Origin: an uncultured virus (IMG/VR IMGVR_UViG_3300032241_001451)
Lineage: Duplodnaviria > Heunggongvirae > Uroviricota > Caudoviricetes
Virus record (IMG/VR): IMGVR_UViG_3300032241_001451
Strand: one strand, 5' to 3'
Length of the DNA: 64,000 bases
Shown: positions 1-64,000 of the stretch, in pieces
Numbering within the stretch: position 1 is the first letter of the stretch
Layout of the letters: every line of letters starts with the position of its first letter
Notes under the pieces: model-generated
Told to the model about the DNA's origin: nothing
The model's input: the letters and a program-made list of their open reading frames with translations, nothing else
Databases searched by the model: none
Position numbers and translations under genes: made by a program

Positions 1-222
1 AACATTGTTCGTGAAATAATCGTTGTTAACAATGAAGTACTTGGTAATGCTGACGGTTTAGATGGAGAAGAACTTGGTATTGCTTTTTGTAAATCTCTTT
101 ATGGTGAGAATACTGAATGGAAACAAACTTCCTACAATTCTAACTTTAGAGGTCGTTATGCTGGGGCAGGCATGGTCTATGACCCAGTTAAAGATGAATT
201 TACAAACCCAACAGTAGAATAA
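1..222 (+). CDS. 5'-truncated small phage protein (...WKQTSYNSNFRGRYAG... type, usually found beside tail-fibre genes)
   Basis: Frame 1 is open from base 1 to TAA at 220-222; the QTSYN..FR..YAG motif is recognisable. Confidence 0.7.
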   Translation, partial: NIVREIIVVNNEVLGNADGLDGEELGIAFCKSLYGENTEWKQTSYNSNFRGRYAGAGMVYDPVKDEFTNPTVE

Positions 223-261
223 ACCTATGGTAGGCTGAAGTCCTAACCAAGGGAGCAATAC

Positions 262-963
262 ATGGCGCATATAATCTTTACTGACATACATAATCCAGAG
301 GGCGTTTTAGAAAAACCAAAACCTGCTACTGAGTACATTCCTCAGTGGTACAAGGACGCCAAGTCATATACAAGTCCTGATGGTAAAAAAGCGCCAACGC
401 TAGATGGCTCACCTATGGCAACCATTAAGCGCTGTATGCCTCTATGGGACATGATGACTGCTGGTTATATTATGGAGACTCCTTACGACATTTATATTCG
501 TCAGACTCCTGATGGTCCTTACTTTCAATGGGGCGCAAATGAAGCAATTGCTTTTCAGTCAATGGAACAATTTCAAAATCATCCATACTCACGAGACATT
601 AACTACGCAGTAAGAATTGTTATACCTTGGTCAATTAAAACTCCCAAGGGCTGGTCCATCATGGTGATGGAGCCACAGCACCATGAGCCTGCTCCAATTA
701 GTTGCGCCAGTGGAATTGTTGATAGCGATGACTTCTCAATACCGTTTAATATGTTCCTTAAACTTCGTGACCCTAAGTTTGAGGGAATGATTCCTGCTGG
801 TACTCCTTTCTTACAAATTATTCCTTTCAAGCGTGAAGACTGGACATCATCAGTTGGTGGAGAAAAAGAACTCAAGAAACATGCGGCAGATGTTGCTAAA
901 TTTCAACGTGTTTTTTTTGACCGTTACAAAAAGTTTTGGTGGAACAAGAAAGAGTATAAGTGA
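262..963 (+). CDS. Double-stranded beta-helix (DUF6065-like) protein, paralog 1
   Basis: P.WYK, TIKRCMP..D, PWSIKTPKGWS, GIVDSD, IPAGTP..QIIPFKRE motifs; GGGAG RBS. Confidence 0.7.
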   Translation: MAHIIFTDIHNPEGVLEKPKPATEYIPQWYKDAKSYTSPDGKKAPTLDGSPMATIKRCMPLWDMMTAGYIMETPYDIYIRQTPDGPYFQWGANEAIAFQSMEQFQNHPYSRDINYAVRIVIPWSIKTPKGWSIMVMEPQHHEPAPISCASGIVDSDDFSIPFNMFLKLRDPKFEGMIPAGTPFLQIIPFKREDWTSSVGGEKELKKHAADVAKFQRVFFDRYKKFWWNKKEYK

Positions 964-1745
964 AGATAACTTTTACAGATACTTTGGGCGTACCTGAAGA
1001 GTTTTGCCCTAAGCCAGCCACCGCATCTGTTCCAGATTGGTATAAAAATTTAGAGTCGTACTTATCTGGGCAGAAAAAACCTGACGGCAATGGTGGAACA
1101 CCCGCATCTATTAAACGTTGTATGCCTGTCTTTGATGCTATTACTGGTGGTTACATTCTGTACACCTATGTAGACCTTTATGTTTCTCAACAAGATATTC
1201 AGTATGTAGATGGCGCTTATCAAAAAAGAACGGGTAAGAATAGAAAACTTCCTGAGAAAAAAAGGCTTGAATTAAACCTGCCTAAAACTGCACCACATTA
1301 TGAATGGCCTTCATTTGGTCCCATTCAATTTCATCCAGTAAGTCAGGCCCCCACTCACCCACAACGTGCGGGCATGCCTGATAATGGTTCTTACCCTAAA
1401 TGGATTAATCCATGGTCAATTAAAACGCCCAAAGGTTACTCAGTTCTCTTTACTCAACCAATGCACCGTGAATCTGTATTTACAATACTAGATGGAATAG
1501 TAGATACCGACACATATAACGCCCCAGTAAATTTTCCATTTATTCTTAATGACTGGAACTACGAGGGAATGATTCCAGCAGGAACTCCTATGGCTCAAGT
1601 CATTCCATTTAAACGTGAGAATTGGCAGATGGAATTGGGCAAACAAGAAGACTTTATTTCTCAGCAAAAGACTACTAACCATCTTCGTACCTCATTCTTT
1701 GACTCTTATAAGAACAAGTTTCGGGCGCCAAAAGAATACAAGTAG
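960..1745 (+). CDS. Double-stranded beta-helix (DUF6065-like) protein, paralog 2
   Basis: Same motif series as 262..963; GTGA overlap. Confidence 0.7.
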   Translation: MKITFTDTLGVPEEFCPKPATASVPDWYKNLESYLSGQKKPDGNGGTPASIKRCMPVFDAITGGYILYTYVDLYVSQQDIQYVDGAYQKRTGKNRKLPEKKRLELNLPKTAPHYEWPSFGPIQFHPVSQAPTHPQRAGMPDNGSYPKWINPWSIKTPKGYSVLFTQPMHRESVFTILDGIVDTDTYNAPVNFPFILNDWNYEGMIPAGTPMAQVIPFKRENWQMELGKQEDFISQQKTTNHLRTSFFDSYKNKFRAPKEYK

Positions 1746-1760
1746 TTCATACTTAACCCT

Positions 1761-2294
1761 ATGCGTGGAAACCAACTTCAAGGGCGTTTTAAAATAGAGT
1801 ACGAAACCAAGTCTATGGATGAGGGAATCGTAGAAGACTTACGCACCCCTGTCGGTACCAATGTCTCGTGGTGGATTTGGGATGCAGAGTTCTACGCTAC
1901 CAATCCCACCGAAGTCATTGATGACATCTACGATGTCTCAAACCAAGGCTACGGTCTTGGTCGCCGTTGGAAATCGCCTTTTGAACTTCCTGTTATTATG
2001 GCTCGCCAAACTCGTGGTTCATCTTCTCCTAACGAGCGTGGTTACTACGTTACAGATACTTTGACACTTACCGTGGCTGTAGCAGACCTCAATCGTCTTT
2101 TGCCAGCCATGATGACCAACCCTGAGATTCATATCAAAGACCGCGTTGTCTTCCAGAATACAGTCTTCTATCCTGGTCGTGTTTTGCCTATGGGACGTTA
2201 TGCAGACCGCTATTCTGTAGTCTCCATGGATTGCTACATGGTTAATGCCGAGGAATTGGTAAACGATGTACAATTTCAGCAATACGCCAACTAA
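1761..2294 (+). CDS. Probable head-closure/neck protein
   Basis: 177 aa, beta-rich, upstream of tail genes; function inferred from position. Confidence 0.45.
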   Translation: MRGNQLQGRFKIEYETKSMDEGIVEDLRTPVGTNVSWWIWDAEFYATNPTEVIDDIYDVSNQGYGLGRRWKSPFELPVIMARQTRGSSSPNERGYYVTDTLTLTVAVADLNRLLPAMMTNPEIHIKDRVVFQNTVFYPGRVLPMGRYADRYSVVSMDCYMVNAEELVNDVQFQQYAN

Positions 2295-2303
2295 GGAGAT
2301 AGC

Positions 2304-2435
2304 ATGACCTTCGAAGAGGAGATTAGTCCAGACCTTTTTGATGAAGACTTTGAACCAGATGATTCTGAGTTAGAAGACATCGATTACGATGACCATGCTC
2401 TTGATGATTTAGAAGATATTGAAGTGGATGAATAA
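2304..2435 (+). CDS. 43 aa highly acidic peptide (MTFEEEISPDLFDEDFEPDDSELEDIDYDDHALDDLEDIEVDE)
   Basis: AAGGAG RBS; ATG to TAA; abuts the next ATG. Confidence 0.7.
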   Translation: MTFEEEISPDLFDEDFEPDDSELEDIDYDDHALDDLEDIEVDE

Positions 2436-2567
2436 ATGCCGTTTTTATCTGAAGCACAAAGAAAATTTATGTGGATAAGACATCCAAAGATTGCTGCTCG
2501 TTGGGAAAAGATTACTCCTAAAGGTAAGTTACCTGAAAAAGTCACTACAGAGAAAAAGGAAAAATAA
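2436..2567 (+). CDS. 43 aa basic peptide (MPFLSEAQRKFMWIRHPKIAARWEK...)
   Basis: Translated by hand; TAA-ATG junction. Confidence 0.7.
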   Translation: MPFLSEAQRKFMWIRHPKIAARWEKITPKGKLPEKVTTEKKEK

Positions 2568-2568
2568 A

Positions 2569-2757
2569 ATGGCAAAAACAATTAAGATTAAAGGTGAAGG
2601 CCACACAATTAAGAAGAACAAAAAGGGCGATGTTATTGTTGACCACGCTGGCAATAAGGGCAAGTACGACAAAATTAATTTAACTAAAAAGGCTGGCGCT
2701 AAAACTATTAAAGCAGGCGTTAAAGCCACAAAAGATTGGCATAAGAAAAATGGCTAG
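2569..2757 (+). CDS. 62 aa Lys-rich peptide (MAKTIKIKGEGH...)
   Basis: AAGGA RBS favours ATG 2569 over the track start at 2491. Confidence 0.7.
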   Translation: MAKTIKIKGEGHTIKKNKKGDVIVDHAGNKGKYDKINLTKKAGAKTIKAGVKATKDWHKKNG

Positions 2758-2914
2758 TAAACCAATATGGGAAAAAAAGAACCCAAAGAAGAAGTCCACT
2801 CCTCTGTCTTCTGGACAGAAGGCGTCGGCTAAGGCTCGCGCTGAAAAAGCAGGGCGTCCTTGGCCTAACGCAGTTGATAACATTTGGGCATCAAGGCAGT
2901 CAAAAGCAAAATGA
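2750..2914 (+). CDS. 54 aa basic peptide (MASKPIWEKKNPKKKS...GRPWPNAVDNIWA)
   Basis: Translated by hand; overlaps both neighbours. Confidence 0.7.
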   Translation: MASKPIWEKKNPKKKSTPLSSGQKASAKARAEKAGRPWPNAVDNIWASRQSKAK

Positions 2915-3381
2915 AACTTTGCCCTAAGTGTCAAATATCCCAACCTAAAGAAAACTTTCATAAAGGTAACGGATACTGTAAACCCTGCAAAAAAGAGTAC
3001 GATAATAAACATAAGGCTAATTGGAAATTTGAACCTTATCATCGAATCAACAGGTATAAAACGCATATTAAAAAACAATATTCAATGAATTTGGAAGAAC
3101 TAGTTGTCATATACGATTCTCAAGGAGGGTGTTGCCCAATATGCAACAAATCACTCCCTCATCCCGCAGATGAAAACGGAGATAAGTGGCAAACAAATAT
3201 TGACCATAACCATGCCTGTTGTTCTACGGATACTACCTGTGGAAGATGCGTTCGAGGCTTACTTTGCCGAGACTGCAACCTCATGATAGGGCATGCTAAG
3301 GACAATCTTGACACCTTAAAAAAGGCTGTTGAGTATTTAGAAACTACATCAACGAAAGTAGGTACCAAAAATCTGTGCTAA
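2911..3381 (+). CDS. Endonuclease VII-family (HNH fold) nuclease, likely homing-type
   Basis: CPKC/CKPC N-terminus; QGGCCPIC...IDHNH...VRGLLCRDCN..IG motif; ATGA overlap at 2911. Confidence 0.9.
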   Translation: MKLCPKCQISQPKENFHKGNGYCKPCKKEYDNKHKANWKFEPYHRINRYKTHIKKQYSMNLEELVVIYDSQGGCCPICNKSLPHPADENGDKWQTNIDHNHACCSTDTTCGRCVRGLLCRDCNLMIGHAKDNLDTLKKAVEYLETTSTKVGTKNLC

Positions 3382-3466
3382 ATGTGGTTGTGGCTGTGCC
3401 AAGGGCAAGCCAGCAAAGGGATGCAAATGCACTTGTGCATCTTGCAAGTCTGCTCGTAAGAAGTAA
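3371..3466 (+). CDS. 31 aa Cys/Lys-rich metallothionein-like peptide, apparent ATC start
   Basis: (I/M)CAKCGCGCAKGKPAKGCKCTCASCKSARKK; 8 Cys; N-terminus parallels MCATCGCG at 3603. Confidence 0.6.
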   Translation: MCAKCGCGCAKGKPAKGCKCTCASCKSARKK

Positions 3467-3469
3467 CCT

Positions 3470-3601
3470 ATGGCTACTAAAAAACTATCACCAAAACAGA
3501 AGAAACTTGCCTCTGTAGCAGAACCTCGTGATAAAATTACAGGTGCTGATTTTAAGGCATTAAAAAAACCATCAAAACTAACCGTTAAGAAAGGCAAATA
3601 A
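3470..3601 (+). CDS. 43 aa Lys-rich peptide (MATKKLSPKQKKLA...KITGADFKAL)
   Basis: Translated by hand; tight gene packing. Confidence 0.7.
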   Translation: MATKKLSPKQKKLASVAEPRDKITGADFKALKKPSKLTVKKGK

Positions 3602-3602
3602 G

Positions 3603-3731
3603 ATGTGCGCAACCTGTGGCTGTGGCCTAAAAGATAAGTCTGCTGCTGGATATGGCAAAGGCAAGAAGTCTGCAAAGAAGACTGCTGCTAAGCCAATGTC
3701 TGCTATGAAAAAAATGGGTAAGAAAAAGTAA
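3603..3731 (+). CDS. 42 aa peptide with MCATCGCG head and Lys/Ala-rich tail
   Basis: Translated by hand; TAATG overlap with the next gene. Confidence 0.7.
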   Translation: MCATCGCGLKDKSAAGYGKGKKSAKKTAAKPMSAMKKMGKKK

Positions 3732-3910
3732 TGGACAAAAAGTCAGATAAGAAGCAAGATGCCAAAGTTATGAAGGGCATGTCTCCTAAGCAAAAGGCAG
3801 CCTTTGAAAAGGCCGATAAGAAGATGGATGCTAAGAAGCCATCTGCTAAGGCCGATGCAAAAATGGACAAGGCTCTAGCCAAAAAGATTAAAGACAAGAA
3901 AAAGAAGTAA
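3731..3910 (+). CDS. 59 aa Lys/Asp/Ala-rich peptide (MDKKSDKKQDAK...)
   Basis: Translated by hand; followed by a terminator. Confidence 0.7.
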   Translation: MDKKSDKKQDAKVMKGMSPKQKAAFEKADKKMDAKKPSAKADAKMDKALAKKIKDKKKK

Positions 3911-3915
3911 GGATT

Positions 3916-3939
3916 AAGCGCCCCAAGTGGGCGCTTTTT
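3916..3939 (+). terminator. Intrinsic terminator
   Basis: AAGCGCCC-caagt-GGGCGCTT followed by T run. Confidence 0.8.
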
Positions 3940-4013
3940 CTTTATCATTGCCATATCGGGATATCGTGCGATACCTGTGCAGACCCACTGCTTGCGATGA
4001 AAAGGGGACTTTA

Positions 4014-4187
4014 ATGGCGCATGTACCTTGGTATGTGAAAATTGCCGAACTGGATACCGAACACGAACGCGAAGATTTTATGCGCGGTGTTTTTGGATTC
4101 CGTCCTAAAGAAAAAACCGCTCTCGTCACAGCAGTTATCGCAGGTTATATTGCGGGTAAAGTTGCGACGAAGGCGAAGCGTAAGTGA
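4014..4187 (+). CDS. Small hypothetical protein with a hydrophobic C-terminal segment
   Basis: AAGGGGA RBS before ATG 4014. Confidence 0.55.
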   Translation: MAHVPWYVKIAELDTEHEREDFMRGVFGFRPKEKTALVTAVIAGYIAGKVATKAKRK

Positions 4188-4501
4188 AGCAACTCCACAA
4201 TATTCATAAAGCCCTAAACAAGGCTACACAAGAAACTACTCACTACATGACTGCCCAAGTGCAGTCTGAAGCCCGTGCTTCTGGCTGGCCTGATGAGGTT
4301 GTAGATAGCCTCCATGTTACTCATGACAGTGGTGAATTTAATTACAGAGTTGCTGAAGAGCATCACGCCACAGCACTCAACTATGAGTATGGCACTCCTG
4401 GCCGTCAACCAACCGCTGCTATTCGCCGTACCTCTAACCAAAAGAATGGTGCCGAAGAATTTTTGCTAGGTCGTCTATCTACACATATCGGTGACCTATG
4501 A
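4184..4501 (+). CDS. Putative neck/tail-completion protein
   Basis: EYGT motif typical of HK97 gp10-like proteins; position. Confidence 0.5.
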   Translation: MKQLHNIHKALNKATQETTHYMTAQVQSEARASGWPDEVVDSLHVTHDSGEFNYRVAEEHHATALNYEYGTPGRQPTAAIRRTSNQKNGAEEFLLGRLSTHIGDL

Positions 4502-5160
4502 CATTTTTATTATCTGAAGATAAGGCTCTTCGTGACCTACTACTTGGCATGACTGTTACAGACCAAAAGTCAGATGCCTCTGGAACTGCCACTCGTAACG
4601 TTGGTGTTTGGTTTGGACAACCTGACCAAGAAATGACAGAGCAAAAATACCCTTACATTACAATCGATATGATTGATATTAATGAAGACTTTGCTCGTGC
4701 GCATCGCGGATTAACAAAACCTTCTTATCTTCCAGACCCAGCCACTATGCCTGGTAGTGACTCTGTTTATGACCCAGCAACAAATAGTTGGGAAATTCAT
4801 TGGCCAATTCCTGTCAACATTGATTACCAAATTACTACGTACTCACGTCAACCACGTCATGATAGAGAAATTTTAGCAACAATGCTTTACTCCAAACTTC
4901 CTTTAAGATTTGGCGTATTACAACCTGACGACAACACTGTTCGTCGACTTAATCTTCTGGATGTTTCTAAAAGAGATATCACAGAGGCAGGAAAGCGTTT
5001 ATTTGTAAACGCCTTTACCGTTCGCGTCTCAAGTGAGATTGCTGCGGCAACATACACCGAACTATACAAAGCACTACAAGTTGATGTCACAGGCACAACT
5101 GACAACCCAGTAATTGGTCGTGGAACGTTCACGCCAATCTCGTTCACAATACATTCATAA
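4498..5160 (+). CDS. Putative tail terminator/completion protein
   Basis: YPYITI motif; immediately upstream of sheath. Confidence 0.55.
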   Translation: MTFLLSEDKALRDLLLGMTVTDQKSDASGTATRNVGVWFGQPDQEMTEQKYPYITIDMIDINEDFARAHRGLTKPSYLPDPATMPGSDSVYDPATNSWEIHWPIPVNIDYQITTYSRQPRHDREILATMLYSKLPLRFGVLQPDDNTVRRLNLLDVSKRDITEAGKRLFVNAFTVRVSSEIAAATYTELYKALQVDVTGTTDNPVIGRGTFTPISFTIHS

Positions 5161-5192
5161 TACGGCCCCCACCTACAAACTAAGGAGAAATA

Positions 5193-6737
5193 ATGTCATA
5201 TGCACGCCCTGGCGTTTACATTAGTGAGCGCTTATTGCCTCCTGCAATTCCACAAGGAATTACAGCGAACGCTGCTGGTGCTGTTGTCGCCCCATTTGAA
5301 AGCGGCCCAGAATCAGTAACTCTCGTCCAATCATGGTATGAATTTACAAAATACTTTGGTGGATACAATGCCTCTTACCCAGCCACTTTTGAAATTGGCC
5401 AATTCTTCCAAAATGGAGGACGCGAACTTTATGTAAAGCGTCTTCTACACGCTGATGCAGCAAACGCACACGTTGACCTAGTTACATCTACTGCAGCCGT
5501 AGTTGCAACTGCAACTGCCCGCAATGCTGGTTCAGATGGAAACAACCTTCGTGTTACAGTTGAAACTGGAACTGTTGCAAATACCTACACACTTTCTGTC
5601 TACAAAGAAGGCGTAGCAGGAACTTCAAGCGATGTTACTAACGATGTTTTGCTTGAGCGCTATGAGAACGTTGTATTTGCAGACTCAACATCAACAAGTT
5701 ATGCAATTTCAGTTGTTAACTCATTGTCATCAACTATTACATTGACAATTGGTGCATCTCCATCAGGAACAATTGTTTCAACTGTCTATCCACTAAGCAG
5801 TGGTAGCAATGGAACTGCTGTTACTTGCGCCGATTACATCAACTATAAGGGTGACGATATCAGCCCATTTGATGACTTGACTGCAACCAACCGTGCTCTT
5901 GTCTTGTTCTTGCCAGGTGTTTGGTCACTAGCAACAGGTCTTGACACTGATGGAACCACAGTTATCTCACAAACAGATGTATTCCAAGCAGCAATTTCTT
6001 GGGCATCTGCAAATGGTGGCTTTGTTATCTGTCACACAGCAGCAGGTCAAACTGTTGCTCAGGCTCAATCATTTGCAACAAGCCTTGATGGTTACAGCAA
6101 TGCTGCTGTTTACTATCCACGTCTTTATATTACAGACCCAGTTGGACGTAGCAGCAGTGCTCTTCGTTTGATTGGTCCTTCTGGTTCAGTTGCTGGTTTG
6201 TATCTTTCAACAGATGCAGCATTTGGTCCTTTCAAGGCACCTGCTGGTATTACAACTTCTATTAATGGAATTGTTTCTCTTGAAAAAACATTAACATCAT
6301 CTGACCTAGATACTCTCAATACTGGTGCAGCCCCTGTTAACCCAATCCGCCAAATTCCTGGTGCTGGGTTTGCGGTAATGGGCGCTCGTACTCTCCTTCA
6401 AGATGGTACAGCAAACAAGTATGTCAACATGCGTCGCTCACTCATCTACATTGAGCGTGAACTCAATAACCTTACAGAGTTTGCTCTCTTTGAAAATAAT
6501 GATGAAAAACTATGGGCACGCCTCAATACAACCATTGGTTCATTCCTCAATGACTACCGTAACCAAGGCGGTCTTCGTGGAGCAACAGCAGCACAGGCAT
6601 ATTTTGTCCTTTGCGATGCAACCAATAACACCGCTACAACAATTGCTAACGGTGAAGTCCACATTCAAGTCGGTGTAGCACTGCAATACCCTGCAGAGTT
6701 CATCGTCATTGACCTTACTCAAACAACCTTGAGTTAA
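5193..6737 (+). CDS. Contractile tail sheath protein
   Basis: RPGVYISE, FFQNGG, KAPAG, GARTL, YVNMRR, FENND, PAEFIVI motifs. Confidence 0.95.
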   Translation: MSYARPGVYISERLLPPAIPQGITANAAGAVVAPFESGPESVTLVQSWYEFTKYFGGYNASYPATFEIGQFFQNGGRELYVKRLLHADAANAHVDLVTSTAAVVATATARNAGSDGNNLRVTVETGTVANTYTLSVYKEGVAGTSSDVTNDVLLERYENVVFADSTSTSYAISVVNSLSSTITLTIGASPSGTIVSTVYPLSSGSNGTAVTCADYINYKGDDISPFDDLTATNRALVLFLPGVWSLATGLDTDGTTVISQTDVFQAAISWASANGGFVICHTAAGQTVAQAQSFATSLDGYSNAAVYYPRLYITDPVGRSSSALRLIGPSGSVAGLYLSTDAAFGPFKAPAGITTSINGIVSLEKTLTSSDLDTLNTGAAPVNPIRQIPGAGFAVMGARTLLQDGTANKYVNMRRSLIYIERELNNLTEFALFENNDEKLWARLNTTIGSFLNDYRNQGGLRGATAAQAYFVLCDATNNTATTIANGEVHIQVGVALQYPAEFIVIDLTQTTLS

Positions 6738-6754
6738 TCCGAAGGAGATAAATA

Positions 6755-7384
6755 ATGCCAACAATAATTAATAATCGGTCAAGTTTAGTTACTGACCCAT
6801 TACGTAACTTTAGATTCCTTGTTACGTTCAAACCTCTAACTGGTGGAAGTGCAGCGCTTAATGCTCTTCAAACAACCACCTTTGGCTTCACTTCAGTGTC
6901 TGGGTTGTCTGTAACAACAGCCTCGATTCCTTACCGTGAAGGTGGATACAACACAACCGTGCACCAGATTCCTGGACAAACAACTTTTGCTCCTTTGACT
7001 TTGCAACGTGGTGTTGTTCTTGGAACTAGCCAAAACTACGACTGGATGCGTAATTTGTTCGCAACAGTTCAAGGTGGAGGAACAACTCGCAAAGCAACAG
7101 AAAACTTCCGTTGTGATGTAGAAATTCAAGTTCTATCACACCCAATTCCATCAGGTACAGTTGCTCCTGGAGACACAAACAACCCAGCAAACACAGCCTC
7201 AGCATCAGACCATGTTGCTATGCGCTTTAATGTGTATAACTGCTGGCCTACTTCTGTGGCATACTCTGACCTCAACGCTGGCGATGACGCTTTGTTTGTT
7301 GAGCAAATGGCGCTTGTTCACGAAGGTTTTGATGTCACATGGGCAGCAGACCTAATTAACTCAGCACCAGCATTTACAGCATAA
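6755..7384 (+). CDS. Tail tube protein (T4 gp19-like)
   Basis: DPLRNFRF, GFTSVSGL, YREGG, LTLQRG, NCWP, LVHEG motifs. Confidence 0.93.
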   Translation: MPTIINNRSSLVTDPLRNFRFLVTFKPLTGGSAALNALQTTTFGFTSVSGLSVTTASIPYREGGYNTTVHQIPGQTTFAPLTLQRGVVLGTSQNYDWMRNLFATVQGGGTTRKATENFRCDVEIQVLSHPIPSGTVAPGDTNNPANTASASDHVAMRFNVYNCWPTSVAYSDLNAGDDALFVEQMALVHEGFDVTWAADLINSAPAFTA

Positions 7385-7401
7385 TCTAACAAAGGAATAA
7401 A

Positions 7402-8214
7402 ATGACGAACACAATCAGTGCAGCGGCTAATCCCGCATTGGCAAACGACTTGTTAACTAAAGCAGTACAACCAGAGGAACAACCTTTCGTTGCTCCTGAT
7501 ATTTTGGCTCCTTCGGATACTACGGTGTTCCTTCCTGGCGGTTATGTTACAGCCGCTGGGGAGGTCATCCGTACAGCCGAAGTTCGTGAATTAAATGGAA
7601 AAGATGAAGAGGCTATCTCTAAAACCAATAATTTTGGTAAAGCAGTATTGACAATTTTGCAAAGAGGAACCGTAAAAATTGGTGACGAAACTGCAACAGA
7701 CCAATTGCTTGACCAATTATTGGCAGGAGATAGAGATGCATTACTACTTGGAATCCTAAAAGTAACCTTTGGTAATACTCCAGAAGTTGCATCCTACTGT
7801 GAAGGTTGCAGCGATTTTAAAACTATCTCAATCAATATGAACGAAGATATCAAGTCTAAAGTACTTGCGGACCCAATTGGAGACAGAGTTTTTATTGTTA
7901 ATGGAAAAGCAGGAGAAATTACTGTTCAACTTCCAAATGGTGTTGCTCAAAAAGAAATGATTTTAAACTCAGATAAAACATCTGCAGAGTTAAATACTAT
8001 TCTTTTAGAAAATACTGTTACAAAAATAAATAATGTTCCTGTCTATAACAAGTCTCAAGTACAACTACTTGGTATTACAGACCGTCGTAAAATTACTGAT
8101 GAACTAAACAAGCGTGTTCCTGGCCCTCAATTTGAAGATACAACCGTTGAGTGCCCTGATTGCGGAAGTGAGGTACAGGTTCCTATTAATTTAGGCGCCT
8201 TGTTTCAATTTTAA
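7402..8214 (+). CDS. Tail/baseplate assembly chaperone (T4 gp26-like, two CxxC)
   Basis: ELNGKDEE, L..GDR..LL, CEGC and CPDC; lies between tube and tape measure. Confidence 0.75.
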   Translation: MTNTISAAANPALANDLLTKAVQPEEQPFVAPDILAPSDTTVFLPGGYVTAAGEVIRTAEVRELNGKDEEAISKTNNFGKAVLTILQRGTVKIGDETATDQLLDQLLAGDRDALLLGILKVTFGNTPEVASYCEGCSDFKTISINMNEDIKSKVLADPIGDRVFIVNGKAGEITVQLPNGVAQKEMILNSDKTSAELNTILLENTVTKINNVPVYNKSQVQLLGITDRRKITDELNKRVPGPQFEDTTVECPDCGSEVQVPINLGALFQF

Positions 8215-8371
8215 TATCACAGGATATTTAGAGTTGTTTGCAGAATGGGCAGCCATCTCTAGTATGTATGAGGGTTGGACCCTGACTGAGATTCAAGAAA
8301 TGTCAAAAAGGGAAAGACAAAACTGGATTAACTTAGCAAAGGCACGTTACGGAAGGACTGGCAATGGCTAA
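8210..8371 (+). CDS. Chaperone C-terminal extension in the +1 frame (probable frameshift product)
   Basis: FNITGYLELFAEWAAISSMYEGWTLTEIQEMSKRERQNWINLAKARYGRTGNG fills the gap to the tape measure gene. Confidence 0.65.
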   Translation, partial: FNITGYLELFAEWAAISSMYEGWTLTEIQEMSKRERQNWINLAKARYGRTGNG

Positions 8372-10832
8372 TAAAATAGTTGACCAAGTACTCTCCTTGA
8401 CGGCTGCCGTAAAAGACCTTAAAAAAGAAATTGACTCTATTGGCCCATCGTTACAAAAGATGGGCGGAGTCGCCAGCAAAGCATTGGGGGATGCTCAAAA
8501 AGTTGCTAATCCTGCTGGTGGTACAAATAATATTGGTCGTGGTCCTGGCCAAGGTATGGGCATTGATAACGCTACATTTGGAATGCCATCCCCTCGTTCT
8601 TTGACTGGAATGCGTCTTGGACTTGCAACATTTAGTGGTGCTGCTGGTGTTGCTGGTGGAGTAATGGCAATGGCCCCAAGTCTTGGGGATGTTGTATCTA
8701 ATGCTGCTGGATATTACGGCGCTTCTATTTATGGAAACATAAACCGTAGCGCATTAGAAAGTATGACTCGTCAAAGCATGGGCATGGGTATGACAAGTGC
8801 CATGGGAGGCTCTCAAGCCGCTGCAGTATTAGTTAATGGAATGTATTACACCCCTGGAACTGCTGCGTTTAAACAGTCTCTTGCTGAAGTTGGTGGCGCT
8901 GCACTGACAATGAACATGTCAAATGCTGTTGCTGCTTCTGCTATTGGTGGATTATATTCAGGTCAAATGGGCGCTTCTATGGCTGGAATGGGTATTCAAA
9001 ATCTTGATGCTAATGGTAATCCACTAAGCCAAGTACAAATTGCTCGTCAATTATACAACCGTTTTATGCCAAACAATAACGGCGTGTCTATACTTAACAA
9101 CCAAAAAATAACACAATCAAGTATTAATCAAAATTTTCAACAAGTACTAGCATCACAATTTCAACAAATGGGTTATTCACCAGACCAAATTGCTATGTTC
9201 CAATACCAGTTTGGACAATTTGCCCAAGGTAAAAACGGAGATTTATCTAAAGCAACAGCAAATCCAAATAATCCAGTAAATGCTCAAATGCAAATTAATG
9301 CATCTAATGCAAAATTAATGCAAACGTATGAACAACCAATGCTTGATGGATTTCAAACGGCTGCAGATTTAATTACTAATACGGTTAATCCCGCTCTTGC
9401 ATCATTTGCCTCAACTCTTGGAACAGCCAAAGGATTCTTGCAAGGTACTGGAAATGTTGGTGCTGGTGCAGGTATGGCTGCAGCAAGCGTCTTTAATGCT
9501 GGAACCAATATTGCGGAAACATTAGCCATATCTAAATTGCTAGGACAAGCAGGTGGCGGTTCTTTAGCAATGAAGGGTGCTTCTGGGTTATTAAAAAGTT
9601 CTGCTATTGCTGGGGGCTCAATTCTTGCTGGAAATTTAATAAAAGGTAATTCAAGCAAAGGAAGCATGCGTTCTCGTGCAGGAAACGCTGCAAAATTTGC
9701 AGGTATTACTGCAGCCATTCCTTTCTTAGGAGAAACAATTCTTCCAGAGATTATTGCAGGAGGAATTGGGTATGCAACAGGTGGGGGAACACAAGGATTT
9801 GGCGCCTCATTTGGCGCTAAAGGCGGAGGAAGTGGACCACAATCTCCTATTCCAGGAGTTTCAGCAACAACAGAATATGGTGCTACTGACCCATCTATGT
9901 GGAATGGCGCAAAAAATTCTCACACAGGTCAAGATTATCCAGTACCAGTAGGAACACCTGTTCAAGCAGCGGCTGATGGAATTGTCTTTGATGATGCTCC
10001 AGGATTTGAATTTGGTACATATATTCAAATTGACCATATGAATGGATACCAAACTCTTTATGGTCATTTGAGCAGTAAATCTGTAAAAGTAGGAGACCAC
10101 GTTAGGGCTGGACAAGTTATTGGTAAATCAGGTCAATCAGGAAACGTTACTGGCCCACATTTACATTTTGAAGTGCGTAAAGGCGCTAATAACCCTGTAG
10201 ACCCATCTACTTTCTTAAACAATTCTCAATTATCTTCACAAGTTATTTCTGGACAAACAACTCAAGCAGCAGGAACCATTCTTGGTACTGGAAGCCAACA
10301 GGCTTGGGCAAAAGATTTTCTTAAAGGATTAGGTGTTCCATTAACTGGCACAAATGTAAAAGCCATGACTACGTGGATGGGATGGGAAGGTGGGCAATGG
10401 AAAAACTCTGCTCACTATAACCCTTTAAACACTACGTTGGGAGCAAGTGGTGCTTCTGATATTAACTCTGTTGGAGTTAAGTCATATACTTCATACCAAC
10501 AAGGTTTGCAATCAAATATCTCAACGTTAAAAGAAAATCAAAAGGGATACGCTGCAATTAGAGCAGCATTAATGCAAGGCAATAATTTAAGCGGTGTTTT
10601 AAGCGCTGTAAATCAATCTGCATGGGGAACTCATATTCCAGGATATGGTGGGGGAACGCAAGGTTTTGGCGCTTCTGTAGGGGGACCATCTGGTGGAGGA
10701 AGTGTTGTAAACAATGTAAGTATTAATGTAAGTTTAACAGGTGTTTCAGAATCAGATGCAAAAATGTTTGCTAATAGAGTAAAAGACCTATTGAAAACAG
10801 ACGCCCACATAACTGCAGTAGGGAGTAGATAA
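8364..10832 (+). CDS. Tape measure protein with M23 peptidase and a following lysozyme-like domain
   Basis: Ala/Gly-rich helical N-terminus; HTGQD, YGHLS, TGPHLHFEV M23 motifs; W..EGG...NPLNT domain. Confidence 0.88.
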   Translation: MANKIVDQVLSLTAAVKDLKKEIDSIGPSLQKMGGVASKALGDAQKVANPAGGTNNIGRGPGQGMGIDNATFGMPSPRSLTGMRLGLATFSGAAGVAGGVMAMAPSLGDVVSNAAGYYGASIYGNINRSALESMTRQSMGMGMTSAMGGSQAAAVLVNGMYYTPGTAAFKQSLAEVGGAALTMNMSNAVAASAIGGLYSGQMGASMAGMGIQNLDANGNPLSQVQIARQLYNRFMPNNNGVSILNNQKITQSSINQNFQQVLASQFQQMGYSPDQIAMFQYQFGQFAQGKNGDLSKATANPNNPVNAQMQINASNAKLMQTYEQPMLDGFQTAADLITNTVNPALASFASTLGTAKGFLQGTGNVGAGAGMAAASVFNAGTNIAETLAISKLLGQAGGGSLAMKGASGLLKSSAIAGGSILAGNLIKGNSSKGSMRSRAGNAAKFAGITAAIPFLGETILPEIIAGGIGYATGGGTQGFGASFGAKGGGSGPQSPIPGVSATTEYGATDPSMWNGAKNSHTGQDYPVPVGTPVQAAADGIVFDDAPGFEFGTYIQIDHMNGYQTLYGHLSSKSVKVGDHVRAGQVIGKSGQSGNVTGPHLHFEVRKGANNPVDPSTFLNNSQLSSQVISGQTTQAAGTILGTGSQQAWAKDFLKGLGVPLTGTNVKAMTTWMGWEGGQWKNSAHYNPLNTTLGASGASDINSVGVKSYTSYQQGLQSNISTLKENQKGYAAIRAALMQGNNLSGVLSAVNQSAWGTHIPGYGGGTQGFGASVGGPSGGGSVVNNVSINVSLTGVSESDAKMFANRVKDLLKTDAHITAVGSR

Positions 10833-12112
10833 TGCCATCGATACGAGTTCCAGGATGGGGAAGTAGACCTAATACCAATCTTTTGCCTCCTCCTACGGCT
10901 GCACAATTAAGTCAATTTAATAGTGCACGTCAAATTGCTGCTTTGCAAGCAACTACAGTTACCTCATCAAATCTTGTAATACAAGATAGAGCGGCAATTG
11001 ACAATCAAAAAGTAGTTCTTCAACAAGCACAATTGTTACAACAAATTGCTTACACTGCATGGAGCGCAAACCAAACTAACCCTACATTAATTGCAAATTT
11101 AACAGCAGAAAATAATGCTTATAACACTGAAAAAACAAAACTTACAACTTTAACTCAAAAATTATCTACAGATGTTGCTGCACAAGCCTCAGCAATTGCT
11201 GCTTACAAAAAAGCAGTGTTTGTCAATAGTGGTGGCAAAGTAAGCAATTCTTCTGGAGGAGGAACATCCACTACTGCTCCAGGGTCAAGCAATCCTCCAG
11301 CAACTGTTCCATATATTTATAATATTCCTATGGTTAAAGAAGCGTATTTAACTTCTGGAAACGGCAATACTTATTACAATGGTGCAACAGAAGTAATTCA
11401 ATCTCCTCAAAGCAATAGTTTAAAAAATAATAATACTTTACAAAACAACCTTTCTAAAGGTCGTATGCTTATGAGTAGTTTATTCCCAAACCTAAACTCA
11501 TCAGTAAAATTAACACCTGGAAAAGTACCTGATAACACTTATTATGGTTTTAAATTTTTGTATAACCCTACTACAGTTAGTATGGGTTGGGGTGTTGCAA
11601 CAGATATCAATCCATTCTTTTTAGCAAGTGGAAAAAATCAATCTGTTATGGGTACTTTACAATCTTCTGTAACCTTCAGTTTATTGTTAAACAGAACTTT
11701 AGATATGAATTATCTAGATGCAAATGGTTTAAAATCAGATGTTACAAATCCATACCCAACAAATACTCCTCCCCCTGCTGATGATTTAAAGTTGTTATAC
11801 GAACGTGGAACAATGTATGATTTAGAATATTTGTTTAAATTAACTGGTGGAAAATTAGCAACACACAAATCTCCATTAACTGGGTTAAGTACAGCGGATA
11901 GTGGTTGGCTTAATCCTCTTCCTGTTGAATTATATTTAGGAAAAGGGTTGCATTATTTAGTAAGAATTGTAGATTTAAGTTTAAACCACACAATGTTTGA
12001 TGAGCGTATGGTACCTATCATGACGGAAGTTGACATTACTTGTATGCGTTATTATGATTCAGTTGCGGCGACAAGTGTTAATCAACAAGGTCAATTAAGT
12101 TTTCAACCGTGA
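10832..12112 (+). CDS. Baseplate/tube-initiator-like protein
   Basis: FKFLYNPTTVS and FDERMVP....VDI motifs; follows tape measure. Confidence 0.6.
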   Translation: MPSIRVPGWGSRPNTNLLPPPTAAQLSQFNSARQIAALQATTVTSSNLVIQDRAAIDNQKVVLQQAQLLQQIAYTAWSANQTNPTLIANLTAENNAYNTEKTKLTTLTQKLSTDVAAQASAIAAYKKAVFVNSGGKVSNSSGGGTSTTAPGSSNPPATVPYIYNIPMVKEAYLTSGNGNTYYNGATEVIQSPQSNSLKNNNTLQNNLSKGRMLMSSLFPNLNSSVKLTPGKVPDNTYYGFKFLYNPTTVSMGWGVATDINPFFLASGKNQSVMGTLQSSVTFSLLLNRTLDMNYLDANGLKSDVTNPYPTNTPPPADDLKLLYERGTMYDLEYLFKLTGGKLATHKSPLTGLSTADSGWLNPLPVELYLGKGLHYLVRIVDLSLNHTMFDERMVPIMTEVDITCMRYYDSVAATSVNQQGQLSFQP

Positions 12113-12125
12113 GAAGGGATAACTA

Positions 12126-12401
12126 ATGATTTATTTAGATAGTAGATATGCAACTGGTACTCTTTTTAAAGCATGGGATGCTAGAAAATCTCAATATAAC
12201 TTAACTGTATACAGAAATTTTCCAACTTATAAAGAAAACTTTTTTTATTATTCTTGGGCAGTTGGCGACCGTTTTGATTTACTAGCGCATAAGTTTTTAG
12301 GTAGTTCTGAACTTTGGTGGACTATTACAGATATTAACGCTGAAATTTTAAACCCAAATACTATTGCTCCTGGAACTCAAATAAGGATTCCAAGTGCTTG
12401 A
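12126..12401 (+). CDS. LysM-like baseplate protein (P2 gpX type)
   Basis: SRY, GDRFDLLA.KFLG...WW.I.D.N, PGTQIRIP. Confidence 0.85.
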   Translation: MIYLDSRYATGTLFKAWDARKSQYNLTVYRNFPTYKENFFYYSWAVGDRFDLLAHKFLGSSELWWTITDINAEILNPNTIAPGTQIRIPSA

Positions 12402-13650
12402 CCCAGAGAGACAACATAGGTACGAAAGTTCTTACACAGTTACTTTTCCTAATCTTCCATCGTTTAAGGATGAACCTAGTTCCATAACTTTGCATCAACA
12501 CATGGGTAAACACGATGTACTAACAATGTACTACGGGCAATACACTCCTACTATTGTTGATTCCATTAAAACTGGTGCTCCAGTTAAAATTGTATTTACA
12601 AACAATAAAGTTAAAGAAACATTTGTTGGATATGCAACAGGAATTTCATACCCTGTTAAACAAGCAATTAATAAAGGCGTTACCATTACATGCGTTGGGT
12701 CTTCGTATGTACTAAAAGACCGTCCAGCAAAAATTTGGACAGATAAAACAGCCCCACAAATAATTACTGATATAGCAACTTTACATAAATTAAAACCAGT
12801 TGTAACACCTCATCCGTATAAATTTTCTCAACAATCTTTGGCTGGGCACTCTTATTGGGAAAAAACTCAAGAACTTGCAACTAGAATTGGATATGCTTGT
12901 CAAGTAAAGGGTACAGAGTTACATTTTCATCCTGTAGATAAAATGATTGATACATTTATGACCTCTGTTCCTATTTTGTCTTTTCAAGATACATACATGG
13001 GTTACAACGCAAATGCTTATGACCATACACTAGATTATTTTGAGCCAATACTTGATGATTTTTTTGAAAACGCTACAAACATTCGAACAACTAAACATAT
13101 TTCTGGAGTTGACCCAGTTTCAGGAAAAGTTTATAAAACAAAATCATCTCCTAAAACTGTAGGAAAAAATATTCGTGCAACTACAAAAGACCCATTGTTT
13201 TCTTCTATAGAGACTCACTCGGTTTCAGATAGTCAATCCTTTTCTCAAACCACGTCTGATGCAAAAGCCCATTTATCAAGATTGTCTATACCCGCTAAAG
13301 GTATGGCTCAGGGAGACCCTAGAATTGCTCCTTGGAGAACAATTGAAATTAAGGGAACCTCTGACACTACGGATGGGTATTGGGTTGTAGAATCAGCGAT
13401 TCACACATTTAGCGTTGATGGACAATATCAAACGTCATTCACTTGTTTGACTGATGGTGTTAGCCTTAATATTGGAAGTTCAACTAGGCCTTCTACTTCA
13501 AGTGGAAACCCTACTATAAACATTCAAAATCTTATCTCCACAGCCAACACAGTAACCCCCACCTCCTCTACAATATCTTCTATTACACCAACAATTAATC
13601 AGTCCACAACAGGGTATACGATAACACCAAGCAGATGGGTAGGTCAGTAA
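12394..13650 (+). CDS. Baseplate hub protein (gpD / T4 gp27-like)
   Basis: QQ...SYW...ELA.RIGY, GDPRI.P...I.I.G, GYWVV...H motifs. Confidence 0.8.
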   Translation: MLDPERQHRYESSYTVTFPNLPSFKDEPSSITLHQHMGKHDVLTMYYGQYTPTIVDSIKTGAPVKIVFTNNKVKETFVGYATGISYPVKQAINKGVTITCVGSSYVLKDRPAKIWTDKTAPQIITDIATLHKLKPVVTPHPYKFSQQSLAGHSYWEKTQELATRIGYACQVKGTELHFHPVDKMIDTFMTSVPILSFQDTYMGYNANAYDHTLDYFEPILDDFFENATNIRTTKHISGVDPVSGKVYKTKSSPKTVGKNIRATTKDPLFSSIETHSVSDSQSFSQTTSDAKAHLSRLSIPAKGMAQGDPRIAPWRTIEIKGTSDTTDGYWVVESAIHTFSVDGQYQTSFTCLTDGVSLNIGSSTRPSTSSGNPTINIQNLISTANTVTPTSSTISSITPTINQSTTGYTITPSRWVGQ

Positions 13651-14057
13651 TGGCAAATACTGAGATGGCAATTATGTTGCCATTTAACCTTGATAGTTTT
13701 GGAAAAGTTGCTGTTGCTACTACTCAAGAACAAATTTGGGCAGATAGGGTTCTCTCTGTTGTTGGAACAGCAATTAGAGAAAGAATAATGCGCCCAAAAT
13801 TTGGGACGTTAATTCCTTTTTTTCTTTTTGATACAGATGATTCTGCAAGTTCTGAGATTGAAGATGAAATTCGTAAAGTTTTTGCAAATCAATTGTCGTT
13901 ATTAACTTTACAAACTGTTAACATAACTGTAGATTCTTTTACTAATGTTTTGGAACTGGCTCTTACGTACTCAATTCCAAATAACAAAGTATTAAATACA
14001 AATATAGGATACGTTTTAGTCGACGGTAATAACCCAATTTATCAGGAGTTCGCATGA
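13650..14057 (+). CDS. Baseplate wedge protein, gp25/GPW-like
   Basis: LPF, T...ERIMRP.FG motif. Confidence 0.88.
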   Translation: MANTEMAIMLPFNLDSFGKVAVATTQEQIWADRVLSVVGTAIRERIMRPKFGTLIPFFLFDTDDSASSEIEDEIRKVFANQLSLLTLQTVNITVDSFTNVLELALTYSIPNNKVLNTNIGYVLVDGNNPIYQEFA

Positions 14058-15616
14058 GCATAACACCAGCATCTAATATTCCAATTTCCGTAGATTATAC
14101 GGGTCGTGATTTTTACTCGCTTCGTGATGCCCTTATTGCTCGAATTCAAGACCGCATCCCTAACTGGACAGCATCTGACCCAGCAGACTTTGGCGTTGCG
14201 TTGGTTGAAGCGTTTGCTTATATGGGAGATTTAATTGCGTATTATGTAGACAGAACTGCAAATGAATTGTCAATTACTACTGCTACTCAAAGTAACAGTG
14301 TTCTCAATATTGCTCAAAACTACGGGTATATTCCAGCAGGTTACCGCAATGCTTTTACAACCCTTACTTTTACAAATAATGATTCCGTAGATATTACTAT
14401 TCCTACAGGAACTGTTGTTACAGGAAACGTAACAATTGCTGATGCTGTTTACACTGTTTACTTTACAACTAGTGCACCAGTAACAGTTGGAGGAACTGCA
14501 ACTACTCTTACAGGACCTTACACTGTGTTGGCTTATGAAGGTCGTTCTATTAGTTTAATTTCTTCAGACTTAGACCCAAGTTACCCCCAATATGGGGAGC
14601 AAATTGGAGTTTCGTTACAAACACCTTATCAATCTTTTGTTTTAAGTCAAAACTCAGTTATTGACAACTCAATCGTTATTTACATACAAGATGGAACAAC
14701 TTATACTCAATGGACTCAAGTGCAACACTTGTTAGATTTTGGTCCAAGTGATTTGGTATATACAGCCTCAAGTGATGAAAACAACATTGTAACAATTAAT
14801 TTTGGTGACGGAGTTAACGGAGCAATGCCTGTTATTCATTCAGTTATTAGGGCGCAATACAGCGTAGGTCAAGGCGCATTAGGAAATATTGCTGCAGGGG
14901 TTATTGATACCTTTTCATATGTTCCAGGAATATCTAATTTAAGTAACTACGGAAGCACATATACAGTATCAAATACAACTGTGGGATTAGGTGGCTCTGA
15001 CCCAGAAAGTACAGATAACATTCGTGTAGAAGCACCTGCTGTTCTTAGAAGTGGCAATCGTGCTGTTACCCTTAAAGATTATGCGGATTTAGCAAAGACG
15101 GTAAACAATGTTGGTAAAGCAAATGCAATTGCATCTAATTGGACTTCAGTAACACTTTATTTAGCGCCAATTCGAAACACCAATGACTCTGATATTCAAC
15201 CTGGCTTAGACAGCATTGGTAACCCTACTACAGAATTTACAACAATGAGTTCTGCTGTTAGTACATTTTTGTCTGACAAAATTCTTTTAGGAACAACTGT
15301 CACTATTCAACCACCAACTTATACAGACATTGCTGTAGCAGTTACTTATGTTCGTTTGCCTCAATATACTCAAACACAGACTGACTTAAACGTAACAACC
15401 GCTTTGGTGACGGCATTTGGTTACAATGGCATGAATTTTCAAGACACTATTTATCCTCAAGATATTGAATTTGTGTTGAATCAAACACAAGGTGTTAAGA
15501 CAGCCAAAGTTACTGCTTTGTTTATTCTTGGAGGAAGTGGATTAAATACACTAACAGGAACTGCTGGACAAATCTTCCGCATACAACAAGCCAACATTAG
15601 CCTTACTTCTTCATAA
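14054..15616 (+). CDS. Baseplate wedge protein, J / gp6-like
   Basis: DYT.RDF, WT..DPADFG, FGDG..G, GGSDPES, RAVT..DY motifs. Confidence 0.92.
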   Translation: MSITPASNIPISVDYTGRDFYSLRDALIARIQDRIPNWTASDPADFGVALVEAFAYMGDLIAYYVDRTANELSITTATQSNSVLNIAQNYGYIPAGYRNAFTTLTFTNNDSVDITIPTGTVVTGNVTIADAVYTVYFTTSAPVTVGGTATTLTGPYTVLAYEGRSISLISSDLDPSYPQYGEQIGVSLQTPYQSFVLSQNSVIDNSIVIYIQDGTTYTQWTQVQHLLDFGPSDLVYTASSDENNIVTINFGDGVNGAMPVIHSVIRAQYSVGQGALGNIAAGVIDTFSYVPGISNLSNYGSTYTVSNTTVGLGGSDPESTDNIRVEAPAVLRSGNRAVTLKDYADLAKTVNNVGKANAIASNWTSVTLYLAPIRNTNDSDIQPGLDSIGNPTTEFTTMSSAVSTFLSDKILLGTTVTIQPPTYTDIAVAVTYVRLPQYTQTQTDLNVTTALVTAFGYNGMNFQDTIYPQDIEFVLNQTQGVKTAKVTALFILGGSGLNTLTGTAGQIFRIQQANISLTSS

Positions 15617-16074
15617 TGGATGATATTAAAAGATATTACGGGCTATACCGTGGCGTTGTTAGTAATGCTAAAGACCCTAATAATCAACGACGTTTAAAAT
15701 TAACTGTACCTCAAGTAACTGATTCTGAGGTTACTGGTTGGGCATGGCCATTTCAACTGTCTAGTTTAACTACTGAAATTCCAACACAGGGGCAGGGTGT
15801 ATGGGTTATGTTTATTGGTGGAGACCCAGAGTTTCCCGTATGGTTGGGAGAGTTTGGAAAGCACCAAGATAAAAGCAAAAAAATATACGTAAAAACTCTT
15901 TCAAACTCTACGTCTCTTACTGGCCTTACTCCGTATATCAAAACAGTTACTGAAAAAGATGGAACAACAACAGTAGATTTAGTCGCAACACTTCTTGCAA
16001 TGGCGGCTATATTAAAAGACCATGAAAGTCGTATTCATACCTTAGAGATAACTCCAGATATAGACCCAGTGTAG
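15616..16074 (+). CDS. Baseplate spike gp5/gpV N-terminal OB-fold protein
   Basis: YRGVV...DP....R, VWV.F.GGDP..PVW.G. Confidence 0.88.
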   Translation: MDDIKRYYGLYRGVVSNAKDPNNQRRLKLTVPQVTDSEVTGWAWPFQLSSLTTEIPTQGQGVWVMFIGGDPEFPVWLGEFGKHQDKSKKIYVKTLSNSTSLTGLTPYIKTVTEKDGTTTVDLVATLLAMAAILKDHESRIHTLEITPDIDPV

Positions 16075-16135
16075 TTCAGCCAGTAAATTACAAGTAAAAG
16101 CCTGAAAATAAGACATGTAAAGAAAGGAAGTAAAA

Positions 16136-16441
16136 ATGACAGCCCAATATCCAAGTGCTATTAGAGCATTTAGTACTAAGGTTGATTTTACTGACGTTAT
16201 CTATGCGGACCACGTTAACAGCCTTCAAGATGAGGTAAACTCTATTGAAACCAACGTTGGAACTAGCATTACTGTAGGTTCTGGTTGGATTGGAACATTT
16301 GATACTACTACTTCAACTTGGAACAGTTTAAAAGACCGTATTGCCAACATTGAATATGGACTATATGCTGTTTATACAGGTACAGCAGGTGGTACAAGTA
16401 CAGGTAGTGGATTTAGTCCATTTCTTTTATCTGGTTGTTAA
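16136..16441 (+). CDS. Small tail/baseplate-associated protein
   Basis: YP....F..K.D..D...A.HVN.LQ.E...IE pattern; AAGGA RBS. Confidence 0.55.
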   Translation: MTAQYPSAIRAFSTKVDFTDVIYADHVNSLQDEVNSIETNVGTSITVGSGWIGTFDTTTSTWNSLKDRIANIEYGLYAVYTGTAGGTSTGSGFSPFLLSGC

Positions 16442-16454
16442 GGGGCAGTAACTC

Positions 16455-18932
16455 GTGGCAAAATACGGCACAGTTGTATATGGTGGTTCTAAGTACGGTG
16501 TAACACCGCGACTTGCTTATTCTGTAGAACCCATGTCTATTGAGACAATTAACTTTACGGAAGTATATGTTTACTGGCAACCTCCTACAGGTACTTTTAG
16601 CAAAATTAGATTAGTAAGAAATCAAGTTGGGTTTCCAGAAACTGCTGAAGATGGAGTAATTGTTTGGGAGCAAACTCTTACACCTTCACAAATTGCTCAA
16701 AACATAACTAGTTTAACAAATGTTAATAAAACGTATTTATTTGATGGTGAAGAAAATAAAACCACTGTTCAACCAATTACACCAGGTGGACAAGTTTATT
16801 ATCGTATGTTTTTGTTTACTTCTGCAAAAGTTTGGGTAATTGCTGGCTCTATTTCAGACACTGTTCCAAGTGACCACAATAGTTCATTAAATTTTGTTAA
16901 TGCTTTGCCTCGTGTGTTTACTAGTGCAGAACAAAGTCCTTTAAGTGAAGTAGACACAACATCTCCTCTGTATTCATTTTTAAACGGAATGGGATTTACA
17001 TATGATGAATTGCTTACTTATCTTGACCTTCTATTGCCTTCTCACTCGGCTTTACAAACACCAACAGAGTTGATACCACTTCAAACAGTAGGTTTAGGAC
17101 TTACTCAAGAACCTGGTCTTCCTGTTAAAAATCAAAAGAAACTTATCCGTGAAGCCTTATATATGTATTTTAGAAAAGGTACGCGTACTGCAATACAAAC
17201 TTTTGTAGAGGCAATGACAAGTTATCCTGCAACATTAACTACTTCGCAAAATCTTTTGCTTAACGTACAAGACTCAACATTTTATAACTCAGTAGGAAAT
17301 TGGACGGCTACAAATACAACTACGTTTGCCGCTGCTACAGACCAAGTACCAAGTACTTCAGTAACAACAACTATTAATGGATTGACTTTTAACCCAGTTA
17401 TTGACACTCAATATGCGTGCAAAATTATTGCAACAGGTGCTGGCTCAATGACGCTTGGATTAGACAACCCTATACTTAAAGGAGTACCAGTAACTCCAGG
17501 AACCACTTATACTCTTTCTGCTCAAGTAAAGTCCCCACCAAGTTCTGGAAGTATTACCCCAGCAATTAGTTATTACGATTTAACTGGAACAATTATCGGC
17601 TCTGCACATGCTGGCTCAGCGCATGCTGCAACAAACTCTTGGAGCGTTGCTTCAGTTACTTACGCTGCGCCTGCCGCGGCACAGTCATCTGTGGCAACGC
17701 TAGGAACAATTACTGGTGGAACTGGCTATACCAACGGTACTTACACAGGTGTAACGTTAACTACACAATCAGGAACAAACCCATTTATATCCCCAGTTGC
17801 AACAGTTGTTGTTTCTGGTGGCGCTGTTACAAACGTTACAATTACTAATTCTGGTGCTGGTGTAGATACGACAACTGTACTTACAGCATCATCTTCTGTT
17901 CTTGGAAGCGGTGGTTTAGGGTTTTCTGTACCTGTTGCAACAGTTAACCCATACACTTCTGGAGGAACATACGCAGGAATTACTTTGTCTTGGTCAGCCG
18001 CTGGAACGTATTACGTAGATATGGTGTGTTTGCAATCGGGTTCTAGCGTTGCTTATGATGAAGCAAGAGCAATTGATGTTTTTTTAAATCCAAATAAAAC
18101 AAATCTTATTAAGAATCCTTCTTTTGAAACTAACTTTACTGATTGGACATCTACTGGTTTTCCAACGTTAAGTCAAAGCACTGACGTTACACCGTTGGCT
18201 TATTCAGGCATTTATAGTGGAAAAATTGTTGCATCAGGAGCGTGGTCACTTAAGTCAAATACTTCTCCTGTAACAACAGGGGTGTATTACACAGCCTCAG
18301 CCTTTGCAAAATCTTCAAGTCAATTGCTTATTACTATGAATACTCGTGATAGCGGTGGAACAATTGTCGATACGTATACGGCTGCGGTGCCAGGAGATGT
18401 CACAACCACTATTACTGGAGCCTCTGGAGCGACAACAATTACGGTAGGGGATGCAACTAATGTTGCAATTGGTCAATCTGTAAATGGCACAGGTATTGGT
18501 TCAGGCGCTGTAATCACAGGGTTGAATGGAACAGCAGCAACGTTATCAGTTCCTAACTCAGACAATGTTTCAGGAACAGGAACATTTACAAATCCATGGG
18601 AGCGTTACATTGTTACTTTCCCTGTCCCTGTTTCTTCAACTGCCACAACTATTGAAACTATCTTTTCAGGAACATCGGCTACAACTGCCTACATTGACTG
18701 CGTTCAACTAGAGCAATCTCCAGTAGCCACCGAATACTTTGACGGTTCTTTGCCGTCTGACTTTGGAGCAGTTTGGGCTGGAACGGCTCACGACTCTTAC
18801 AGTTACGTGTACTTTAGCAAGCCAAGTAAAGTACCAAGGTTGGCTAGAACTATCAACGACTGGGTTCCAAACAATGCTTTTTGGAGAGTCCGCACCTATG
18901 CGGGAGTGGAGTACACCAACCTAACCGTGTAG
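16455..18932 (+). CDS. Baseplate wedge (P2 I / gp7-like) protein with carbohydrate-binding-like domains
   Basis: RKGT...I motif; NLIKNPSFE and YFDG; Thr/Gly-rich beta domains. Confidence 0.7.
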   Translation: MAKYGTVVYGGSKYGVTPRLAYSVEPMSIETINFTEVYVYWQPPTGTFSKIRLVRNQVGFPETAEDGVIVWEQTLTPSQIAQNITSLTNVNKTYLFDGEENKTTVQPITPGGQVYYRMFLFTSAKVWVIAGSISDTVPSDHNSSLNFVNALPRVFTSAEQSPLSEVDTTSPLYSFLNGMGFTYDELLTYLDLLLPSHSALQTPTELIPLQTVGLGLTQEPGLPVKNQKKLIREALYMYFRKGTRTAIQTFVEAMTSYPATLTTSQNLLLNVQDSTFYNSVGNWTATNTTTFAAATDQVPSTSVTTTINGLTFNPVIDTQYACKIIATGAGSMTLGLDNPILKGVPVTPGTTYTLSAQVKSPPSSGSITPAISYYDLTGTIIGSAHAGSAHAATNSWSVASVTYAAPAAAQSSVATLGTITGGTGYTNGTYTGVTLTTQSGTNPFISPVATVVVSGGAVTNVTITNSGAGVDTTTVLTASSSVLGSGGLGFSVPVATVNPYTSGGTYAGITLSWSAAGTYYVDMVCLQSGSSVAYDEARAIDVFLNPNKTNLIKNPSFETNFTDWTSTGFPTLSQSTDVTPLAYSGIYSGKIVASGAWSLKSNTSPVTTGVYYTASAFAKSSSQLLITMNTRDSGGTIVDTYTAAVPGDVTTTITGASGATTITVGDATNVAIGQSVNGTGIGSGAVITGLNGTAATLSVPNSDNVSGTGTFTNPWERYIVTFPVPVSSTATTIETIFSGTSATTAYIDCVQLEQSPVATEYFDGSLPSDFGAVWAGTAHDSYSYVYFSKPSKVPRLARTINDWVPNNAFWRVRTYAGVEYTNLTV

Positions 18933-18941
18933 TATGCGGCC

Positions 18942-19205
18942 ATGGTTAACCTTCTCATCGCTACAGTCCTAACAGGACTTTCAGTCACATATCTCATCGA
19001 ACTTGCAGAACTAATTACCTTTAGTATCTTGGAAGTTTCAACGCTCAACAAATACGCGGCTTTGCCATTAAGTTTTGGCGCCCTATATTCTCAAGTGCAT
19101 ATTACACGCGGGTTAATAATTGCTGTTCCCTCCGCAACGTTTATTGCAATTGCCTTGAGTAAATACCTAAATAAACCAACAATAATCAACCGTCTTGGAA
19201 GATAG
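18942..19205 (+). CDS. Small membrane protein (holin candidate)
   Basis: Two or three hydrophobic segments, basic C-terminus, end of tail module. Confidence 0.4.
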   Translation: MVNLLIATVLTGLSVTYLIELAELITFSILEVSTLNKYAALPLSFGALYSQVHITRGLIIAVPSATFIAIALSKYLNKPTIINRLGR

Positions 19206-19211
19206 GGAACA

Positions 19212-19802
19212 ATGAATATCGGAGTAATCGCATTTGAAAATGAAGACGTCAGTGAAGGCCTCAAAGATTTATTTGATGTTTATTCAGATTTAGAATTAAC
19301 TGTTTTTATTCCAGTAACGGAAGATGACCAAGACTTTATACAAAGCGTATTGCGAACTTGTATTGAAGCAGAGGTCAAAGTAACAGCCTTCATAGAATCA
19401 GCAGAGGGCTTAGACCATTTACTCAAACAAGCAGATGACATTGTTGTCTCAGGAAACCCAGTCAAGGAAGTAGTTAACCAACTGAAAGCAGGAGATGCTT
19501 TAGCAATTGCTTGGGATGACAGCCCTCAGTCACATGTGATTATCCATGCCGTCGAAGACTTGGCTCTTGATACATGGGATATCTCACATGGCTTGATTGA
19601 GATTGACATTGACGATATTGGCTTGGACATAGATACTGAAGGTCTGCATGACCTTATGCACCAAAGCCTAGGGACCTTTATAGAGGCTTTAGCAGCCTTT
19701 GTAGCCTCCACGGTTATGGAGTCATTGAGCCAAGCCGTTGATGACCACATGAGGGATTCTGAGAACAAAAAGGATATTTCACCTTTCAAGGATGATGAGT
19801 AA
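19212..19802 (+). CDS. Acidic hypothetical protein
   Basis: 196 aa ORF with RBS. Confidence 0.6.
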   Translation: MNIGVIAFENEDVSEGLKDLFDVYSDLELTVFIPVTEDDQDFIQSVLRTCIEAEVKVTAFIESAEGLDHLLKQADDIVVSGNPVKEVVNQLKAGDALAIAWDDSPQSHVIIHAVEDLALDTWDISHGLIEIDIDDIGLDIDTEGLHDLMHQSLGTFIEALAAFVASTVMESLSQAVDDHMRDSENKKDISPFKDDE

Positions 19803-19807
19803 TCCAT

Positions 19808-20863
19808 ATGGCAATTTTTCCAACGTTGGCCTGGGAAGCGTCTTTATCTAATTATGAGTTTAGGCTCTTGTACGTAATTTGCCATTTTGCGGGCTCTGGC
19901 ACCTCTTTTAAGGCCTCAGTAGAAGAGTTGGCAGGTATGACTGGCAAAGCAAATGAAAAGACCGTTAGAAGGGCTTTAAAGGCGTTAGAAGACAAAGGGT
20001 TTATAAAGCGAAAGCCGTCTAAACGAGCAAACGGATACCGAGGAATTGACATAATTGAGATTTTAAAGGGGGATACTCCAAATTTAAATGCTATCCCATC
20101 GTTTCAAAGACCGCCTTTGTCCCCCAATTTTGTCCATAATCAAGTCGATGAAAGTAAAAATGTCCAAGAAGATGATGGACAAAATGTCCGCACCTCACCT
20201 GACTATGTATCTGGTGGTACTAATAGTCATAAGCCATTAGTACCTAATAGCCAAGATAGTTATAAATTAAAAGATTCTGAAACTAAAAGTTTCAAGAAGG
20301 AGATAAGGATTCCTATGAGAAAATGGGAAGATGATGGAGAAGACTTGGCAGGCTTTGGTCTTGTTGAACCGAAGGATGCGCCACAGCCAAAAATCAGGAA
20401 GAGCGACCCTAAGACGAGAGGTAAGCGCCCAGAGCATGAGTGGACTCCAATGGACGTCGCTGCTGAGTTCTCTTACAGAGTTGGCAAGAAGTACCCACTC
20501 CTACCAGGAACCGTTAGCGTCAAGCAACTCTCAGGCGCCCTTGCAAAGTTTAGAAAGCAATACGCAACAACTCCATTGATTGAGTTAGAACTTCTGCGCC
20601 TGTTTATGGCAGATGAAAGCAACTTTAAAAACATCGGGGATGAAGCCCCATTCCTGTATAAGTTATATCTTTCTTCTTTTGGCAAGAAGATGAACCAGGC
20701 AAGAGAGAACCTTGGACTTGCAAAAGTAACTTCCAAGGTAGAGACTACAGAAAGTGCAGCGACCCTTGTAGCCAGCGATGGTCGTGTATTCCAGAATTCA
20801 CTATCTGGTAGAAAACAACTAGAACGACACGAAGCACGCCTAAAGGAGGCAATCAATGGCTAA
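19808..20863 (+). CDS. HTH replication initiator-like protein
   Basis: N-terminal winged HTH (SVEELA.MTG...KTVRRALKALEDKGFI); upstream of DnaC-like loader and DnaB. Confidence 0.7.
   Translation: MAIFPTLAWEASLSNYEFRLLYVICHFAGSGTSFKASVEELAGMTGKANEKTVRRALKALEDKGFIKRKPSKRANGYRGIDIIEILKGDTPNLNAIPSFQRPPLSPNFVHNQVDESKNVQEDDGQNVRTSPDYVSGGTNSHKPLVPNSQDSYKLKDSETKSFKKEIRIPMRKWEDDGEDLAGFGLVEPKDAPQPKIRKSDPKTRGKRPEHEWTPMDVAAEFSYRVGKKYPLLPGTVSVKQLSGALAKFRKQYATTPLIELELLRLFMADESNFKNIGDEAPFLYKLYLSSFGKKMNQARENLGLAKVTSKVETTESAATLVASDGRVFQNSLSGRKQLERHEARLKEAING
20116..20300. promoter_or_regulatory. Candidate replication origin inside the initiator gene
   Basis: Four TGTCC-core repeats, a 9 bp inverted repeat and an AT-rich tract. 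Confidence 0.5.
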
Positions 20864-21167
20864 AAAGAAATCAGCAGTGTTCACTGCTTCAATCACACTC
20901 AATCCTGAAAAGGCTGGAGCATGGTTGGCGTATTATAATCTCACAACATTTGAAACTTCTAGCGCAGGATTAAATTCACTTCCTGACCAAGAAGGCAAAG
21001 GCGCACAAACAGCGTGGAAAAATGCTTCTGCTGCAAAGCGTTGGATTAAAGAGATGGTTCTGCAAAACACAACTCGCAAGAGTGTAAAGATGAATCCAAC
21101 AAAGTTTAACGAGGCTGAAAAGCCAACAGCATTTGAAGGTCGTTTGGAGTTCAAGGTCGACGCATGA
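20856..21167 (+). CDS. Hypothetical protein
   Basis: AAGGAGG RBS; coupled to neighbours. Confidence 0.7.
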   Translation: MAKKKSAVFTASITLNPEKAGAWLAYYNLTTFETSSAGLNSLPDQEGKGAQTAWKNASAAKRWIKEMVLQNTTRKSVKMNPTKFNEAEKPTAFEGRLEFKVDA

Positions 21168-21388
21168 CTTTTGATTGGAACGAAGACAACTGGGTGAAGC
21201 AAGAATATCCAAATAGATTTCTTCGCTGGTATGGAACCTTTATGGGAAAAATTGCTCATTGGTTTTTAATGCGTGCATTGCCATACCAAACTACGTACAG
21301 CGTTCCAAGAACTGATGACAGTCACGACTACGATTGGGAAAAACTTCGTAGAGAATATTTAAAATGGAGGGAAGACAACGATGTATGA
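21164..21388 (+). CDS. Hypothetical Trp-rich small protein
   Basis: ATGA overlap. Confidence 0.6.
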   Translation: MTFDWNEDNWVKQEYPNRFLRWYGTFMGKIAHWFLMRALPYQTTYSVPRTDDSHDYDWEKLRREYLKWREDNDV

Positions 21389-22103
21389 CATAAACACGTT
21401 ATCGCCACTTAAGAAACATTGGTTACTTCGTACATCAAACATTCCTCGTAGATTTTTAGGTCTTGAGCCAGAAGACATAGCCAATCACACTGGTCACTTC
21501 TCGCCAGAAGTGGGTAGTTGGATTGATGACACTGTTAGTGGGCAGGTCATCAAGCAGATTGGCAACATCGGCACCAACGGTGTCGGTCTGTTGTTTGATG
21601 GCGGTCCTGGGATAGGCAAGACCACTCATGCGGTCGTGGCTGCTATGGAAGTTATTCGTCGCCTGCCAGACGAAGATACCCTAGCAGCCAAGGCTCTTGG
21701 TATGAGTACAACTGATTACGGATTAAGTGCACGTCCGATTTATTACATGACTTATCCAGAGTTCTTATCAAGAAAGAAATCTACTTTTGATGCAGACCCT
21801 GAAGATAAGCGAAACATGGTTTATGAGTTAGACGGATTTCATGGGCGTTGTAAATTTGATTGGCTTAATGTGCGTGTATTAGTTATTGACGATTTAGGTA
21901 AAGAATATGGCTCTAAATACGATGATTCTTCTTTTGATGAAATCCTTCGTTTGCGTTATGACAAGGGCTTACCAACCATTGTGACAACAAATGTTCGTCT
22001 TGAAGATTGGGAAGCAAATTATCGTGAAGCAATGTCGAGTTTCGCACACGAAGCCTTCATTAGAGTGCCTATAGTTGGTGCTGACCTACGAGGCGCCCAA
22101 TGA
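21381..22103 (+). CDS. DnaC/IstB-like helicase loader ATPase
   Basis: Walker A GGPGIGKT, Walker B LVIDDLGKE, R.....PTIVTTN. Confidence 0.9.
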   Translation: MYDINTLSPLKKHWLLRTSNIPRRFLGLEPEDIANHTGHFSPEVGSWIDDTVSGQVIKQIGNIGTNGVGLLFDGGPGIGKTTHAVVAAMEVIRRLPDEDTLAAKALGMSTTDYGLSARPIYYMTYPEFLSRKKSTFDADPEDKRNMVYELDGFHGRCKFDWLNVRVLVIDDLGKEYGSKYDDSSFDEILRLRYDKGLPTIVTTNVRLEDWEANYREAMSSFAHEAFIRVPIVGADLRGAQ

Positions 22104-22408
22104 AAGGTATGAGCATGGATACACCGTGGAGAACGGTCCAAATGTTCCTCTCTGCCCAAGGTGCTGGTGTTTTTGAAGTTGAGATTGATACCGATACAAA
22201 AGAGACTCGTTGTAATTGCCCTGTCTATAGTAAGCGCGGGTCTTGCAAACATATTCTCTTTGTAAATTTAAAGATGAAACTAAATGACGGTCATTACTCA
22301 ATTACGATTCCAGGAGAAGTCCCAGAAGAACTTGCTTTGGTTGCCAGTGAAGACCCTAAGAAGTTTCGTGAGTTTATTCTTAAGTACGCTACAGTAGAGG
22401 TAATATGA
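22100..22408 (+). CDS. SWIM zinc-finger protein
   Basis: CNC-x8-CKH. Confidence 0.8.
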   Translation: MKGMSMDTPWRTVQMFLSAQGAGVFEVEIDTDTKETRCNCPVYSKRGSCKHILFVNLKMKLNDGHYSITIPGEVPEELALVASEDPKKFREFILKYATVEVI

Positions 22409-22821
22409 AAAACGGAGACATATCCAATGTCTCCTCACCACAGGTAATTTGCTCCACTGATGTGGTCTGTCAGTTATTGACAGAGGAGACAAAGAAATTT
22501 CTTTCTACAAAAGTAGAGAGCAAAATAGGGCAAATCAATTTGCTTGCTGCAAACAAGTTGTGGAACCTTGCTAACAATTATGGTATCTCATTAGAGTTGG
22601 CTGGATTTGAAAGCGAAGGTTGGACAGAACAACTTCTTGAGAAAGCATTTGAAAAACTTGAACGCCGTGTAGTTAATCCATTTAACTATTGGCAACTTTA
22701 CGAAGATGTAGATGAATTGGTAGGCATGCTACCGTACCGTCCTAATCTAAAGGGCGTAATAGACATACCAGGCCGAGTTGCGCGATATGGGTCAGCAGGA
22801 GTAGAACTAGACAACTTGTAA
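22405..22821 (+). CDS. Hypothetical protein
   Basis: Coupled ORF with GAGG RBS. Confidence 0.65.
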   Translation: MKNGDISNVSSPQVICSTDVVCQLLTEETKKFLSTKVESKIGQINLLAANKLWNLANNYGISLELAGFESEGWTEQLLEKAFEKLERRVVNPFNYWQLYEDVDELVGMLPYRPNLKGVIDIPGRVARYGSAGVELDNL

Positions 22822-22832
22822 GAGGGGGAGCA

Positions 22833-24092
22833 GTGGCAGCAGAAAAATTTAGTAACGAACATCGGCTACTTAGTCGCATCATTAAGACTCGTGAGATAAC
22901 GTCAGTACTACAACGTGGCGTTAATGAATCTTGGTTCTTAGACGATGCTGACCGCAAAGTATGGGCGTTTGTTAGAAAGCATTACGCTGAATACAGCGAA
23001 GTTCCTTCAGAAGTAGTTGTTAACGACCATTACCCAAATTATCTTGTTTTAGATTTTGAAGATACAACCGAATATTTGCTAGATACGTTGGTGGAGTTTC
23101 GCCGTCGTATGCTTACTCGACAAGGTTTAGAAGCAGCCGTTGAAAATCTTCAGTCACAAGACCACGAAGCCGCTTTGCTTTCGATGGAACAAACCATTAC
23201 AAGAGTTAATGAGCAAGGCATCTCTGGCACTCATGAGATTGACCTTAGTAAAAACACTGAGGAACGTTATAAGAGTTATCAGTCTTTACAGAACAATGAC
23301 TTCTTGGGTATTCCAACTGGGTTTACAAAAGTTGATGAAGCAACCGCAGGACTGCAAGGCGGACAACTTATTACGATTATTGCCCCTCCTAAAACTGGTA
23401 AATCACAAATTGCTTTGCAAATGGCTATAAATGTTCACCAACAAGGGTATACCCCTATGTTTCAATCATTTGAGATGAATAACCACGAGCAACAACAGCG
23501 TCACGACGCTATGCGTGCCCACGTTGACCACAATAGGTTGCGTAGAGGAAAGTTGTTACCAGAAGAAGAGTCTAGATATATAGACACTTTGAATGAGATG
23601 GAAAAAGAACACTCTTTTCATCTTGTAGATGCAGTACATGGAATTACTGTCTCAGCACTTGCAGCAAAAATTGAACAGACTAAACCAGACATTGTCTTTG
23701 TAGATGGTGTGTATTTGATGTTAGATGAAATTACAGGAGAGATGAATACTCCTCAAGCCATTACTAACATTACTCGCGCAATGAAACGGTTAGCACAGCG
23801 CGTTAATAAACCAGTTATTATTACTACTCAAACACTTCTTTGGAAAATGCGTGCAGGAAAAGTTACTGCCGATTCTATTGGTTACTCTTCTTCTTTCTTC
23901 CAAGATTCAGATGTCATTCTTGGTTTGGAACCAATTGAAGAAGACGATGGGATTCGTAATTTAAAAGTTGTTGCTAGTCGTAACTGTGGTCCAGCAGAAA
24001 CTGCTCTGACTTGGCGTTGGGAGACAGGCTGCTTCCATGATGAGTCACAGATGATTAAATGCGTTCATTGTGCTAAGTGGTCATCTCGATGA
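22833..24092 (+). CDS. dnaB: DnaB-like replicative helicase
   Basis: GIPTGF..VD....G, Walker A APPKTGKS, SFEM, VFVDG, QDSD. Confidence 0.92.
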   Translation: MAAEKFSNEHRLLSRIIKTREITSVLQRGVNESWFLDDADRKVWAFVRKHYAEYSEVPSEVVVNDHYPNYLVLDFEDTTEYLLDTLVEFRRRMLTRQGLEAAVENLQSQDHEAALLSMEQTITRVNEQGISGTHEIDLSKNTEERYKSYQSLQNNDFLGIPTGFTKVDEATAGLQGGQLITIIAPPKTGKSQIALQMAINVHQQGYTPMFQSFEMNNHEQQQRHDAMRAHVDHNRLRRGKLLPEEESRYIDTLNEMEKEHSFHLVDAVHGITVSALAAKIEQTKPDIVFVDGVYLMLDEITGEMNTPQAITNITRAMKRLAQRVNKPVIITTQTLLWKMRAGKVTADSIGYSSSFFQDSDVILGLEPIEEDDGIRNLKVVASRNCGPAETALTWRWETGCFHDESQMIKCVHCAKWSSR

Positions 24093-25027
24093 TTGACATT
24101 GAAAAGGTTCTTCTTTCCCTTGATATAAGCCTTGTCTCACAACGTGGTGAAGAAGTTCAAGGATTGTGCCCAATGCATAAAGCACGTACAGGTAAGGAAG
24201 ACCATAACCCATCTTGGTGGATTAATTCTGAGACAGGTGCTCACATTTGTTTTTCGTGTGGGTATAAAGGAAACATCTACACACTTGTTGCAGATATTAA
24301 AGGTATGGATTACTTTGATGCAAAAGATTATGTTAATGCAAGTCCCGAATTAGATATTGATGTGTTGTTAAAGCGTATTCGTGAGTTGCCACAATACATC
24401 CCCGCTGAAGAGCCACTGACAATGTCTGAAGCACGATTAGCAGTATTTACAGACCCACCAGAAAACGAACTACGGAAGAGGTTTATTAATGCAGACTCAG
24501 CAAAACACCATGGCATACTCTGGGATACCAAGCATAATTCGTGGATTCTCCCTATCCGTGACCCGAACGATTACAGTCTCTGGGGATGGCAAGAGAAAGG
24601 AGCAAGTGGTCGTTTCTTTAAAAACCAACCAGCAGGGGTTAAAAAATCACGTACTGTATTCGGAGTCGAGGTCATGGCAACAGACATCCTTGTCGTTGTC
24701 GAATCCCCTTTAGATGTTGCACGGTTAGCATCTGCTGGAGTTGGCGGTGCTATCTCTACTTACGGAGCAATCTTAAGTGAAGAACAAGCCAAGATTATGA
24801 GACGTGCAGAAAAAATTATTGCAGCATTTGATAAAGACGAGGCTGGTAAAAAAGCATGCGAACAAATGCGTGGATATGCACGTAAATATGGTTTAGAACT
24901 TTATTACTTTAATTACACAGGCATCGATGTTAAAGACCCAGGCGATATGACTGTAGATGAAATTCATCGTGGGATAGAAACAGCAAGAGACGTTATTTAC
25001 GGAAAAAAAGCATACGCATGGTCTTAG
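24089..25027 (+). CDS. DNA primase (CHC2 zinc finger + TOPRIM)
   Basis: CPMH...CFSC, VVES..D, FDKDEAG, KDPGD. Confidence 0.92.
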   Translation: MIDIEKVLLSLDISLVSQRGEEVQGLCPMHKARTGKEDHNPSWWINSETGAHICFSCGYKGNIYTLVADIKGMDYFDAKDYVNASPELDIDVLLKRIRELPQYIPAEEPLTMSEARLAVFTDPPENELRKRFINADSAKHHGILWDTKHNSWILPIRDPNDYSLWGWQEKGASGRFFKNQPAGVKKSRTVFGVEVMATDILVVVESPLDVARLASAGVGGAISTYGAILSEEQAKIMRRAEKIIAAFDKDEAGKKACEQMRGYARKYGLELYYFNYTGIDVKDPGDMTVDEIHRGIETARDVIYGKKAYAWS

Positions 25028-25206
25028 ATGCTCGTGGAGTTCCTACACACGCTTGCCCAAATTGTGGTCATTTAATTTTTCGTATAAAGGCAATGTTTGA
25101 AGATGGAGATATTTCTTTGTGGTTTACTGACGCTGAGTGTGATGATTGTGGGGCTTTATTAACCGCACCAACCCCAGTAGATGGAGTTGAGTTTCATGGC
25201 ATTTAA
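25018..25206 (+). CDS. Zinc-ribbon protein
   Basis: CPNC...CDDC. Confidence 0.7.
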   Translation: MVLDARGVPTHACPNCGHLIFRIKAMFEDGDISLWFTDAECDDCGALLTAPTPVDGVEFHGI

Positions 25207-26830
25207 AGGAACATTGTTACCTTATCAACCAGAGGCTGTTGACAAAATGGTTGCTAGAAAGAAGATGTTAGTAGCCTATGAAATGGGTCTTGGAAAGACT
25301 GTCTTGACTATTGCTGCTATTGAAAAACTTAAAGAAGAAGGCGCTATTACAAGACCAGTTCTTGTTATTGCTTTAGCAAGTTTAAAGTATCAATGGGAAA
25401 AGGAAATACACAAGTTTTCTGATGCAGGTGCAACAGTTATTGATGGGTCAAAATCTACTCGACACATTCGTTGGGCAAGGGATATGGATTGGGAAAACCA
25501 TACCGATTATGAGATTTGCAATTACGAAACAATAGTTGCTGATTGGGAATTGATTAAAGATTACGAGTGGGGAGCCATAATTTGTGATGAAGCGACTGCT
25601 ATTAAAGGATTTAAGTCTAAGCGTTCTAAGGCTGTAAAGAAGTTATCCCAAGATGTTCCTATTAGATTTGCTTTAACAGGTACTCCAATTGAAAACGGCC
25701 GTCCTGAAGAGTTATATAGCATTATGCAGTTTGTAGATGAAAAAGTATTAGGTAGGTTTGATTTGTTTGACCAAACGTTTATTGTTCGTAATCATTTTGG
25801 AGGAGTACAACGGTACAGAAATTTGCCCTTGTTTCATGAAAAGATGAAGGCATCATCCGTACGTAAAACTCAAAAAGACGCAGACGTTGCCCCCTATCTT
25901 CCAGAAACAATCCATTACGACCCAATATTTGTGCACTTAGATAAAAAATCAGCCGAATTATATGACCGCATTTCAACAGATTTATTTACAGAATTAACAG
26001 AAGCCCAAGCACTTATGGGTTCTTCTTTTTCTTTAGAAGCGCACTATGGGCATGGATACCAACAAGGAAGCGCAGCAGATGAATTGCGTGGAAGTATTAT
26101 GTCTAAGATAACCGCTCTTAGAATGCTTGTAGACCACCCACAACTGTTAGTTAACAGCGTTGATAAGTTTAAGAATGGCTGGCAAGTTGTGGATGAAGAC
26201 ACTTCAGTCAATATTGAGGGCTCACGAGGTGGAAGTGCTTACTTGGCTGGATTGTCAGATGCAGGTGCTTTGGATGACCTGAGCAAAAAATCGCCCAAAT
26301 TAGATACAACCATTGAATATGTAATGGACCATTTAGAGATTGATGAAAACTCAAAGGTAGTTATCTTTACTTGCTACCTGGGTATGTTGCCAATAATTCA
26401 AGACATTTTGACTCAAAAGAAGATAGAAAGCAGAACTTACTCAGGTCAGATGAATGCCAACCAAAAAGAAACGGCTAAGACAGAATTTCAAACGTCTAAA
26501 GAAGTTAGAGTTCTTATTTCTACAGACGCAGGCGGTTACGGTGTCGATTTGCCCCAGGCTAACTTACTAGTAAACTATGACTTACCTTGGGCATCTGGAA
26601 CTGCAGTACAAAGGAACTCAAGAATTCGTCGCGCTTCTAGCACGTGGAAAAGCGTCGTAATCCAAGACTTCCTTGTAGACGGTTCTATAGAGGAGCGGCA
26701 ATACCAGATGCTCAATCAAAAGAACGCTGTAGCAGACGCTGTTATGGACGGAGAAGGCATTAACGTTCTGGGTGGAGTTGATTTAACGGTAGGTAGTTTG
26801 TTAAAGTTCATACAGGAAAACAAAAAGTAA
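25196..26830 (+). CDS. SNF2-family helicase/translocase
   Basis: L.PYQ, EMGLGKT, DEA, LTGTPIEN, GG.G.DL, YDLPW, Q..SR..R. Confidence 0.92.
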   Translation: MAFKGTLLPYQPEAVDKMVARKKMLVAYEMGLGKTVLTIAAIEKLKEEGAITRPVLVIALASLKYQWEKEIHKFSDAGATVIDGSKSTRHIRWARDMDWENHTDYEICNYETIVADWELIKDYEWGAIICDEATAIKGFKSKRSKAVKKLSQDVPIRFALTGTPIENGRPEELYSIMQFVDEKVLGRFDLFDQTFIVRNHFGGVQRYRNLPLFHEKMKASSVRKTQKDADVAPYLPETIHYDPIFVHLDKKSAELYDRISTDLFTELTEAQALMGSSFSLEAHYGHGYQQGSAADELRGSIMSKITALRMLVDHPQLLVNSVDKFKNGWQVVDEDTSVNIEGSRGGSAYLAGLSDAGALDDLSKKSPKLDTTIEYVMDHLEIDENSKVVIFTCYLGMLPIIQDILTQKKIESRTYSGQMNANQKETAKTEFQTSKEVRVLISTDAGGYGVDLPQANLLVNYDLPWASGTAVQRNSRIRRASSTWKSVVIQDFLVDGSIEERQYQMLNQKNAVADAVMDGEGINVLGGVDLTVGSLLKFIQENKK

Positions 26831-26840
26831 GAGGGGAAAA

Positions 26841-27281
26841 ATGGCAAGAGTCAAAGAATCCGAACCAAGGTTTGCTAATCAAGACGATTTAATTAGCCAA
26901 ACAAAACAGTATTCTTTTCTTAAATCACAACTTGATTATTTAGAAAAACAACAAAAAGAACTTCGCGCTAAGTTGTTTGAGGTTCTTGATGAAAACGGTG
27001 AGCCAGATTCTAAAGGCAACATTGTTTTAGAGTTACCACAAGATGTAGACGGCTACGTTGCACTAACAAAACAACGTCGTACACTTCGCAAGATTGATGA
27101 AGCCGCTGCTGAAGAAATCATTGTTCAAAAAGGTTTAGAAGAAACTTTGTACAAAACCATTCGCGTTGTTGATGAAGATGCTCTCATGGCTGCTTTGTAC
27201 AGTGATGAACTTACTGCAGAAGAGATTGAAATTATGTACCCACAAACAATTACGTGGGCATTGATTTTGAGTAAGAAGTAA
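26841..27281 (+). CDS. Coiled-coil protein, possibly Gam/Gp157-like
   Basis: N-terminal coiled coil; position in the replication module. Confidence 0.45.
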   Translation: MARVKESEPRFANQDDLISQTKQYSFLKSQLDYLEKQQKELRAKLFEVLDENGEPDSKGNIVLELPQDVDGYVALTKQRRTLRKIDEAAAEEIIVQKGLEETLYKTIRVVDEDALMAALYSDELTAEEIEIMYPQTITWALILSKK

Positions 27282-27283
27282 TT

Positions 27284-27409
27284 GTGAAATGTTACGTTGA
27301 TGGATGTTTAAATCCAGTTAAGTGGCGTGTTTGGATAGACGATTCTTTGTGTTGTGATGACCATGCAGAAGATATTGGTAGTTATGTAGAACAGTTAGAG
27401 AGTAATTAA
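27284..27409 (+). CDS. 41 aa Cys/His peptide (MKCYVDGC...LCCDDH)
   Basis: Translated by hand; GTG start, TAATG overlap. Confidence 0.5.
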   Translation: MKCYVDGCLNPVKWRVWIDDSLCCDDHAEDIGSYVEQLESN

Positions 27410-27894
27410 TGCCTGGCTTACGTGGGGAAGACGAGATAGCAGCAGCCTTTGCTGACCTCGAATATGTTCCTGGGTCAAAACGTAAACGCCGTGAAGCAGA
27501 CCCAAAAGTTTCCCGCAAAAAAGTGGGAGAAACAAATGGTTGGGATGAACACCCAATCAGCAAAACATTAGGTGGACAAGATGTTGAAGTGTTTACTATC
27601 AGTGCTTTAGCAAAAGCATTAGAGAAAAACATTGTGACAGTTCGCTTATGGGAGCGCAAAGGATACATTCCGCGAGCGCCTTACCGTTTAAGGTCAAAGA
27701 CTTTAAACAACAGTAAGACGGGAGGGAATCGGGTGTATACCCGCGCTCTTATTGAAGTCACGATAGAGGAGTTTTCCAAACGTGGCTTAATCGGCTCCGA
27801 CCGTGTAGAGTGGAGCCAACTTGAAGACCTGACAGATGCTTTAGTAAGGCGCTGGAAGGACATCACTGCCAAAGAGAGCCAAAGTGCCTCATGA
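27409..27894 (+). CDS. MerR-like HTH DNA-binding protein
   Basis: FTISALAKAL....TVRLWE.KG.IP...R.YT. Confidence 0.8.
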   Translation: MPGLRGEDEIAAAFADLEYVPGSKRKRREADPKVSRKKVGETNGWDEHPISKTLGGQDVEVFTISALAKALEKNIVTVRLWERKGYIPRAPYRLRSKTLNNSKTGGNRVYTRALIEVTIEEFSKRGLIGSDRVEWSQLEDLTDALVRRWKDITAKESQSAS

Positions 27895-27908
27895 CCCAAA
27901 GGAAAAAA

Positions 27909-28562
27909 ATGCCTATAACAAAACCAGCGGTGGAAGCCGCAGACTATCTTGATGAAGATAGTTTAGAAGTCCAACCTAAAGTTGGAACAACCGTACAACA
28001 AGGTTGGGATTCTCTTGATGCGTTGATGAACAACGACTCAACTGAGTTTCCAACTGACTTCCGTTTTTCAGAGGACCCACAACTTGTGAAGTTCCTTGAT
28101 AAGACTGGACCATTTGCAACATACGAACAGCACTGGATTGAGCGTCCAAAGGGCAAAAAGTCTTTTGTATGCATCGGTGCTGGATGCCCACTTTGCGAAA
28201 TCCTTGGCGATAAGCCACGTGGAAAATTTGCATTCAATGTTTTGGTTCTTTCAGACCCAGAACCAACAGTACAAGTATTAACTGCACCACCATCACTCGC
28301 ACGTCAAATAAAGAAGGCTCATGATGATGAGCGTAAAGGTCCTATTGACCGCGAGTTTTGGGAAGTTTCTCGGTTGGGAACAGGTCCAACAACGCAGTAC
28401 ACCCTCGACTTCGTTCGTGGGCGTGACCTGACAGAGGAATGGAAGTTACCGCAAGAACGCGTAACTGAGTTAGTAGCAAACGCTGAGTTATTCTCAGCCG
28501 ATGAAGTAGTGCGTGAAACCCCCCGTTCTGAACTGCTTGAAATCGCTCGCTCTTTAGCGTAA
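27909..28562 (+). CDS. Single-stranded DNA-binding protein (gp32-like)
   Basis: EQHW, C...CPLC, R.GTG.TTQY; upstream of the polymerase. Confidence 0.7.
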   Translation: MPITKPAVEAADYLDEDSLEVQPKVGTTVQQGWDSLDALMNNDSTEFPTDFRFSEDPQLVKFLDKTGPFATYEQHWIERPKGKKSFVCIGAGCPLCEILGDKPRGKFAFNVLVLSDPEPTVQVLTAPPSLARQIKKAHDDERKGPIDREFWEVSRLGTGPTTQYTLDFVRGRDLTEEWKLPQERVTELVANAELFSADEVVRETPRSELLEIARSLA

Positions 28563-28571
28563 CTTCCACAA

Positions 28572-28611
28572 GTATGGGAGCCTGTGTTATTCCGTTCGCA
28601 GGCTCCCGTAC
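28572..28611 (+). promoter_or_regulatory. 15 bp stem-loop between SSB and polymerase (terminator or processing element)
   Basis: GTATGGGAGCCTGTG-N10-CGCAGGCTCCCGTAC with two G:U pairs; no U tract. Confidence 0.65.
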
Positions 28612-28631
28612 ACTAACTTCTAGGGGGACAC

Positions 28632-30629
28632 ATGAATATAATTACAACAAAAGAACAATTAGATGACCTTGTTGAGTATTACTCCAAGGTTGATGGTTTT
28701 GCATTTGACGTTGAAACTGTTGGAGAAAATAGAGTTCAACCAGTAGTTAACGATGTACTTTGGATTTCCTTAGCAACTGAAGGTCGTACTGACGTTATTC
28801 CAATGGGACATCCTAACGGTGAATTCTTGCGTTGGGACAAAGAGTTACTTCTTAGTGGACAACGTAAAGTTGATGCGGGTAAAGAGTTAAAAGAAACTGA
28901 TTACTCTAAGAACCAAGCAAAATGGAAACCAGTGTTTGATACACCTCCAGACCAATTACTTCCTGGAGAAGTATTTAAAGCATTAAAACCTTTATTTTTT
29001 AGTAACCAATTAAAAGTTGGGCACAACATTAAGTTTGACCTTAAATCAATTGCTAAGTATTACCGTGGAGTAGTTCCAAAGAAACCTTTTTTTGATACGT
29101 TAATGGCTGCTTTTGTTATTGATAACCGCAATCGCGGAGGACTTGGATTAAAAGATTGTGCTGAAAAGTTTCTTAAGATTAAAGTTGAAAAAGGTATTGG
29201 AGTAGAGGTGGAAGCCCACTCATTTTCAGATGTTGCTCATTATTCTGGGTTTGACTCTGAAGTAACATGGAAGTTGTATAAAGAATTAGAGCCTAGATTA
29301 ACTGGAAGTTTGGCACGGGTATGGTCACTTGAGATGGACGTTGTTGCTGCCCTATGTGACATGGAATTACAAGGTGCAAGTATTGACGTAAAAGAGTTAG
29401 AGAACCTTGCTAAGCGTTTAGAGATAGACATTGATGCTACTAAGGCAAAGGCATGGAAACTTGCTGGTAAAGCATTTTCTATGAACTCTGTTAAAGAAAA
29501 ACAAGAATTGCTTTTTTCTCCTAAAGAAGAAGGTGGTCGTGGTATCAAGCCTAACGTTCGTATTAAAGTTGCATTAACAGCCAAAGGTCAAAATCTTGCT
29601 TTTGCAAATCAACCGTTGACTATTTATAACTACTCGGTATCATCGGATGCTTTAGAGTTTTATAGAGCCAAGGATGAATTAGTTGATGCCATTCTGGAAT
29701 ACCAAGACTTAAACAAGTTAGCAACAACATATGTTATTCCGTATTTAGGTGGAGAAGTTACTCGTACTACATCTGGGAAATCGCGCATTGTCGATAAAAA
29801 AAGCCTTCTTATCAATGGAAAAGTGCACACAAACTTTAAATCCCACGGTGCAGAAACTGGGCGTTTTTCCAGTAGTGACCCAAACTTACAAAACATACCT
29901 AGTAGCGGACAGTATGGAAAATTAATTCGTAACCTTTTCTATGCCCCAAAGGGATACAAACTAGTAGTAGCAGACTACTCACAAATTGAACCACGAATTA
30001 TTGCGGCATTTTCTAATGACCCAATTCTTATGGACAACTACTTAACTGGTGGAGATGTGTACACCACTATTGGAAACACTGTAGGCCTTGACCGTAAAGC
30101 AGGTAAGGTCTTGGTTCTGGCTATGTCATATGGAGTGGGACCTGACAAGATTGCATCTTCTTTGGGCCTTAAAGTTCCAGAGGCTAAAAAACTTCTCAAT
30201 GACTTTATGGAACAGTTTCATGACATTGATAAATACAAAGCCAGAGTTATTAGACAAGCCAGAGAGTTAGACGTTCCTTATGTAGAGACGATTTTTGGCC
30301 GTAGAAGGTATTTGCCAGACCTTAAAAGCAAAGAACAAGGATTGAAGGCTAGGGCTGAAAGACAGGCTTTTAACACCGTTATTCAAGGTTCTGCAGCCGA
30401 TATTATGAAATTGGCTATTGTAAGGGCGCACTCTTGTTTTGTTGATGAACCAGACGTCAATGTCCTTTTGACTGTGCACGATGAATTGGTTACAGTTGCT
30501 CGTGAAGATTTAGCAGAAGAAACTGCTGAAGCAATCCGCGATTCAATGGAAGGAATTATTTTGAAAGAGATTACAGTTCCATTGATTGCAGACGTAAAGA
30601 TAGTTAACAAATGGGGAGAAGCCAAATGA
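28632..30629 (+). CDS. polA: Family A DNA polymerase with 3'-5' exonuclease, no 5'-3' exonuclease
   Basis: FDVET, GHN.KFD, TGRFSS..PNLQNIP, DYSQIE.R, K...L...YG, TVHDE. Confidence 0.96.
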   Translation: MNIITTKEQLDDLVEYYSKVDGFAFDVETVGENRVQPVVNDVLWISLATEGRTDVIPMGHPNGEFLRWDKELLLSGQRKVDAGKELKETDYSKNQAKWKPVFDTPPDQLLPGEVFKALKPLFFSNQLKVGHNIKFDLKSIAKYYRGVVPKKPFFDTLMAAFVIDNRNRGGLGLKDCAEKFLKIKVEKGIGVEVEAHSFSDVAHYSGFDSEVTWKLYKELEPRLTGSLARVWSLEMDVVAALCDMELQGASIDVKELENLAKRLEIDIDATKAKAWKLAGKAFSMNSVKEKQELLFSPKEEGGRGIKPNVRIKVALTAKGQNLAFANQPLTIYNYSVSSDALEFYRAKDELVDAILEYQDLNKLATTYVIPYLGGEVTRTTSGKSRIVDKKSLLINGKVHTNFKSHGAETGRFSSSDPNLQNIPSSGQYGKLIRNLFYAPKGYKLVVADYSQIEPRIIAAFSNDPILMDNYLTGGDVYTTIGNTVGLDRKAGKVLVLAMSYGVGPDKIASSLGLKVPEAKKLLNDFMEQFHDIDKYKARVIRQARELDVPYVETIFGRRRYLPDLKSKEQGLKARAERQAFNTVIQGSAADIMKLAIVRAHSCFVDEPDVNVLLTVHDELVTVAREDLAEETAEAIRDSMEGIILKEITVPLIADVKIVNKWGEAK

Positions 30630-31000
30630 GTAATTCTGATTGGTGGTCTAAACAATTAGGTGGACAAACACCTACTGCTCAACCACGTCAAGCAAACGTA
30701 CCAATGCCACCATCGCAACAACCAATGACTCCATACACTCCACCGCAACCGCAACAACCAGTGACAAAAGCAATGAGTGCAAATCAAACTCAAACATGTC
30801 CTGAATGTGGAAGTGCTAACTATATGGCTGTTGCAAATGCTGCACCTCGTTGTTATGACTGTGGTTATCCAATAGGACAATCTGGTTCTCGCTACGGAGC
30901 ACTAACAGGTGCTAAAGTGGAAGGCGGCGCTAAACAAGCGTTAGGAAATGACACACAAAGCAATTGGAACCCACAAGGAATTATTGGAAGGATTAATTAG
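30626..31000 (+). CDS. Pro/Gln-rich zinc-ribbon protein
   Basis: CPEC...CYDC. Confidence 0.7.
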   Translation: MSNSDWWSKQLGGQTPTAQPRQANVPMPPSQQPMTPYTPPQPQQPVTKAMSANQTQTCPECGSANYMAVANAAPRCYDCGYPIGQSGSRYGALTGAKVEGGAKQALGNDTQSNWNPQGIIGRIN

Positions 31001-32049
31001 TGATAACAGATGAGGCTAAAAAAGTTGTTGCATTACTTAACAAAAAGTTTGGCGACAATGTGGTGGTGTTTGCGAGTGCTATTCGTAGCGACATCATTCC
31101 TCGTATTACTAGTGGTTCTACCACTCTTGATTACGTTCTTGGTGGCGGGTTCCCTGGTAATCAATGGAATGAACTCATTGGAGAACCATCGCACGGAAAA
31201 ACAGCGCTTGCACTAAAGACAATTGCAGCCAATCAAGCATTAAATCCAAATCACACAACGGTTTGGGTAGCAGCAGAGCAGTGGGTTCCAGAGTATGCTG
31301 AAATGTGTGGCGTAGATACAGACAGGGTTATTGTTGTAGAAACATCTATTATGGAAGAGGCATATGATGCAGTTATTGCGTTCGCGGAATCTAAAGCGGT
31401 TGATGCTATCGTTATTGACTCTCTCCCTGCTTTATCTCCTTCTCCAGAGATGGAAAAAGATATGGGAGAAGCGACTGTTGGACGAGGAGCCTTACTAACC
31501 AATAAGTTTTTCCGTGTAGTCGGTACAGCGATGAAACGTAGCCTTGTTGAAGATGAGCGCCCAGTCTTGGGGCTTATCATTAACCAATACCGCATGAAGA
31601 TTGGCGTCCAGCATGGCGACCCAAGAACAACCCCAGGTGGGGAAGGAAAGAACTACGCATTCTTTACGCGTTGTGAAGTACGGCGCGATGAATGGATTGA
31701 GATTGGTTCTGGAAATAATAAGGTTCGTATTGGACAAAGAATTAAAGTCCGTACATTGAAGAACAAGACTGCTCCACCACAACGTGTTGCTTATTTTGAT
31801 TTTTATTTTGCCGAAGGCGGAGATTGTGCACCAGGAGACTTTGACTTTGCAAAAGAAATTGCATCTCTTGCTGTAGTTAAAGAAATTATTGAACGCAAAG
31901 GCGGTTGGTATTACTACGGAGAACGTAAATGGCAGGGCATTGAACTTGTTATACAAAGTATTAAGGAAGAACTTGACCTCAAGGAAGAAATCCAAAGGTT
32001 AGTTCTTACTTCCAGCGATACCCCTATGGCTGGTGTTAATGAAGAGTGA
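31000..32049 (+). CDS. recA: RecA-family recombinase
   Basis: SGS..LD..LGGG.P, GEPSHGKT, VIDS, INQ.R.KIG, TTPGG, KNK.APP. Confidence 0.96.
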   Translation: MITDEAKKVVALLNKKFGDNVVVFASAIRSDIIPRITSGSTTLDYVLGGGFPGNQWNELIGEPSHGKTALALKTIAANQALNPNHTTVWVAAEQWVPEYAEMCGVDTDRVIVVETSIMEEAYDAVIAFAESKAVDAIVIDSLPALSPSPEMEKDMGEATVGRGALLTNKFFRVVGTAMKRSLVEDERPVLGLIINQYRMKIGVQHGDPRTTPGGEGKNYAFFTRCEVRRDEWIEIGSGNNKVRIGQRIKVRTLKNKTAPPQRVAYFDFYFAEGGDCAPGDFDFAKEIASLAVVKEIIERKGGWYYYGERKWQGIELVIQSIKEELDLKEEIQRLVLTSSDTPMAGVNEE

Positions 32050-32356
32050 AGGTCAAAAGCAATCCCTCAAGCATGAGAAGCGATTAGCCAAAGCAATTGG
32101 TGGAAGTCGCAACGCTGCTTCAGGAGCCTTTTGGTCTCGCAAAGGCGATGTTCGTTCAGACGACCTGCTGATTGAACATAAGTGGACTGGTAAGAAATCT
32201 TTTTCTTTAAAGTCTGACGTCTTAAAAAAGATTGTTAGAGAGGCCATCCTTGATGGACGTGTTCCAGTATTGGGCGTTCATCTAGACGGGGAGAATTACG
32301 TGATTCTTCTTGAAGACGATTACTTAGAAATGAGGGACCGACTTAAGGATGACTAA
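32039..32356 (+). CDS. Hjc-like PD-(D/E)xK Holliday junction resolvase
   Basis: E..LA, SGA.....GD, IEHK. Confidence 0.75.
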   Translation: MKSEGQKQSLKHEKRLAKAIGGSRNAASGAFWSRKGDVRSDDLLIEHKWTGKKSFSLKSDVLKKIVREAILDGRVPVLGVHLDGENYVILLEDDYLEMRDRLKDD

Positions 32357-32359
32357 CAC

Positions 32360-32674
32360 ATGGAAGAACCAGAGTACGCTTGGCGATATGAGGCGCGGTG
32401 TCGAGGAGAGGACACTGACCTTTTCTACCCCCCACGCGATAAAGAGCAGTACAAGATTATTGCAAATCAAGCAAAATCTTTTTGTTTTGGTGACAGCACT
32501 AAACGTGCGTGTCCAGTACAGAAAGAATGTTTATGGGATGCAGTAAAGCGTGAAGAACCTCATGGAATTTGGGGAGGACTTTCTCACAGAGAAAGAAATG
32601 CCCTAGTTCGTAAGTGGAAAAAAGTACACAAAAAAACAATGACACTAGAAGAGTACATCTTCAGTAGGGGCTAA
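32360..32674 (+). CDS. whiB: WhiB-family transcription factor
   Basis: Four Cys (A.C, AK..C, CPV...C) and GIWGGLS..ER. Confidence 0.95.
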   Translation: MEEPEYAWRYEARCRGEDTDLFYPPRDKEQYKIIANQAKSFCFGDSTKRACPVQKECLWDAVKREEPHGIWGGLSHRERNALVRKWKKVHKKTMTLEEYIFSRG

Positions 32675-32677
32675 TAA

Positions 32678-33517
32678 ATGGAAAAAGAGTTAAAGAAGTT
32701 CTTAGATGCTAAGAAGACTGAAACACGTCTACTAGGCGACATTGAACGACATCTTATGAAACGACCATTAGATGACCGTTCAACAACAGTCCTGCACCCG
32801 TCAGAGATGATTAAACCTGACTTTTGTCATAGGTATTCCTATTATTTAATGACAGGTGGTAAGCCAAAGACTGATAAGCCTAATTTGCGTTTGCAGAACA
32901 TCTTTGATGAAGGCCATTACATACATGCAAAGTGGCAAAAAAGATTTCAAGAAATGGGAGTTTTATACGGCAAATTTAAATGCCTAGCCTGTGAAATAAC
33001 TACAACAGGAATTTCCCCTGAATGTCCTACGTGTGGTCGTACAGATGTTATGGAGTATAAAGAAGTTACTCTTGTAGATGACAAACTACGTATTGCTGGC
33101 CATACAGATGGTTGGATTAAAGGTATAAAAGAAGATTGCCTTATTGAAATTAAGTCAATTGGAGCAGGAACTTTGCGATTTGAGGCTCCAGACCTTCTTT
33201 TTGATGCAGGCGGTGACCTTACTAAAGCCTGGAAAAACATTCGTAGACCTTTTCGTTCACACTTACTACAAGGGCAAATGTACTTAGAACTTGCCAAAAG
33301 AATGTACGGCGATGAAGCCCCTAATGAAATTGTTTTTCTTTATGAACTAAAAGCAGACCAAGATACCAAAGAATTTACAGTTAAAGCAGACTATGAAATT
33401 GTTGCTAGAGTCTTCTACCAAGCAGAACAAGTTATAAAAGCAGTTGAAGCAGAAGTTATGCCAGCCTGTAATATTGACCCTAATGGTTGCAAATACTGTA
33501 ATTTAATTGGAGCATAA
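32678..33517 (+). CDS. Cas4-like PD-(D/E)xK exonuclease with zinc-ribbon insert
   Basis: HPS...C, G..IH, GHTDG, EIKS, Q...Y, C-terminal C...CKYC. Confidence 0.85.
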   Translation: MEKELKKFLDAKKTETRLLGDIERHLMKRPLDDRSTTVLHPSEMIKPDFCHRYSYYLMTGGKPKTDKPNLRLQNIFDEGHYIHAKWQKRFQEMGVLYGKFKCLACEITTTGISPECPTCGRTDVMEYKEVTLVDDKLRIAGHTDGWIKGIKEDCLIEIKSIGAGTLRFEAPDLLFDAGGDLTKAWKNIRRPFRSHLLQGQMYLELAKRMYGDEAPNEIVFLYELKADQDTKEFTVKADYEIVARVFYQAEQVIKAVEAEVMPACNIDPNGCKYCNLIGA

Positions 33518-34006
33518 ATGTTAAATCTAGGACCAGCATCAGAAGACGCTGTTAAGAAATTAAAGGAACAAAACATTGAAATGTGGCCTGAGCAATCTCG
33601 CCAACCTTTAATGCCTGGAGATATTTCTGTTCTTGATAGTGAAGCCCTAAGTGAATTATTTACTAAGTTAACTGCTTGGTCAAACTTTGTAGCAGGACAA
33701 CTAGCCGCAGCAGAAGTTGACGAAAAGTATTTAGAAAAAAGAAAAAACACTTTAGAAGCCAAGTTATTGTTAGCAAAAGATGGCGATAAAGTAAAGGGAG
33801 AACGAATAACCCTTATTAAAGCACAAGTAAATGCGGACCCAATGATTGTTGAACTAGACGAACAATTGATGAAAAATTATGCATATCGTAAGATGGTAGA
33901 AGTTATTGCAAATAATTTTGAACGAGATGTTGCTTTAGTCTCACGAGAAATTACTCGCAGAACAAACGATATTCGTGCTATAAGAAAGGATAGGTATTCA
34001 ATATGA
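33518..34006 (+). CDS. UvsY-like recombination mediator
   Basis: Helical protein ending SREITRR; near RecA. Confidence 0.5.
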   Translation: MLNLGPASEDAVKKLKEQNIEMWPEQSRQPLMPGDISVLDSEALSELFTKLTAWSNFVAGQLAAAEVDEKYLEKRKNTLEAKLLLAKDGDKVKGERITLIKAQVNADPMIVELDEQLMKNYAYRKMVEVIANNFERDVALVSREITRRTNDIRAIRKDRYSI

Positions 34007-34158
34007 GATGTTCTGAAAAGATTAGGTATATTAATCGCAAAGAAGCAAAGCGTGCTAGAAACATTAGAGCAATGGCAATGGGCATGCACTTGTATGTGTA
34101 TAAATGTCCTGAGTGTACTTTCTTTCATTTAACTAAATACAGAATTGGAAATTACTAA
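34003..34158 (+). CDS. 51 aa zinc-binding peptide (Y.CPEC..FHLT)
   Basis: Translated by hand; ATGA and TAATG overlaps. Confidence 0.65.
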   Translation: MRCSEKIRYINRKEAKRARNIRAMAMGMHLYVYKCPECTFFHLTKYRIGNY

Positions 34159-34697
34159 TGATTATTGGATTATCAGGGTACGCTAAAGTTGGCAAAGATG
34201 AAGTTGCACAGATACTAGTTAAGAAATACGGGTTTAAACGTATAGCCTTTGCAGACCCTATTCGTGAGTTGTTACTAGAGATAAATCCAATTCTTGCAAA
34301 CGGTTATCATCTTAAAACAATAATTAATGAAGAAGGATGGACATTAGCCAAAAATAAAGAAGAAGTTCGTCGTCTTTTACAAGAACTAGGTGTAGGTGCT
34401 CGTCAAGTTTTGGGTGATGATGTTTGGGTTGTTGCTGCTTTAAGAAAGATGGAAAACTTTAAACAAAGTTATGTTATTACAGATGTACGGTTTGAAAACG
34501 AAGCAGTAATGGTAAGACAACTAGGTGGGAAAATTTGGCGTATTCAACGTCCAGGAATTCAAGCAGTTAATAATCATGTTTCTGAATTAGAGATGGACGG
34601 TTACAAGTTTGACAGAGTATTACGTAATGAGGGCACATTAGAAGAGTTAGAGTTACTAATTCAAACAAGAATGGATGCCCCATTACATGCCAACTAA
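34158..34697 (+). CDS. Deoxynucleoside monophosphate kinase
   Basis: IIGLSG...GKD, FADP, R..LQ..G, TDVRF.NE, H.SE. Confidence 0.92.
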   Translation: MIIGLSGYAKVGKDEVAQILVKKYGFKRIAFADPIRELLLEINPILANGYHLKTIINEEGWTLAKNKEEVRRLLQELGVGARQVLGDDVWVVAALRKMENFKQSYVITDVRFENEAVMVRQLGGKIWRIQRPGIQAVNNHVSELEMDGYKFDRVLRNEGTLEELELLIQTRMDAPLHAN

Positions 34698-35274
34698 ACT
34701 TTTTGAAGGCAAACCAATAAAGAAAGATTCTTTAGTAAGCATTGGTATTGACCAATCTTTGACAGGATTTGCCCTTACAGTTATGAGCGTAAAATTGCCC
34801 GATGAATATTTAACGTGGGTATATAAATCTCCTTATTTTGGTATTGAGAGACTGTCAGATATACGACAATGGTTAACAGATAACTTGTATTACGCAGAAG
34901 AACATTGGTCTGTCAAAGACATTGCCATGGAAGGAACAGTACTAGCCAGCCAATCAGCATTGGTGCTTGGAGAACTATCCGCCGTTGTTCAACTCTCGGT
35001 GTTCGATTTTTTTGAAGAAGGCGATGCTCGCCGTTTTATACTAAAAGTTCCACCAATGACCTTAAAGAAGTATGCAGCAGGCAAAGGAAATGCCAAGAAA
35101 CAAGAGATGCTGTTACAGATGTACAAGAGATGGGGAGTTGAGTTTAACGACGATAATGCTGCTGACTCCTATGCCCTAGCCAGACTAGTGTCAGGTAACG
35201 CAATTGGCACAATTGAAAAGTCAATTGTTGAGCAAATGTCAGACCCTAAATACAGAGACCAACCACGACTTTAG
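34687..35274 (+). CDS. RuvC-like resolvase
   Basis: GIDQSLTG, IAME, VPP.TLKKY..G.G.A.K, DN.ADS. Confidence 0.85.
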   Translation: MPTKLFEGKPIKKDSLVSIGIDQSLTGFALTVMSVKLPDEYLTWVYKSPYFGIERLSDIRQWLTDNLYYAEEHWSVKDIAMEGTVLASQSALVLGELSAVVQLSVFDFFEEGDARRFILKVPPMTLKKYAAGKGNAKKQEMLLQMYKRWGVEFNDDNAADSYALARLVSGNAIGTIEKSIVEQMSDPKYRDQPRL

Positions 35275-35328
35275 CCCTACCCTTTGGTGAGGAGCGGCAC
35301 ACTAATTCGAACCAAAGGACTAACACAC

Positions 35329-35619
35329 GTGGAAAAACCTGAAGTACTATCTCAAGAAGAGCCGTTCTTGCGTGTAAGCGCAAGTTCCAATCCTCAAAGC
35401 GTTGCCTCCGCAATCGCCCATGCAATCTATGACAAAGGTGAAGTAAAACTTCGCGCTGTAGGTGCTGGAGCCGTTAATCAGGCAGTCAAAGCAATGGCAA
35501 TTGCCAGTGGTTACGTAGCCCCAAGGGGTATGCGTCTCTACAACGTCCCTGGATTTACAACTATTGAATCTAGAGATGGCGAAATCTCAGCCATTGTATT
35601 TAGCATTAACAAGTTCTAA
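35329..35619 (+). CDS. spoVS: SpoVS-family (Alba-like fold) protein
   Basis: LRVSASSNPQSVA.AIA...AVGAGAVNQAVKA.AIA.G matches the SpoVS signature; GTG after AAAGGA. Confidence 0.93.
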   Translation: MEKPEVLSQEEPFLRVSASSNPQSVASAIAHAIYDKGEVKLRAVGAGAVNQAVKAMAIASGYVAPRGMRLYNVPGFTTIESRDGEISAIVFSINKF

Positions 35620-35657
35620 ATCAGCCGTATCCTTGTACCAGAGTTAAGGAGTCAGTT

Positions 35658-36116
35658 ATGGCAAAATGGACATCACTAGGTCACGCAATGCGTCGTCGCA
35701 TGGGTGCACCTTCATCACACCTAGAAGCGGCAGGAAAAAACATGAGCAAAGACCATTTAACACCAGAAGAAGTTATTGCTTCTGCTGAACACGCAAACAG
35801 CCCACGCCGTTATGTTGGCATGGACCAAACACAATTTAGCAATGTAAGTGGTACTCCAGTTGCTGGAACACAAATGCCACGTAAGAACACTCAAGCAGCA
35901 GATTCAACAATTGCTGATAAAGCAAATCGTTCAAATGTTTCTGCAGGTGGTGCAGTTGCATCAGAGCGCATGGGTGCACGTTACGCAACATCAGTAAAGT
36001 TTCCAGCAGGAACAGAACCAGCAGCAGGCCCAACAATGGCAAACGCTCGCGTTGTTCCATCTGTTGCAGGTAAGAACCGCCCAAACTTTGAAGACGGCGT
36101 TCACAGCAACTATTAA
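35658..36116 (+). CDS. Hypothetical low-complexity protein
   Basis: AAGGAG RBS. Confidence 0.65.
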   Translation: MAKWTSLGHAMRRRMGAPSSHLEAAGKNMSKDHLTPEEVIASAEHANSPRRYVGMDQTQFSNVSGTPVAGTQMPRKNTQAADSTIADKANRSNVSAGGAVASERMGARYATSVKFPAGTEPAAGPTMANARVVPSVAGKNRPNFEDGVHSNY

Positions 36117-36117
36117 T

Positions 36118-36396
36118 ATGGGTTACGGAACTCTATCTCTTAATCAGTTCGGTGGTGAATCAGAAACCCCTGTTTCATCACCAACTGTTGAGCACCCTGA
36201 TTACGAAAAGCCATTATCTTTAAGTAGTCAAACACGTGGCAGTAATGCTGCAGGTTCAGTATTTAAAAGTGAAGATATTGCAAACCGTCCAGGACACATT
36301 GCTGGATATAACAAACAAAACCGCGGCACTGCTTACTCATGGGATTCAGAGTCCCCAATCGAAGCACCTAAGTCCGATAAAGGCGCAAACGTTTAA
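36118..36396 (+). CDS. Hypothetical protein (MGYGTLSLNQF...)
   Basis: ATG one base after the upstream stop. Confidence 0.6.
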   Translation: MGYGTLSLNQFGGESETPVSSPTVEHPDYEKPLSLSSQTRGSNAAGSVFKSEDIANRPGHIAGYNKQNRGTAYSWDSESPIEAPKSDKGANV

Positions 36397-36554
36397 TCTA
36401 CGTCAGCAAGGCCATGAAATCTTCTATGCTCTATTTCTTGGCTATCTACCAAGGCTTCATCAGTAGTTCCTTCAGTGACAATTTGGTCGCAAATGTCACA
36501 ACGAACCGCCCAAGTAATAGGTTTAAAACCAACCGCAACAATATCTACAGACAT
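36393..36554 (-). CDS. 53 aa CxxC/HxxxH zinc-finger-like protein, lone minus-strand gene
   Basis: AAGGAG RBS on the minus strand; CDIC...HRRFH. Confidence 0.65.
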   Translation of the reverse strand: MSVDIVAVGFKPITWAVRCDICDQIVTEGTTDEALVDSQEIEHRRFHGLADVD

Positions 36555-36605
36555 ATTAGGCTCCTTTATACAGACAGTTATTAGTCTACAAGGGAAAATA
36601 TAAAC

Positions 36606-37151
36606 ATGCAAAAGAAGACTGAAAACCTCTCATGGGTTAAGAAATCACGTCCAGAGTACACCAAGGAAGAAGTCCGTACCCTTGCTAGTAATCCAAAGGG
36701 CGCCCAAGATTTCATTAATAGTACCCGCGAACATGGCGGAGCCACAATGTCGTTAGAAAATGGAGAAATTGCAGACCCAGGAGATAAAACGTACATCGTT
36801 GGTAAAGAACCTTCAAAGCGAACAGGTCAAGCAGTCCCAACAGCATTTGAAAGTGCAGGAAGTTCTCATCCTTCTTTAAGTGCAAAACAATTTGCATCTC
36901 ACTTTAATCGTTTAAAATCTGAATCTTCTAGTCGCAATGCAGCCATGGGAAGTTGGGTTGATGAAGAAGCACCTCATAAAGGTGTTCAACTAGATTTGTC
37001 TACAGCATATAAAACAAAAGCATCTGCTGAAAAGAAGATGGTAAACCGTAATGAAGATGCTATTTGGGATATGAAGAATATGAAAAATATTCGCAATGAA
37101 GAAGTTCGACATAAGTACACTTCTGAACCTCGTCCAGAGAAGGAAAACTAA
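36606..37151 (+). CDS. Hypothetical protein
   Basis: 181 aa ORF; G.W...V.LD.S and AIWD motifs. Confidence 0.65.
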   Translation: MQKKTENLSWVKKSRPEYTKEEVRTLASNPKGAQDFINSTREHGGATMSLENGEIADPGDKTYIVGKEPSKRTGQAVPTAFESAGSSHPSLSAKQFASHFNRLKSESSSRNAAMGSWVDEEAPHKGVQLDLSTAYKTKASAEKKMVNRNEDAIWDMKNMKNIRNEEVRHKYTSEPRPEKEN

Positions 37152-37684
37152 TGGCTGGTGCAGTTAATAATTTTTCCGCATCACAAAACTGGCAATCACT
37201 AGGTGGTAACGGTTTTGCTGGTTATAACAACCAGGGTGGTGCTGGCACACCTGTAGCCCGCGACACAATGGACCAACTTCGTATTGGTGTAGGTCGTGTT
37301 CCATCTGCAGAATATCCTGACGGCTATTTAGGTACGATTCGTTCACGTCGTGATGACAGACTTTTAGATTCAATTAAAAACCGCGTAAATCAAAAAGCCT
37401 ATCAACGTGGAGTCCATAAAGGTGAACGCATTGAGCCATCAATGTATTTTTGGCCACAAGAGTTTAACGCTGACATGGGCATTGCTCGTCAAATGAAAGC
37501 ACAACAAATGCGTGTAAACGGTGTTACAACTTACATGTCTGAACGCAATGCGCCACAAGTTCAACTTACACCTGCTCCACATCTAGTAAACGATGGTAAA
37601 TCAAATATGATGGCAAGTGAGCCAGGGCAGATTAATGAGCGTCGTCAAACAATGTTGGCTTACTTAAAGCCAGCCTGGAGATGA
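37151..37684 (+). CDS. Hypothetical protein
   Basis: TAATG overlap; AAGGA RBS. Confidence 0.7.
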   Translation: MAGAVNNFSASQNWQSLGGNGFAGYNNQGGAGTPVARDTMDQLRIGVGRVPSAEYPDGYLGTIRSRRDDRLLDSIKNRVNQKAYQRGVHKGERIEPSMYFWPQEFNADMGIARQMKAQQMRVNGVTTYMSERNAPQVQLTPAPHLVNDGKSNMMASEPGQINERRQTMLAYLKPAWR

Positions 37685-37685
37685 T

Positions 37686-38048
37686 ATGGCGCAAAAGTTT
37701 GATGGTAATTATGACTACACAAAATCATGGCGTGCTCCAGTACAGCCAGACCAAGTAGCAAAACGGTATTCATATAACGGTCCTTGGTCATCAAATATGG
37801 AGCGTTTAACTTCTCAAGCGCTAATGATTATGAATGTTCCTGGAAAAGATATTCAAGATATGGTGCGCCCACCAATGCCGCAGATTCGTTTGTTCCCAGA
37901 GCGTTTTGGATATGGTGAACGCACTCAACCAGGTATTGAAGATATTGTTAGCGTAGACCGTAACTACATTGAACCACGAGTATCTTGGTACTCAGGAAGT
38001 CCTGCAGGATTTAGCGGTTCTGATAGAAACAACTTAGGGAGCAACTAA
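37686..38048 (+). CDS. Hypothetical protein
   Basis: GGAG RBS. Confidence 0.65.
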   Translation: MAQKFDGNYDYTKSWRAPVQPDQVAKRYSYNGPWSSNMERLTSQALMIMNVPGKDIQDMVRPPMPQIRLFPERFGYGERTQPGIEDIVSVDRNYIEPRVSWYSGSPAGFSGSDRNNLGSN

Positions 38049-38254
38049 TGTCAGGTAATTATGGTGATGGCGCAGAGCCACTAGAATGGCAAGCCAAGCA
38101 AATTGCTGAAAACGCAATGAAGTACAAAGGTTCTCATCCTTGCCCAACATGCGGCGTTATTATGAACCCAGTAGAAGCCTTGTATAACAGTGGACATTGC
38201 CTATCTTGTATTTCACAAATGAAAGTAGCAAGAGCCAAAGGTAAGATGGCATGA
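38048..38254 (+). CDS. Small zinc-ribbon protein
   Basis: CPTC...CLSC. Confidence 0.65.
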   Translation: MSGNYGDGAEPLEWQAKQIAENAMKYKGSHPCPTCGVIMNPVEALYNSGHCLSCISQMKVARAKGKMA

Positions 38255-38457
38255 GTGGTTTTGAACAAATAGGGCACGATTACATTCAAAGACAGTTTAA
38301 TGAACGTCGTAAAGGCCACGATAAACACAGTGGAGTACATTATCCAAAAGGTGGTAATTGGCGTCCAGATGCTGGTGGAAGTTCTGTTGTTAAAGGAAAG
38401 CCACGTAACCCAAAGCCTTATTTGCCTATGGGAATGAAGTTGGAGCGCCCAAGATAA
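38251..38457 (+). CDS. Small basic hypothetical protein
   Basis: Coupled ORF. Confidence 0.55.
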   Translation: MSGFEQIGHDYIQRQFNERRKGHDKHSGVHYPKGGNWRPDAGGSSVVKGKPRNPKPYLPMGMKLERPR

Positions 38458-39026
38458 TGGCAACAAAACGTCCAAGAAAAGCAACTCGTACTGGTAAGAA
38501 GTTAGATAAAGAAACTGGCAAAATTGCTGTTCCCCTTGTTAAACATGGTGAGGGTGGAAAGATAGTTGCAACTACACCAGAAGAACGCTCTGCAGCGGTT
38601 CGTACAGAATTGCCTCCAGCCAAATTAGAATCAATTGGTGCAATAACTCCAAAGCCTAGAAATGCAGAAAGAGGAATGGGTGTTGCCCCAGTTAAAAAAG
38701 GATTTGCTGCTGGATATCCAAAAGTTAAAACAGCCGTAGATGCAGCGATGCATCATCTGACTGGGTTGATGAGTGCTGCTCCTGGTTCTGAAGAACACAC
38801 CACACACAGAGGGGCGTTTGAAGGAATTCACGAAAATATTCGCGCCATGTCTCCAGAGTTACATGCCACGTTGGGACAGGCATACCACCAAGTTTTGCAT
38901 CCAACCCCTCAGTTACAGCAACATTTAGCAGGAATTCACAAGGCGATACAGGCTAGACTTGCTATTGGTAAAGCGGCCCATGAAGACCGTCTTGCTAGAG
39001 CACAACAAGGACAAGGTGGACAATAA
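38457..39026 (+). CDS. Hypothetical protein, basic N-terminus and His-rich C-terminus
   Basis: TAATG overlaps at both ends. Confidence 0.65.
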   Translation: MATKRPRKATRTGKKLDKETGKIAVPLVKHGEGGKIVATTPEERSAAVRTELPPAKLESIGAITPKPRNAERGMGVAPVKKGFAAGYPKVKTAVDAAMHHLTGLMSAAPGSEEHTTHRGAFEGIHENIRAMSPELHATLGQAYHQVLHPTPQLQQHLAGIHKAIQARLAIGKAAHEDRLARAQQGQGGQ

Positions 39027-39232
39027 TGGCAGTTAACTCATCCCGTTCAATGAACGCATCGTTAGCCGAGGGTGCAACAGACGGCAAGTATCGTAAGGTA
39101 CGCCCAAATACAGAAGTTATTCCTGGTCAAGGAAATGAAGAGACCATGGCTAATCGTCAATCACTTAACCCATTTTGGGGTTATGGTTTTATTACTTCTG
39201 AATATCCAAACAAAGTTAATCCAGGTAAGTAA
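39026..39232 (+). CDS. Small hypothetical protein
   Basis: Coupled ORF. Confidence 0.6.
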   Translation: MAVNSSRSMNASLAEGATDGKYRKVRPNTEVIPGQGNEETMANRQSLNPFWGYGFITSEYPNKVNPGK

Positions 39233-39234
39233 TC

Positions 39235-39453
39235 ATGGCAACAATGGTCCCAGACCGCGGACCTAAACGCACTAAGTACTACGTCACTAATGGTGGAGTA
39301 GGTACAGACAATACTCGTATTTTTCGTCATGATTTAGGAAGTAATCAAGGACGCGCAGCAATGCGCCGTGCAGTACGTACTCATCGTGATATAACAGGCA
39401 AAGCATCTTGGGCTGAAAACGAACAAGGAAAGAAGATAAACCCTTATGGCTAA
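39235..39453 (+). CDS. Small basic hypothetical protein
   Basis: Coupled ORF. Confidence 0.55.
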   Translation: MATMVPDRGPKRTKYYVTNGGVGTDNTRIFRHDLGSNQGRAAMRRAVRTHRDITGKASWAENEQGKKINPYG

Positions 39454-39826
39454 AAGAGTCTCTAATCGTAATGCTGGTCCACTTATTGCAGCACGTGAAC
39501 CGTTTGAAGGTTCAAACATGCGTGGAGCAAAAGGCGCACCTTCACAACATGGGTGGTTAAGTCGTACACAGTTCAGTGACCAACTTGCGCATGTTGCAAA
39601 TGATACTGATTATCACGTAATGTCTTACGGTACCCCTATTGCAGTTCATCATTCAGGTGGTTGGATTTATCCAGATGTTTCTCATAGTTCCTCAACAGGA
39701 AAACATCAGTCCGTAGTTCGTGGGGCTATTGGCGTAAAGAGTGCTCGCGATAAGAAGATGGAAGAGCGTGCAGCAAAGCGCAAGGCAAAGGCTGATACTA
39801 CTGAATCGGATTTGTGGAACTCATAA
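39446..39826 (+). CDS. Hypothetical protein
   Basis: V.SY.TPIA...S.ST.KHQ motif seen in small phage proteins. Confidence 0.65.
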   Translation: MAKRVSNRNAGPLIAAREPFEGSNMRGAKGAPSQHGWLSRTQFSDQLAHVANDTDYHVMSYGTPIAVHHSGGWIYPDVSHSSSTGKHQSVVRGAIGVKSARDKKMEERAAKRKAKADTTESDLWNS

Positions 39827-39861
39827 TCTGTTAAGATAATCGGACTACTACAAGGAGCACA

Positions 39862-40413
39862 ATGAGTAACGTACCTATTTTGGGCGAAAAAAAGCCAGCA
39901 GCCAATGAACCTATGTTTAGATTGTTGTTCTGTTTTGTCTGCCAAACACTAGAAGAATTACCACCATACGATGGTGACCCAGAGTTAGACCATCTACTTA
40001 CTATTGCGTGTGAACCACATGTCTTCCCTTCAGGTGAGCCACACAAGGGTAAGTTATTTGTTTTGCCATTAAAAGCATGGGCAAAAACTGAATCTAAAAA
40101 AGAAATTATTCGCCAGATTAAAGGCGGAGGTTCTATGGGTCTTGCAGAAATTGATGATAGTTTCTATGACTCTCGTTCCACCTTTATGGAAGGTGCCATG
40201 GAGTGTTATGGGCGCCATAATAAACCTAAAGATGGCTGTGCTGATTGGCATAGCAAAGAGAAGATGCTTGTTCCTAAAACTGTTAAAGAGCGTAAAGCCG
40301 AAGGATTGGGACGTTATCAAGATGAGGCAGGTCCAAAGACCTACTTATGTGATTTTTGCCCTGTAGCAATTGGCGTAGCACAACGTAAACAAAAGTTACT
40401 AGGTTTAGCATGA
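39862..40413 (+). CDS. Cys/His-rich hypothetical protein
   Basis: CFVC, C...H....C, LCDFCP; AAGGAG RBS. Confidence 0.7.
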   Translation: MSNVPILGEKKPAANEPMFRLLFCFVCQTLEELPPYDGDPELDHLLTIACEPHVFPSGEPHKGKLFVLPLKAWAKTESKKEIIRQIKGGGSMGLAEIDDSFYDSRSTFMEGAMECYGRHNKPKDGCADWHSKEKMLVPKTVKERKAEGLGRYQDEAGPKTYLCDFCPVAIGVAQRKQKLLGLA

Positions 40414-40700
40414 GTGACTCTAAAGACGTTTTATTTGCCTACAGTATTGGTGTTCATAAAGACGGCACCATTACTACACATTTCATTCCAGCAGCGGAAG
40501 ATATTGAGCGAACTGCAAACCGCTATGACGTTTATGTAACCAGCAAAGAACTGATTGCTGACATTGAGAATCAATTGTTGGCTGACCGAGTAGCCCGTGC
40601 TGTAGCGGCTCAATTAGCCCCTAAAGATGAAGGCAAAGAACTTAGAGAAGGTTTAATAAATGCACTACGAGATAGAGGCATAGACCCCCTACAATCGTAA
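40410..40700 (+). CDS. Hypothetical protein
   Basis: ATGA overlap. Confidence 0.65.
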   Translation: MSDSKDVLFAYSIGVHKDGTITTHFIPAAEDIERTANRYDVYVTSKELIADIENQLLADRVARAVAAQLAPKDEGKELREGLINALRDRGIDPLQS

Positions 40701-40719
40701 ATCCCTCTAAACTAATACT

Positions 40720-41652
40720 ATGTTTAGGTCATTAGGAAGCACGGCTCAGCCGATTGCGCTACAGGGTTCCCCTACCTCCTATTTTTCTGCCCCTGAACAA
40801 GAGTTAGACCCAAGCCTATTTGAAGGAACAACCATTAAAGGTTGGGTGCGTAATGGATTGCTACATCTTCTTTTTGGTTTTTTAAACGAAGTTTATCGCC
40901 ACCCTGATTTGTGGTGCCACGTATGGATTGCTGGTTCAGGAGTCTCATACCAATGGTCAGCAGCACGTCAACCAGGTGACTTGGATGTCCTTATCGGTGT
41001 TAACTATATTCAATTTAGAAAAGCACATCCAGAATATGCTGGGTTATCGGATGTTGAGATTAGCAAAATGCTAAATGAAGATTTTCGTGAGTACCTACAG
41101 CCAGAAACAGAAGACTGGAACGGATATGAAGTTACCTTTTATGTCAATCCAGGTGCAACAGACATCCGTACTATCAACCCATATGCTGCATATGATTTAA
41201 CTCACAATGAGTGGACAGTGTTTCCTGCTAAAGAAGGTGCACCTCACAACCCTGTTTGGGAAGAGTTGGCAAAGCGTGATTTTAAGATGGCAGATGACAT
41301 TGTTACTCGTTACACGGATGCACTTACTAAATTTCAACACTCCACTAACGATGCCGCACGTCGTAACGCAGAATTTAAATTGCAATCTGCCTTAATGCAA
41401 GCATCAGCCTTATTTGATGATATTCACCACACACGTAGGTACGCATTTAGCCAAGGTGGTAAGGGCTATAGCGACTACTATAACTACCGTTGGCAAGCAG
41501 GGAAAAAGTATGGAACTGTCCCAACCTTGCGAAAGATGTCTGAGTTCTGGTCAGCATACAAAGCACAAGAAGCAGATGAGACCTATGGCGTTGAACTGCC
41601 AGATACTCAGACCCTAATTAGGAGAGCGGCTACATACCGAGCAAAAGGATAA
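40720..41652 (+). CDS. Pol-beta-superfamily nucleotidyltransferase-like protein
   Basis: hAGS-x12-GDLDVL signature and a third acidic strand YEVTFY. Confidence 0.75.
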   Translation: MFRSLGSTAQPIALQGSPTSYFSAPEQELDPSLFEGTTIKGWVRNGLLHLLFGFLNEVYRHPDLWCHVWIAGSGVSYQWSAARQPGDLDVLIGVNYIQFRKAHPEYAGLSDVEISKMLNEDFREYLQPETEDWNGYEVTFYVNPGATDIRTINPYAAYDLTHNEWTVFPAKEGAPHNPVWEELAKRDFKMADDIVTRYTDALTKFQHSTNDAARRNAEFKLQSALMQASALFDDIHHTRRYAFSQGGKGYSDYYNYRWQAGKKYGTVPTLRKMSEFWSAYKAQEADETYGVELPDTQTLIRRAATYRAKG

Positions 41653-41655
41653 ACT

Positions 41656-42147
41656 ATCAACATACTTCTATCACTAGACGGCGTACTAAGTTCGGAACAA
41701 GGAGAACCAATCCGAGCAGGAGTCGTTCTCTACTATGCACTTAATAACGGTCACAGAGTAGCCCTTATGACTAGCCGTAATAAGGCTGATGCTGAACACT
41801 GGTTGGCTTCTCACGGCATTGTGGGGTATGACGATTTAGTAGATATATCCTTTCATTTAGAAGGCGAAGACTTAAAGAAGCGTCAGTTTGTTACCTCTCG
41901 TTCTCGTGCCCCAATCGAAATGTACGTTGATGCTGACCCATCCATGTGTGCATGGGTATTTGAAGAGCAACAGGTACCTGTTCTTTTATTTAGCAATCCT
42001 CTTCACGCAAAAATAGAGAACCGCCCAGATGCTCCAAGTAAGGTTCGCAAATGGAGCGATATTGAAGAGGCTATTAACCGAGTCAATATTGCCAAAACCC
42101 GTGAGTACACCAAAAATACTCCAGAGATAGGCGAGTGGAGTGACTAG
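41656..42147 (+). CDS. HAD-fold protein with degenerate motif I, apparent ATC start
   Basis: Frame opens at ATC 41656 giving (I/M)NILLSLDGVL; LMTSR, WL..HG, YVDAD motifs. Confidence 0.65.
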   Translation: MNILLSLDGVLSSEQGEPIRAGVVLYYALNNGHRVALMTSRNKADAEHWLASHGIVGYDDLVDISFHLEGEDLKKRQFVTSRSRAPIEMYVDADPSMCAWVFEEQQVPVLLFSNPLHAKIENRPDAPSKVRKWSDIEEAINRVNIAKTREYTKNTPEIGEWSD

Positions 42148-43645
42148 GCTCATATTCTCAGGAGCAGAAGTTGGAAGTAACCGTACTCTTTTAGAAGGTA
42201 TGAAAGTTGATACGATGGGACTCAACTTTTATGCGTTAAAGAAGAGAGGTTTGCCAAAGACAAAAACTTGGCTCATCTCAGAACACTTCACTGAAGATAC
42301 CCAGGTCATCATTGAGTCTGGAGTACAGCAGGCAGAGCGGGATGGTTTGTCTAAAGAAGAGTTAATTTCTTTAGCAGCCGATTATCAAGAGTTTTTGGTT
42401 GATAACGCTGACCGAGCCGCAGCATTTATAGAGTTTGATTCTAAGGTTCTAGGGCTGGAGTGGGTAGAAAATCAGCGCCCTTTTTTTAGTAAAGACCCTA
42501 AACTCTGGGTAGTCTGGCATGAGGAATACCGTATGCCCTACCTCAAAACTCTCTCAGAGGCTTACCAGAACGTCGCTATACCCAACGGTGAGATAGAGGC
42601 TGTAACGAGCCTAGCAGCCGTTACAAGGGTATATGAGAGGGAGTATGGGACTAGGTTTCATGCCCTTGGATGTGCCAAGCCAGACAACCTGAGACAGGTA
42701 CCATTTGCAACAGCAAGCACATTGTCATGGCTGTCTCCCATGAGAAGAGGAGAAACAATCGTTTGGGATGGGCAGAGGATTTCTCGTTACCCCAAGAAGA
42801 TGAAGACCCAAGCAAGACCTCGTTACAAGTCCATCGTAGAGAAGGCTGGACTGAACTATTCTGACTTTGTGCAAGATAGTACCCTCGAAGCGACTAGAGT
42901 AGCCATCTGGTCATATAAGCAATTGGAGTTATCCATGGATAAAAAAAGCCCTAACTTTCACATTATTGAGGGTGGAAAAGAAGATAAGTTATCTGATAAC
43001 AGCGATGAATTGATGACGGGTCTCGGAGGATTTGAGTTCGCCACGTCTGATAACAGTGAGGTCGAGACACGGAAAAAATCTGCCCCTGAGATAGTACAAA
43101 GAGACCCAGATGAGGTTCAAAATCTCCCTATCTTCGGTTACAAGATGAAAACAATTGTCGATACTGATGAGAACGGGCGAGATGTTCTAAAAGATGTTCC
43201 AGTTGTCCACAGCCAGCAAAGTTCTTTACGCCAATGCGATACTTGCTTTGTTGCAGCCAATTGTCCAGCCTTCAAACCGCAGAATACTTGCGCCTTTAAC
43301 TTGCCAGTTGAAGTAAAGACTAAAGAACAACTTAAGGCTTTGATGGTTGCAATGATTGAAATGCAAGGTCAAAGAGTTGCTTTTATGCGTTTTGCTGAAG
43401 AAATGAACGGCGGATACGCAGACCCCAATGTTTCTCAAGAAGTTGACAGACTAATAAAGATGGTTAAAGAAATTAACGACATGAACTCTGATAAAGAGTT
43501 TATTCAGATTACAGCACAGCGTCAATCTTCTGGTGGAGTCCTATCTGCCATCTTTGGAGACCGCGCCCAAGCACTTAAAGACCTTCCAGAAACTCTCAAA
43601 GAAGAATCAGTTACTAAAATTATTCAATCTTCTATAGAAGATTAG
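42140..43645 (+). CDS. TGT/queuine tRNA-ribosyltransferase-like domain fused to a Cys-rich helical C-terminal domain
   Basis: IESG, VWH, FHALG...PF..AST.SW resemble phage TGT-like proteins; CDTC-x5-C-x8-C. Confidence 0.5.
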   Translation: MTRLIFSGAEVGSNRTLLEGMKVDTMGLNFYALKKRGLPKTKTWLISEHFTEDTQVIIESGVQQAERDGLSKEELISLAADYQEFLVDNADRAAAFIEFDSKVLGLEWVENQRPFFSKDPKLWVVWHEEYRMPYLKTLSEAYQNVAIPNGEIEAVTSLAAVTRVYEREYGTRFHALGCAKPDNLRQVPFATASTLSWLSPMRRGETIVWDGQRISRYPKKMKTQARPRYKSIVEKAGLNYSDFVQDSTLEATRVAIWSYKQLELSMDKKSPNFHIIEGGKEDKLSDNSDELMTGLGGFEFATSDNSEVETRKKSAPEIVQRDPDEVQNLPIFGYKMKTIVDTDENGRDVLKDVPVVHSQQSSLRQCDTCFVAANCPAFKPQNTCAFNLPVEVKTKEQLKALMVAMIEMQGQRVAFMRFAEEMNGGYADPNVSQEVDRLIKMVKEINDMNSDKEFIQITAQRQSSGGVLSAIFGDRAQALKDLPETLKEESVTKIIQSSIED

Positions 43646-43659
43646 TTATCTGATAACAG
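42979..43659. repeat. 24 bp direct repeat (1 mismatch) with palindrome GTTATC-T-GATAAC, plus a partial third copy
   Basis: Copies at 42979-43002 and 43636-43659; TCTGATAACAGT at 43046-43057. Confidence 0.85.
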
Positions 43660-43806
43660 TCCTTCTTTAGGGTTGAAACCTATGTTACCCCTTCTGGGCC
43701 CCTGGAGTGGTATCACTGTTAACAAGTGCATGATAGGTTCGGGCACTGCATAATACTCACACCCCATTATGGGGTATTTTACTTTTAATAGAAATGGTGG
43801 TCAGAA

Positions 43807-45822
43807 ATGGGATTGTTCTCCTTTGAATTAGCAACAGAGTTCACTGATAGTTACAAGGAAAAGAAAGCCCCATTTGGTTACCAAGATGCGGCTGGAAACT
43901 CTGTAGGAGAGATTACATTTTTGCGTACCTATTCTCGGTTGAAGGAAGATGGTACGAAGGAAACTTGGGCAGAGGTATGCGAGCGAGTCATCAATGGCAT
44001 GTACTCATTACAGAAAGACCATGCAAAACTTAATCGCCTTCCTTGGTCAGATGCCAAGGCAGCAGCCTCAGCAAAAGAAGCCTATGACCGTCTCTTTAAT
44101 TTGAAATGGACACCACCTGGACGTGGTCTATGGGTTATGGGTACACCACTCGTTAATGAACAACGTAACTCTGCAGCGTTGCAGAACTGCGCATTTGTTT
44201 CAACAGGCTCCATGGTCAAGACAGACCCAGCCAAGCCATTTGCCTTTCTTATGGAAGCATCAATGCTTGGAGTGGGTGTTGGCTTTGATGATAAAGGAGC
44301 AGATAAGGACTTTAATATTTATGAACCACAAGAAGGTGACACCTATGTCATCCCAGACACTCGTGAAGGTTGGGTTGAATCAACAGCCTCCCTCATCAAT
44401 TCCTACCTTAAGCCAGATACGAAGAAGCCAGTCTTTGACTATTCGCAAATCCGTCCAGCAGGTACTCCAATTAAAACCTTTGGAGGTACTGCGGCAGGAC
44501 ACGAACCGCTAGAGAAACTACATAAGTTCATCAACGAGATGTTCTGCTGTCGTGCAGGTCAGAAACTAACTCGTCGTGATATTGCTGATATAGGAAATGT
44601 CATTGGTGTCTGCGTTGTATCAGGCAATGTACGCCGTTCAGCAGAGTTGCTCATGGGTCGTTTAGATGATGAAAACTTCTTGAATCTAAAGAACTATGAA
44701 GTAAACCCTGACCGCATGGCTTATGGATGGATGTCTAATAACTCTGTTGAAGTATCCGTAGGACAAGACCTATCTCCAATCATTAATGGAATTAGTCTTA
44801 ATGGTGAGCCAGGAGTTATTTGGATGGATGTATCTCGTAAATATGGTCGATTGGCTGACCCTGAGAATAACAAGGATTGGCGCATTGCTGGATACAACCC
44901 TTGTGCTGAACAGTCACTTGAATCTTATGAGTGCTGTACATTGGTTGAAACGTATTTGAATCGCCACGACAATTTAGAAGACTTCAAAAGAACATTGAAG
45001 TTTGCTTACCTCTATGCAAAGACTGTTACTTTGTTACCTACACACTGGCAAGAGACCAATGCAATTATGCAACGTAACCGCCGTATTGGTACTTCTATTT
45101 CAGGTGTTGCTAACTTTGCTGATAACAATGGTTGGTCTGAACTTCGTACTTGGATGGATGAAGGGTACAAAGTTATTAAGCATTACGATATTAATTATTC
45201 AGAGTGGCTTGGTATTCGTGAATCAATTAAGACTACAACTGTAAAGCCATCAGGAACAGTTTCTATCCTTGCTGGTGAAAGTCCAGGAGTGCATTGGGCA
45301 TCAGGTGGAAAGCACTTCCTTCGCGCTATTCGCTTTGCAAACTCTGACCCTATGTTGCCACTATTTAAAATGGCGCAATATCAAGTGGAGCCAGCAAGTG
45401 AATCTCCTGATACCACAAGTGTTGTTTTCTTTCCTGTAAAGACCAATGCTAAGAGAGCAGAGAAAGACGTTTCTATCTATGAGAAGGTAGCACTTGCTTC
45501 TGCTGCACAAAGATACTGGTCAGATAACTCTGTATCAGTAACAGTTACCTTCGATGCTGAGAAGGAAGCAGAATCTATTGGGTCAGTACTGCACATGTAT
45601 GACGGTCAGTTAAAGACCATTAGTTTCTTGCCTATGGGAAATACAGTGTATCCTCAAATGCCATACACCCAGATTACTGAGCAAGAGTATGAGGACTACA
45701 CAATGAAGTTGTTTCCGATTGACTTCAAGGGAGTTTATGCTGGTATGGCTGCTGATGCTGTTGGTGAGGCTTATTGCACTACAGATGCTTGTGAAGTGAA
45801 GTTAATTAAAGATAATCAGTAA
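43807..45822 (+). CDS. nrdJ: Class II (adenosylcobalamin-dependent) ribonucleotide reductase, monomeric RTPR type
   Basis: RTYSR, PPGRGLW, NC, G.GVGFD, GNVRRSA, NPCAEQ, VKPSGT, C-terminal CTTDAC; no beta subunit. Confidence 0.95.
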   Translation: MGLFSFELATEFTDSYKEKKAPFGYQDAAGNSVGEITFLRTYSRLKEDGTKETWAEVCERVINGMYSLQKDHAKLNRLPWSDAKAAASAKEAYDRLFNLKWTPPGRGLWVMGTPLVNEQRNSAALQNCAFVSTGSMVKTDPAKPFAFLMEASMLGVGVGFDDKGADKDFNIYEPQEGDTYVIPDTREGWVESTASLINSYLKPDTKKPVFDYSQIRPAGTPIKTFGGTAAGHEPLEKLHKFINEMFCCRAGQKLTRRDIADIGNVIGVCVVSGNVRRSAELLMGRLDDENFLNLKNYEVNPDRMAYGWMSNNSVEVSVGQDLSPIINGISLNGEPGVIWMDVSRKYGRLADPENNKDWRIAGYNPCAEQSLESYECCTLVETYLNRHDNLEDFKRTLKFAYLYAKTVTLLPTHWQETNAIMQRNRRIGTSISGVANFADNNGWSELRTWMDEGYKVIKHYDINYSEWLGIRESIKTTTVKPSGTVSILAGESPGVHWASGGKHFLRAIRFANSDPMLPLFKMAQYQVEPASESPDTTSVVFFPVKTNAKRAEKDVSIYEKVALASAAQRYWSDNSVSVTVTFDAEKEAESIGSVLHMYDGQLKTISFLPMGNTVYPQMPYTQITEQEYEDYTMKLFPIDFKGVYAGMAADAVGEAYCTTDACEVKLIKDNQ

Positions 45823-46182
45823 TTAGTTACTGCGTGCTGCAGCAGAACGAAGGCGCTTCTTTTCTAGTTGCGCCTTCTGATTGGCTTTTGACCTATCTTT
45901 AGATGCTTTTGCATTGGCTTCTACTTGGGCTTGTTGCTTTGATAAGTTCTTATTAAATGGTCGAGAAGTATCTCTAATAACAGTAACGATGCCCTTTGGT
46001 TCAGGAGTTGTAACTACTTTTATAACGTGGTCTACGTTTTCAGGGTCACGTGCTTCATGGAGAAGATTGCCATTTGATTGCTTTGTAATAACTCCATTTT
46101 TAATAGTATGAAGAGCAAGAGGATAAGAAACGTTACGTTCGAAAGAACGGTCTCCAGCGTGTCCTGATGCAGGTAATGTCAT
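45823..46182 (-). CDS. Hypothetical protein, possible DUF4258/RelE-like RNase fold
   Basis: SGHA..R..ER.V N-terminus and IVTV strand. Confidence 0.45.
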   Translation of the reverse strand: MTLPASGHAGDRSFERNVSYPLALHTIKNGVITKQSNGNLLHEARDPENVDHVIKVVTTPEPKGIVTVIRDTSRPFNKNLSKQQAQVEANAKASKDRSKANQKAQLEKKRLRSAAARSN

Positions 46183-46196
46183 AGGTATAAGGGTAC

Positions 46197-46234
46197 AAAA
46201 AAAGCCCCACTAGCACTTGGCTAATGAGGCTTTT
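46197..46234 (-). terminator. Intrinsic terminator after the transglycosylase gene
   Basis: Minus strand AAAAGCCTCATTAGC-caagt-GCTAGTGGGGCTTTTTTT. Confidence 0.8.
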
Positions 46235-46244
46235 GCTATTGCTT

Positions 46245-46925
46245 TTACTTATTAAGTGGTGCGATTTTTACGAATCCAGTCTTCTTTCGGTTCATCGAAC
46301 CTGGCTTCTTAAAGCCTGAACCTTTCGGCATACCCGCAATTCTTGCTTCTAATGCGGCTTTGATTTTCATTTGGTTCTTGTGTGCTCCCACTATCTTCTT
46401 CTCCTTTTTGTATTGCTTTGACTTGTAAGGATACTTCTTTAGCCATTGTTGTACAACTGCTGTATGAGTTCCTTTCCAAGGACTCCAGTTCTTACCATAA
46501 CTGCTCATCTCGTAAGCAACTGTGGCATTAACTACAGGATTAAGCAACTGTTTGTTGTTTGTTAGGTGATACAAGGCTCTACGAGTAGTTCCTAGGTTTC
46601 CAATCATGTTGATTTGGAATAGTCCATAGGACTTATCTCCTGTCCTTCGGTTGCCATTGAAATCAAGAGGGCGACCTTGTGACTCTTTCTTCGCTATAGC
46701 CCATGCTTCAGGTAAGGCTTTGCCTTTGAACCCGATTGCTTTAAGAAGAACTACTAGGTCTTTATCCGTTAAGGATTTTGCCCCTTCGAACTTCTGTAGA
46801 ACTAATGCGTTTGCTTTTTCGGGGGCTATTGCTGGTTCGGCTATTCCTACTCCTAGTGCTATTGCTAGAACTGGGCTTGTTAATAGGCTGGTTAGCACAA
46901 CCTTCCCGCGTGTTGTTAGTTTCAT
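46245..46925 (-). CDS. Secreted or membrane-anchored lytic transglycosylase (lysozyme-like)
   Basis: Signal-like N-terminus; AIA..ES, SYGLFQIN, L.NP..N, WSPW. Confidence 0.88.
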   Translation of the reverse strand: MKLTTRGKVVLTSLLTSPVLAIALGVGIAEPAIAPEKANALVLQKFEGAKSLTDKDLVVLLKAIGFKGKALPEAWAIAKKESQGRPLDFNGNRRTGDKSYGLFQINMIGNLGTTRRALYHLTNNKQLLNPVVNATVAYEMSSYGKNWSPWKGTHTAVVQQWLKKYPYKSKQYKKEKKIVGAHKNQMKIKAALEARIAGMPKGSGFKKPGSMNRKKTGFVKIAPLNK

Positions 46926-46927
46926 AA

Positions 46928-48238
46928 TCACTCCAAATAGTCATTAACAACCTCGGCTGCCTTTGACTGCTGGTGACGTACTCGGTGTAAGTACCTTTCG
47001 GTCGTTGTGATTGACTGATGACCTAAACGCTCTTTGACTTCATGGACATCTACGCCCTTCTTTAGAAGAAGTGTTGCGTTAGCGTGTCTGAGGTCGTGCG
47101 TCTTGGGATACCAGCCAATACCTGACTTGGTTATGGCTTCGTTCCAAATGGTTCTCCACCTGTCACGAGGCAGATAATCGTCGCTTTTGCTAAGGCTTTT
47201 GCTATTGCTTTGGCTTTTGCTAAGGCTTTGACTTTCTGCTTTGCCTTTGGCTTTGTCCTTTCTGTATTGGTGGCGGTATTCCTTAACCGCTTGCTGACAG
47301 GCTATACACCTGCACCCGCCTACATTATAGGAATAGACACTCCCATGTCTAAACGTTCGGCTTCCCTTGGTGTATGGCTTCCCTAGGCTTTTGCTAGGGC
47401 TTACTAGTTTACATGTTGTTAAGACTGTGTTCTTTGAGAATACTAGGTCTTCTTTTCCTAGGGCTTTGGTGCTGACAAAAGTTTTTACCTCGGCTATGAC
47501 TTCTCGGCTTAGAACAACTGTTCGCTTTTGTCCGTTTTTGGTGGCCTCTACGACCATGAACCTTTTACCTTGGCCAAGTTCGTGACCTACATCTGCCACG
47601 CTTCTTCTTACATAGACTTCTTTAGAAGTGAAGTTAAAGTCTTTTACTCGTAGTTCTGTGGCTTCCCCGAACCTCAGACCAGAGCCTATGAGAAATCTGG
47701 CTAGTACCCTTGCTCCGTCTGTGGGTAAGTTCTTTAGGATTGCTTGAAAGTCTTTAGGGTCAAGCGTGTAGGTTGGGTCTGGCTTGACAGTAATCGTTTT
47801 TATGCGGTGTGTTGGATTGGCTTGTATTACTTCATCTTCTACTGCTTGGCGAAACAAGTAACCAAGTGCGGTTTTTAAGTGTGAGAGATTGCTAGGGCTT
47901 ACGCCTTCCTTCTTTAAGGAGTCCAATAGTTCTCTTATGTCTTGCCGCCGAATTGCGGCTAAACGCTTATCTCCTATGCGTGGGAGTGCGTACTTCTTTA
48001 GGAGTATGAGATAAGTTCTTTTGGTACTAAGTCGGACATCAGTTCTTAGTATCAAGTTCTGTATGTATTTGTTAAGTGTTGGTTGATTATTGGGCATGAC
48101 ATTGAAGACACCTTCTTCCGCTAACAAACCAGCGTTAAGTGCTTTAGCCCTAGAGTTGAAAGTACCGACAGACTTTGCTTTGCCGTCTGCTCGGTAATAG
48201 CCTGTATAGCGGTTATTACGCTTGACTACATACGCCAC
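46928..48238 (-). CDS. Tyrosine recombinase/integrase with internal insertion
   Basis: GLRFGE, TKNG, HDLRH, LGHQS..TT..Y catalytic set; arm-binding-like N-terminus. Confidence 0.93.
   Translation of the reverse strand: MAYVVKRNNRYTGYYRADGKAKSVGTFNSRAKALNAGLLAEEGVFNVMPNNQPTLNKYIQNLILRTDVRLSTKRTYLILLKKYALPRIGDKRLAAIRRQDIRELLDSLKKEGVSPSNLSHLKTALGYLFRQAVEDEVIQANPTHRIKTITVKPDPTYTLDPKDFQAILKNLPTDGARVLARFLIGSGLRFGEATELRVKDFNFTSKEVYVRRSVADVGHELGQGKRFMVVEATKNGQKRTVVLSREVIAEVKTFVSTKALGKEDLVFSKNTVLTTCKLVSPSKSLGKPYTKGSRTFRHGSVYSYNVGGCRCIACQQAVKEYRHQYRKDKAKGKAESQSLSKSQSNSKSLSKSDDYLPRDRWRTIWNEAITKSGIGWYPKTHDLRHANATLLLKKGVDVHEVKERLGHQSITTTERYLHRVRHQQSKAAEVVNDYLE
47183..47404. repeat. GCTTTTGCTA repeat cluster inside the recombinase gene
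   Basis: Copies at 47183, 47195, 47213 and 47387; a further copy at 46229. Confidence 0.75.
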
Positions 48239-48296
48239 GATTGCCCCCTTTCGTACAAGAGCAGTTTATCGTACTGGCGAGTAACTTACAAAACGC

Positions 48297-48336
48297 AAAA
48301 AGGGGGCAGATAGCCGATTGGCTACCTACCCCCTTC
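48297..48336 (-). terminator. Intrinsic terminator of the leftward early-type operon
   Basis: Minus strand AAGGGGGTAGGTAGCC-aatc-GGCTATCTGCCCCCTTTTT. Confidence 0.85.
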
Positions 48337-48347
48337 TTTAAGAAGTT

Positions 48348-48521
48348 CTATCCTTCTTTAGATACTGCTTTATCTTTACAATTAAAACATAACCACAATA
48401 CAGTTTCATTGTATGAGTTTTTAATTGCTTGACCATTTTCATAGATACCTTGTTGTCCACATTTGTCGCAAGTATCTAATCTATCGTGCGGTGTGAGTTT
48501 TCGTATTTCTACATAACCCAT
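48348..48521 (-). CDS. 57 aa zinc-ribbon protein (CDKC...CFNC)
   Basis: Translated by hand; TAATG overlap; GGAG RBS. Confidence 0.65.
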   Translation of the reverse strand: MGYVEIRKLTPHDRLDTCDKCGQQGIYENGQAIKNSYNETVLWLCFNCKDKAVSKEG

Positions 48522-48730
48522 TAGTTACTCCCACATACTAGGCAAGCACTTTCATAGAAAGGTTCTTCTGCTTCACAACCTTTACACTCTTGCCAAGTAA
48601 CATCAGATAAGTAATTTGCTTCTTGTCTTTCTGCTATGAAGTTTTCTACTGCTCTTTGACCAAACGCATGATAAATCTGTTCACACAATTTGTTTAGAGT
48701 AATAGTGTCATGCTTATAGCCTTGCGCCAT
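48521..48730 (-). CDS. Small zinc-ribbon protein
   Basis: CKGC...CLVC. Confidence 0.65.
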   Translation of the reverse strand: MAQGYKHDTITLNKLCEQIYHAFGQRAVENFIAERQEANYLSDVTWQECKGCEAEEPFYESACLVCGSN

Positions 48731-49026
48731 TACTCCACCACTACTTCCTCTTTAGTTGGTATGTCATCTCGGTTAGGTACTGCGTGATAAGTAATCTCTT
48801 TGTTAATCACGATTGTTTTGTATGTAGCAGGGATTTCTTTTTTGATTTCTATTCCGTCTTGCTTGCCAATAATCTTAAAGTCTTTTGGATTTGCCAAAAG
48901 TTCTGCGATTAAATCGAGCATGATTTGTTGCTCTCTACTGCTAATTACCCTGTCAGTATTAAACTCAATGTAAGCCTTGTATTTGCGTACACCTTGTTCT
49001 TTAATCTTCTTAACTTCTTTAGACAT
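48730..49026 (-). CDS. Hypothetical protein
   Basis: AAGGAG RBS. Confidence 0.65.
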   Translation of the reverse strand: MSKEVKKIKEQGVRKYKAYIEFNTDRVISSREQQIMLDLIAELLANPKDFKIIGKQDGIEIKKEIPATYKTIVINKEITYHAVPNRDDIPTKEEVVVE

Positions 49027-49222
49027 TTGTATTCTCCTTTTCGTATTCTTCTGCGACTACCTTCACGACATACTCGTTACTGTTTAAGTCGGTACTGTTT
49101 AAGTATTCTTGTGTTTTATCCATAACTATCTCATACAGACTTTTTACATTGGATACTTCTTTATCATTAACTACAACTGGTATCTCCGTTGTTAGTTCAA
49201 TGAGATAATGCTTTATCGCCAT
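49019..49222 (-). CDS. Hypothetical protein (MAIKHYL...)
   Basis: AAGGA RBS before ATG 49222. Confidence 0.55.
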   Translation of the reverse strand: MAIKHYLIELTTEIPVVVNDKEVSNVKSLYEIVMDKTQEYLNSTDLNSNEYVVKVVAEEYEKENTNV

Positions 49223-49817
49223 GTGGTATTCCTTCCCATAGTGTGCTTTCTTCTTTAGTTCTTTCTTCTTCGCATGACTCGCAATACTCAGGAGTATCTT
49301 CTTTTTGGCACTCAACCATTTCCCAACACTCCTTACACTCATGGTGTTCTCCCATAAGTTCTTCTAGTTTTTCACAACCAGCGTCATTTATAGAACCACC
49401 TATTTGTTCTACTTCTTTTCCTTTTTCGTATGTGTGTTCACCCCAATAATCAGAGCCACTTTCCCAGTATTCATACTTGATAGTGACCTTCTTATTTTGC
49501 TTTGCTAGTTTCTCTATCACTTGTCGAACAGGACTCCATGCGGTGTTGAAAGTGTATGTAAGTTCCCCACTCTCCCACTCGGAGTCTTGCCTTTCTACAT
49601 CTGCTAAATCCCATTTGCTACCCCAGTTATTTACATTCCAGTTGTACCAATTAGCGTTCTCACTAGCAGGTCTAGGGATAACTCTGTGACATGAGAACAG
49701 GCTTTTAGAGTGTTCACTTGTTTCTTCACTATTGGTAATCTCAACTGCTTTCATTAACTTGCTAAGTTCTTTAGGAGAACCTTTGATTGTTAAAGTATTG
49801 CTACACCAATTAGGCAT
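49197..49817 (-). CDS. DUF1281/YubB ferredoxin-like protein
   Basis: MPNWCSN, WY.W...NWG.KW, F.TAWSP. Confidence 0.85.
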   Translation of the reverse strand: MPNWCSNTLTIKGSPKELSKLMKAVEITNSEETSEHSKSLFSCHRVIPRPASENANWYNWNVNNWGSKWDLADVERQDSEWESGELTYTFNTAWSPVRQVIEKLAKQNKKVTIKYEYWESGSDYWGEHTYEKGKEVEQIGGSINDAGCEKLEELMGEHHECKECWEMVECQKEDTPEYCESCEEERTKEESTLWEGIPHGDKALSH

Positions 49818-50235
49818 TTGATACTCCCATTACTAATCCAGTTTTAATTAAGTTTTGTAGTCTAGGGGCAAGATTAGTTTCTAAATAATCTCTGCCATAC
49901 TTTAATAAGTTATCAGGGATTTGTTCTATAACTTCTTTAGTAAGTGCTTTGTGGTGTAAAGACTTTTCTCCTACACCTGCTCTCTTATCTCCTTTTAAGA
50001 AATAAACGCCATGTATAGAAGTTATACCTATTTGGTCTTTGCCATGACCACGCATTTCGCATTGAAATTTTTTAACAAGAAACTTTCGTGTGCTTGTATA
50101 ACTACTGGTCTGCCAGTTCCAAGTATGAGGCGCAACGATAACTACTTGTTCTAAGTCAGGAATTGTTACTGTAAAAGAAATAGTTTCCCAACCTTTTATT
50201 TCTACTTCTGTGTTTTCAAGTATTGAATTACTCAT
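49810..50235 (-). CDS. Hypothetical protein
   Basis: GGGAG RBS; coupled. Confidence 0.65.
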   Translation of the reverse strand: MSNSILENTEVEIKGWETISFTVTIPDLEQVVIVAPHTWNWQTSSYTSTRKFLVKKFQCEMRGHGKDQIGITSIHGVYFLKGDKRAGVGEKSLHHKALTKEVIEQIPDNLLKYGRDYLETNLAPRLQNLIKTGLVMGVSNA

Positions 50236-50800
50236 GCGTAATCTCCCTATGAGTTAATTTGCGGTAAGCGTGTGACTTACCTTTGGACTCCGAATAGCCA
50301 TAACGAACAAACCTAAAGTTAAGTGCGCTATGAGTTATACCTAAAGATTTTGCTAAAGAATAAACACTAATTCCTTTGCGCTTCTGCTCCCAAGCCAACT
50401 TAGTAAATTGCTCTGCTTCTGCCCGATACTTCTTGCTACTACTTCTAACTAAACAAGCCTTAGCATGAAGTTCTTTAAGTTTTGCTAATACATCAGGCTC
50501 TACTTCTACGCGCCTTGTGCGATAGATAGGACTAGCAGGTAATTCAGGAATAGGCAGGTCTTTAATTTTCTCTGCCACTTCTTGAGGACAGTTGTATGTC
50601 TTGTATAAATCAACTGCTTGCCTTGTTAGACCAAGTGCCTTACCAATACTTTCACAAGTCCAACCTTCGTTGCGTAACGCATTGACATAAGCCTTGCGCT
50701 CTACGCCATGTACCTTCTTTAGACTTGCTACTACATCATCAGGCAGAGTTAGTTTCTGTACCTGCTTTTTATTTCCTACGATTACTTTATGTGTTGTCAT
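50228..50800 (-). CDS. Tandem HTH DNA-binding protein
   Basis: GWT.ESIGKALGLTRQAV and G.S..SLAKSLGIT. Confidence 0.75.
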   Translation of the reverse strand: MTTHKVIVGNKKQVQKLTLPDDVVASLKKVHGVERKAYVNALRNEGWTCESIGKALGLTRQAVDLYKTYNCPQEVAEKIKDLPIPELPASPIYRTRRVEVEPDVLAKLKELHAKACLVRSSSKKYRAEAEQFTKLAWEQKRKGISVYSLAKSLGITHSALNFRFVRYGYSESKGKSHAYRKLTHREITHE

Positions 50801-51137
50801 TGTTTTTTATTTCCATTTCTGTATCCCATAGTTGTTGTTCTTCTTCTTCTATTTCTAATAACGCTTTATTTTCTATGACATTGTGTACAACATCTCGTTC
50901 ATAATCTTTAACTGCTTCATAAAAGTTTTCCCATAAAGGGTCATCATTATTTACTTTATTAAAGATTTTCTCAAACACTTCTTGTGAATAATCTTCTTTT
51001 AAGAAGTTTTCATTGTCATAATCTTCTTCCGCTTGTTCTGCCATAGAAGGTAAGTCAAAATACATAACTGCTACAACATCATCAGGCTTTAACGCACTAA
51101 GTTCAGTTGTAAGTTCTTTAACTGTTTTGACTCTCAT
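50787..51137 (-). CDS. Acidic hypothetical protein (MRVKTVKEL...)
   Basis: TAATG overlap places the start at 51137. Confidence 0.6.
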   Translation of the reverse strand: MRVKTVKELTTELSALKPDDVVAVMYFDLPSMAEQAEEDYDNENFLKEDYSQEVFEKIFNKVNNDDPLWENFYEAVKDYERDVVHNVIENKALLEIEEEEQQLWDTEMEIKNNDNT

Positions 51138-51853
51138 TAAAAGTACCTGCTCGCACACACACGACCCATACCAGCAGCGACAGATTTCAATAGGGTTAGT
51201 GTGCGACCACAATGGCAACACAACCCTGTCTGTGCCGAATAGCGAATTGCTTGTTCAAGTGTTAAGCGATTGCTCTCATCAAGAGTAGTAAGAACCTTTT
51301 TCTCATTAGCCTTGTTATTTCGTTCATACTTTTTGCTCTCATCAGAGTAAGACCACACTTGCCACTCTTTGCCATAAGAACCTTTGCGGATTGAATAGAT
51401 AGTTTCATCTAATAAATACGCACCAACTTCTTTAATCAAGATAGGTACTGGCTTATTACTACGCGCCCTAAGTGTGTTGATAATTGCCGATACATCAGAC
51501 TTATCCAATTCACTTAAAGAATTAACTTTTTTAGTAAATAGATAATCATTAAGAAGTTCAATACCACCTTCTTTATCTTGTACCAGCGATTGGGCATAAC
51601 TAACTTGTCGCTCGGTAGGGGCAATTACATAACCTTCTTTAGCAGGTAGGGTCAGAAGGTTAGTAATAAGTTCGCCAGCACCTTGAACATTAAGTTTCGT
51701 TAGTGCTTCATCAGTAAGTGTTAAGTTGTGTTGCTTACTGTTTAGAAGTTGTTTAATAAAGTTGATTTGCTTATCACTTGCGTAGCGCACTTGATACTCT
51801 CCGTATCCGTTCGCGCCTTTAGAACCACCCTTGCGGTGTTTAGTTGTTGTCAT
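51137..51853 (-). CDS. Protein with repeated S/T.KQ..YI helical modules and a C-terminal DUF6011-like zinc finger
   Basis: ASDKQINFI, PTERQVSY, C.HCGRTL...S...GMG..C. Confidence 0.7.
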   Translation of the reverse strand: MTTTKHRKGGSKGANGYGEYQVRYASDKQINFIKQLLNSKQHNLTLTDEALTKLNVQGAGELITNLLTLPAKEGYVIAPTERQVSYAQSLVQDKEGGIELLNDYLFTKKVNSLSELDKSDVSAIINTLRARSNKPVPILIKEVGAYLLDETIYSIRKGSYGKEWQVWSYSDESKKYERNNKANEKKVLTTLDESNRLTLEQAIRYSAQTGLCCHCGRTLTLLKSVAAGMGRVCASRYF

Positions 51854-51873
51854 TTAATTACCCCCTAGATTTT

Positions 51874-52284
51874 TTATTGCGGTATGAGTTCTTCTTGATT
51901 TGTTACTTCTACTGTCTGTTCTTTTATCCAGTTGTTATACTCTTTGCGGTTTAACTTCTTCAACCTGCGTGCTTCTTTAGCAGGTATCTTTTGGATAGAA
52001 ACAACTTCCCAAGACAGATTTTTATAGTATGGATTATCAGGTTTTAGGCTTTGCCATTTGCGATTACTCTTTGCTTGTCGCTCCGCTAACCTCTCGTTTA
52101 TGTGAAACGACCCACCTGTAATTTGATTTGGATACTGTAATTGTGTACAAGTAACAACTGCGTGCGTGTATTTGTCACGATTGCTTCCGCGAATAACTGC
52201 TTGCCCGTTACTGGCAACTGCTAAGTAATACACTCTCGGTTGTTTTTCATACTTTGGATTAACATTTAATAGTTCTTGACCCAT
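51874..52284 (-). CDS. Hypothetical protein
   Basis: R.S.R..YTHAV motif; AAGGGA RBS. Confidence 0.65.
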   Translation of the reverse strand: MGQELLNVNPKYEKQPRVYYLAVASNGQAVIRGSNRDKYTHAVVTCTQLQYPNQITGGSFHINERLAERQAKSNRKWQSLKPDNPYYKNLSWEVVSIQKIPAKEARRLKKLNRKEYNNWIKEQTVEVTNQEELIPQ

Positions 52285-52313
52285 TTATTTATCCCTTTTC
52301 TTTAACTTTTTAA

Positions 52314-52511
52314 TCATTGTTCTATTACATTTTCTATTTCATAGTTTTCATCAAGTAATAGTGTTTCTAGTATTTCCCAACCTTGCTCTATTGAACGCTC
52401 TTTGAGAGAACGCCCTATAATACTTAGGCACTCTTTTGCTTCCTCATCACTCATGCTAGGAATTAACGCCTGTATGTCCTCAAAACTCCAAACGATTGAA
52501 ACTTTATCCAT
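52314..52511 (-). CDS. Small acidic hypothetical protein
   Basis: I.WS.EDI...SDEEA..L pattern. Confidence 0.65.
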   Translation of the reverse strand: MDKVSIVWSFEDIQALIPSMSDEEAKECLSIIGRSLKERSIEQGWEILETLLLDENYEIENVIEQ

Positions 52512-52672
52512 TATTTGTTCAACTCTTTCTTTGTGTTGTTCTTTATGTGTGCTTGTAGGTCGCTCACTTTATGAGCAGACCCGTAGAACCCACCAGCGTT
52601 AAGCCAAGACTTCTCCCGACCTAACGCTTGTAGTAATAGTGCGACTTGTTCTGTTGTAAGTTCAATACTCAT
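52511..52672 (-). CDS. 53 aa hypothetical protein (MSIELTTEQV...)
   Basis: Translated by hand; TAATG overlaps at both ends. Confidence 0.6.
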   Translation of the reverse strand: MSIELTTEQVALLLQALGREKSWLNAGGFYGSAHKVSDLQAHIKNNTKKELNK

Positions 52673-53259
52673 TATGCGTACACCTCTTTGCCTTGATAAG
52701 CGAGTTCAATTAACTTCTCAAACTCTGCGAGTGAGAGAGTCACAACGCCCCGATACTCTAAGTCATACCCAGTTGTATCTACATTAACAAAAGTAGTATC
52801 ACCTAAGAGTTCTTTAGAAGTTGCGATTACAGAATTGCGAGCGCGGTTGATTTCATTATCAACCAGTTGTCTGTGAGCGATTGCCTTGTTGCGCTTTTCA
52901 TTTTGGATACGCTCTGCCTCTGCCTCTGCGCTCTTTGCTTGCGCCCAACGGGGTTCAAGGTCAGACCACAACGCAACAATGTCAGCCAAACGAGAAGTCC
53001 AAAAGATTTCAGAACCACTTTGGTCAGTTGCTTTTACTAGAACACCAACAGAACGATTACCTGCTTGTGCTTTAGTAAAACTATTTGGGTCTTGTGAGCG
53101 TTGGCTTGCTTGATACTCATACTTATCTAGTGAAACCAGCGTTGAGTTCACTACATCATTTTCTCTCACGCTATTAACATCACGACTTCCGCGAGATGAG
53201 TATTGCCAACTAGGTACTACTGCGTATTCCTTGCCTACTACTAATTCAGATAGTTTCAT
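52672..53259 (-). CDS. Hypothetical protein
   Basis: AAGGAG RBS. Confidence 0.7.
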   Translation of the reverse strand: MKLSELVVGKEYAVVPSWQYSSRGSRDVNSVRENDVVNSTLVSLDKYEYQASQRSQDPNSFTKAQAGNRSVGVLVKATDQSGSEIFWTSRLADIVALWSDLEPRWAQAKSAEAEAERIQNEKRNKAIAHRQLVDNEINRARNSVIATSKELLGDTTFVNVDTTGYDLEYRGVVTLSLAEFEKLIELAYQGKEVYA

Positions 53260-53276
53260 TTAGTTATTCTCCTTTG

Positions 53277-55286
53277 TTAGTTGTGTACGAGATTACGAGA
53301 GATTGCCAAGCGCACTAATTCTTTGCCAAGAATTACAATGTCTTTAGCACTTTTGATTTGTGTTAGTAACTCAAACGAGTGTCGGTAGCGTTCAATGTAA
53401 GAAACAGCATTATCACTTTCGTCTAAGTATGCTTGACAGGTTAGAACACCAGCCTTACGCATTTCCATAACTGCGTTCTCGCCTTCTTTGGTATCCCATG
53501 CTCCGTCAGTAATCATAAACAGAATACGAATTGGCTTATCAGTTTCGGCAAGCACACGCTTTGCGTACAGGATTGCTTCCGTTGGATTTGTACCCCCGTC
53601 AGCACCCCCGTCACGAATAGTGTTGCCAGCAGACTCATCAGCACTATAAAGAAGTGTTGTTGCGTAATCAAAAGTAACAACTGTTGTTTTCGCTTCAACT
53701 GCTTCAAGTGCCTTCTTTATTGCCCACATACTTTGATAAGCGTTGTCAGCATTTTTTCCAGCCATTGAACCCGACTTATCCAAAAGAATAACTGCTTCAA
53801 TAGCAGTTACATCTTCACGACCTTCTTGCCACTCATCAAAACAAGTATCAAAATCTTCATTGTTAAGATAACGATTGACATTTAGGCGACCAGTATCAAC
53901 TTCTGTTTCCCAAGCAGGGTCAAACTTTGCGCGTAGTCGCTCTAGTTCACGACCAAACGACTTAGAAGTAAGCACCAATTCAGGATTAGCATTTACACTT
54001 TTATAGTTAGCACGCTTTGGAGTTGCGGTGTTGCCACCTTCTAAACCAACATCTATACCAAGTTGCTTACCAAGTTGATTAAGTTCTTTAGACAACTCCT
54101 TTAGAACATCACTCATAACACCTTCTAATACATCAGACACTTGCCTGTTAGTACCAGTTGTACCTTCATCAGAACCATAAGTCTTTGACTTGGTACTTTC
54201 ATGTGGTGTGAAGTTCTCATCATTGAAGTCGCTATCATCAAACAAGTCATCAGAGAAATCATCAGACTTATCATTAGTTGGAGTTGTGGCTTGTGGATTT
54301 TTTACTGCGGAGTTACTTGTGCTAGAAGTATTTGTATCTTCTTTAGAAGTATCTTCACTTGTGTCACCAGTTGTATCTTGCTTTGGTAACTCAACATCAA
54401 CAATAAGAACAGGCTTTGCTTTATCTTTGTTCTTTGACTTACCCATGTCTTGTTCTTGTTGTTGTCTGCTAACTGGTCGCACGCTACTGCTCTCCACGCC
54501 TTGTGTTGGTCGTGAGTCATGTCCATTAGGATTTTTAATTCGGACAATGATTGTCTGCCCACCTTCTCCACCTTCTCCGCCTTCTCCACCTTGATTTGGT
54601 ATTGGCGGTAGAAGTTCAATTAAATCGTTGAAGTTCTTAATAAGTATCTTTGCGCGTTCTGTTGCTTGTGAAACTTCTTTAGGTTCACCAGCGAACAAAA
54701 GAGTGCGGTACTCATCAACGATTGAATAGATTGCTTCAATGTCCTGTGGTCGCTTGTAGTTATCTACTGCCAACTGTTGAAGTTCTGTTGGTAAGTATCT
54801 ACGACCAGTAACAAGAGGAAAGGCAGTTGTGATTGCTTCATCATCACTTAGTAGATAATCGGTAACTGTTGCGATTAACCAGTTAGTGATACTTGGAAGA
54901 TAACCAACCATGAGAGTTTCGATACGACTATCTTCTAAACAGTTGTACGCACTCCATAAGTTATTATCTTTAATCCATGTGACAAACTCGTTTCCATTTC
55001 TCAATGTATAGCGCAAGTGCCCTAGTTCATGGAAGTTCAGACCTTGAAGTGACAACAAACTTTCAGCAGTTAAATTGTCTTTGATTTCAGACAGGTTCAA
55101 CCATTGTTCATTTGTGCTTGACCAAGCAGGGCTGTGTTGTGTTGGCTCATCAACAACATTGACAGTAATTCTGCGACCAGTAAGAACACTATTGGTACGA
55201 GAGAAGATACTTGCCAATTTAGTTATGCGATTGCGCTTTAGTTGTTCTAACTGCTTGCTCTTATCTTCTTGTTCTTGAAGAAACAT
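53277..55286 (-). CDS. vWA-domain protein with N-terminal HExxH metallopeptidase-like domain (CobT/NorD-like)
   Basis: HELGH, N..ED.RIE, acidic linker, MIDAS DKSGSM, GGT, ITDG. Confidence 0.9.
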   Translation of the reverse strand: MFLQEQEDKSKQLEQLKRNRITKLASIFSRTNSVLTGRRITVNVVDEPTQHSPAWSSTNEQWLNLSEIKDNLTAESLLSLQGLNFHELGHLRYTLRNGNEFVTWIKDNNLWSAYNCLEDSRIETLMVGYLPSITNWLIATVTDYLLSDDEAITTAFPLVTGRRYLPTELQQLAVDNYKRPQDIEAIYSIVDEYRTLLFAGEPKEVSQATERAKILIKNFNDLIELLPPIPNQGGEGGEGGEGGQTIIVRIKNPNGHDSRPTQGVESSSVRPVSRQQQEQDMGKSKNKDKAKPVLIVDVELPKQDTTGDTSEDTSKEDTNTSSTSNSAVKNPQATTPTNDKSDDFSDDLFDDSDFNDENFTPHESTKSKTYGSDEGTTGTNRQVSDVLEGVMSDVLKELSKELNQLGKQLGIDVGLEGGNTATPKRANYKSVNANPELVLTSKSFGRELERLRAKFDPAWETEVDTGRLNVNRYLNNEDFDTCFDEWQEGREDVTAIEAVILLDKSGSMAGKNADNAYQSMWAIKKALEAVEAKTTVVTFDYATTLLYSADESAGNTIRDGGADGGTNPTEAILYAKRVLAETDKPIRILFMITDGAWDTKEGENAVMEMRKAGVLTCQAYLDESDNAVSYIERYRHSFELLTQIKSAKDIVILGKELVRLAISRNLVHN

Positions 55287-55297
55287 TATTGCCTCTC

Positions 55298-56653
55298 TTA
55301 GTTGTTTATTAGTTCTGCTTCTAACTGTGTGCGGTGTGCGTCAAACAACAGGCGAACGCTTCCGCGCTCATCATCAGTAAAGTTCATCAACGCATTTTCA
55401 ACGGCAAACTCATAACCTAATTCCTGTGACAACTCTTGAAGGTTCAATAACCAACGCAAGGAAATAGGCGTTGTGTATAAGCCTTGAATACTGTCAGCAC
55501 GCATTTGGTCAGCGAGTTTAAGAAGTGTTGAAGATTTGACAACTTGTTTTTCAATAGCGTTGTCATACTCAAACTTTAATTTGATACCGAACCTATCTAC
55601 AAACGCTTCATTGAGTTTATTAGAACCACGATAGCCATTGTTGTAGGTAGCGATAACCATGAAGTCAGGGTGAGCAGTTACAACTTCTCCACCATTTTCA
55701 ATAATTGAAAGTGTGCGATTTTGTAACAGGTCTTGTAAGCGTTGAAGTATCTTTGTTGGGGCAAAATCAACTTCATCAAGAATAACAATGTCACCACGCT
55801 TTACTGCTTGCGTGAGAACGCCGTCTATCCAAACTGGCTTACCAGTTTCAGAGTCAATAACAGTTTTACCAATAAACTGCCCGACCTCTACACCCATTGA
55901 ACAAGAGAACACATACACGCCTTGATTTTCTTTAAGTCCAAAATTAAGTCCACTTGTTGTCTTGCCAGTACCAGCATGACCTTCAATGAGAACAAACTTC
56001 TTTAACTTTTTAGCGGTCTGATACATCTTGCTCTCTTTGATACCACCAGCGAGAGTGCGCTCAATGTAATTGCCTACAAGTTCTTTAGAAGGTACGCGAA
56101 TTACATAATTACCAATTACATCATTACTAGCGCTCGCACTTACTTCAACTCGCTTCTCTGTATGTGCTATCGGTGCTTGCGTAACTTCAATCACGTTAGC
56201 CACGACAACGGGATTTTTTATTGCGGTGACACTCTTGTCGCTTCTGCCGTCACTCCGATACTTACTTAGGAGAGTTGGGTCTTGTGAGATTAGAACATCA
56301 ACCTCTTTAAGAACATCAGCGATTGTGCGAGTTGTATCTACTTGTTCATGTCGCAAACCAAACTGCTTAGTAAGTTTTTGTATAAGAACATTTGGTCGCT
56401 CGTTCTTTTCTATGTCCTCAATGTCATTAGAAGTTAGTGGAGAAGATAGGACTTCACCAACAATGAAGTTGTCATAGTTATTGCTTGTTAGAAGTTCTGC
56501 GTAGATTGCTTCTGTCCAAGCGTTGCGCTCTCCACGACCCCCGTCAGTTGAACGCGACCAAGCATGAGTGTTGTTGTCATGTGAAACAACGAGGATTTGA
56601 TTAAGTCTATTTGCTTCTTGTGATTGACCTGTAATAAGAATTGCGTATGACAT
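55298..56653 (-). CDS. MoxR/CbbQ/NirQ-type AAA+ ATPase
   Basis: GHAGTGKT, W.DG.L..A, ILDEVD, HPDF..IAT.N, LNEAF.DRF. Confidence 0.92.
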   Translation of the reverse strand: MSYAILITGQSQEANRLNQILVVSHDNNTHAWSRSTDGGRGERNAWTEAIYAELLTSNNYDNFIVGEVLSSPLTSNDIEDIEKNERPNVLIQKLTKQFGLRHEQVDTTRTIADVLKEVDVLISQDPTLLSKYRSDGRSDKSVTAIKNPVVVANVIEVTQAPIAHTEKRVEVSASASNDVIGNYVIRVPSKELVGNYIERTLAGGIKESKMYQTAKKLKKFVLIEGHAGTGKTTSGLNFGLKENQGVYVFSCSMGVEVGQFIGKTVIDSETGKPVWIDGVLTQAVKRGDIVILDEVDFAPTKILQRLQDLLQNRTLSIIENGGEVVTAHPDFMVIATYNNGYRGSNKLNEAFVDRFGIKLKFEYDNAIEKQVVKSSTLLKLADQMRADSIQGLYTTPISLRWLLNLQELSQELGYEFAVENALMNFTDDERGSVRLLFDAHRTQLEAELINN

Positions 56654-56679
56654 TTATTATTCCGTTTCTGTTAATTATT

Positions 56680-56958
56680 TTAGTTGTCTGTATCTGTTGC
56701 GGAGTCACTAAAGAAGTGTTCATACATTTCGGACACTTCATTTAATTTATTTTGTGCGTGTTCATTAGCGACATCTAGTGCGCCAGTTAAGAGTTCGGGT
56801 TCTGCCATTAGTGTTAGTTGATACACCAGTTGCGCCAGTATCTCGGACTCATCTAGTTCGGGGAATAAGAACGACAACGCTTGCTTTAATTCTAAAGATT
56901 GTCGTAGTTTCTTTTGTATCTCATCTTGCGTTGATTGTTTTTCTTTACGCAACTTCAT
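56680..56958 (-). CDS. Hypothetical helical protein
   Basis: AAGGGG RBS. Confidence 0.65.
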   Translation of the reverse strand: MKLRKEKQSTQDEIQKKLRQSLELKQALSFLFPELDESEILAQLVYQLTLMAEPELLTGALDVANEHAQNKLNEVSEMYEHFFSDSATDTDN

Positions 56959-57061
56959 TTCGCCCCTTTTTATTCAGTAACGATACGAGTTGATAGTAAG
57001 AAGTAACTTCATCATCTATAAGAAGTGTTACACCAGTTTCATCTATTGTTGCGATAGTCAT
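56945..57061 (-). CDS. 38 aa hypothetical peptide (MTIATIDETG...)
   Basis: Translated by hand; GGAG RBS. Confidence 0.5.
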   Translation of the reverse strand: MTIATIDETGVTLLIDDEVTSYYQLVSLLNKKGRNEVA

Positions 57062-57087
57062 GTATTACTCCGTTTCGTAGTTAGTGA

Positions 57088-57240
57088 TTAGTTGGGGAAT
57101 AGCAGGTCTTTACAGAATTGTGACATCTGACTTACTGGGACTTTACAACTCTTAGGAGTTGTTATGTCATTTAACCAATAGCAGATAGCGATAACAACAA
57201 CTGCGATTAGTAAGAAGATAACTATGCGTTTTAGTTTCAT
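57088..57240 (-). CDS. 50 aa single-pass membrane protein with two external Cys
   Basis: MKLKRIVIFLLIAVVVIAICYWLNDITTPKSCKVPVSQMSQFCKDLLFPN; AAGGAG RBS. Confidence 0.7.
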   Translation of the reverse strand: MKLKRIVIFLLIAVVVIAICYWLNDITTPKSCKVPVSQMSQFCKDLLFPN

Positions 57241-58544
57241 TTATTCTCCTTTTCGTTGTTAGTGTTAAATTGAATACTTACAACAAGTATTCATAGCCGT
57301 TCACTTGTCATAACTGCTCATAACAGGTAACAAGTGACCGACTAAAAATAATTGTTAAAGATAAGTAGTAATAAGCGCACACGATTTGATTTCGCATTTG
57401 ACCATGTATTTGTCGCACTAGGCGTAGTCAATTAGCGGTGTGATTATTAGCAGAAGATTGTCTGCCCAAGTGTTAGCCAACGCATTTTGTTGCGCGGTGT
57501 AATTAACTGCTAAGTGTTAAAGAAGTTTCATAACAAGTCACACATTGACTTTCATACTTCATAACAATTAGTGAAGTTAAATTACTGTTGCGAGAGTTTC
57601 ACTCGCACCGATTAAGAAGTTTCACAACTTCAATAGTGGCGTTGTAATAAATACAACCTGCTCTATCGGATTTCCACGAACCGATTTCTCGGTGGCGGGC
57701 TAACAAGAGAATTGTATGTGACATCAGGGCAAGAACGCAACTCACCCGAAATTGAGCGTGTTTCACGCGTGAATTGGGGGTGGGAATTGGCAGATTGCCA
57801 GCCCTTGATACTTTCCCGTTCTCCACCCCCCATGAGTCCTACATACTGTGATTACAGTTGTTAAAGAAGATTGGTATTTATTTTCTGCGTTTATTTTCAG
57901 TAACGATAAACAGTTAATAGTTAAAGAAGATAGTAATAAGTTATTTATTGGCAGTTGGTACAACTAGGCGTTATTACAGTTACTACTGGCATCAACTTAA
58001 CAAAATAACAATAAGTATGTAATAGTTCTAAAGATAAGTGCGGTGGGGGTTATAGGGGGCAACGCCCCCTAAATACATTGAAGAATAGTTAGTGTCTATT
58101 AGAGAGATAAGAGAGAGAGAAGAGATACTTTGTTGTGGCTATTGAATACTGCTACTAGATAACTACTAGACATGACAGATAGATACACATTGTTAGTGTT
58201 TCACAATGCTTATGTGAGTTGATAACAACTGGAAAAGTTGTCTGAAAGGCTGGTGGTACAAACAGCGTGCCACACTACTTTGCGACAGTAGCCAAACAGT
58301 TACATAACAGTTGCTATCGAAACTGCTATCAAACTATTTAATAACGCGTGTTTCACGCGGGGATTGAACAATAAATACAAGTTATAGAAACTTGTTGTAA
58401 GTGTAATAGCGCAATAAATAGTTAGTTGTTGTTGCGTGATACCCCACAGTTAAGCCAAAAACGCTCATGGAACGGCCAGGTGAGAGGCATGGTTGAAGGG
58501 TTTGAGGTTAGGCAGTAGCCGAAAAGTGGTGCTAGAGTGCCATT
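57241..58544. other. 1.3 kb divergent non-coding control region with a dense hairpin array (candidate genome end or structured RNA)
   Basis: No credible ORF; at least 14 short perfect inverted repeats; transcription diverges on both sides. Confidence 0.7.
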
Positions 58545-59093
58545 ATGACCAATTTAACCACCATGCAGTTTCAATACGCTCTGACAATCGACGAAGAGGC
58601 GCTCTGTACCCAAGTCGGGTATGAGAGACAACTGCCCTATTTAGGGCAACCAGAGAAGAATATGAACTATTCTGAAGGGGATGCGTGGGAAATGCTCCAA
58701 CACATCATCTGTGCAGGTAGTGAACTAGCCTTTGCTCGTATGATGGGCCTAAACGAGTTCGTTCCTCACGTCAATAAATGGAAGACAGAGTTAGATATCC
58801 CTGGTTTTGGAGAAGTGCGATTTGCATTTCCTCCCAAGTTCCCAGAATACACCAATGAGATTCGTGGATTGAGATACACAACTCATGATAATCCTGATTT
58901 AAAGTATGTTTTGCTTGCAGGAGGGTTAGCAAATAAGACTCGTCGTCAAGCACCCGACTGGAAAGGCTCTCCGTACATTGCGGTAGGATGGATGTATGGG
59001 CATGAGTGCACTCGTAAAGAGTGGCAAATGAACGCCAAAACCTATTATGTTCCCAGAAACCATCTACATACTATGGAGAGTTTAGAGATATGA
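58545..59093 (+). CDS. Restriction-endonuclease-fold-like protein, paralog 1
   Basis: G.ELAFA...LDI....EVR...GW. Confidence 0.5.
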   Translation: MTNLTTMQFQYALTIDEEALCTQVGYERQLPYLGQPEKNMNYSEGDAWEMLQHIICAGSELAFARMMGLNEFVPHVNKWKTELDIPGFGEVRFAFPPKFPEYTNEIRGLRYTTHDNPDLKYVLLAGGLANKTRRQAPDWKGSPYIAVGWMYGHECTRKEWQMNAKTYYVPRNHLHTMESLEI

Positions 59094-59650
59094 GCAAAAT
59101 CGTCCATTTATCCCAAGCAGAGGTCGCTGCATGCGCCTCTATCGCCCAACAACGCTGGTTAATGAAATTTGGAAGTGTTGATAGACCCAATTATGCGGGT
59201 GATAACAAACGTTTCCTTGAACCTGAGATAGCCGCAAACGTGAGAACCATCGTTGCAGAGTACGCAGTGGCTAAATTGTATAAGAAAGCGATGGTCTTCC
59301 CCTTCTACCCCAATGAAGAGCATTCTTTTAGAAAAGACTTTCCAGATGTCTTTCCTAATATCGAGGTAAAAAGTATTAGAACGAGGGATGAGGTCCCTGT
59401 TTTCCCTAAAGACTTACATGAGGGGTGGGTCTTGGTAGGTGCGCGTGTGGAAGATAGGGACTACTACTCTGAAGTTGAAGTCTATGGTTGGGTTTCTATG
59501 GATGAGATTCCAATGCATAGCGAATGGCTCTATGCACCAGAGGGGTCGTGGAGGGTACCTTTGTCAGAATTTGATGATACCTCCCCTATCCCAGAAGATT
59601 TTTCAATTTCCAGTAAAGGCAGTAGCCTTAGAGCAGTAAACGAAGGGTAA
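59090..59650 (+). CDS. Restriction-endonuclease-fold-like protein, paralog 2
   Basis: AEYAVAK...PDV...IEVKS...GW; ATGA overlap. Confidence 0.55.
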   Translation: MSKIVHLSQAEVAACASIAQQRWLMKFGSVDRPNYAGDNKRFLEPEIAANVRTIVAEYAVAKLYKKAMVFPFYPNEEHSFRKDFPDVFPNIEVKSIRTRDEVPVFPKDLHEGWVLVGARVEDRDYYSEVEVYGWVSMDEIPMHSEWLYAPEGSWRVPLSEFDDTSPIPEDFSISSKGSSLRAVNEG

Positions 59651-59654
59651 GAAG

Positions 59655-59780
59655 ATGCACATTGCCTATGGAAGAACAAGTGAGTGGGGGTTTGCTTTGA
59701 AGTACAACCCTGATTATAAAGATATCTCGATTGATTTTATTAAGTGGTACTTTGCTATTGGGATTGGTAAGGACAAATGA
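59655..59780 (+). CDS. 41 aa aromatic-rich peptide (MHIAYGRTSEWGF...)
   Basis: Translated by hand; ATGA overlap with the next gene. Confidence 0.5.
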   Translation: MHIAYGRTSEWGFALKYNPDYKDISIDFIKWYFAIGIGKDK

Positions 59781-60004
59781 AATTCAGCGCAGGTCTGCTC
59801 AAGTGGTTCCAGTTGGGAGTTGGAGTTAATAACTTCTCAGCATGGATAACCCTAGGCTTTTGCTACATGCAAGTTGAGAGAAAGTATTCAGAGGTAGTAC
59901 CTGCATTGAAAGAAGTGACACTTACCTGTCTTAGTTGTGGTACATCTACTCGCACTTTCTCAGCCGAGTCCCGTACCCCTTACTACTGTTGGGATTGCAA
60001 ATGA
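59777..60004 (+). CDS. Small zinc-ribbon protein
   Basis: CLSC...CWDC. Confidence 0.6.
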   Translation: MKFSAGLLKWFQLGVGVNNFSAWITLGFCYMQVERKYSEVVPALKEVTLTCLSCGTSTRTFSAESRTPYYCWDCK

Positions 60005-60147
60005 GTATATTTTTAACGGCCCTTATTTGTTCTTTTATTTTTGCAACAGTATTTATATCTATAGCCACAGAGTGGTATATTATCTATAAGGATAAGGATA
60101 AGAGTTTTGATGACTTCTGGTCTACCCAGGAGTCTTTTGAGGAGTAG
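60001..60147 (+). CDS. Small membrane protein
   Basis: Hydrophobic N-terminus; ATGA overlap. Confidence 0.55.
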   Translation: MSIFLTALICSFIFATVFISIATEWYIIYKDKDKSFDDFWSTQESFEE

Positions 60148-60150
60148 GTC

Positions 60151-60357
60151 ATGTGGTCATGGGTATTAGCAGCAGTTGGGACAACTGGCATATTCTTCCT
60201 TGGTAGGAAGAGTATCTGGGCTTGGCTCATCCTTATCTGGAACGAGATTCTTTGGACTACCTACTCTTTGATTACCCACCAGTATGGCTTCATCGTCGCA
60301 TCGGTGGCATATGTTATTGTGTACCTACGAAACTACCGAGAATGGCGTAAAGCATGA
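60151..60357 (+). CDS. Three-helix membrane protein (PnuC-like half transporter)
   Basis: W.W.L....G....G.K..WAW, Y......QYGF, RN...W; GAGGAG RBS. Confidence 0.6.
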   Translation: MWSWVLAAVGTTGIFFLGRKSIWAWLILIWNEILWTTYSLITHQYGFIVASVAYVIVYLRNYREWRKA

Positions 60358-61136
60358 AATGTGAAGTTTGCCTACAGAAGTCAGAAGAGTTCTTGTTCAT
60401 GGTCGATGACCCAGAGGGTAAGAACACCCCTCAGAAGTTTGAGTACACATTTGTCATCTGTGAAGATTGCGTGGAGGACGTACTCGGCGTAGAGATGATT
60501 GACTACTATGCCACCAACTAAAGACCAGTACGCCCAGGCCTACAAGAAGGCCAAGCAGTTTGCTCCAAAAGACTGGAAGCCAGAAGGACTAAAGGCCTAT
60601 CAATACAGTCAGAGTCAGATGAAACATCAGCCCATCAACGAGTCGGAGTTTGACCCATTAGTTGAAGAAGAATTGTGGAATAGTTAAATAAGATTCTTTT
60701 TCTCAGAAATGACACACTTATCATATGGACAGATGCATCAAGTGTGAACATAGCATCGTAGGTGGAGTCTGCTCAGTAGAGACCTGTAAATGTATCTGTG
60801 AGGCTATCCCTACCAAGGGCGAATATACCAATGACGAGGTCTGGTAATGGGTAAGGTCCAAAGAGTTCAAGAGTTACGTAAGTCAAGTGCTGCAACACCT
60901 ATCCGTAATAAGAAGCGATATCGCCGTGATGACTTCAATGCCGATATGTCGTTACTGAGAGAAGAACAATTCCACATTGGTGAGGCTCCCGATGGCACAG
61001 TGGCAGGGGCTAGTAAGCAATGAGCACCAAAGTCTGCTATCTCTGTCAGGGCGAGGGCATGATGCAATCAGGAGAAGAATGCCCATGCTTTACCAACTCA
61101 TGTCCATGTCAGTATTGCAAGGTTGCTAATGCCTAG
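60354..61136 (+). other. Run of about five coupled micro-ORFs, three Cys-rich (MKCEVC..., MDRCIKC..., MSTKVCYLC...)
   Basis: Translated by hand; start-stop overlaps. Confidence 0.5.
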
Positions 61137-61485
61137 ACAAGAAGATTTCTATCACGGTTCCACAGCACACTTTAAGCCAGGAGATGTCATCCAGTCACCT
61201 GCTGCTCGTGGATTACCAAACCCACGACCAAGCAATCCTTTATATCACCATGACCGTGTTTATGTGACACCATTGCATCTAATCACCGCTCGCATATATG
61301 CACACGGACCAGAAGACACATCAGATACTGGTCCATCAGGCCACATCTACAAAGTGAAGCCAGTAGGTCAGAAGCGTCACGATAAAGAAGTTAAGTGGGG
61401 CATGAAGGGCATCTCTTACCACTTCCGTGAGGCAGTCGTTCTGAGCAAGCACCATCCAGATACAATGGAGGAGATTAAAGAATGA
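61129..61485 (+). CDS. Arr-like ADP-ribosyltransferase-fold protein
   Basis: FYHGS...FKPGD.I, VYVT, A..YA, IYKV.P.G. Confidence 0.75.
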   Translation: MPRQEDFYHGSTAHFKPGDVIQSPAARGLPNPRPSNPLYHHDRVYVTPLHLITARIYAHGPEDTSDTGPSGHIYKVKPVGQKRHDKEVKWGMKGISYHFREAVVLSKHHPDTMEEIKE

Positions 61486-61754
61486 CATTGCCATCCAAGA
61501 AGAAAAAAGTGTACGGGCCGTACAAAGATAAAAACAAGGGCGGACGCACAATGATGGTCGAGTACGACCCTAAGACTCAAAAGACCACATCGACTCATGA
61601 GGCACGTTACAAGAAGGAAAAGTCGCTGGGGCGCACACTCAAGAAAGATGAGCACGTCGACCACAAAGACAATAACAAACATAACAATGGTTCGAAGAAC
61701 CTCCAGGTGATGAAGGCGTCTAAAAATATTGGCAAAGGTAACAAGAACCGATGA
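61482..61754 (+). CDS. Small HNH endonuclease-like protein
   Basis: LGR.L...EHVDHKD.NK.NN...NL. Confidence 0.8.
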   Translation: MTLPSKKKKVYGPYKDKNKGGRTMMVEYDPKTQKTTSTHEARYKKEKSLGRTLKKDEHVDHKDNNKHNNGSKNLQVMKASKNIGKGNKNR

Positions 61755-61905
61755 GCGCCATTGACGATGCTAAAGAACTCTGGAAGTCACAAGAATTAGA
61801 TGAAGAGTGTTCTCCTAACAAGGTATGTAAGAACATGAAGGACGTCACCTACGGCTTATCTGCCGCAGATTGGAAGTCTATGCTCCAAAAAGAAGGTAAG
61901 TGGAA

Positions 61906-62247
61906 ATGAGCGCACCCCTCTCCCATAAGCAATTAGCCATGTTCATGCCTGCAGGGGAAGTCAAGGCTATGACAGGCAAGAAGTCACCTGACCGTCAATG
62001 GTTCCATATGCCTTTTGCAGGACCTACTGTTACCAACGGCAGAGAGTCAGCAGACCAGATGTGGGATAGGAAAGCCAAGGAAGCCAAGAGCGAACGCCTT
62101 ACCTCTAGCATTAAGAAGAAGGGCGTTCAGAAGCCTGTTCGTATGATGGAGTTCATGGGAGGTCATATCCTCAATGATGGGCACCACAGGGTGGCAGCAG
62201 CGGCTTCTATTGACCCTCATATGCTTATCCCTGTTATTCACGAGTAA
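61906..62247 (+). CDS. ParB/Srx-like domain protein
   Basis: L..SIKK.G...PV, DGHHRVAAA, IPV. Confidence 0.8.
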   Translation: MSAPLSHKQLAMFMPAGEVKAMTGKKSPDRQWFHMPFAGPTVTNGRESADQMWDRKAKEAKSERLTSSIKKKGVQKPVRMMEFMGGHILNDGHHRVAAAASIDPHMLIPVIHE

Positions 62248-62413
62248 GATAGTCGTTACTAAAGAAAAAACACAAGGGCGGCGTTAAAACGGGCATAGAG
62301 GGCATCTAGGGCACTTCAGGCGCCCAGCACGTCTCCTACAAGGCAAAAGTTGCTACAAAGCCCCCCAAGCCCATCTGGTACCCTTATCTCGACCATAGAG
62401 AAGGAGAAGCCTC

Positions 62414-62965
62414 ATGACGACCATCGTTGGAGTTCAGTACAAGAACAAATCGGTAATTGTTGCCGATAATCAAGTAACTGATGACACGGGTCGTCGTTTT
62501 AACCATCCTGACATGAAGAAGATTGCAGAACGTGGTCCTATTCTTGTTGCAGGAAGTGGCGAGGTTCAACCATGCGACGTCATTCAACACATGTGGAATC
62601 CACCAGCGTTGACTGTTAAAGATAAAAAAGACATTTATCACTATGTAATTACTAAGGCGATGCCATCCTTTCGCAAGTGCCTTGTGGATAACGGCTATGA
62701 CTTTGCAGAAGGTAAGGGCGATGGAAAGGCTGATGAACAGCGCTTCCATTTCATTATTTCTATTAATGGCGAATTATTCGACATAGCAGATGACTTATCT
62801 GTCTGTCGTTCAGAAGACGGTTTCTATGGTGTAGGTTCAGGTGCGTCATATGCTTTGGGCGCTCTTCATGCAGGAGCCACCCCAGTTGAAGCAGTTGATA
62901 TCGCTGCTAAACTAACCGTGTATACATCAGGACCATATCAAGTTGTGGAGCAATTAAAAAGATGA
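62414..62965 (+). CDS. HslV/proteasome-beta-like Ntn peptidase
   Basis: MTTIVG, AD.Q, KI, AG.G, GSG..YALGAL; AAGGAG RBS. Confidence 0.88.
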   Translation: MTTIVGVQYKNKSVIVADNQVTDDTGRRFNHPDMKKIAERGPILVAGSGEVQPCDVIQHMWNPPALTVKDKKDIYHYVITKAMPSFRKCLVDNGYDFAEGKGDGKADEQRFHFIISINGELFDIADDLSVCRSEDGFYGVGSGASYALGALHAGATPVEAVDIAAKLTVYTSGPYQVVEQLKR

Positions 62966-63258
62966 GTAAGGCAAAAGAAAAGATTGAACAAAAGCAGATG
63001 GAGGCAAATGCCTTTATTTTGCAGACAAAAGAAGAACGCGCTAAAGCACGTTGGGAAGATGCACAATTAAAAGCGGCAACTGCACAATCGGTGTTAGATT
63101 ACGCCATTGAACAATACGAAGCACATAAAGAAGAATTGGAAAAAGACATTATTACACAGACAGAAGAGCAGATTACGGCTCGCACTACACAGATTAGAGA
63201 ATTTCTCATGTCTGAAAAAGACATTTACTTAGAATCTATGGGCATTCAAGCAGACTAA
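62962..63258 (+). CDS. Coiled-coil hypothetical protein
   Basis: ATGA overlap; Glu/Gln/Lys-rich. Confidence 0.65.
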   Translation: MSKAKEKIEQKQMEANAFILQTKEERAKARWEDAQLKAATAQSVLDYAIEQYEAHKEELEKDIITQTEEQITARTTQIREFLMSEKDIYLESMGIQAD

Positions 63259-63431
63259 CCGCCTGTTTTATAAAAGCCATTTCCCTTAAACTGTAAACCA
63301 AAAGGTGTGTACACACGGGTTAATGAGTAACCGCATGATGGGCAAGGGTATCTAGACTCTTCAGCGTGGATGCTACGTTCGTGTTCAATAGTAATATCAC
63401 ACGTTATACATGAGTATTCGTATTTAGGCAT
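63255..63431 (-). CDS. FmdB-family zinc-ribbon protein
   Basis: MP.YEY.C..C, CP.CG, FKG.GFY.T. Confidence 0.9.
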   Translation of the reverse strand: MPKYEYSCITCDITIEHERSIHAEESRYPCPSCGYSLTRVYTPFGLQFKGNGFYKTGG

Positions 63432-63939
63432 GGACTGGCGCAAACTCTGCGACGGGATGTAGCAGTGATTGTGGAACATACACGTTCCCATTGTCGTCTT
63501 GTTCAAAGACTCCTTCACGTGCATCACGTATCTTGATAGCACCTAGTAGATAGACAATGTTTTCATTCTTCTCATCTACGCAGCCAAGTACTGCCACTTT
63601 GTTAATGGCATCTGTATTACGAATAGTTAACTGCCCTTTTGTTGTTCTGGCACGTCTTACCTCAAAGTATGGTTCAACATCTGGTAATCCCTTATGTTCG
63701 CCATGTTCTGCAAGGTCCCAATCTTCACTGTTCCATTGAGTTCCATAGTAAGTGGCAACTGCACACTCAACTAAGCAACCCTTAATGTCACCATCAAATG
63801 CGGTGTCATAGGCTGTAAAGCGATGAGTAGAGAAGCGCTCCCCTGTAATTGGGTCACGATGGCGCCATTGGCGTTTAATACCTGCTGTATAGGCTCTAAT
63901 CATTTGTGATTCGGTTAGTTTAATTATTTCCATCTTCAT
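63424..63939 (-). CDS. Restriction-endonuclease-fold-like protein, paralog 3
   Basis: G.L.E.AVA...PDV...FEVR...LG. Confidence 0.55.
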   Translation of the reverse strand: MKMEIIKLTESQMIRAYTAGIKRQWRHRDPITGERFSTHRFTAYDTAFDGDIKGCLVECAVATYYGTQWNSEDWDLAEHGEHKGLPDVEPYFEVRRARTTKGQLTIRNTDAINKVAVLGCVDEKNENIVYLLGAIKIRDAREGVFEQDDNGNVYVPQSLLHPVAEFAPVHA

Positions 63940-64000
63940 ACTCCATATCGTTTAATTCTCCAGTTACGTATTTAACACGCCAACTATTTTGCTGATGAGA

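What the first reader, a model, noticed from the sequence alone, without database searches (positions are those of the whole stretch)
47580..58473. An 11-13 kb motif-free zone (no ATAT, TGCA or GGCC) with a sharp right edge: candidate first-injected DNA
Seen, reading line by line: no ATAT between about 45380 and 58660, no TGCA between about 47315 and 58563, and no GGCC between about 47575 and 58473. CCWGG and CCATC/GATGG also appear absent, and ACGT and TCGA are rare. These words are common elsewhere in the window and most return within about 200 bp right of 58473. ATAT alone would be expected roughly 100 times in such AT-rich DNA. Coding and non-coding DNA are both affected, so codon bias does not explain it. 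Established: T5 and T7 inject a leading segment first, and that DNA is depleted of some host restriction sites. Inference: a genome end lies near 58.45 kb, entry runs leftward, and this operon must survive until it protects the rest. ATAT is not a restriction target I recognise, so it may mark an undescribed host defence specificity.
Basis: partly seen in the sequence, partly recalled or inferred. Interest (0 to 1): 0.85.

Follow-up and report, generated by a model that had tools for sequence, protein, structure and literature searches.

The report
Restriction-site-free leading block of actinophage
One 11-kb block of early genes in an uncultured lake phage has lost every copy of some thirty short restriction-enzyme-type DNA words that are common in the rest of its genome, most likely because this is the DNA end that enters the host first and must survive until the phage can protect the rest.

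Summary
In 47.8-58.47 kb, ATAT, TGCA, GGCC, CCWGG, CCATC, GGATG and about 25 further words are absent (ATAT 0 against ~46 expected, TGCA 0 against 49-58). GATC, AGCT and CCGG are absent from all 64 kb. An unbiased scan gives one peak: 32 of ~712 testable words absent, background 0-2.

The zone is a leftward early operon of a ~98-kb WhiB-bearing myovirus from freshwater metagenomes. It is vertically inherited. It recurs in 12 of 16 relatives, with 4 undecidable and lineage-specific word sets. One edge is always razor sharp, in a divergent intergenic region; the other is graded.

The block is positionally homologous to the leftward block at the physical right end of cultured Streptomyces phage Alone3, which has a 197-bp terminal repeat and a graded depletion toward that end.

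Best reading (0.62): this is the leading, first-exposed DNA end, as in T5 first-step-transfer DNA. Termini, entry order and the protective function are not shown here. It is a new, extreme member of a known kind. This scan has noted similar blocks on other DNA.

The parts
47800..58468 (-). Fully motif-purged zone: the non-coding leader, the leftward early operon and the first ~0.45 kb of int
   Evidence: Only 5 sites of the 21 pooled words lie in 48300-58400, against about 20 per 500 bp outside. The scan peaks at 32 of ~712 words absent.
58469..58545 (.). Sharp edge, in the divergent intergenic region 76 bp upstream of the first rightward gene; inferred junction of the physical genome ends
   Evidence: Sites return at 58469 (GGAAC), 58474 (GGCC) and 58476 (CCWGG), then at full density. 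The equivalent edge in G001 is at 71,447, between divergent genes. The link to termini is by synteny with Alone3 only.
56959..58468 (.). Non-coding or poorly coding leader, with repeated GTTAAAGAAG-type words and two copies of the palindromic GCGTGTTTCACGCG; it holds only tiny ORFs (32 aa and 50 aa)
   Evidence: No Rfam match at E<=0.1. It is motif-free apart from GCATC at 57989.
55298..56653 (-). AAA_5 (MoxR/CobS-like) ATPase, the first large gene of the operon
   Evidence: PF07728 at 4.3e-23; phrog_249 at 1.2e-41. Conserved at 39-61% in G001, G002 and G004.
53277..55286 (-). VWA-domain protein (CobT-like partner), 669 aa
   Evidence: PF13519 and PF00092. Relatives at 34-62% identity.
51137..51853 (-). 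Protein with a C-terminal DUF6011 domain, shared with Alone3 terminal-block gene 220
   Evidence: PF19474 at 8.1e-9. Alone3 gene 220 hits PF19474 at 1e-14. BLASTP 34% over 104 aa, E 2e-9.
50787..51137 (-). Strongly acidic ~116-aa protein, a candidate DNA-mimic-type anti-restriction factor (inference only)
   Evidence: The longer 144-aa ORF has pI 4.16, with 34 D+E against 12 K+R. The true start comes from the relatives' ORFs. The fold is not informative, pLDDT 52.
50228..50800 (-). HTH DNA-binding protein
   Evidence: Weak HTH_23 and phrog_686 hits. Conserved at 39-57% in relatives.
49197..49817 (-). Acidic protein with a DUF1281_C (Api92-like) domain
   Evidence: PF18406 at 3.4e-10; pI 4.81.
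48297..48338 (-). Conserved strong intrinsic terminator that ends the early operon
   Evidence: A 19-bp stem followed by a T run. MFE -56.2 kcal/mol, z -5.9. The homologous hairpin in G001 is at 81,846-81,881.
46928..48238 (-). Tyrosine integrase; the boundary of full depletion lies inside it
   Evidence: PF00589 at 1.1e-23 and phrog_1 at 3.7e-53. The last TGCA, ACGT and GGCC sites are at 47311, 47353 and 47572.
45823..46931 (-). SLT_3 lysozyme-like gene and a 119-aa ORF; partly depleted tail of the zone
   Evidence: PF18896 at 4.1e-15. Pooled density is 4-6 per 500 bp over 46.5-47.8 kb and 14 over 46.0-46.5 kb.

Best explanation
The zone is the leading end of a linear phage genome. The physical ends, probably with a short terminal repeat, lie at the sharp edge near 58.47 kb. 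The right end enters, or is exposed, first.

From there a non-coding leader and an inward-pointing early operon are read by the host polymerase, as far as a strong terminator just before int. Until products of this operon, or a later entry step, make the rest of the genome safe, only this DNA is open to the host's many Type II/IIS-type restriction enzymes. Selection has therefore removed every target from it. The remaining ~85 kb needs to avoid only the few words that the protection does not cover (GATC, AGCT, CCGG).

Shown here:
- the local, double-stranded, multi-word purge;
- its conservation, with lineage-specific word sets;
- the sharp and the graded edge;
- vertical inheritance;
- positional homology to a cultured relative's physical right end.

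Inferred:
- the termini in this phage;
- the order of entry;
- the existence and identity of the protective function.
For: 1. The purge is local and extreme. 32 of ~712 testable 4-6-mers are absent in one 8-kb window, against a background of 0-2. It acts on both strands and in non-coding DNA.

2. Relatives show the same zone at the same syntenic place, and only there in whole genomes: G001 25 of ~685, G004 37 of ~698, G002 19 of ~714. It is clear in 12 of 16 non-identical relatives, with 4 undecidable and none clearly lacking it.

3. Word sets differ by lineage, as expected for strain-specific restriction repertoires. TGCA is avoided here but not in L002-L005. GTAC is avoided in L002, L003, L017 and L027. 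AGCT is avoided only in the zone in L017. ATAT is avoided in some lineages.

4. The zone is as diverged as the rest of the genome (65-75% nt identity to G001, syntenic), so it is not a recent import.

5. One edge is sharp and lies in a divergent intergenic region. The other is graded and crosses the terminator, int and even a strand switch. This fits exposure falling with distance from an entering end.

6. The closest cultured relatives are the BRock/Alone3 group (TerL 52%).
   - Alone3 has a 197-bp exact terminal repeat.
   - It has the same layout: rightward genes run from the left end, and a ~10-kb leftward block abuts the right end.
   - The DpdA-like module just before that block is syntenic, and a DUF6011 protein is shared inside it.
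   - It shows a depletion peak (7 of ~647, background 0-2), with GAAG falling 64, 44, 24, 19, 6 per 4 kb toward the right end.

7. There is experimental precedent. In T5 and BF23, sites outside the first-step-transfer DNA are not restricted while sites inside it are (10.1101/866236, passages; PMC10644984, abstract). In T7-like murciaviruses only motifs in the early-injected region confer sensitivity (PMC12455610, abstract and discussion).
Against: - No read-level evidence for termini exists. All 20 runs found were kept as contigs.
- Contigs of other runs bridge the sharp edge. G001 and G004 assemble as circles whose overlap lies elsewhere.
- G002's contig runs about 0.6 kb past the edge rather than ending at it.
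- A short terminal repeat would explain all of this, but so would circular permutation, and that would make a fixed leading end impossible.
- The phage encodes an integrase, and its life cycle is unknown.
- No known anti-restriction family was found in the zone.
- No zone protein resembles the T5 pre-early proteins.
- The Alone3 depletion is partial and could in part be a compositional shift (GC 0.56-0.57 against 0.52).
- T5's own first-step DNA scores only 5 of ~739 on the same scan, so the model system does not itself show a purge of this size.
Confidence: 0.62

Rival explanations
1. Expression order, not entry order. The whole genome enters at once, but only the early operon with its leader must stay intact until its products act, for example by inhibiting nucleases or by repairing cuts through recombination. 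Selection therefore purges sites only there.
For: The fully purged stretch matches a transcription unit, from the leader to a conserved terminator. The phage encodes UvsX-like, RuvC-like and Cas4-like recombination and repair genes. No termini were shown.
Against: Depletion continues, graded, past the terminator into int and SLT, and for four words into the convergent RNR gene. In Alone3 it starts about 4 kb before the strand switch. The rightward small genes that diverge from the same intergenic region are not depleted at all. Cut linear DNA is normally degraded (established knowledge).
Confidence: 0.15
2. Differential protection of virion DNA. The rest of the genome is shielded by a DNA modification, perhaps made by the DpdA-like enzyme, or by a bound protein. 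The zone is left unmodified and must rely on site avoidance.
For: A DpdA-like gene (phrog_887, 3.9e-61) and a dNMP kinase lie in the window. The DpdA-like gene is present in every zone-bearing genome tested: G001, G002, G004 and Alone3.
Against: No mechanism is known that excludes one 11-kb region from a post-replicative modification (established knowledge). ATAT has no G to be replaced. No preQ0-pathway genes were found in the window. Genome-wide avoidance of GATC, AGCT and CCGG shows that G-containing sites are not generally protected. The sharp-versus-graded edges are not predicted by this reading.
Confidence: 0.1
3. Self-avoidance. Early phage nucleases that degrade host DNA cut these words, so the DNA present at that time must lack them.
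For: The same idea has been proposed for T5 A1 (10.1101/866236, passages). HNH and endonuclease VII genes occur in the genome.
Against: About 30 words that vary between close lineages would need many changing nucleases. The rest of the genome would be cut on arrival. This reading also still needs staged entry.
Confidence: 0.05
4. A horizontally acquired cassette from a phage whose whole genome avoids these words, not yet ameliorated.
For: Phage genomes are mosaic. The boundary falls inside int.
Against: The zone is syntenic and as diverged as the rest between the window and G001. It is present at the same place in relatives down to 34-48% VWA identity, with different word sets. One edge is graded.
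Confidence: 0.03

Closest known systems
First-step-transfer (pre-early) DNA of T5, BF23 and other Tequintavirus phages
   Same: A ~10-kb terminal block of early genes on which restriction sites are not tolerated, while sites elsewhere are harmless (10.1101/866236, passages; PMC10644984, abstract; the T5 record annotates 1-10219 as FST DNA). Size and logic match.
   Different: - T5's block lies in a 10.2-kb terminal repeat with an injection stop signal. Here zone contigs have the same depth as non-zone contigs in X2 and X6, so there is no collapsed long repeat (weak evidence), and the relative Alone3 has only a 197-bp repeat.
- No zone protein is homologous to A1, A2 or dmp.
- The purge is far stronger here (32 words against 5 on the same scan).
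- The phage is an actinophage myovirus with an integrase.
Early-injected region of T7-like phages (Murciavirus; T7 with Ocr)
   Same: Only motifs in the leading region confer sensitivity to restriction (PMC12455610). An inward-pointing early operon starts next to the entering end and ends at a terminator. That T7 is built this way is recalled from general knowledge, not taken from a call.
   Different: That work concerns one Type I motif in ~40-kb podoviruses. Here about 30 Type II/IIS-like words are involved, in a ~98-kb myovirus. No Ocr, SAMase or ArdA family hit was found in the zone.
Leading regions of conjugative plasmids
   Same: The first DNA to enter carries anti-defence genes and is reported to be depleted in restriction targets (PMC12455610, discussion; PMC11541004 and PMC13478746, search listing and abstracts only).
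   Different: Plasmid DNA enters as a single strand by conjugation. The element is of a different kind.
Genome-wide restriction-site avoidance in phages
   Same: GATC, AGCT and CCGG are absent from all 64 kb and from the relatives.
   Different: The finding is a second, regional tier of avoidance on top of the genome-wide one.
Streptomyces phage BRock / Alone3 group
   Same: TerL 52% and PolA 37% identical. The layout is the same, the DpdA-like module is syntenic, and a DUF6011 protein is shared in the terminal leftward block.
   Different: GC is 53% against 41%. The Streptomyces phages carry many tRNAs, no AAA_5/VWA pair and no integrase in the block. Their depletion is only partial and graded.

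Membership tests
First-injected, restriction-site-free leading DNA (functional class: T5 FST, T7-like early region) | Local depletion of restriction-type words relative to the rest of the same genome | tested here: met
   32 of ~712 words absent, background 0-2.
First-injected, restriction-site-free leading DNA (functional class: T5 FST, T7-like early region) | The block abuts a fixed physical genome terminus | tested here: inconclusive
   No raw reads were available, and contigs bridge the edge. Indirect support comes from positional homology to the block at Alone3's physical right end.
First-injected, restriction-site-free leading DNA (functional class: T5 FST, T7-like early region) | The block enters the cell before the rest of the genome | not testable with these tools
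   Needs infection time courses. The graded inner edge is consistent with it.
First-injected, restriction-site-free leading DNA (functional class: T5 FST, T7-like early region) | Sites outside the block are tolerated because of a block-encoded protective function | not testable with these tools
   Sites are abundant outside the block. No known anti-restriction family was found in the zone.
T5-type first-step-transfer system (Tequintavirus) | The block lies in a ~10-kb terminal repeat | tested here: not met
   Zone and non-zone contigs have equal depth in X2 (25.1, 23.5, 24.8 against 23.8, 22.2) and in X6 (per-contig means, so weak evidence). Alone3's repeat is 197 bp.
T5-type first-step-transfer system (Tequintavirus) | Homologues of the A1 and A2 transfer proteins | tested here: not met
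   BLASTP of 20 zone ORFs against 16 T5 pre-early proteins gave a best E of 0.028.
T7-type leading region | Inward-pointing early operon ending at a terminator | tested here: met
   The ORF orientation and the conserved strong terminator. Promoters were not identified: the sigma-70 scan found fewer sites than in shuffles.
T7-type leading region | Ocr or SAM-hydrolase type first gene | tested here: not met
   No Pfam or PHROG hit. Acidic small proteins exist but gave no usable fold.
Horizontally acquired island | Absent from, or non-syntenic in, relatives, with a distinct divergence | tested here: not met
   Syntenic at 65-75% nt identity, like the rest of the genome. Present across the clade.

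The most novel reading that the evidence does not exclude
The conserved genes of the zone (the AAA_5 MoxR-like ATPase with its VWA partner, the DUF6011 protein, and small acidic proteins) make up a broad-spectrum system. It would either control a second step of DNA entry or shield the remaining ~85 kb from a dozen or more unrelated Type II/IIS enzymes. That would be an independent counterpart of the T5 protection, described as elusive in the BASEL paper (PMC8594841, passages). In addition, the recurrent zone-only avoidance of ATAT would report a host nuclease specific for ATAT. As far as I recall, and without a check in REBASE, no restriction enzyme is known for that tetranucleotide.
Probability: 0.2. 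Interest if true: 0.85.

Novelty: new member of a known kind. Interest (0 to 1): 0.58.

Why it matters
This is by far the cleanest natural example I could compare of regional restriction-site purging. It is six times stronger than T5's own first-step DNA on the same measure.

If the reading is right, three things follow.

1. Sequence alone can mark the leading end of an uncultured phage.
2. The list of zone-only words is a read-out of the restriction repertoire of an uncultured freshwater actinobacterial host population. That list includes the unexplained word ATAT.
3. The conserved genes of the block are a short list of candidates for a broad anti-restriction or staged-entry function, whose T5 counterpart is called elusive in the BASEL paper (PMC8594841).

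The cultured Streptomyces relatives (Alone3, BRock) make this testable at the bench.

Tried and rejected
- **Megablast to GenBank phages:** no match for the zone.
- **Whole genome of the window:** none is held.
- **tRNA and Rfam scans:** nothing in the window or in the leader.
- **Read-terminus mapping:** not possible. All 20 runs were kept as contigs. Laying 4 of them (X1, X2, X6, X9) showed no break at the edge, and 'places where many molecules begin or end: none'.
- **Contig ends as a proxy for termini:** several relatives' contigs end near the edge, but G002's runs about 0.6 kb beyond it. The locus just outside the edge (58,540-59,089) is deleted or replaced in other strains. The breaks are therefore better explained by strain variation.
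- **Long terminal repeat:** disfavoured by equal contig depths.
- **Sigma-70 promoter scan:** 22 sites found against 30.2 expected, so not informative.
- **Shared leader motifs:** only CTTCTTTA-type words and ribosome-binding-site repeats turned up. No clear promoter or operator could be defined.
what I found is TAAAGAAG-type words on the coding strand, mostly in one codon phase. This is probably a by-product of K/E-rich proteins written in a restricted vocabulary.
- **Acidic protein 50787-51137:**
  - The first alignment failed on a stop codon.
  - The apparent N-terminal conservation was an artefact of overlap with the upstream gene.
  - The AlphaFold model had pLDDT 52, so no fold search was made.
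  - The atlas search gave only unnamed viral clusters below 0.9.
- **Alone3 genes 221 and 220 against AAA_5 and VWA:** no similarity.
- **Prophage and host search:** VWA gave no hit in genome contigs. TerL hit 3 MAG contigs labelled Saccharimonadales, Nanopelagicaceae and Armatimonadota, which is likely mis-binned phage DNA and at best a weak host hint.
- **Literature on an ATAT-specific enzyme:** one search found nothing relevant. It does not show that none is in print.

Full report
**Observation.**
- ATAT has 218 sites in the window and none between 45378 and 58660.
- TGCA has 283 sites and none between 47311 and 58564.
- GGCC has 51 sites and none between 47572 and 58474.

For 47580-58473 the expected counts are 45-47 for ATAT, 49-58 for TGCA, 24-36 for ACGT (one site seen) and 10-12 for GGCC. 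These come from a Markov model of the zone and from the outside frequency.

CCWGG, CCATC, GGATG, ACCGT, CATCG, GAATC, TTTAAA, TTCAAA, ATCAAT, GCAATG, CAGCAA, CTGAAG and CTGGAG are absent. GCATC and GCAGC are reduced to one site each. Many of these I recognise from memory as classic Type II/IIS sites (HaeIII, EcoRII, FokI, SfaNI, BbvI/TseI, BccI, DraI, BsrDI, AcuI, BpmI); no call checked those names.

Both orientations of the asymmetric words are gone, and so are sites in the 1.5-kb non-coding leader. Codon bias and transcription-linked mutation therefore do not explain the pattern. Eight other palindromic tetramers (TATA, AATT, TTAA, CATG, CTAG, GTAC, GCGC, CGCG) are not depleted. GATC, AGCT and CCGG are absent from the whole 64 kb.

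I then ran a scan that uses no prior word list. It takes 8-kb windows and all 4-6-mers expected at least 8 times, and counts how many are absent. It gives a single peak of 32 of ~712 words at 48-56 kb, against a background of 0-2.

**Anatomy.** The window is part of a myovirus-type phage genome.
- Tail sheath, tube and baseplate genes, DnaB, primase, PolA, a UvsX-like recombinase, a dNMP kinase, a DpdA-like protein and a class II RNR all lie on the + strand up to 45822.
- WhiB at 32360-32674 points to an actinobacterial host.
- All 20 runs that hold the DNA are freshwater or unlabelled metagenomes.
- The zone is a minus-strand block. It begins with a 1.5-kb leader next to the sharp edge.
- Then come small ORFs, an AAA_5 ATPase, a VWA protein, several small acidic or basic proteins, a DUF6011 protein, an HTH protein and an Api92-like protein.
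- A very strong terminator follows (48338-48297; -56 kcal/mol, z -5.9).
- After it come int, an SLT_3 lysozyme-like gene and a 119-aa ORF.

Plus-strand genes resume at 58545, 76 bp beyond the edge.

Pooled density of the 21 words is 0-1 per 500 bp from 47.8 to 58.468 kb. It is 4-6 per 500 bp from 46.5 to 47.8 kb, and about 20 elsewhere. It jumps to full density within a few bases at 58469-58476. Four words (ATAT, CCATC, GGATG, TTTAAA) stay absent as far as 45.2-45.4 kb, inside the 3' end of the convergent RNR gene.

**Relatives.** Searches with the VWA protein and with an alignment of it gave 17 loci in IMG/VR. One is the same phage (L001, 99%). Of the other 16:
- 12 show a local zone over the homologous genes: L002, L003, L004/G001, L005, L017, L020/G004, L021, L022/G002, L024, L025, L027 and L028. 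Their peaks are 8-31 absent words in 5-kb scans against flanks of 0-3, or 19-37 in whole-contig scans. L002 is counted on the strength of a 9.9-kb gap of eight shared words.
- 4 are undecidable: L018, L019 and L026 have almost no outside DNA, and L023 is too short.
- None clearly lacks the zone.

In the two complete genomes and the one 96%-complete genome there is exactly one zone. G001 scores 25 of ~685, G004 37 of ~698 and G002 19 of ~714, against backgrounds of 0-4. Each has one sharp edge in the divergent intergenic region and one graded edge near int. The strong terminator before int is conserved in G001, and full depletion ends 0.3-0.5 kb beyond it in both genomes.

The word sets differ between lineages.
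- TGCA is not avoided in L002-L005.
- GTAC is avoided in the zones of L002, L003, L017, L027, L028 and G002.
- AGCT is avoided only in the zone in L017.
- ATAT is avoided in the zones of the window, L003, L021, L024, L025, L027, G002 and G004, but not in those of G001, L005, L017 or L028.

The window and G001 are syntenic throughout at 65-75% nucleotide identity, the zone included. The zone is therefore old, vertically inherited and under continuing, lineage-specific selection. That rules out a recent import.

**Where are the genome ends?** This could not be tested directly. No run is kept as raw reads. Contigs of two other runs bridge the edge, with the first rightward gene deleted or replaced. 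G001 and G004 close as circles, with a 123-bp overlap that lies elsewhere. Zone and non-zone contigs have equal depth, which argues against a collapsed T5-like long repeat. A short terminal repeat would give all of these results.

Indirect evidence comes from the closest cultured relatives, the Streptomyces phage BRock/Alone3 group (TerL 52-53%, PolA 37%).
- Alone3's record carries an exact 197-bp terminal repeat.
- All its genes run rightward from the left end, through 25 kb of small genes to the terminase and on.
- A ~10-kb leftward block (genes 204-221) abuts the right end.
- The module that precedes the zone in the window (39.8-43.6 kb, ending in the DpdA-like gene) is syntenic with Alone3 genes 185-192, just before that block.
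- A protein with a C-terminal DUF6011 domain is shared between the two leftward blocks.

The sharp edge therefore corresponds in position to the junction of Alone3's physical ends. Alone3 also shows a weaker depletion peak at its right end (7 of ~647, background 0-2). GAAG/CTTC falls 64, 44, 24, 19, 6 per 4 kb toward the terminus, starting about 4 kb before the strand switch. That points to distance from the end as the variable, not the transcription unit.

**Mechanism.** The best reading is the known leading-region rule.
- In T5 and BF23, sites in the first-step-transfer DNA are cut, while sites elsewhere are protected by an unidentified pre-early function (10.1101/866236, passages; PMC10644984, abstract; PMC8594841, passages).
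- In T7-like murciaviruses, only Type I motifs in the early-injected region matter (PMC12455610, abstract and discussion).

Here the geometry fits staged or slow entry from the right end: a terminus, then a leader, then an inward-pointing operon, then a terminator, then a graded tail. Whether entry is driven by transcription (T7-like) or needs zone proteins (T5-like) is open.

The genome-wide absence of GATC, AGCT and CCGG would then mark enzymes that the protection does not cover. This is an inference.

The protective function is not identified. The zone has no Pfam or PHROG anti-restriction hit and no similarity to the T5 pre-early proteins. Candidates by conservation and charge are the AAA_5/VWA pair and the acidic proteins, for example 50787-51137. 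That protein gave no usable fold.

As a control, T5's annotated first-step DNA scores only 5 of ~739 on my scan, with a background of up to 4. The signature here is therefore much stronger than in the model system.

**Rivals.**
- Expression order without staged entry (0.15). It fits the operon but not the graded tail across the terminator and strand switch, nor the undepleted divergent genes.
- A region left out of a protective DNA modification (0.10). The DpdA-like gene co-occurs with the zone everywhere, including in Alone3, so this is not excluded. However, no mechanism for regional exclusion is known, and ATAT has no G.
- Self-avoidance of phage nucleases (0.05).
- A horizontally acquired cassette (0.03).

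**Novelty.** The principle is known, and this scan has noted similar blocks on other DNA. Those are AI notes found; I treat them as leads, not as evidence. What is new is the lineage (freshwater WhiB-bearing myoviruses related to BRock-like Streptomyces phages) and the size and completeness of the purge. Also new are the two-tier pattern, the lineage-specific word sets, the link to a cultured and testable relative, and the recurrent avoidance of ATAT. For ATAT I recall no known restriction enzyme. One literature search found nothing relevant, and REBASE could not be consulted.

Noticed in passing
window 1-64000; also L001-L005, G001, G002, G004: GATC, AGCT and CCGG are absent from the entire 64-kb window and from almost all relatives. 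The exceptions are L017, where AGCT is absent only in the zone, and L028, which lacks GATC and CGCG but not AGCT or CCGG. CGCG is also absent from G001, G004, L002, L003 and L005, and GCGC from L020. This is a genome-wide tier of avoidance beneath the regional one.
   Followed up: partly
window 42140-43645 (+): A 501-aa protein matches phrog_887, 'queuine tRNA-ribosyltransferase' (DpdA-like), at 3.9e-61 but has no Pfam hit. It is conserved in G001, G002 and G004 (63-77%) and in Alone3 gene 192 (33%), which is annotated as hypothetical. No preQ0-synthesis genes were seen nearby, so a 7-deazaguanine DNA modification is possible but unshown.
   Followed up: partly
window 58540-59089 and 48738-48743: In other runs the first rightward gene next to the sharp edge is deleted (X2) or replaced (X6). 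A ~541-545-nt insertion sits at 48738/48743 in X2, X6 and X9. These are strain-level cassette variation at both ends of the early operon.
   Followed up: no
G001 31,007-47,825: TCGA (113 sites in G001) has a 16.8-kb gap over the head and fibre gene region, 19.5 times its mean spacing. This is a second, single-word regional depletion away from the zone, and it is unexplained.
   Followed up: no
window 5421-16507: CGCG has an 11-kb gap, and several CG-containing words have long gaps over the AT-richer tail and baseplate region (GC 0.36-0.38). This may be a mosaic segment of different composition.
   Followed up: no
window 45800-58470, minus strand: TAAAGAAG occurs 20 times on the coding strand of the zone, against 16 on the + strand in the 51 kb outside it. 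It falls mostly in one codon phase (NNT-AAA-GAA-G), and GTTAAAGAAG-type copies lie in the opposite orientation in the leader. It is probably a by-product of K/E-rich proteins, but a signal is not excluded.
   Followed up: partly
window 57756-57769 and 58346-58359: Two copies of the near-palindrome GCGTGTTTCACGCG lie in the leader, 590 bp apart. They look like an operator for a dimeric regulator.
   Followed up: no
window 35284-35619 (+) and 32360-32674 (+): A SpoVS-family protein (PF04232, 3.2e-27) and a WhiB-family regulator (PF02467, 1.7e-18) are encoded in the replication and nucleotide-metabolism region.
   Followed up: no
G002:C1:7513-9111 and G006:C1:9279-10895: The terminase large-subunit matches in two relatives contain in-frame stops (1 TAA; 2 TAG). 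Possible causes are an insertion, a split gene or an assembly error.
   Followed up: no
window 46928-48238 (-): The integrase has two separate PHROG integrase matches (residues 6-270 and 319-433), with a weak HNH-like hit between them (275-329). The depletion boundary falls in the same part of the gene, so a chimeric or insert-bearing integrase is possible.
   Followed up: no
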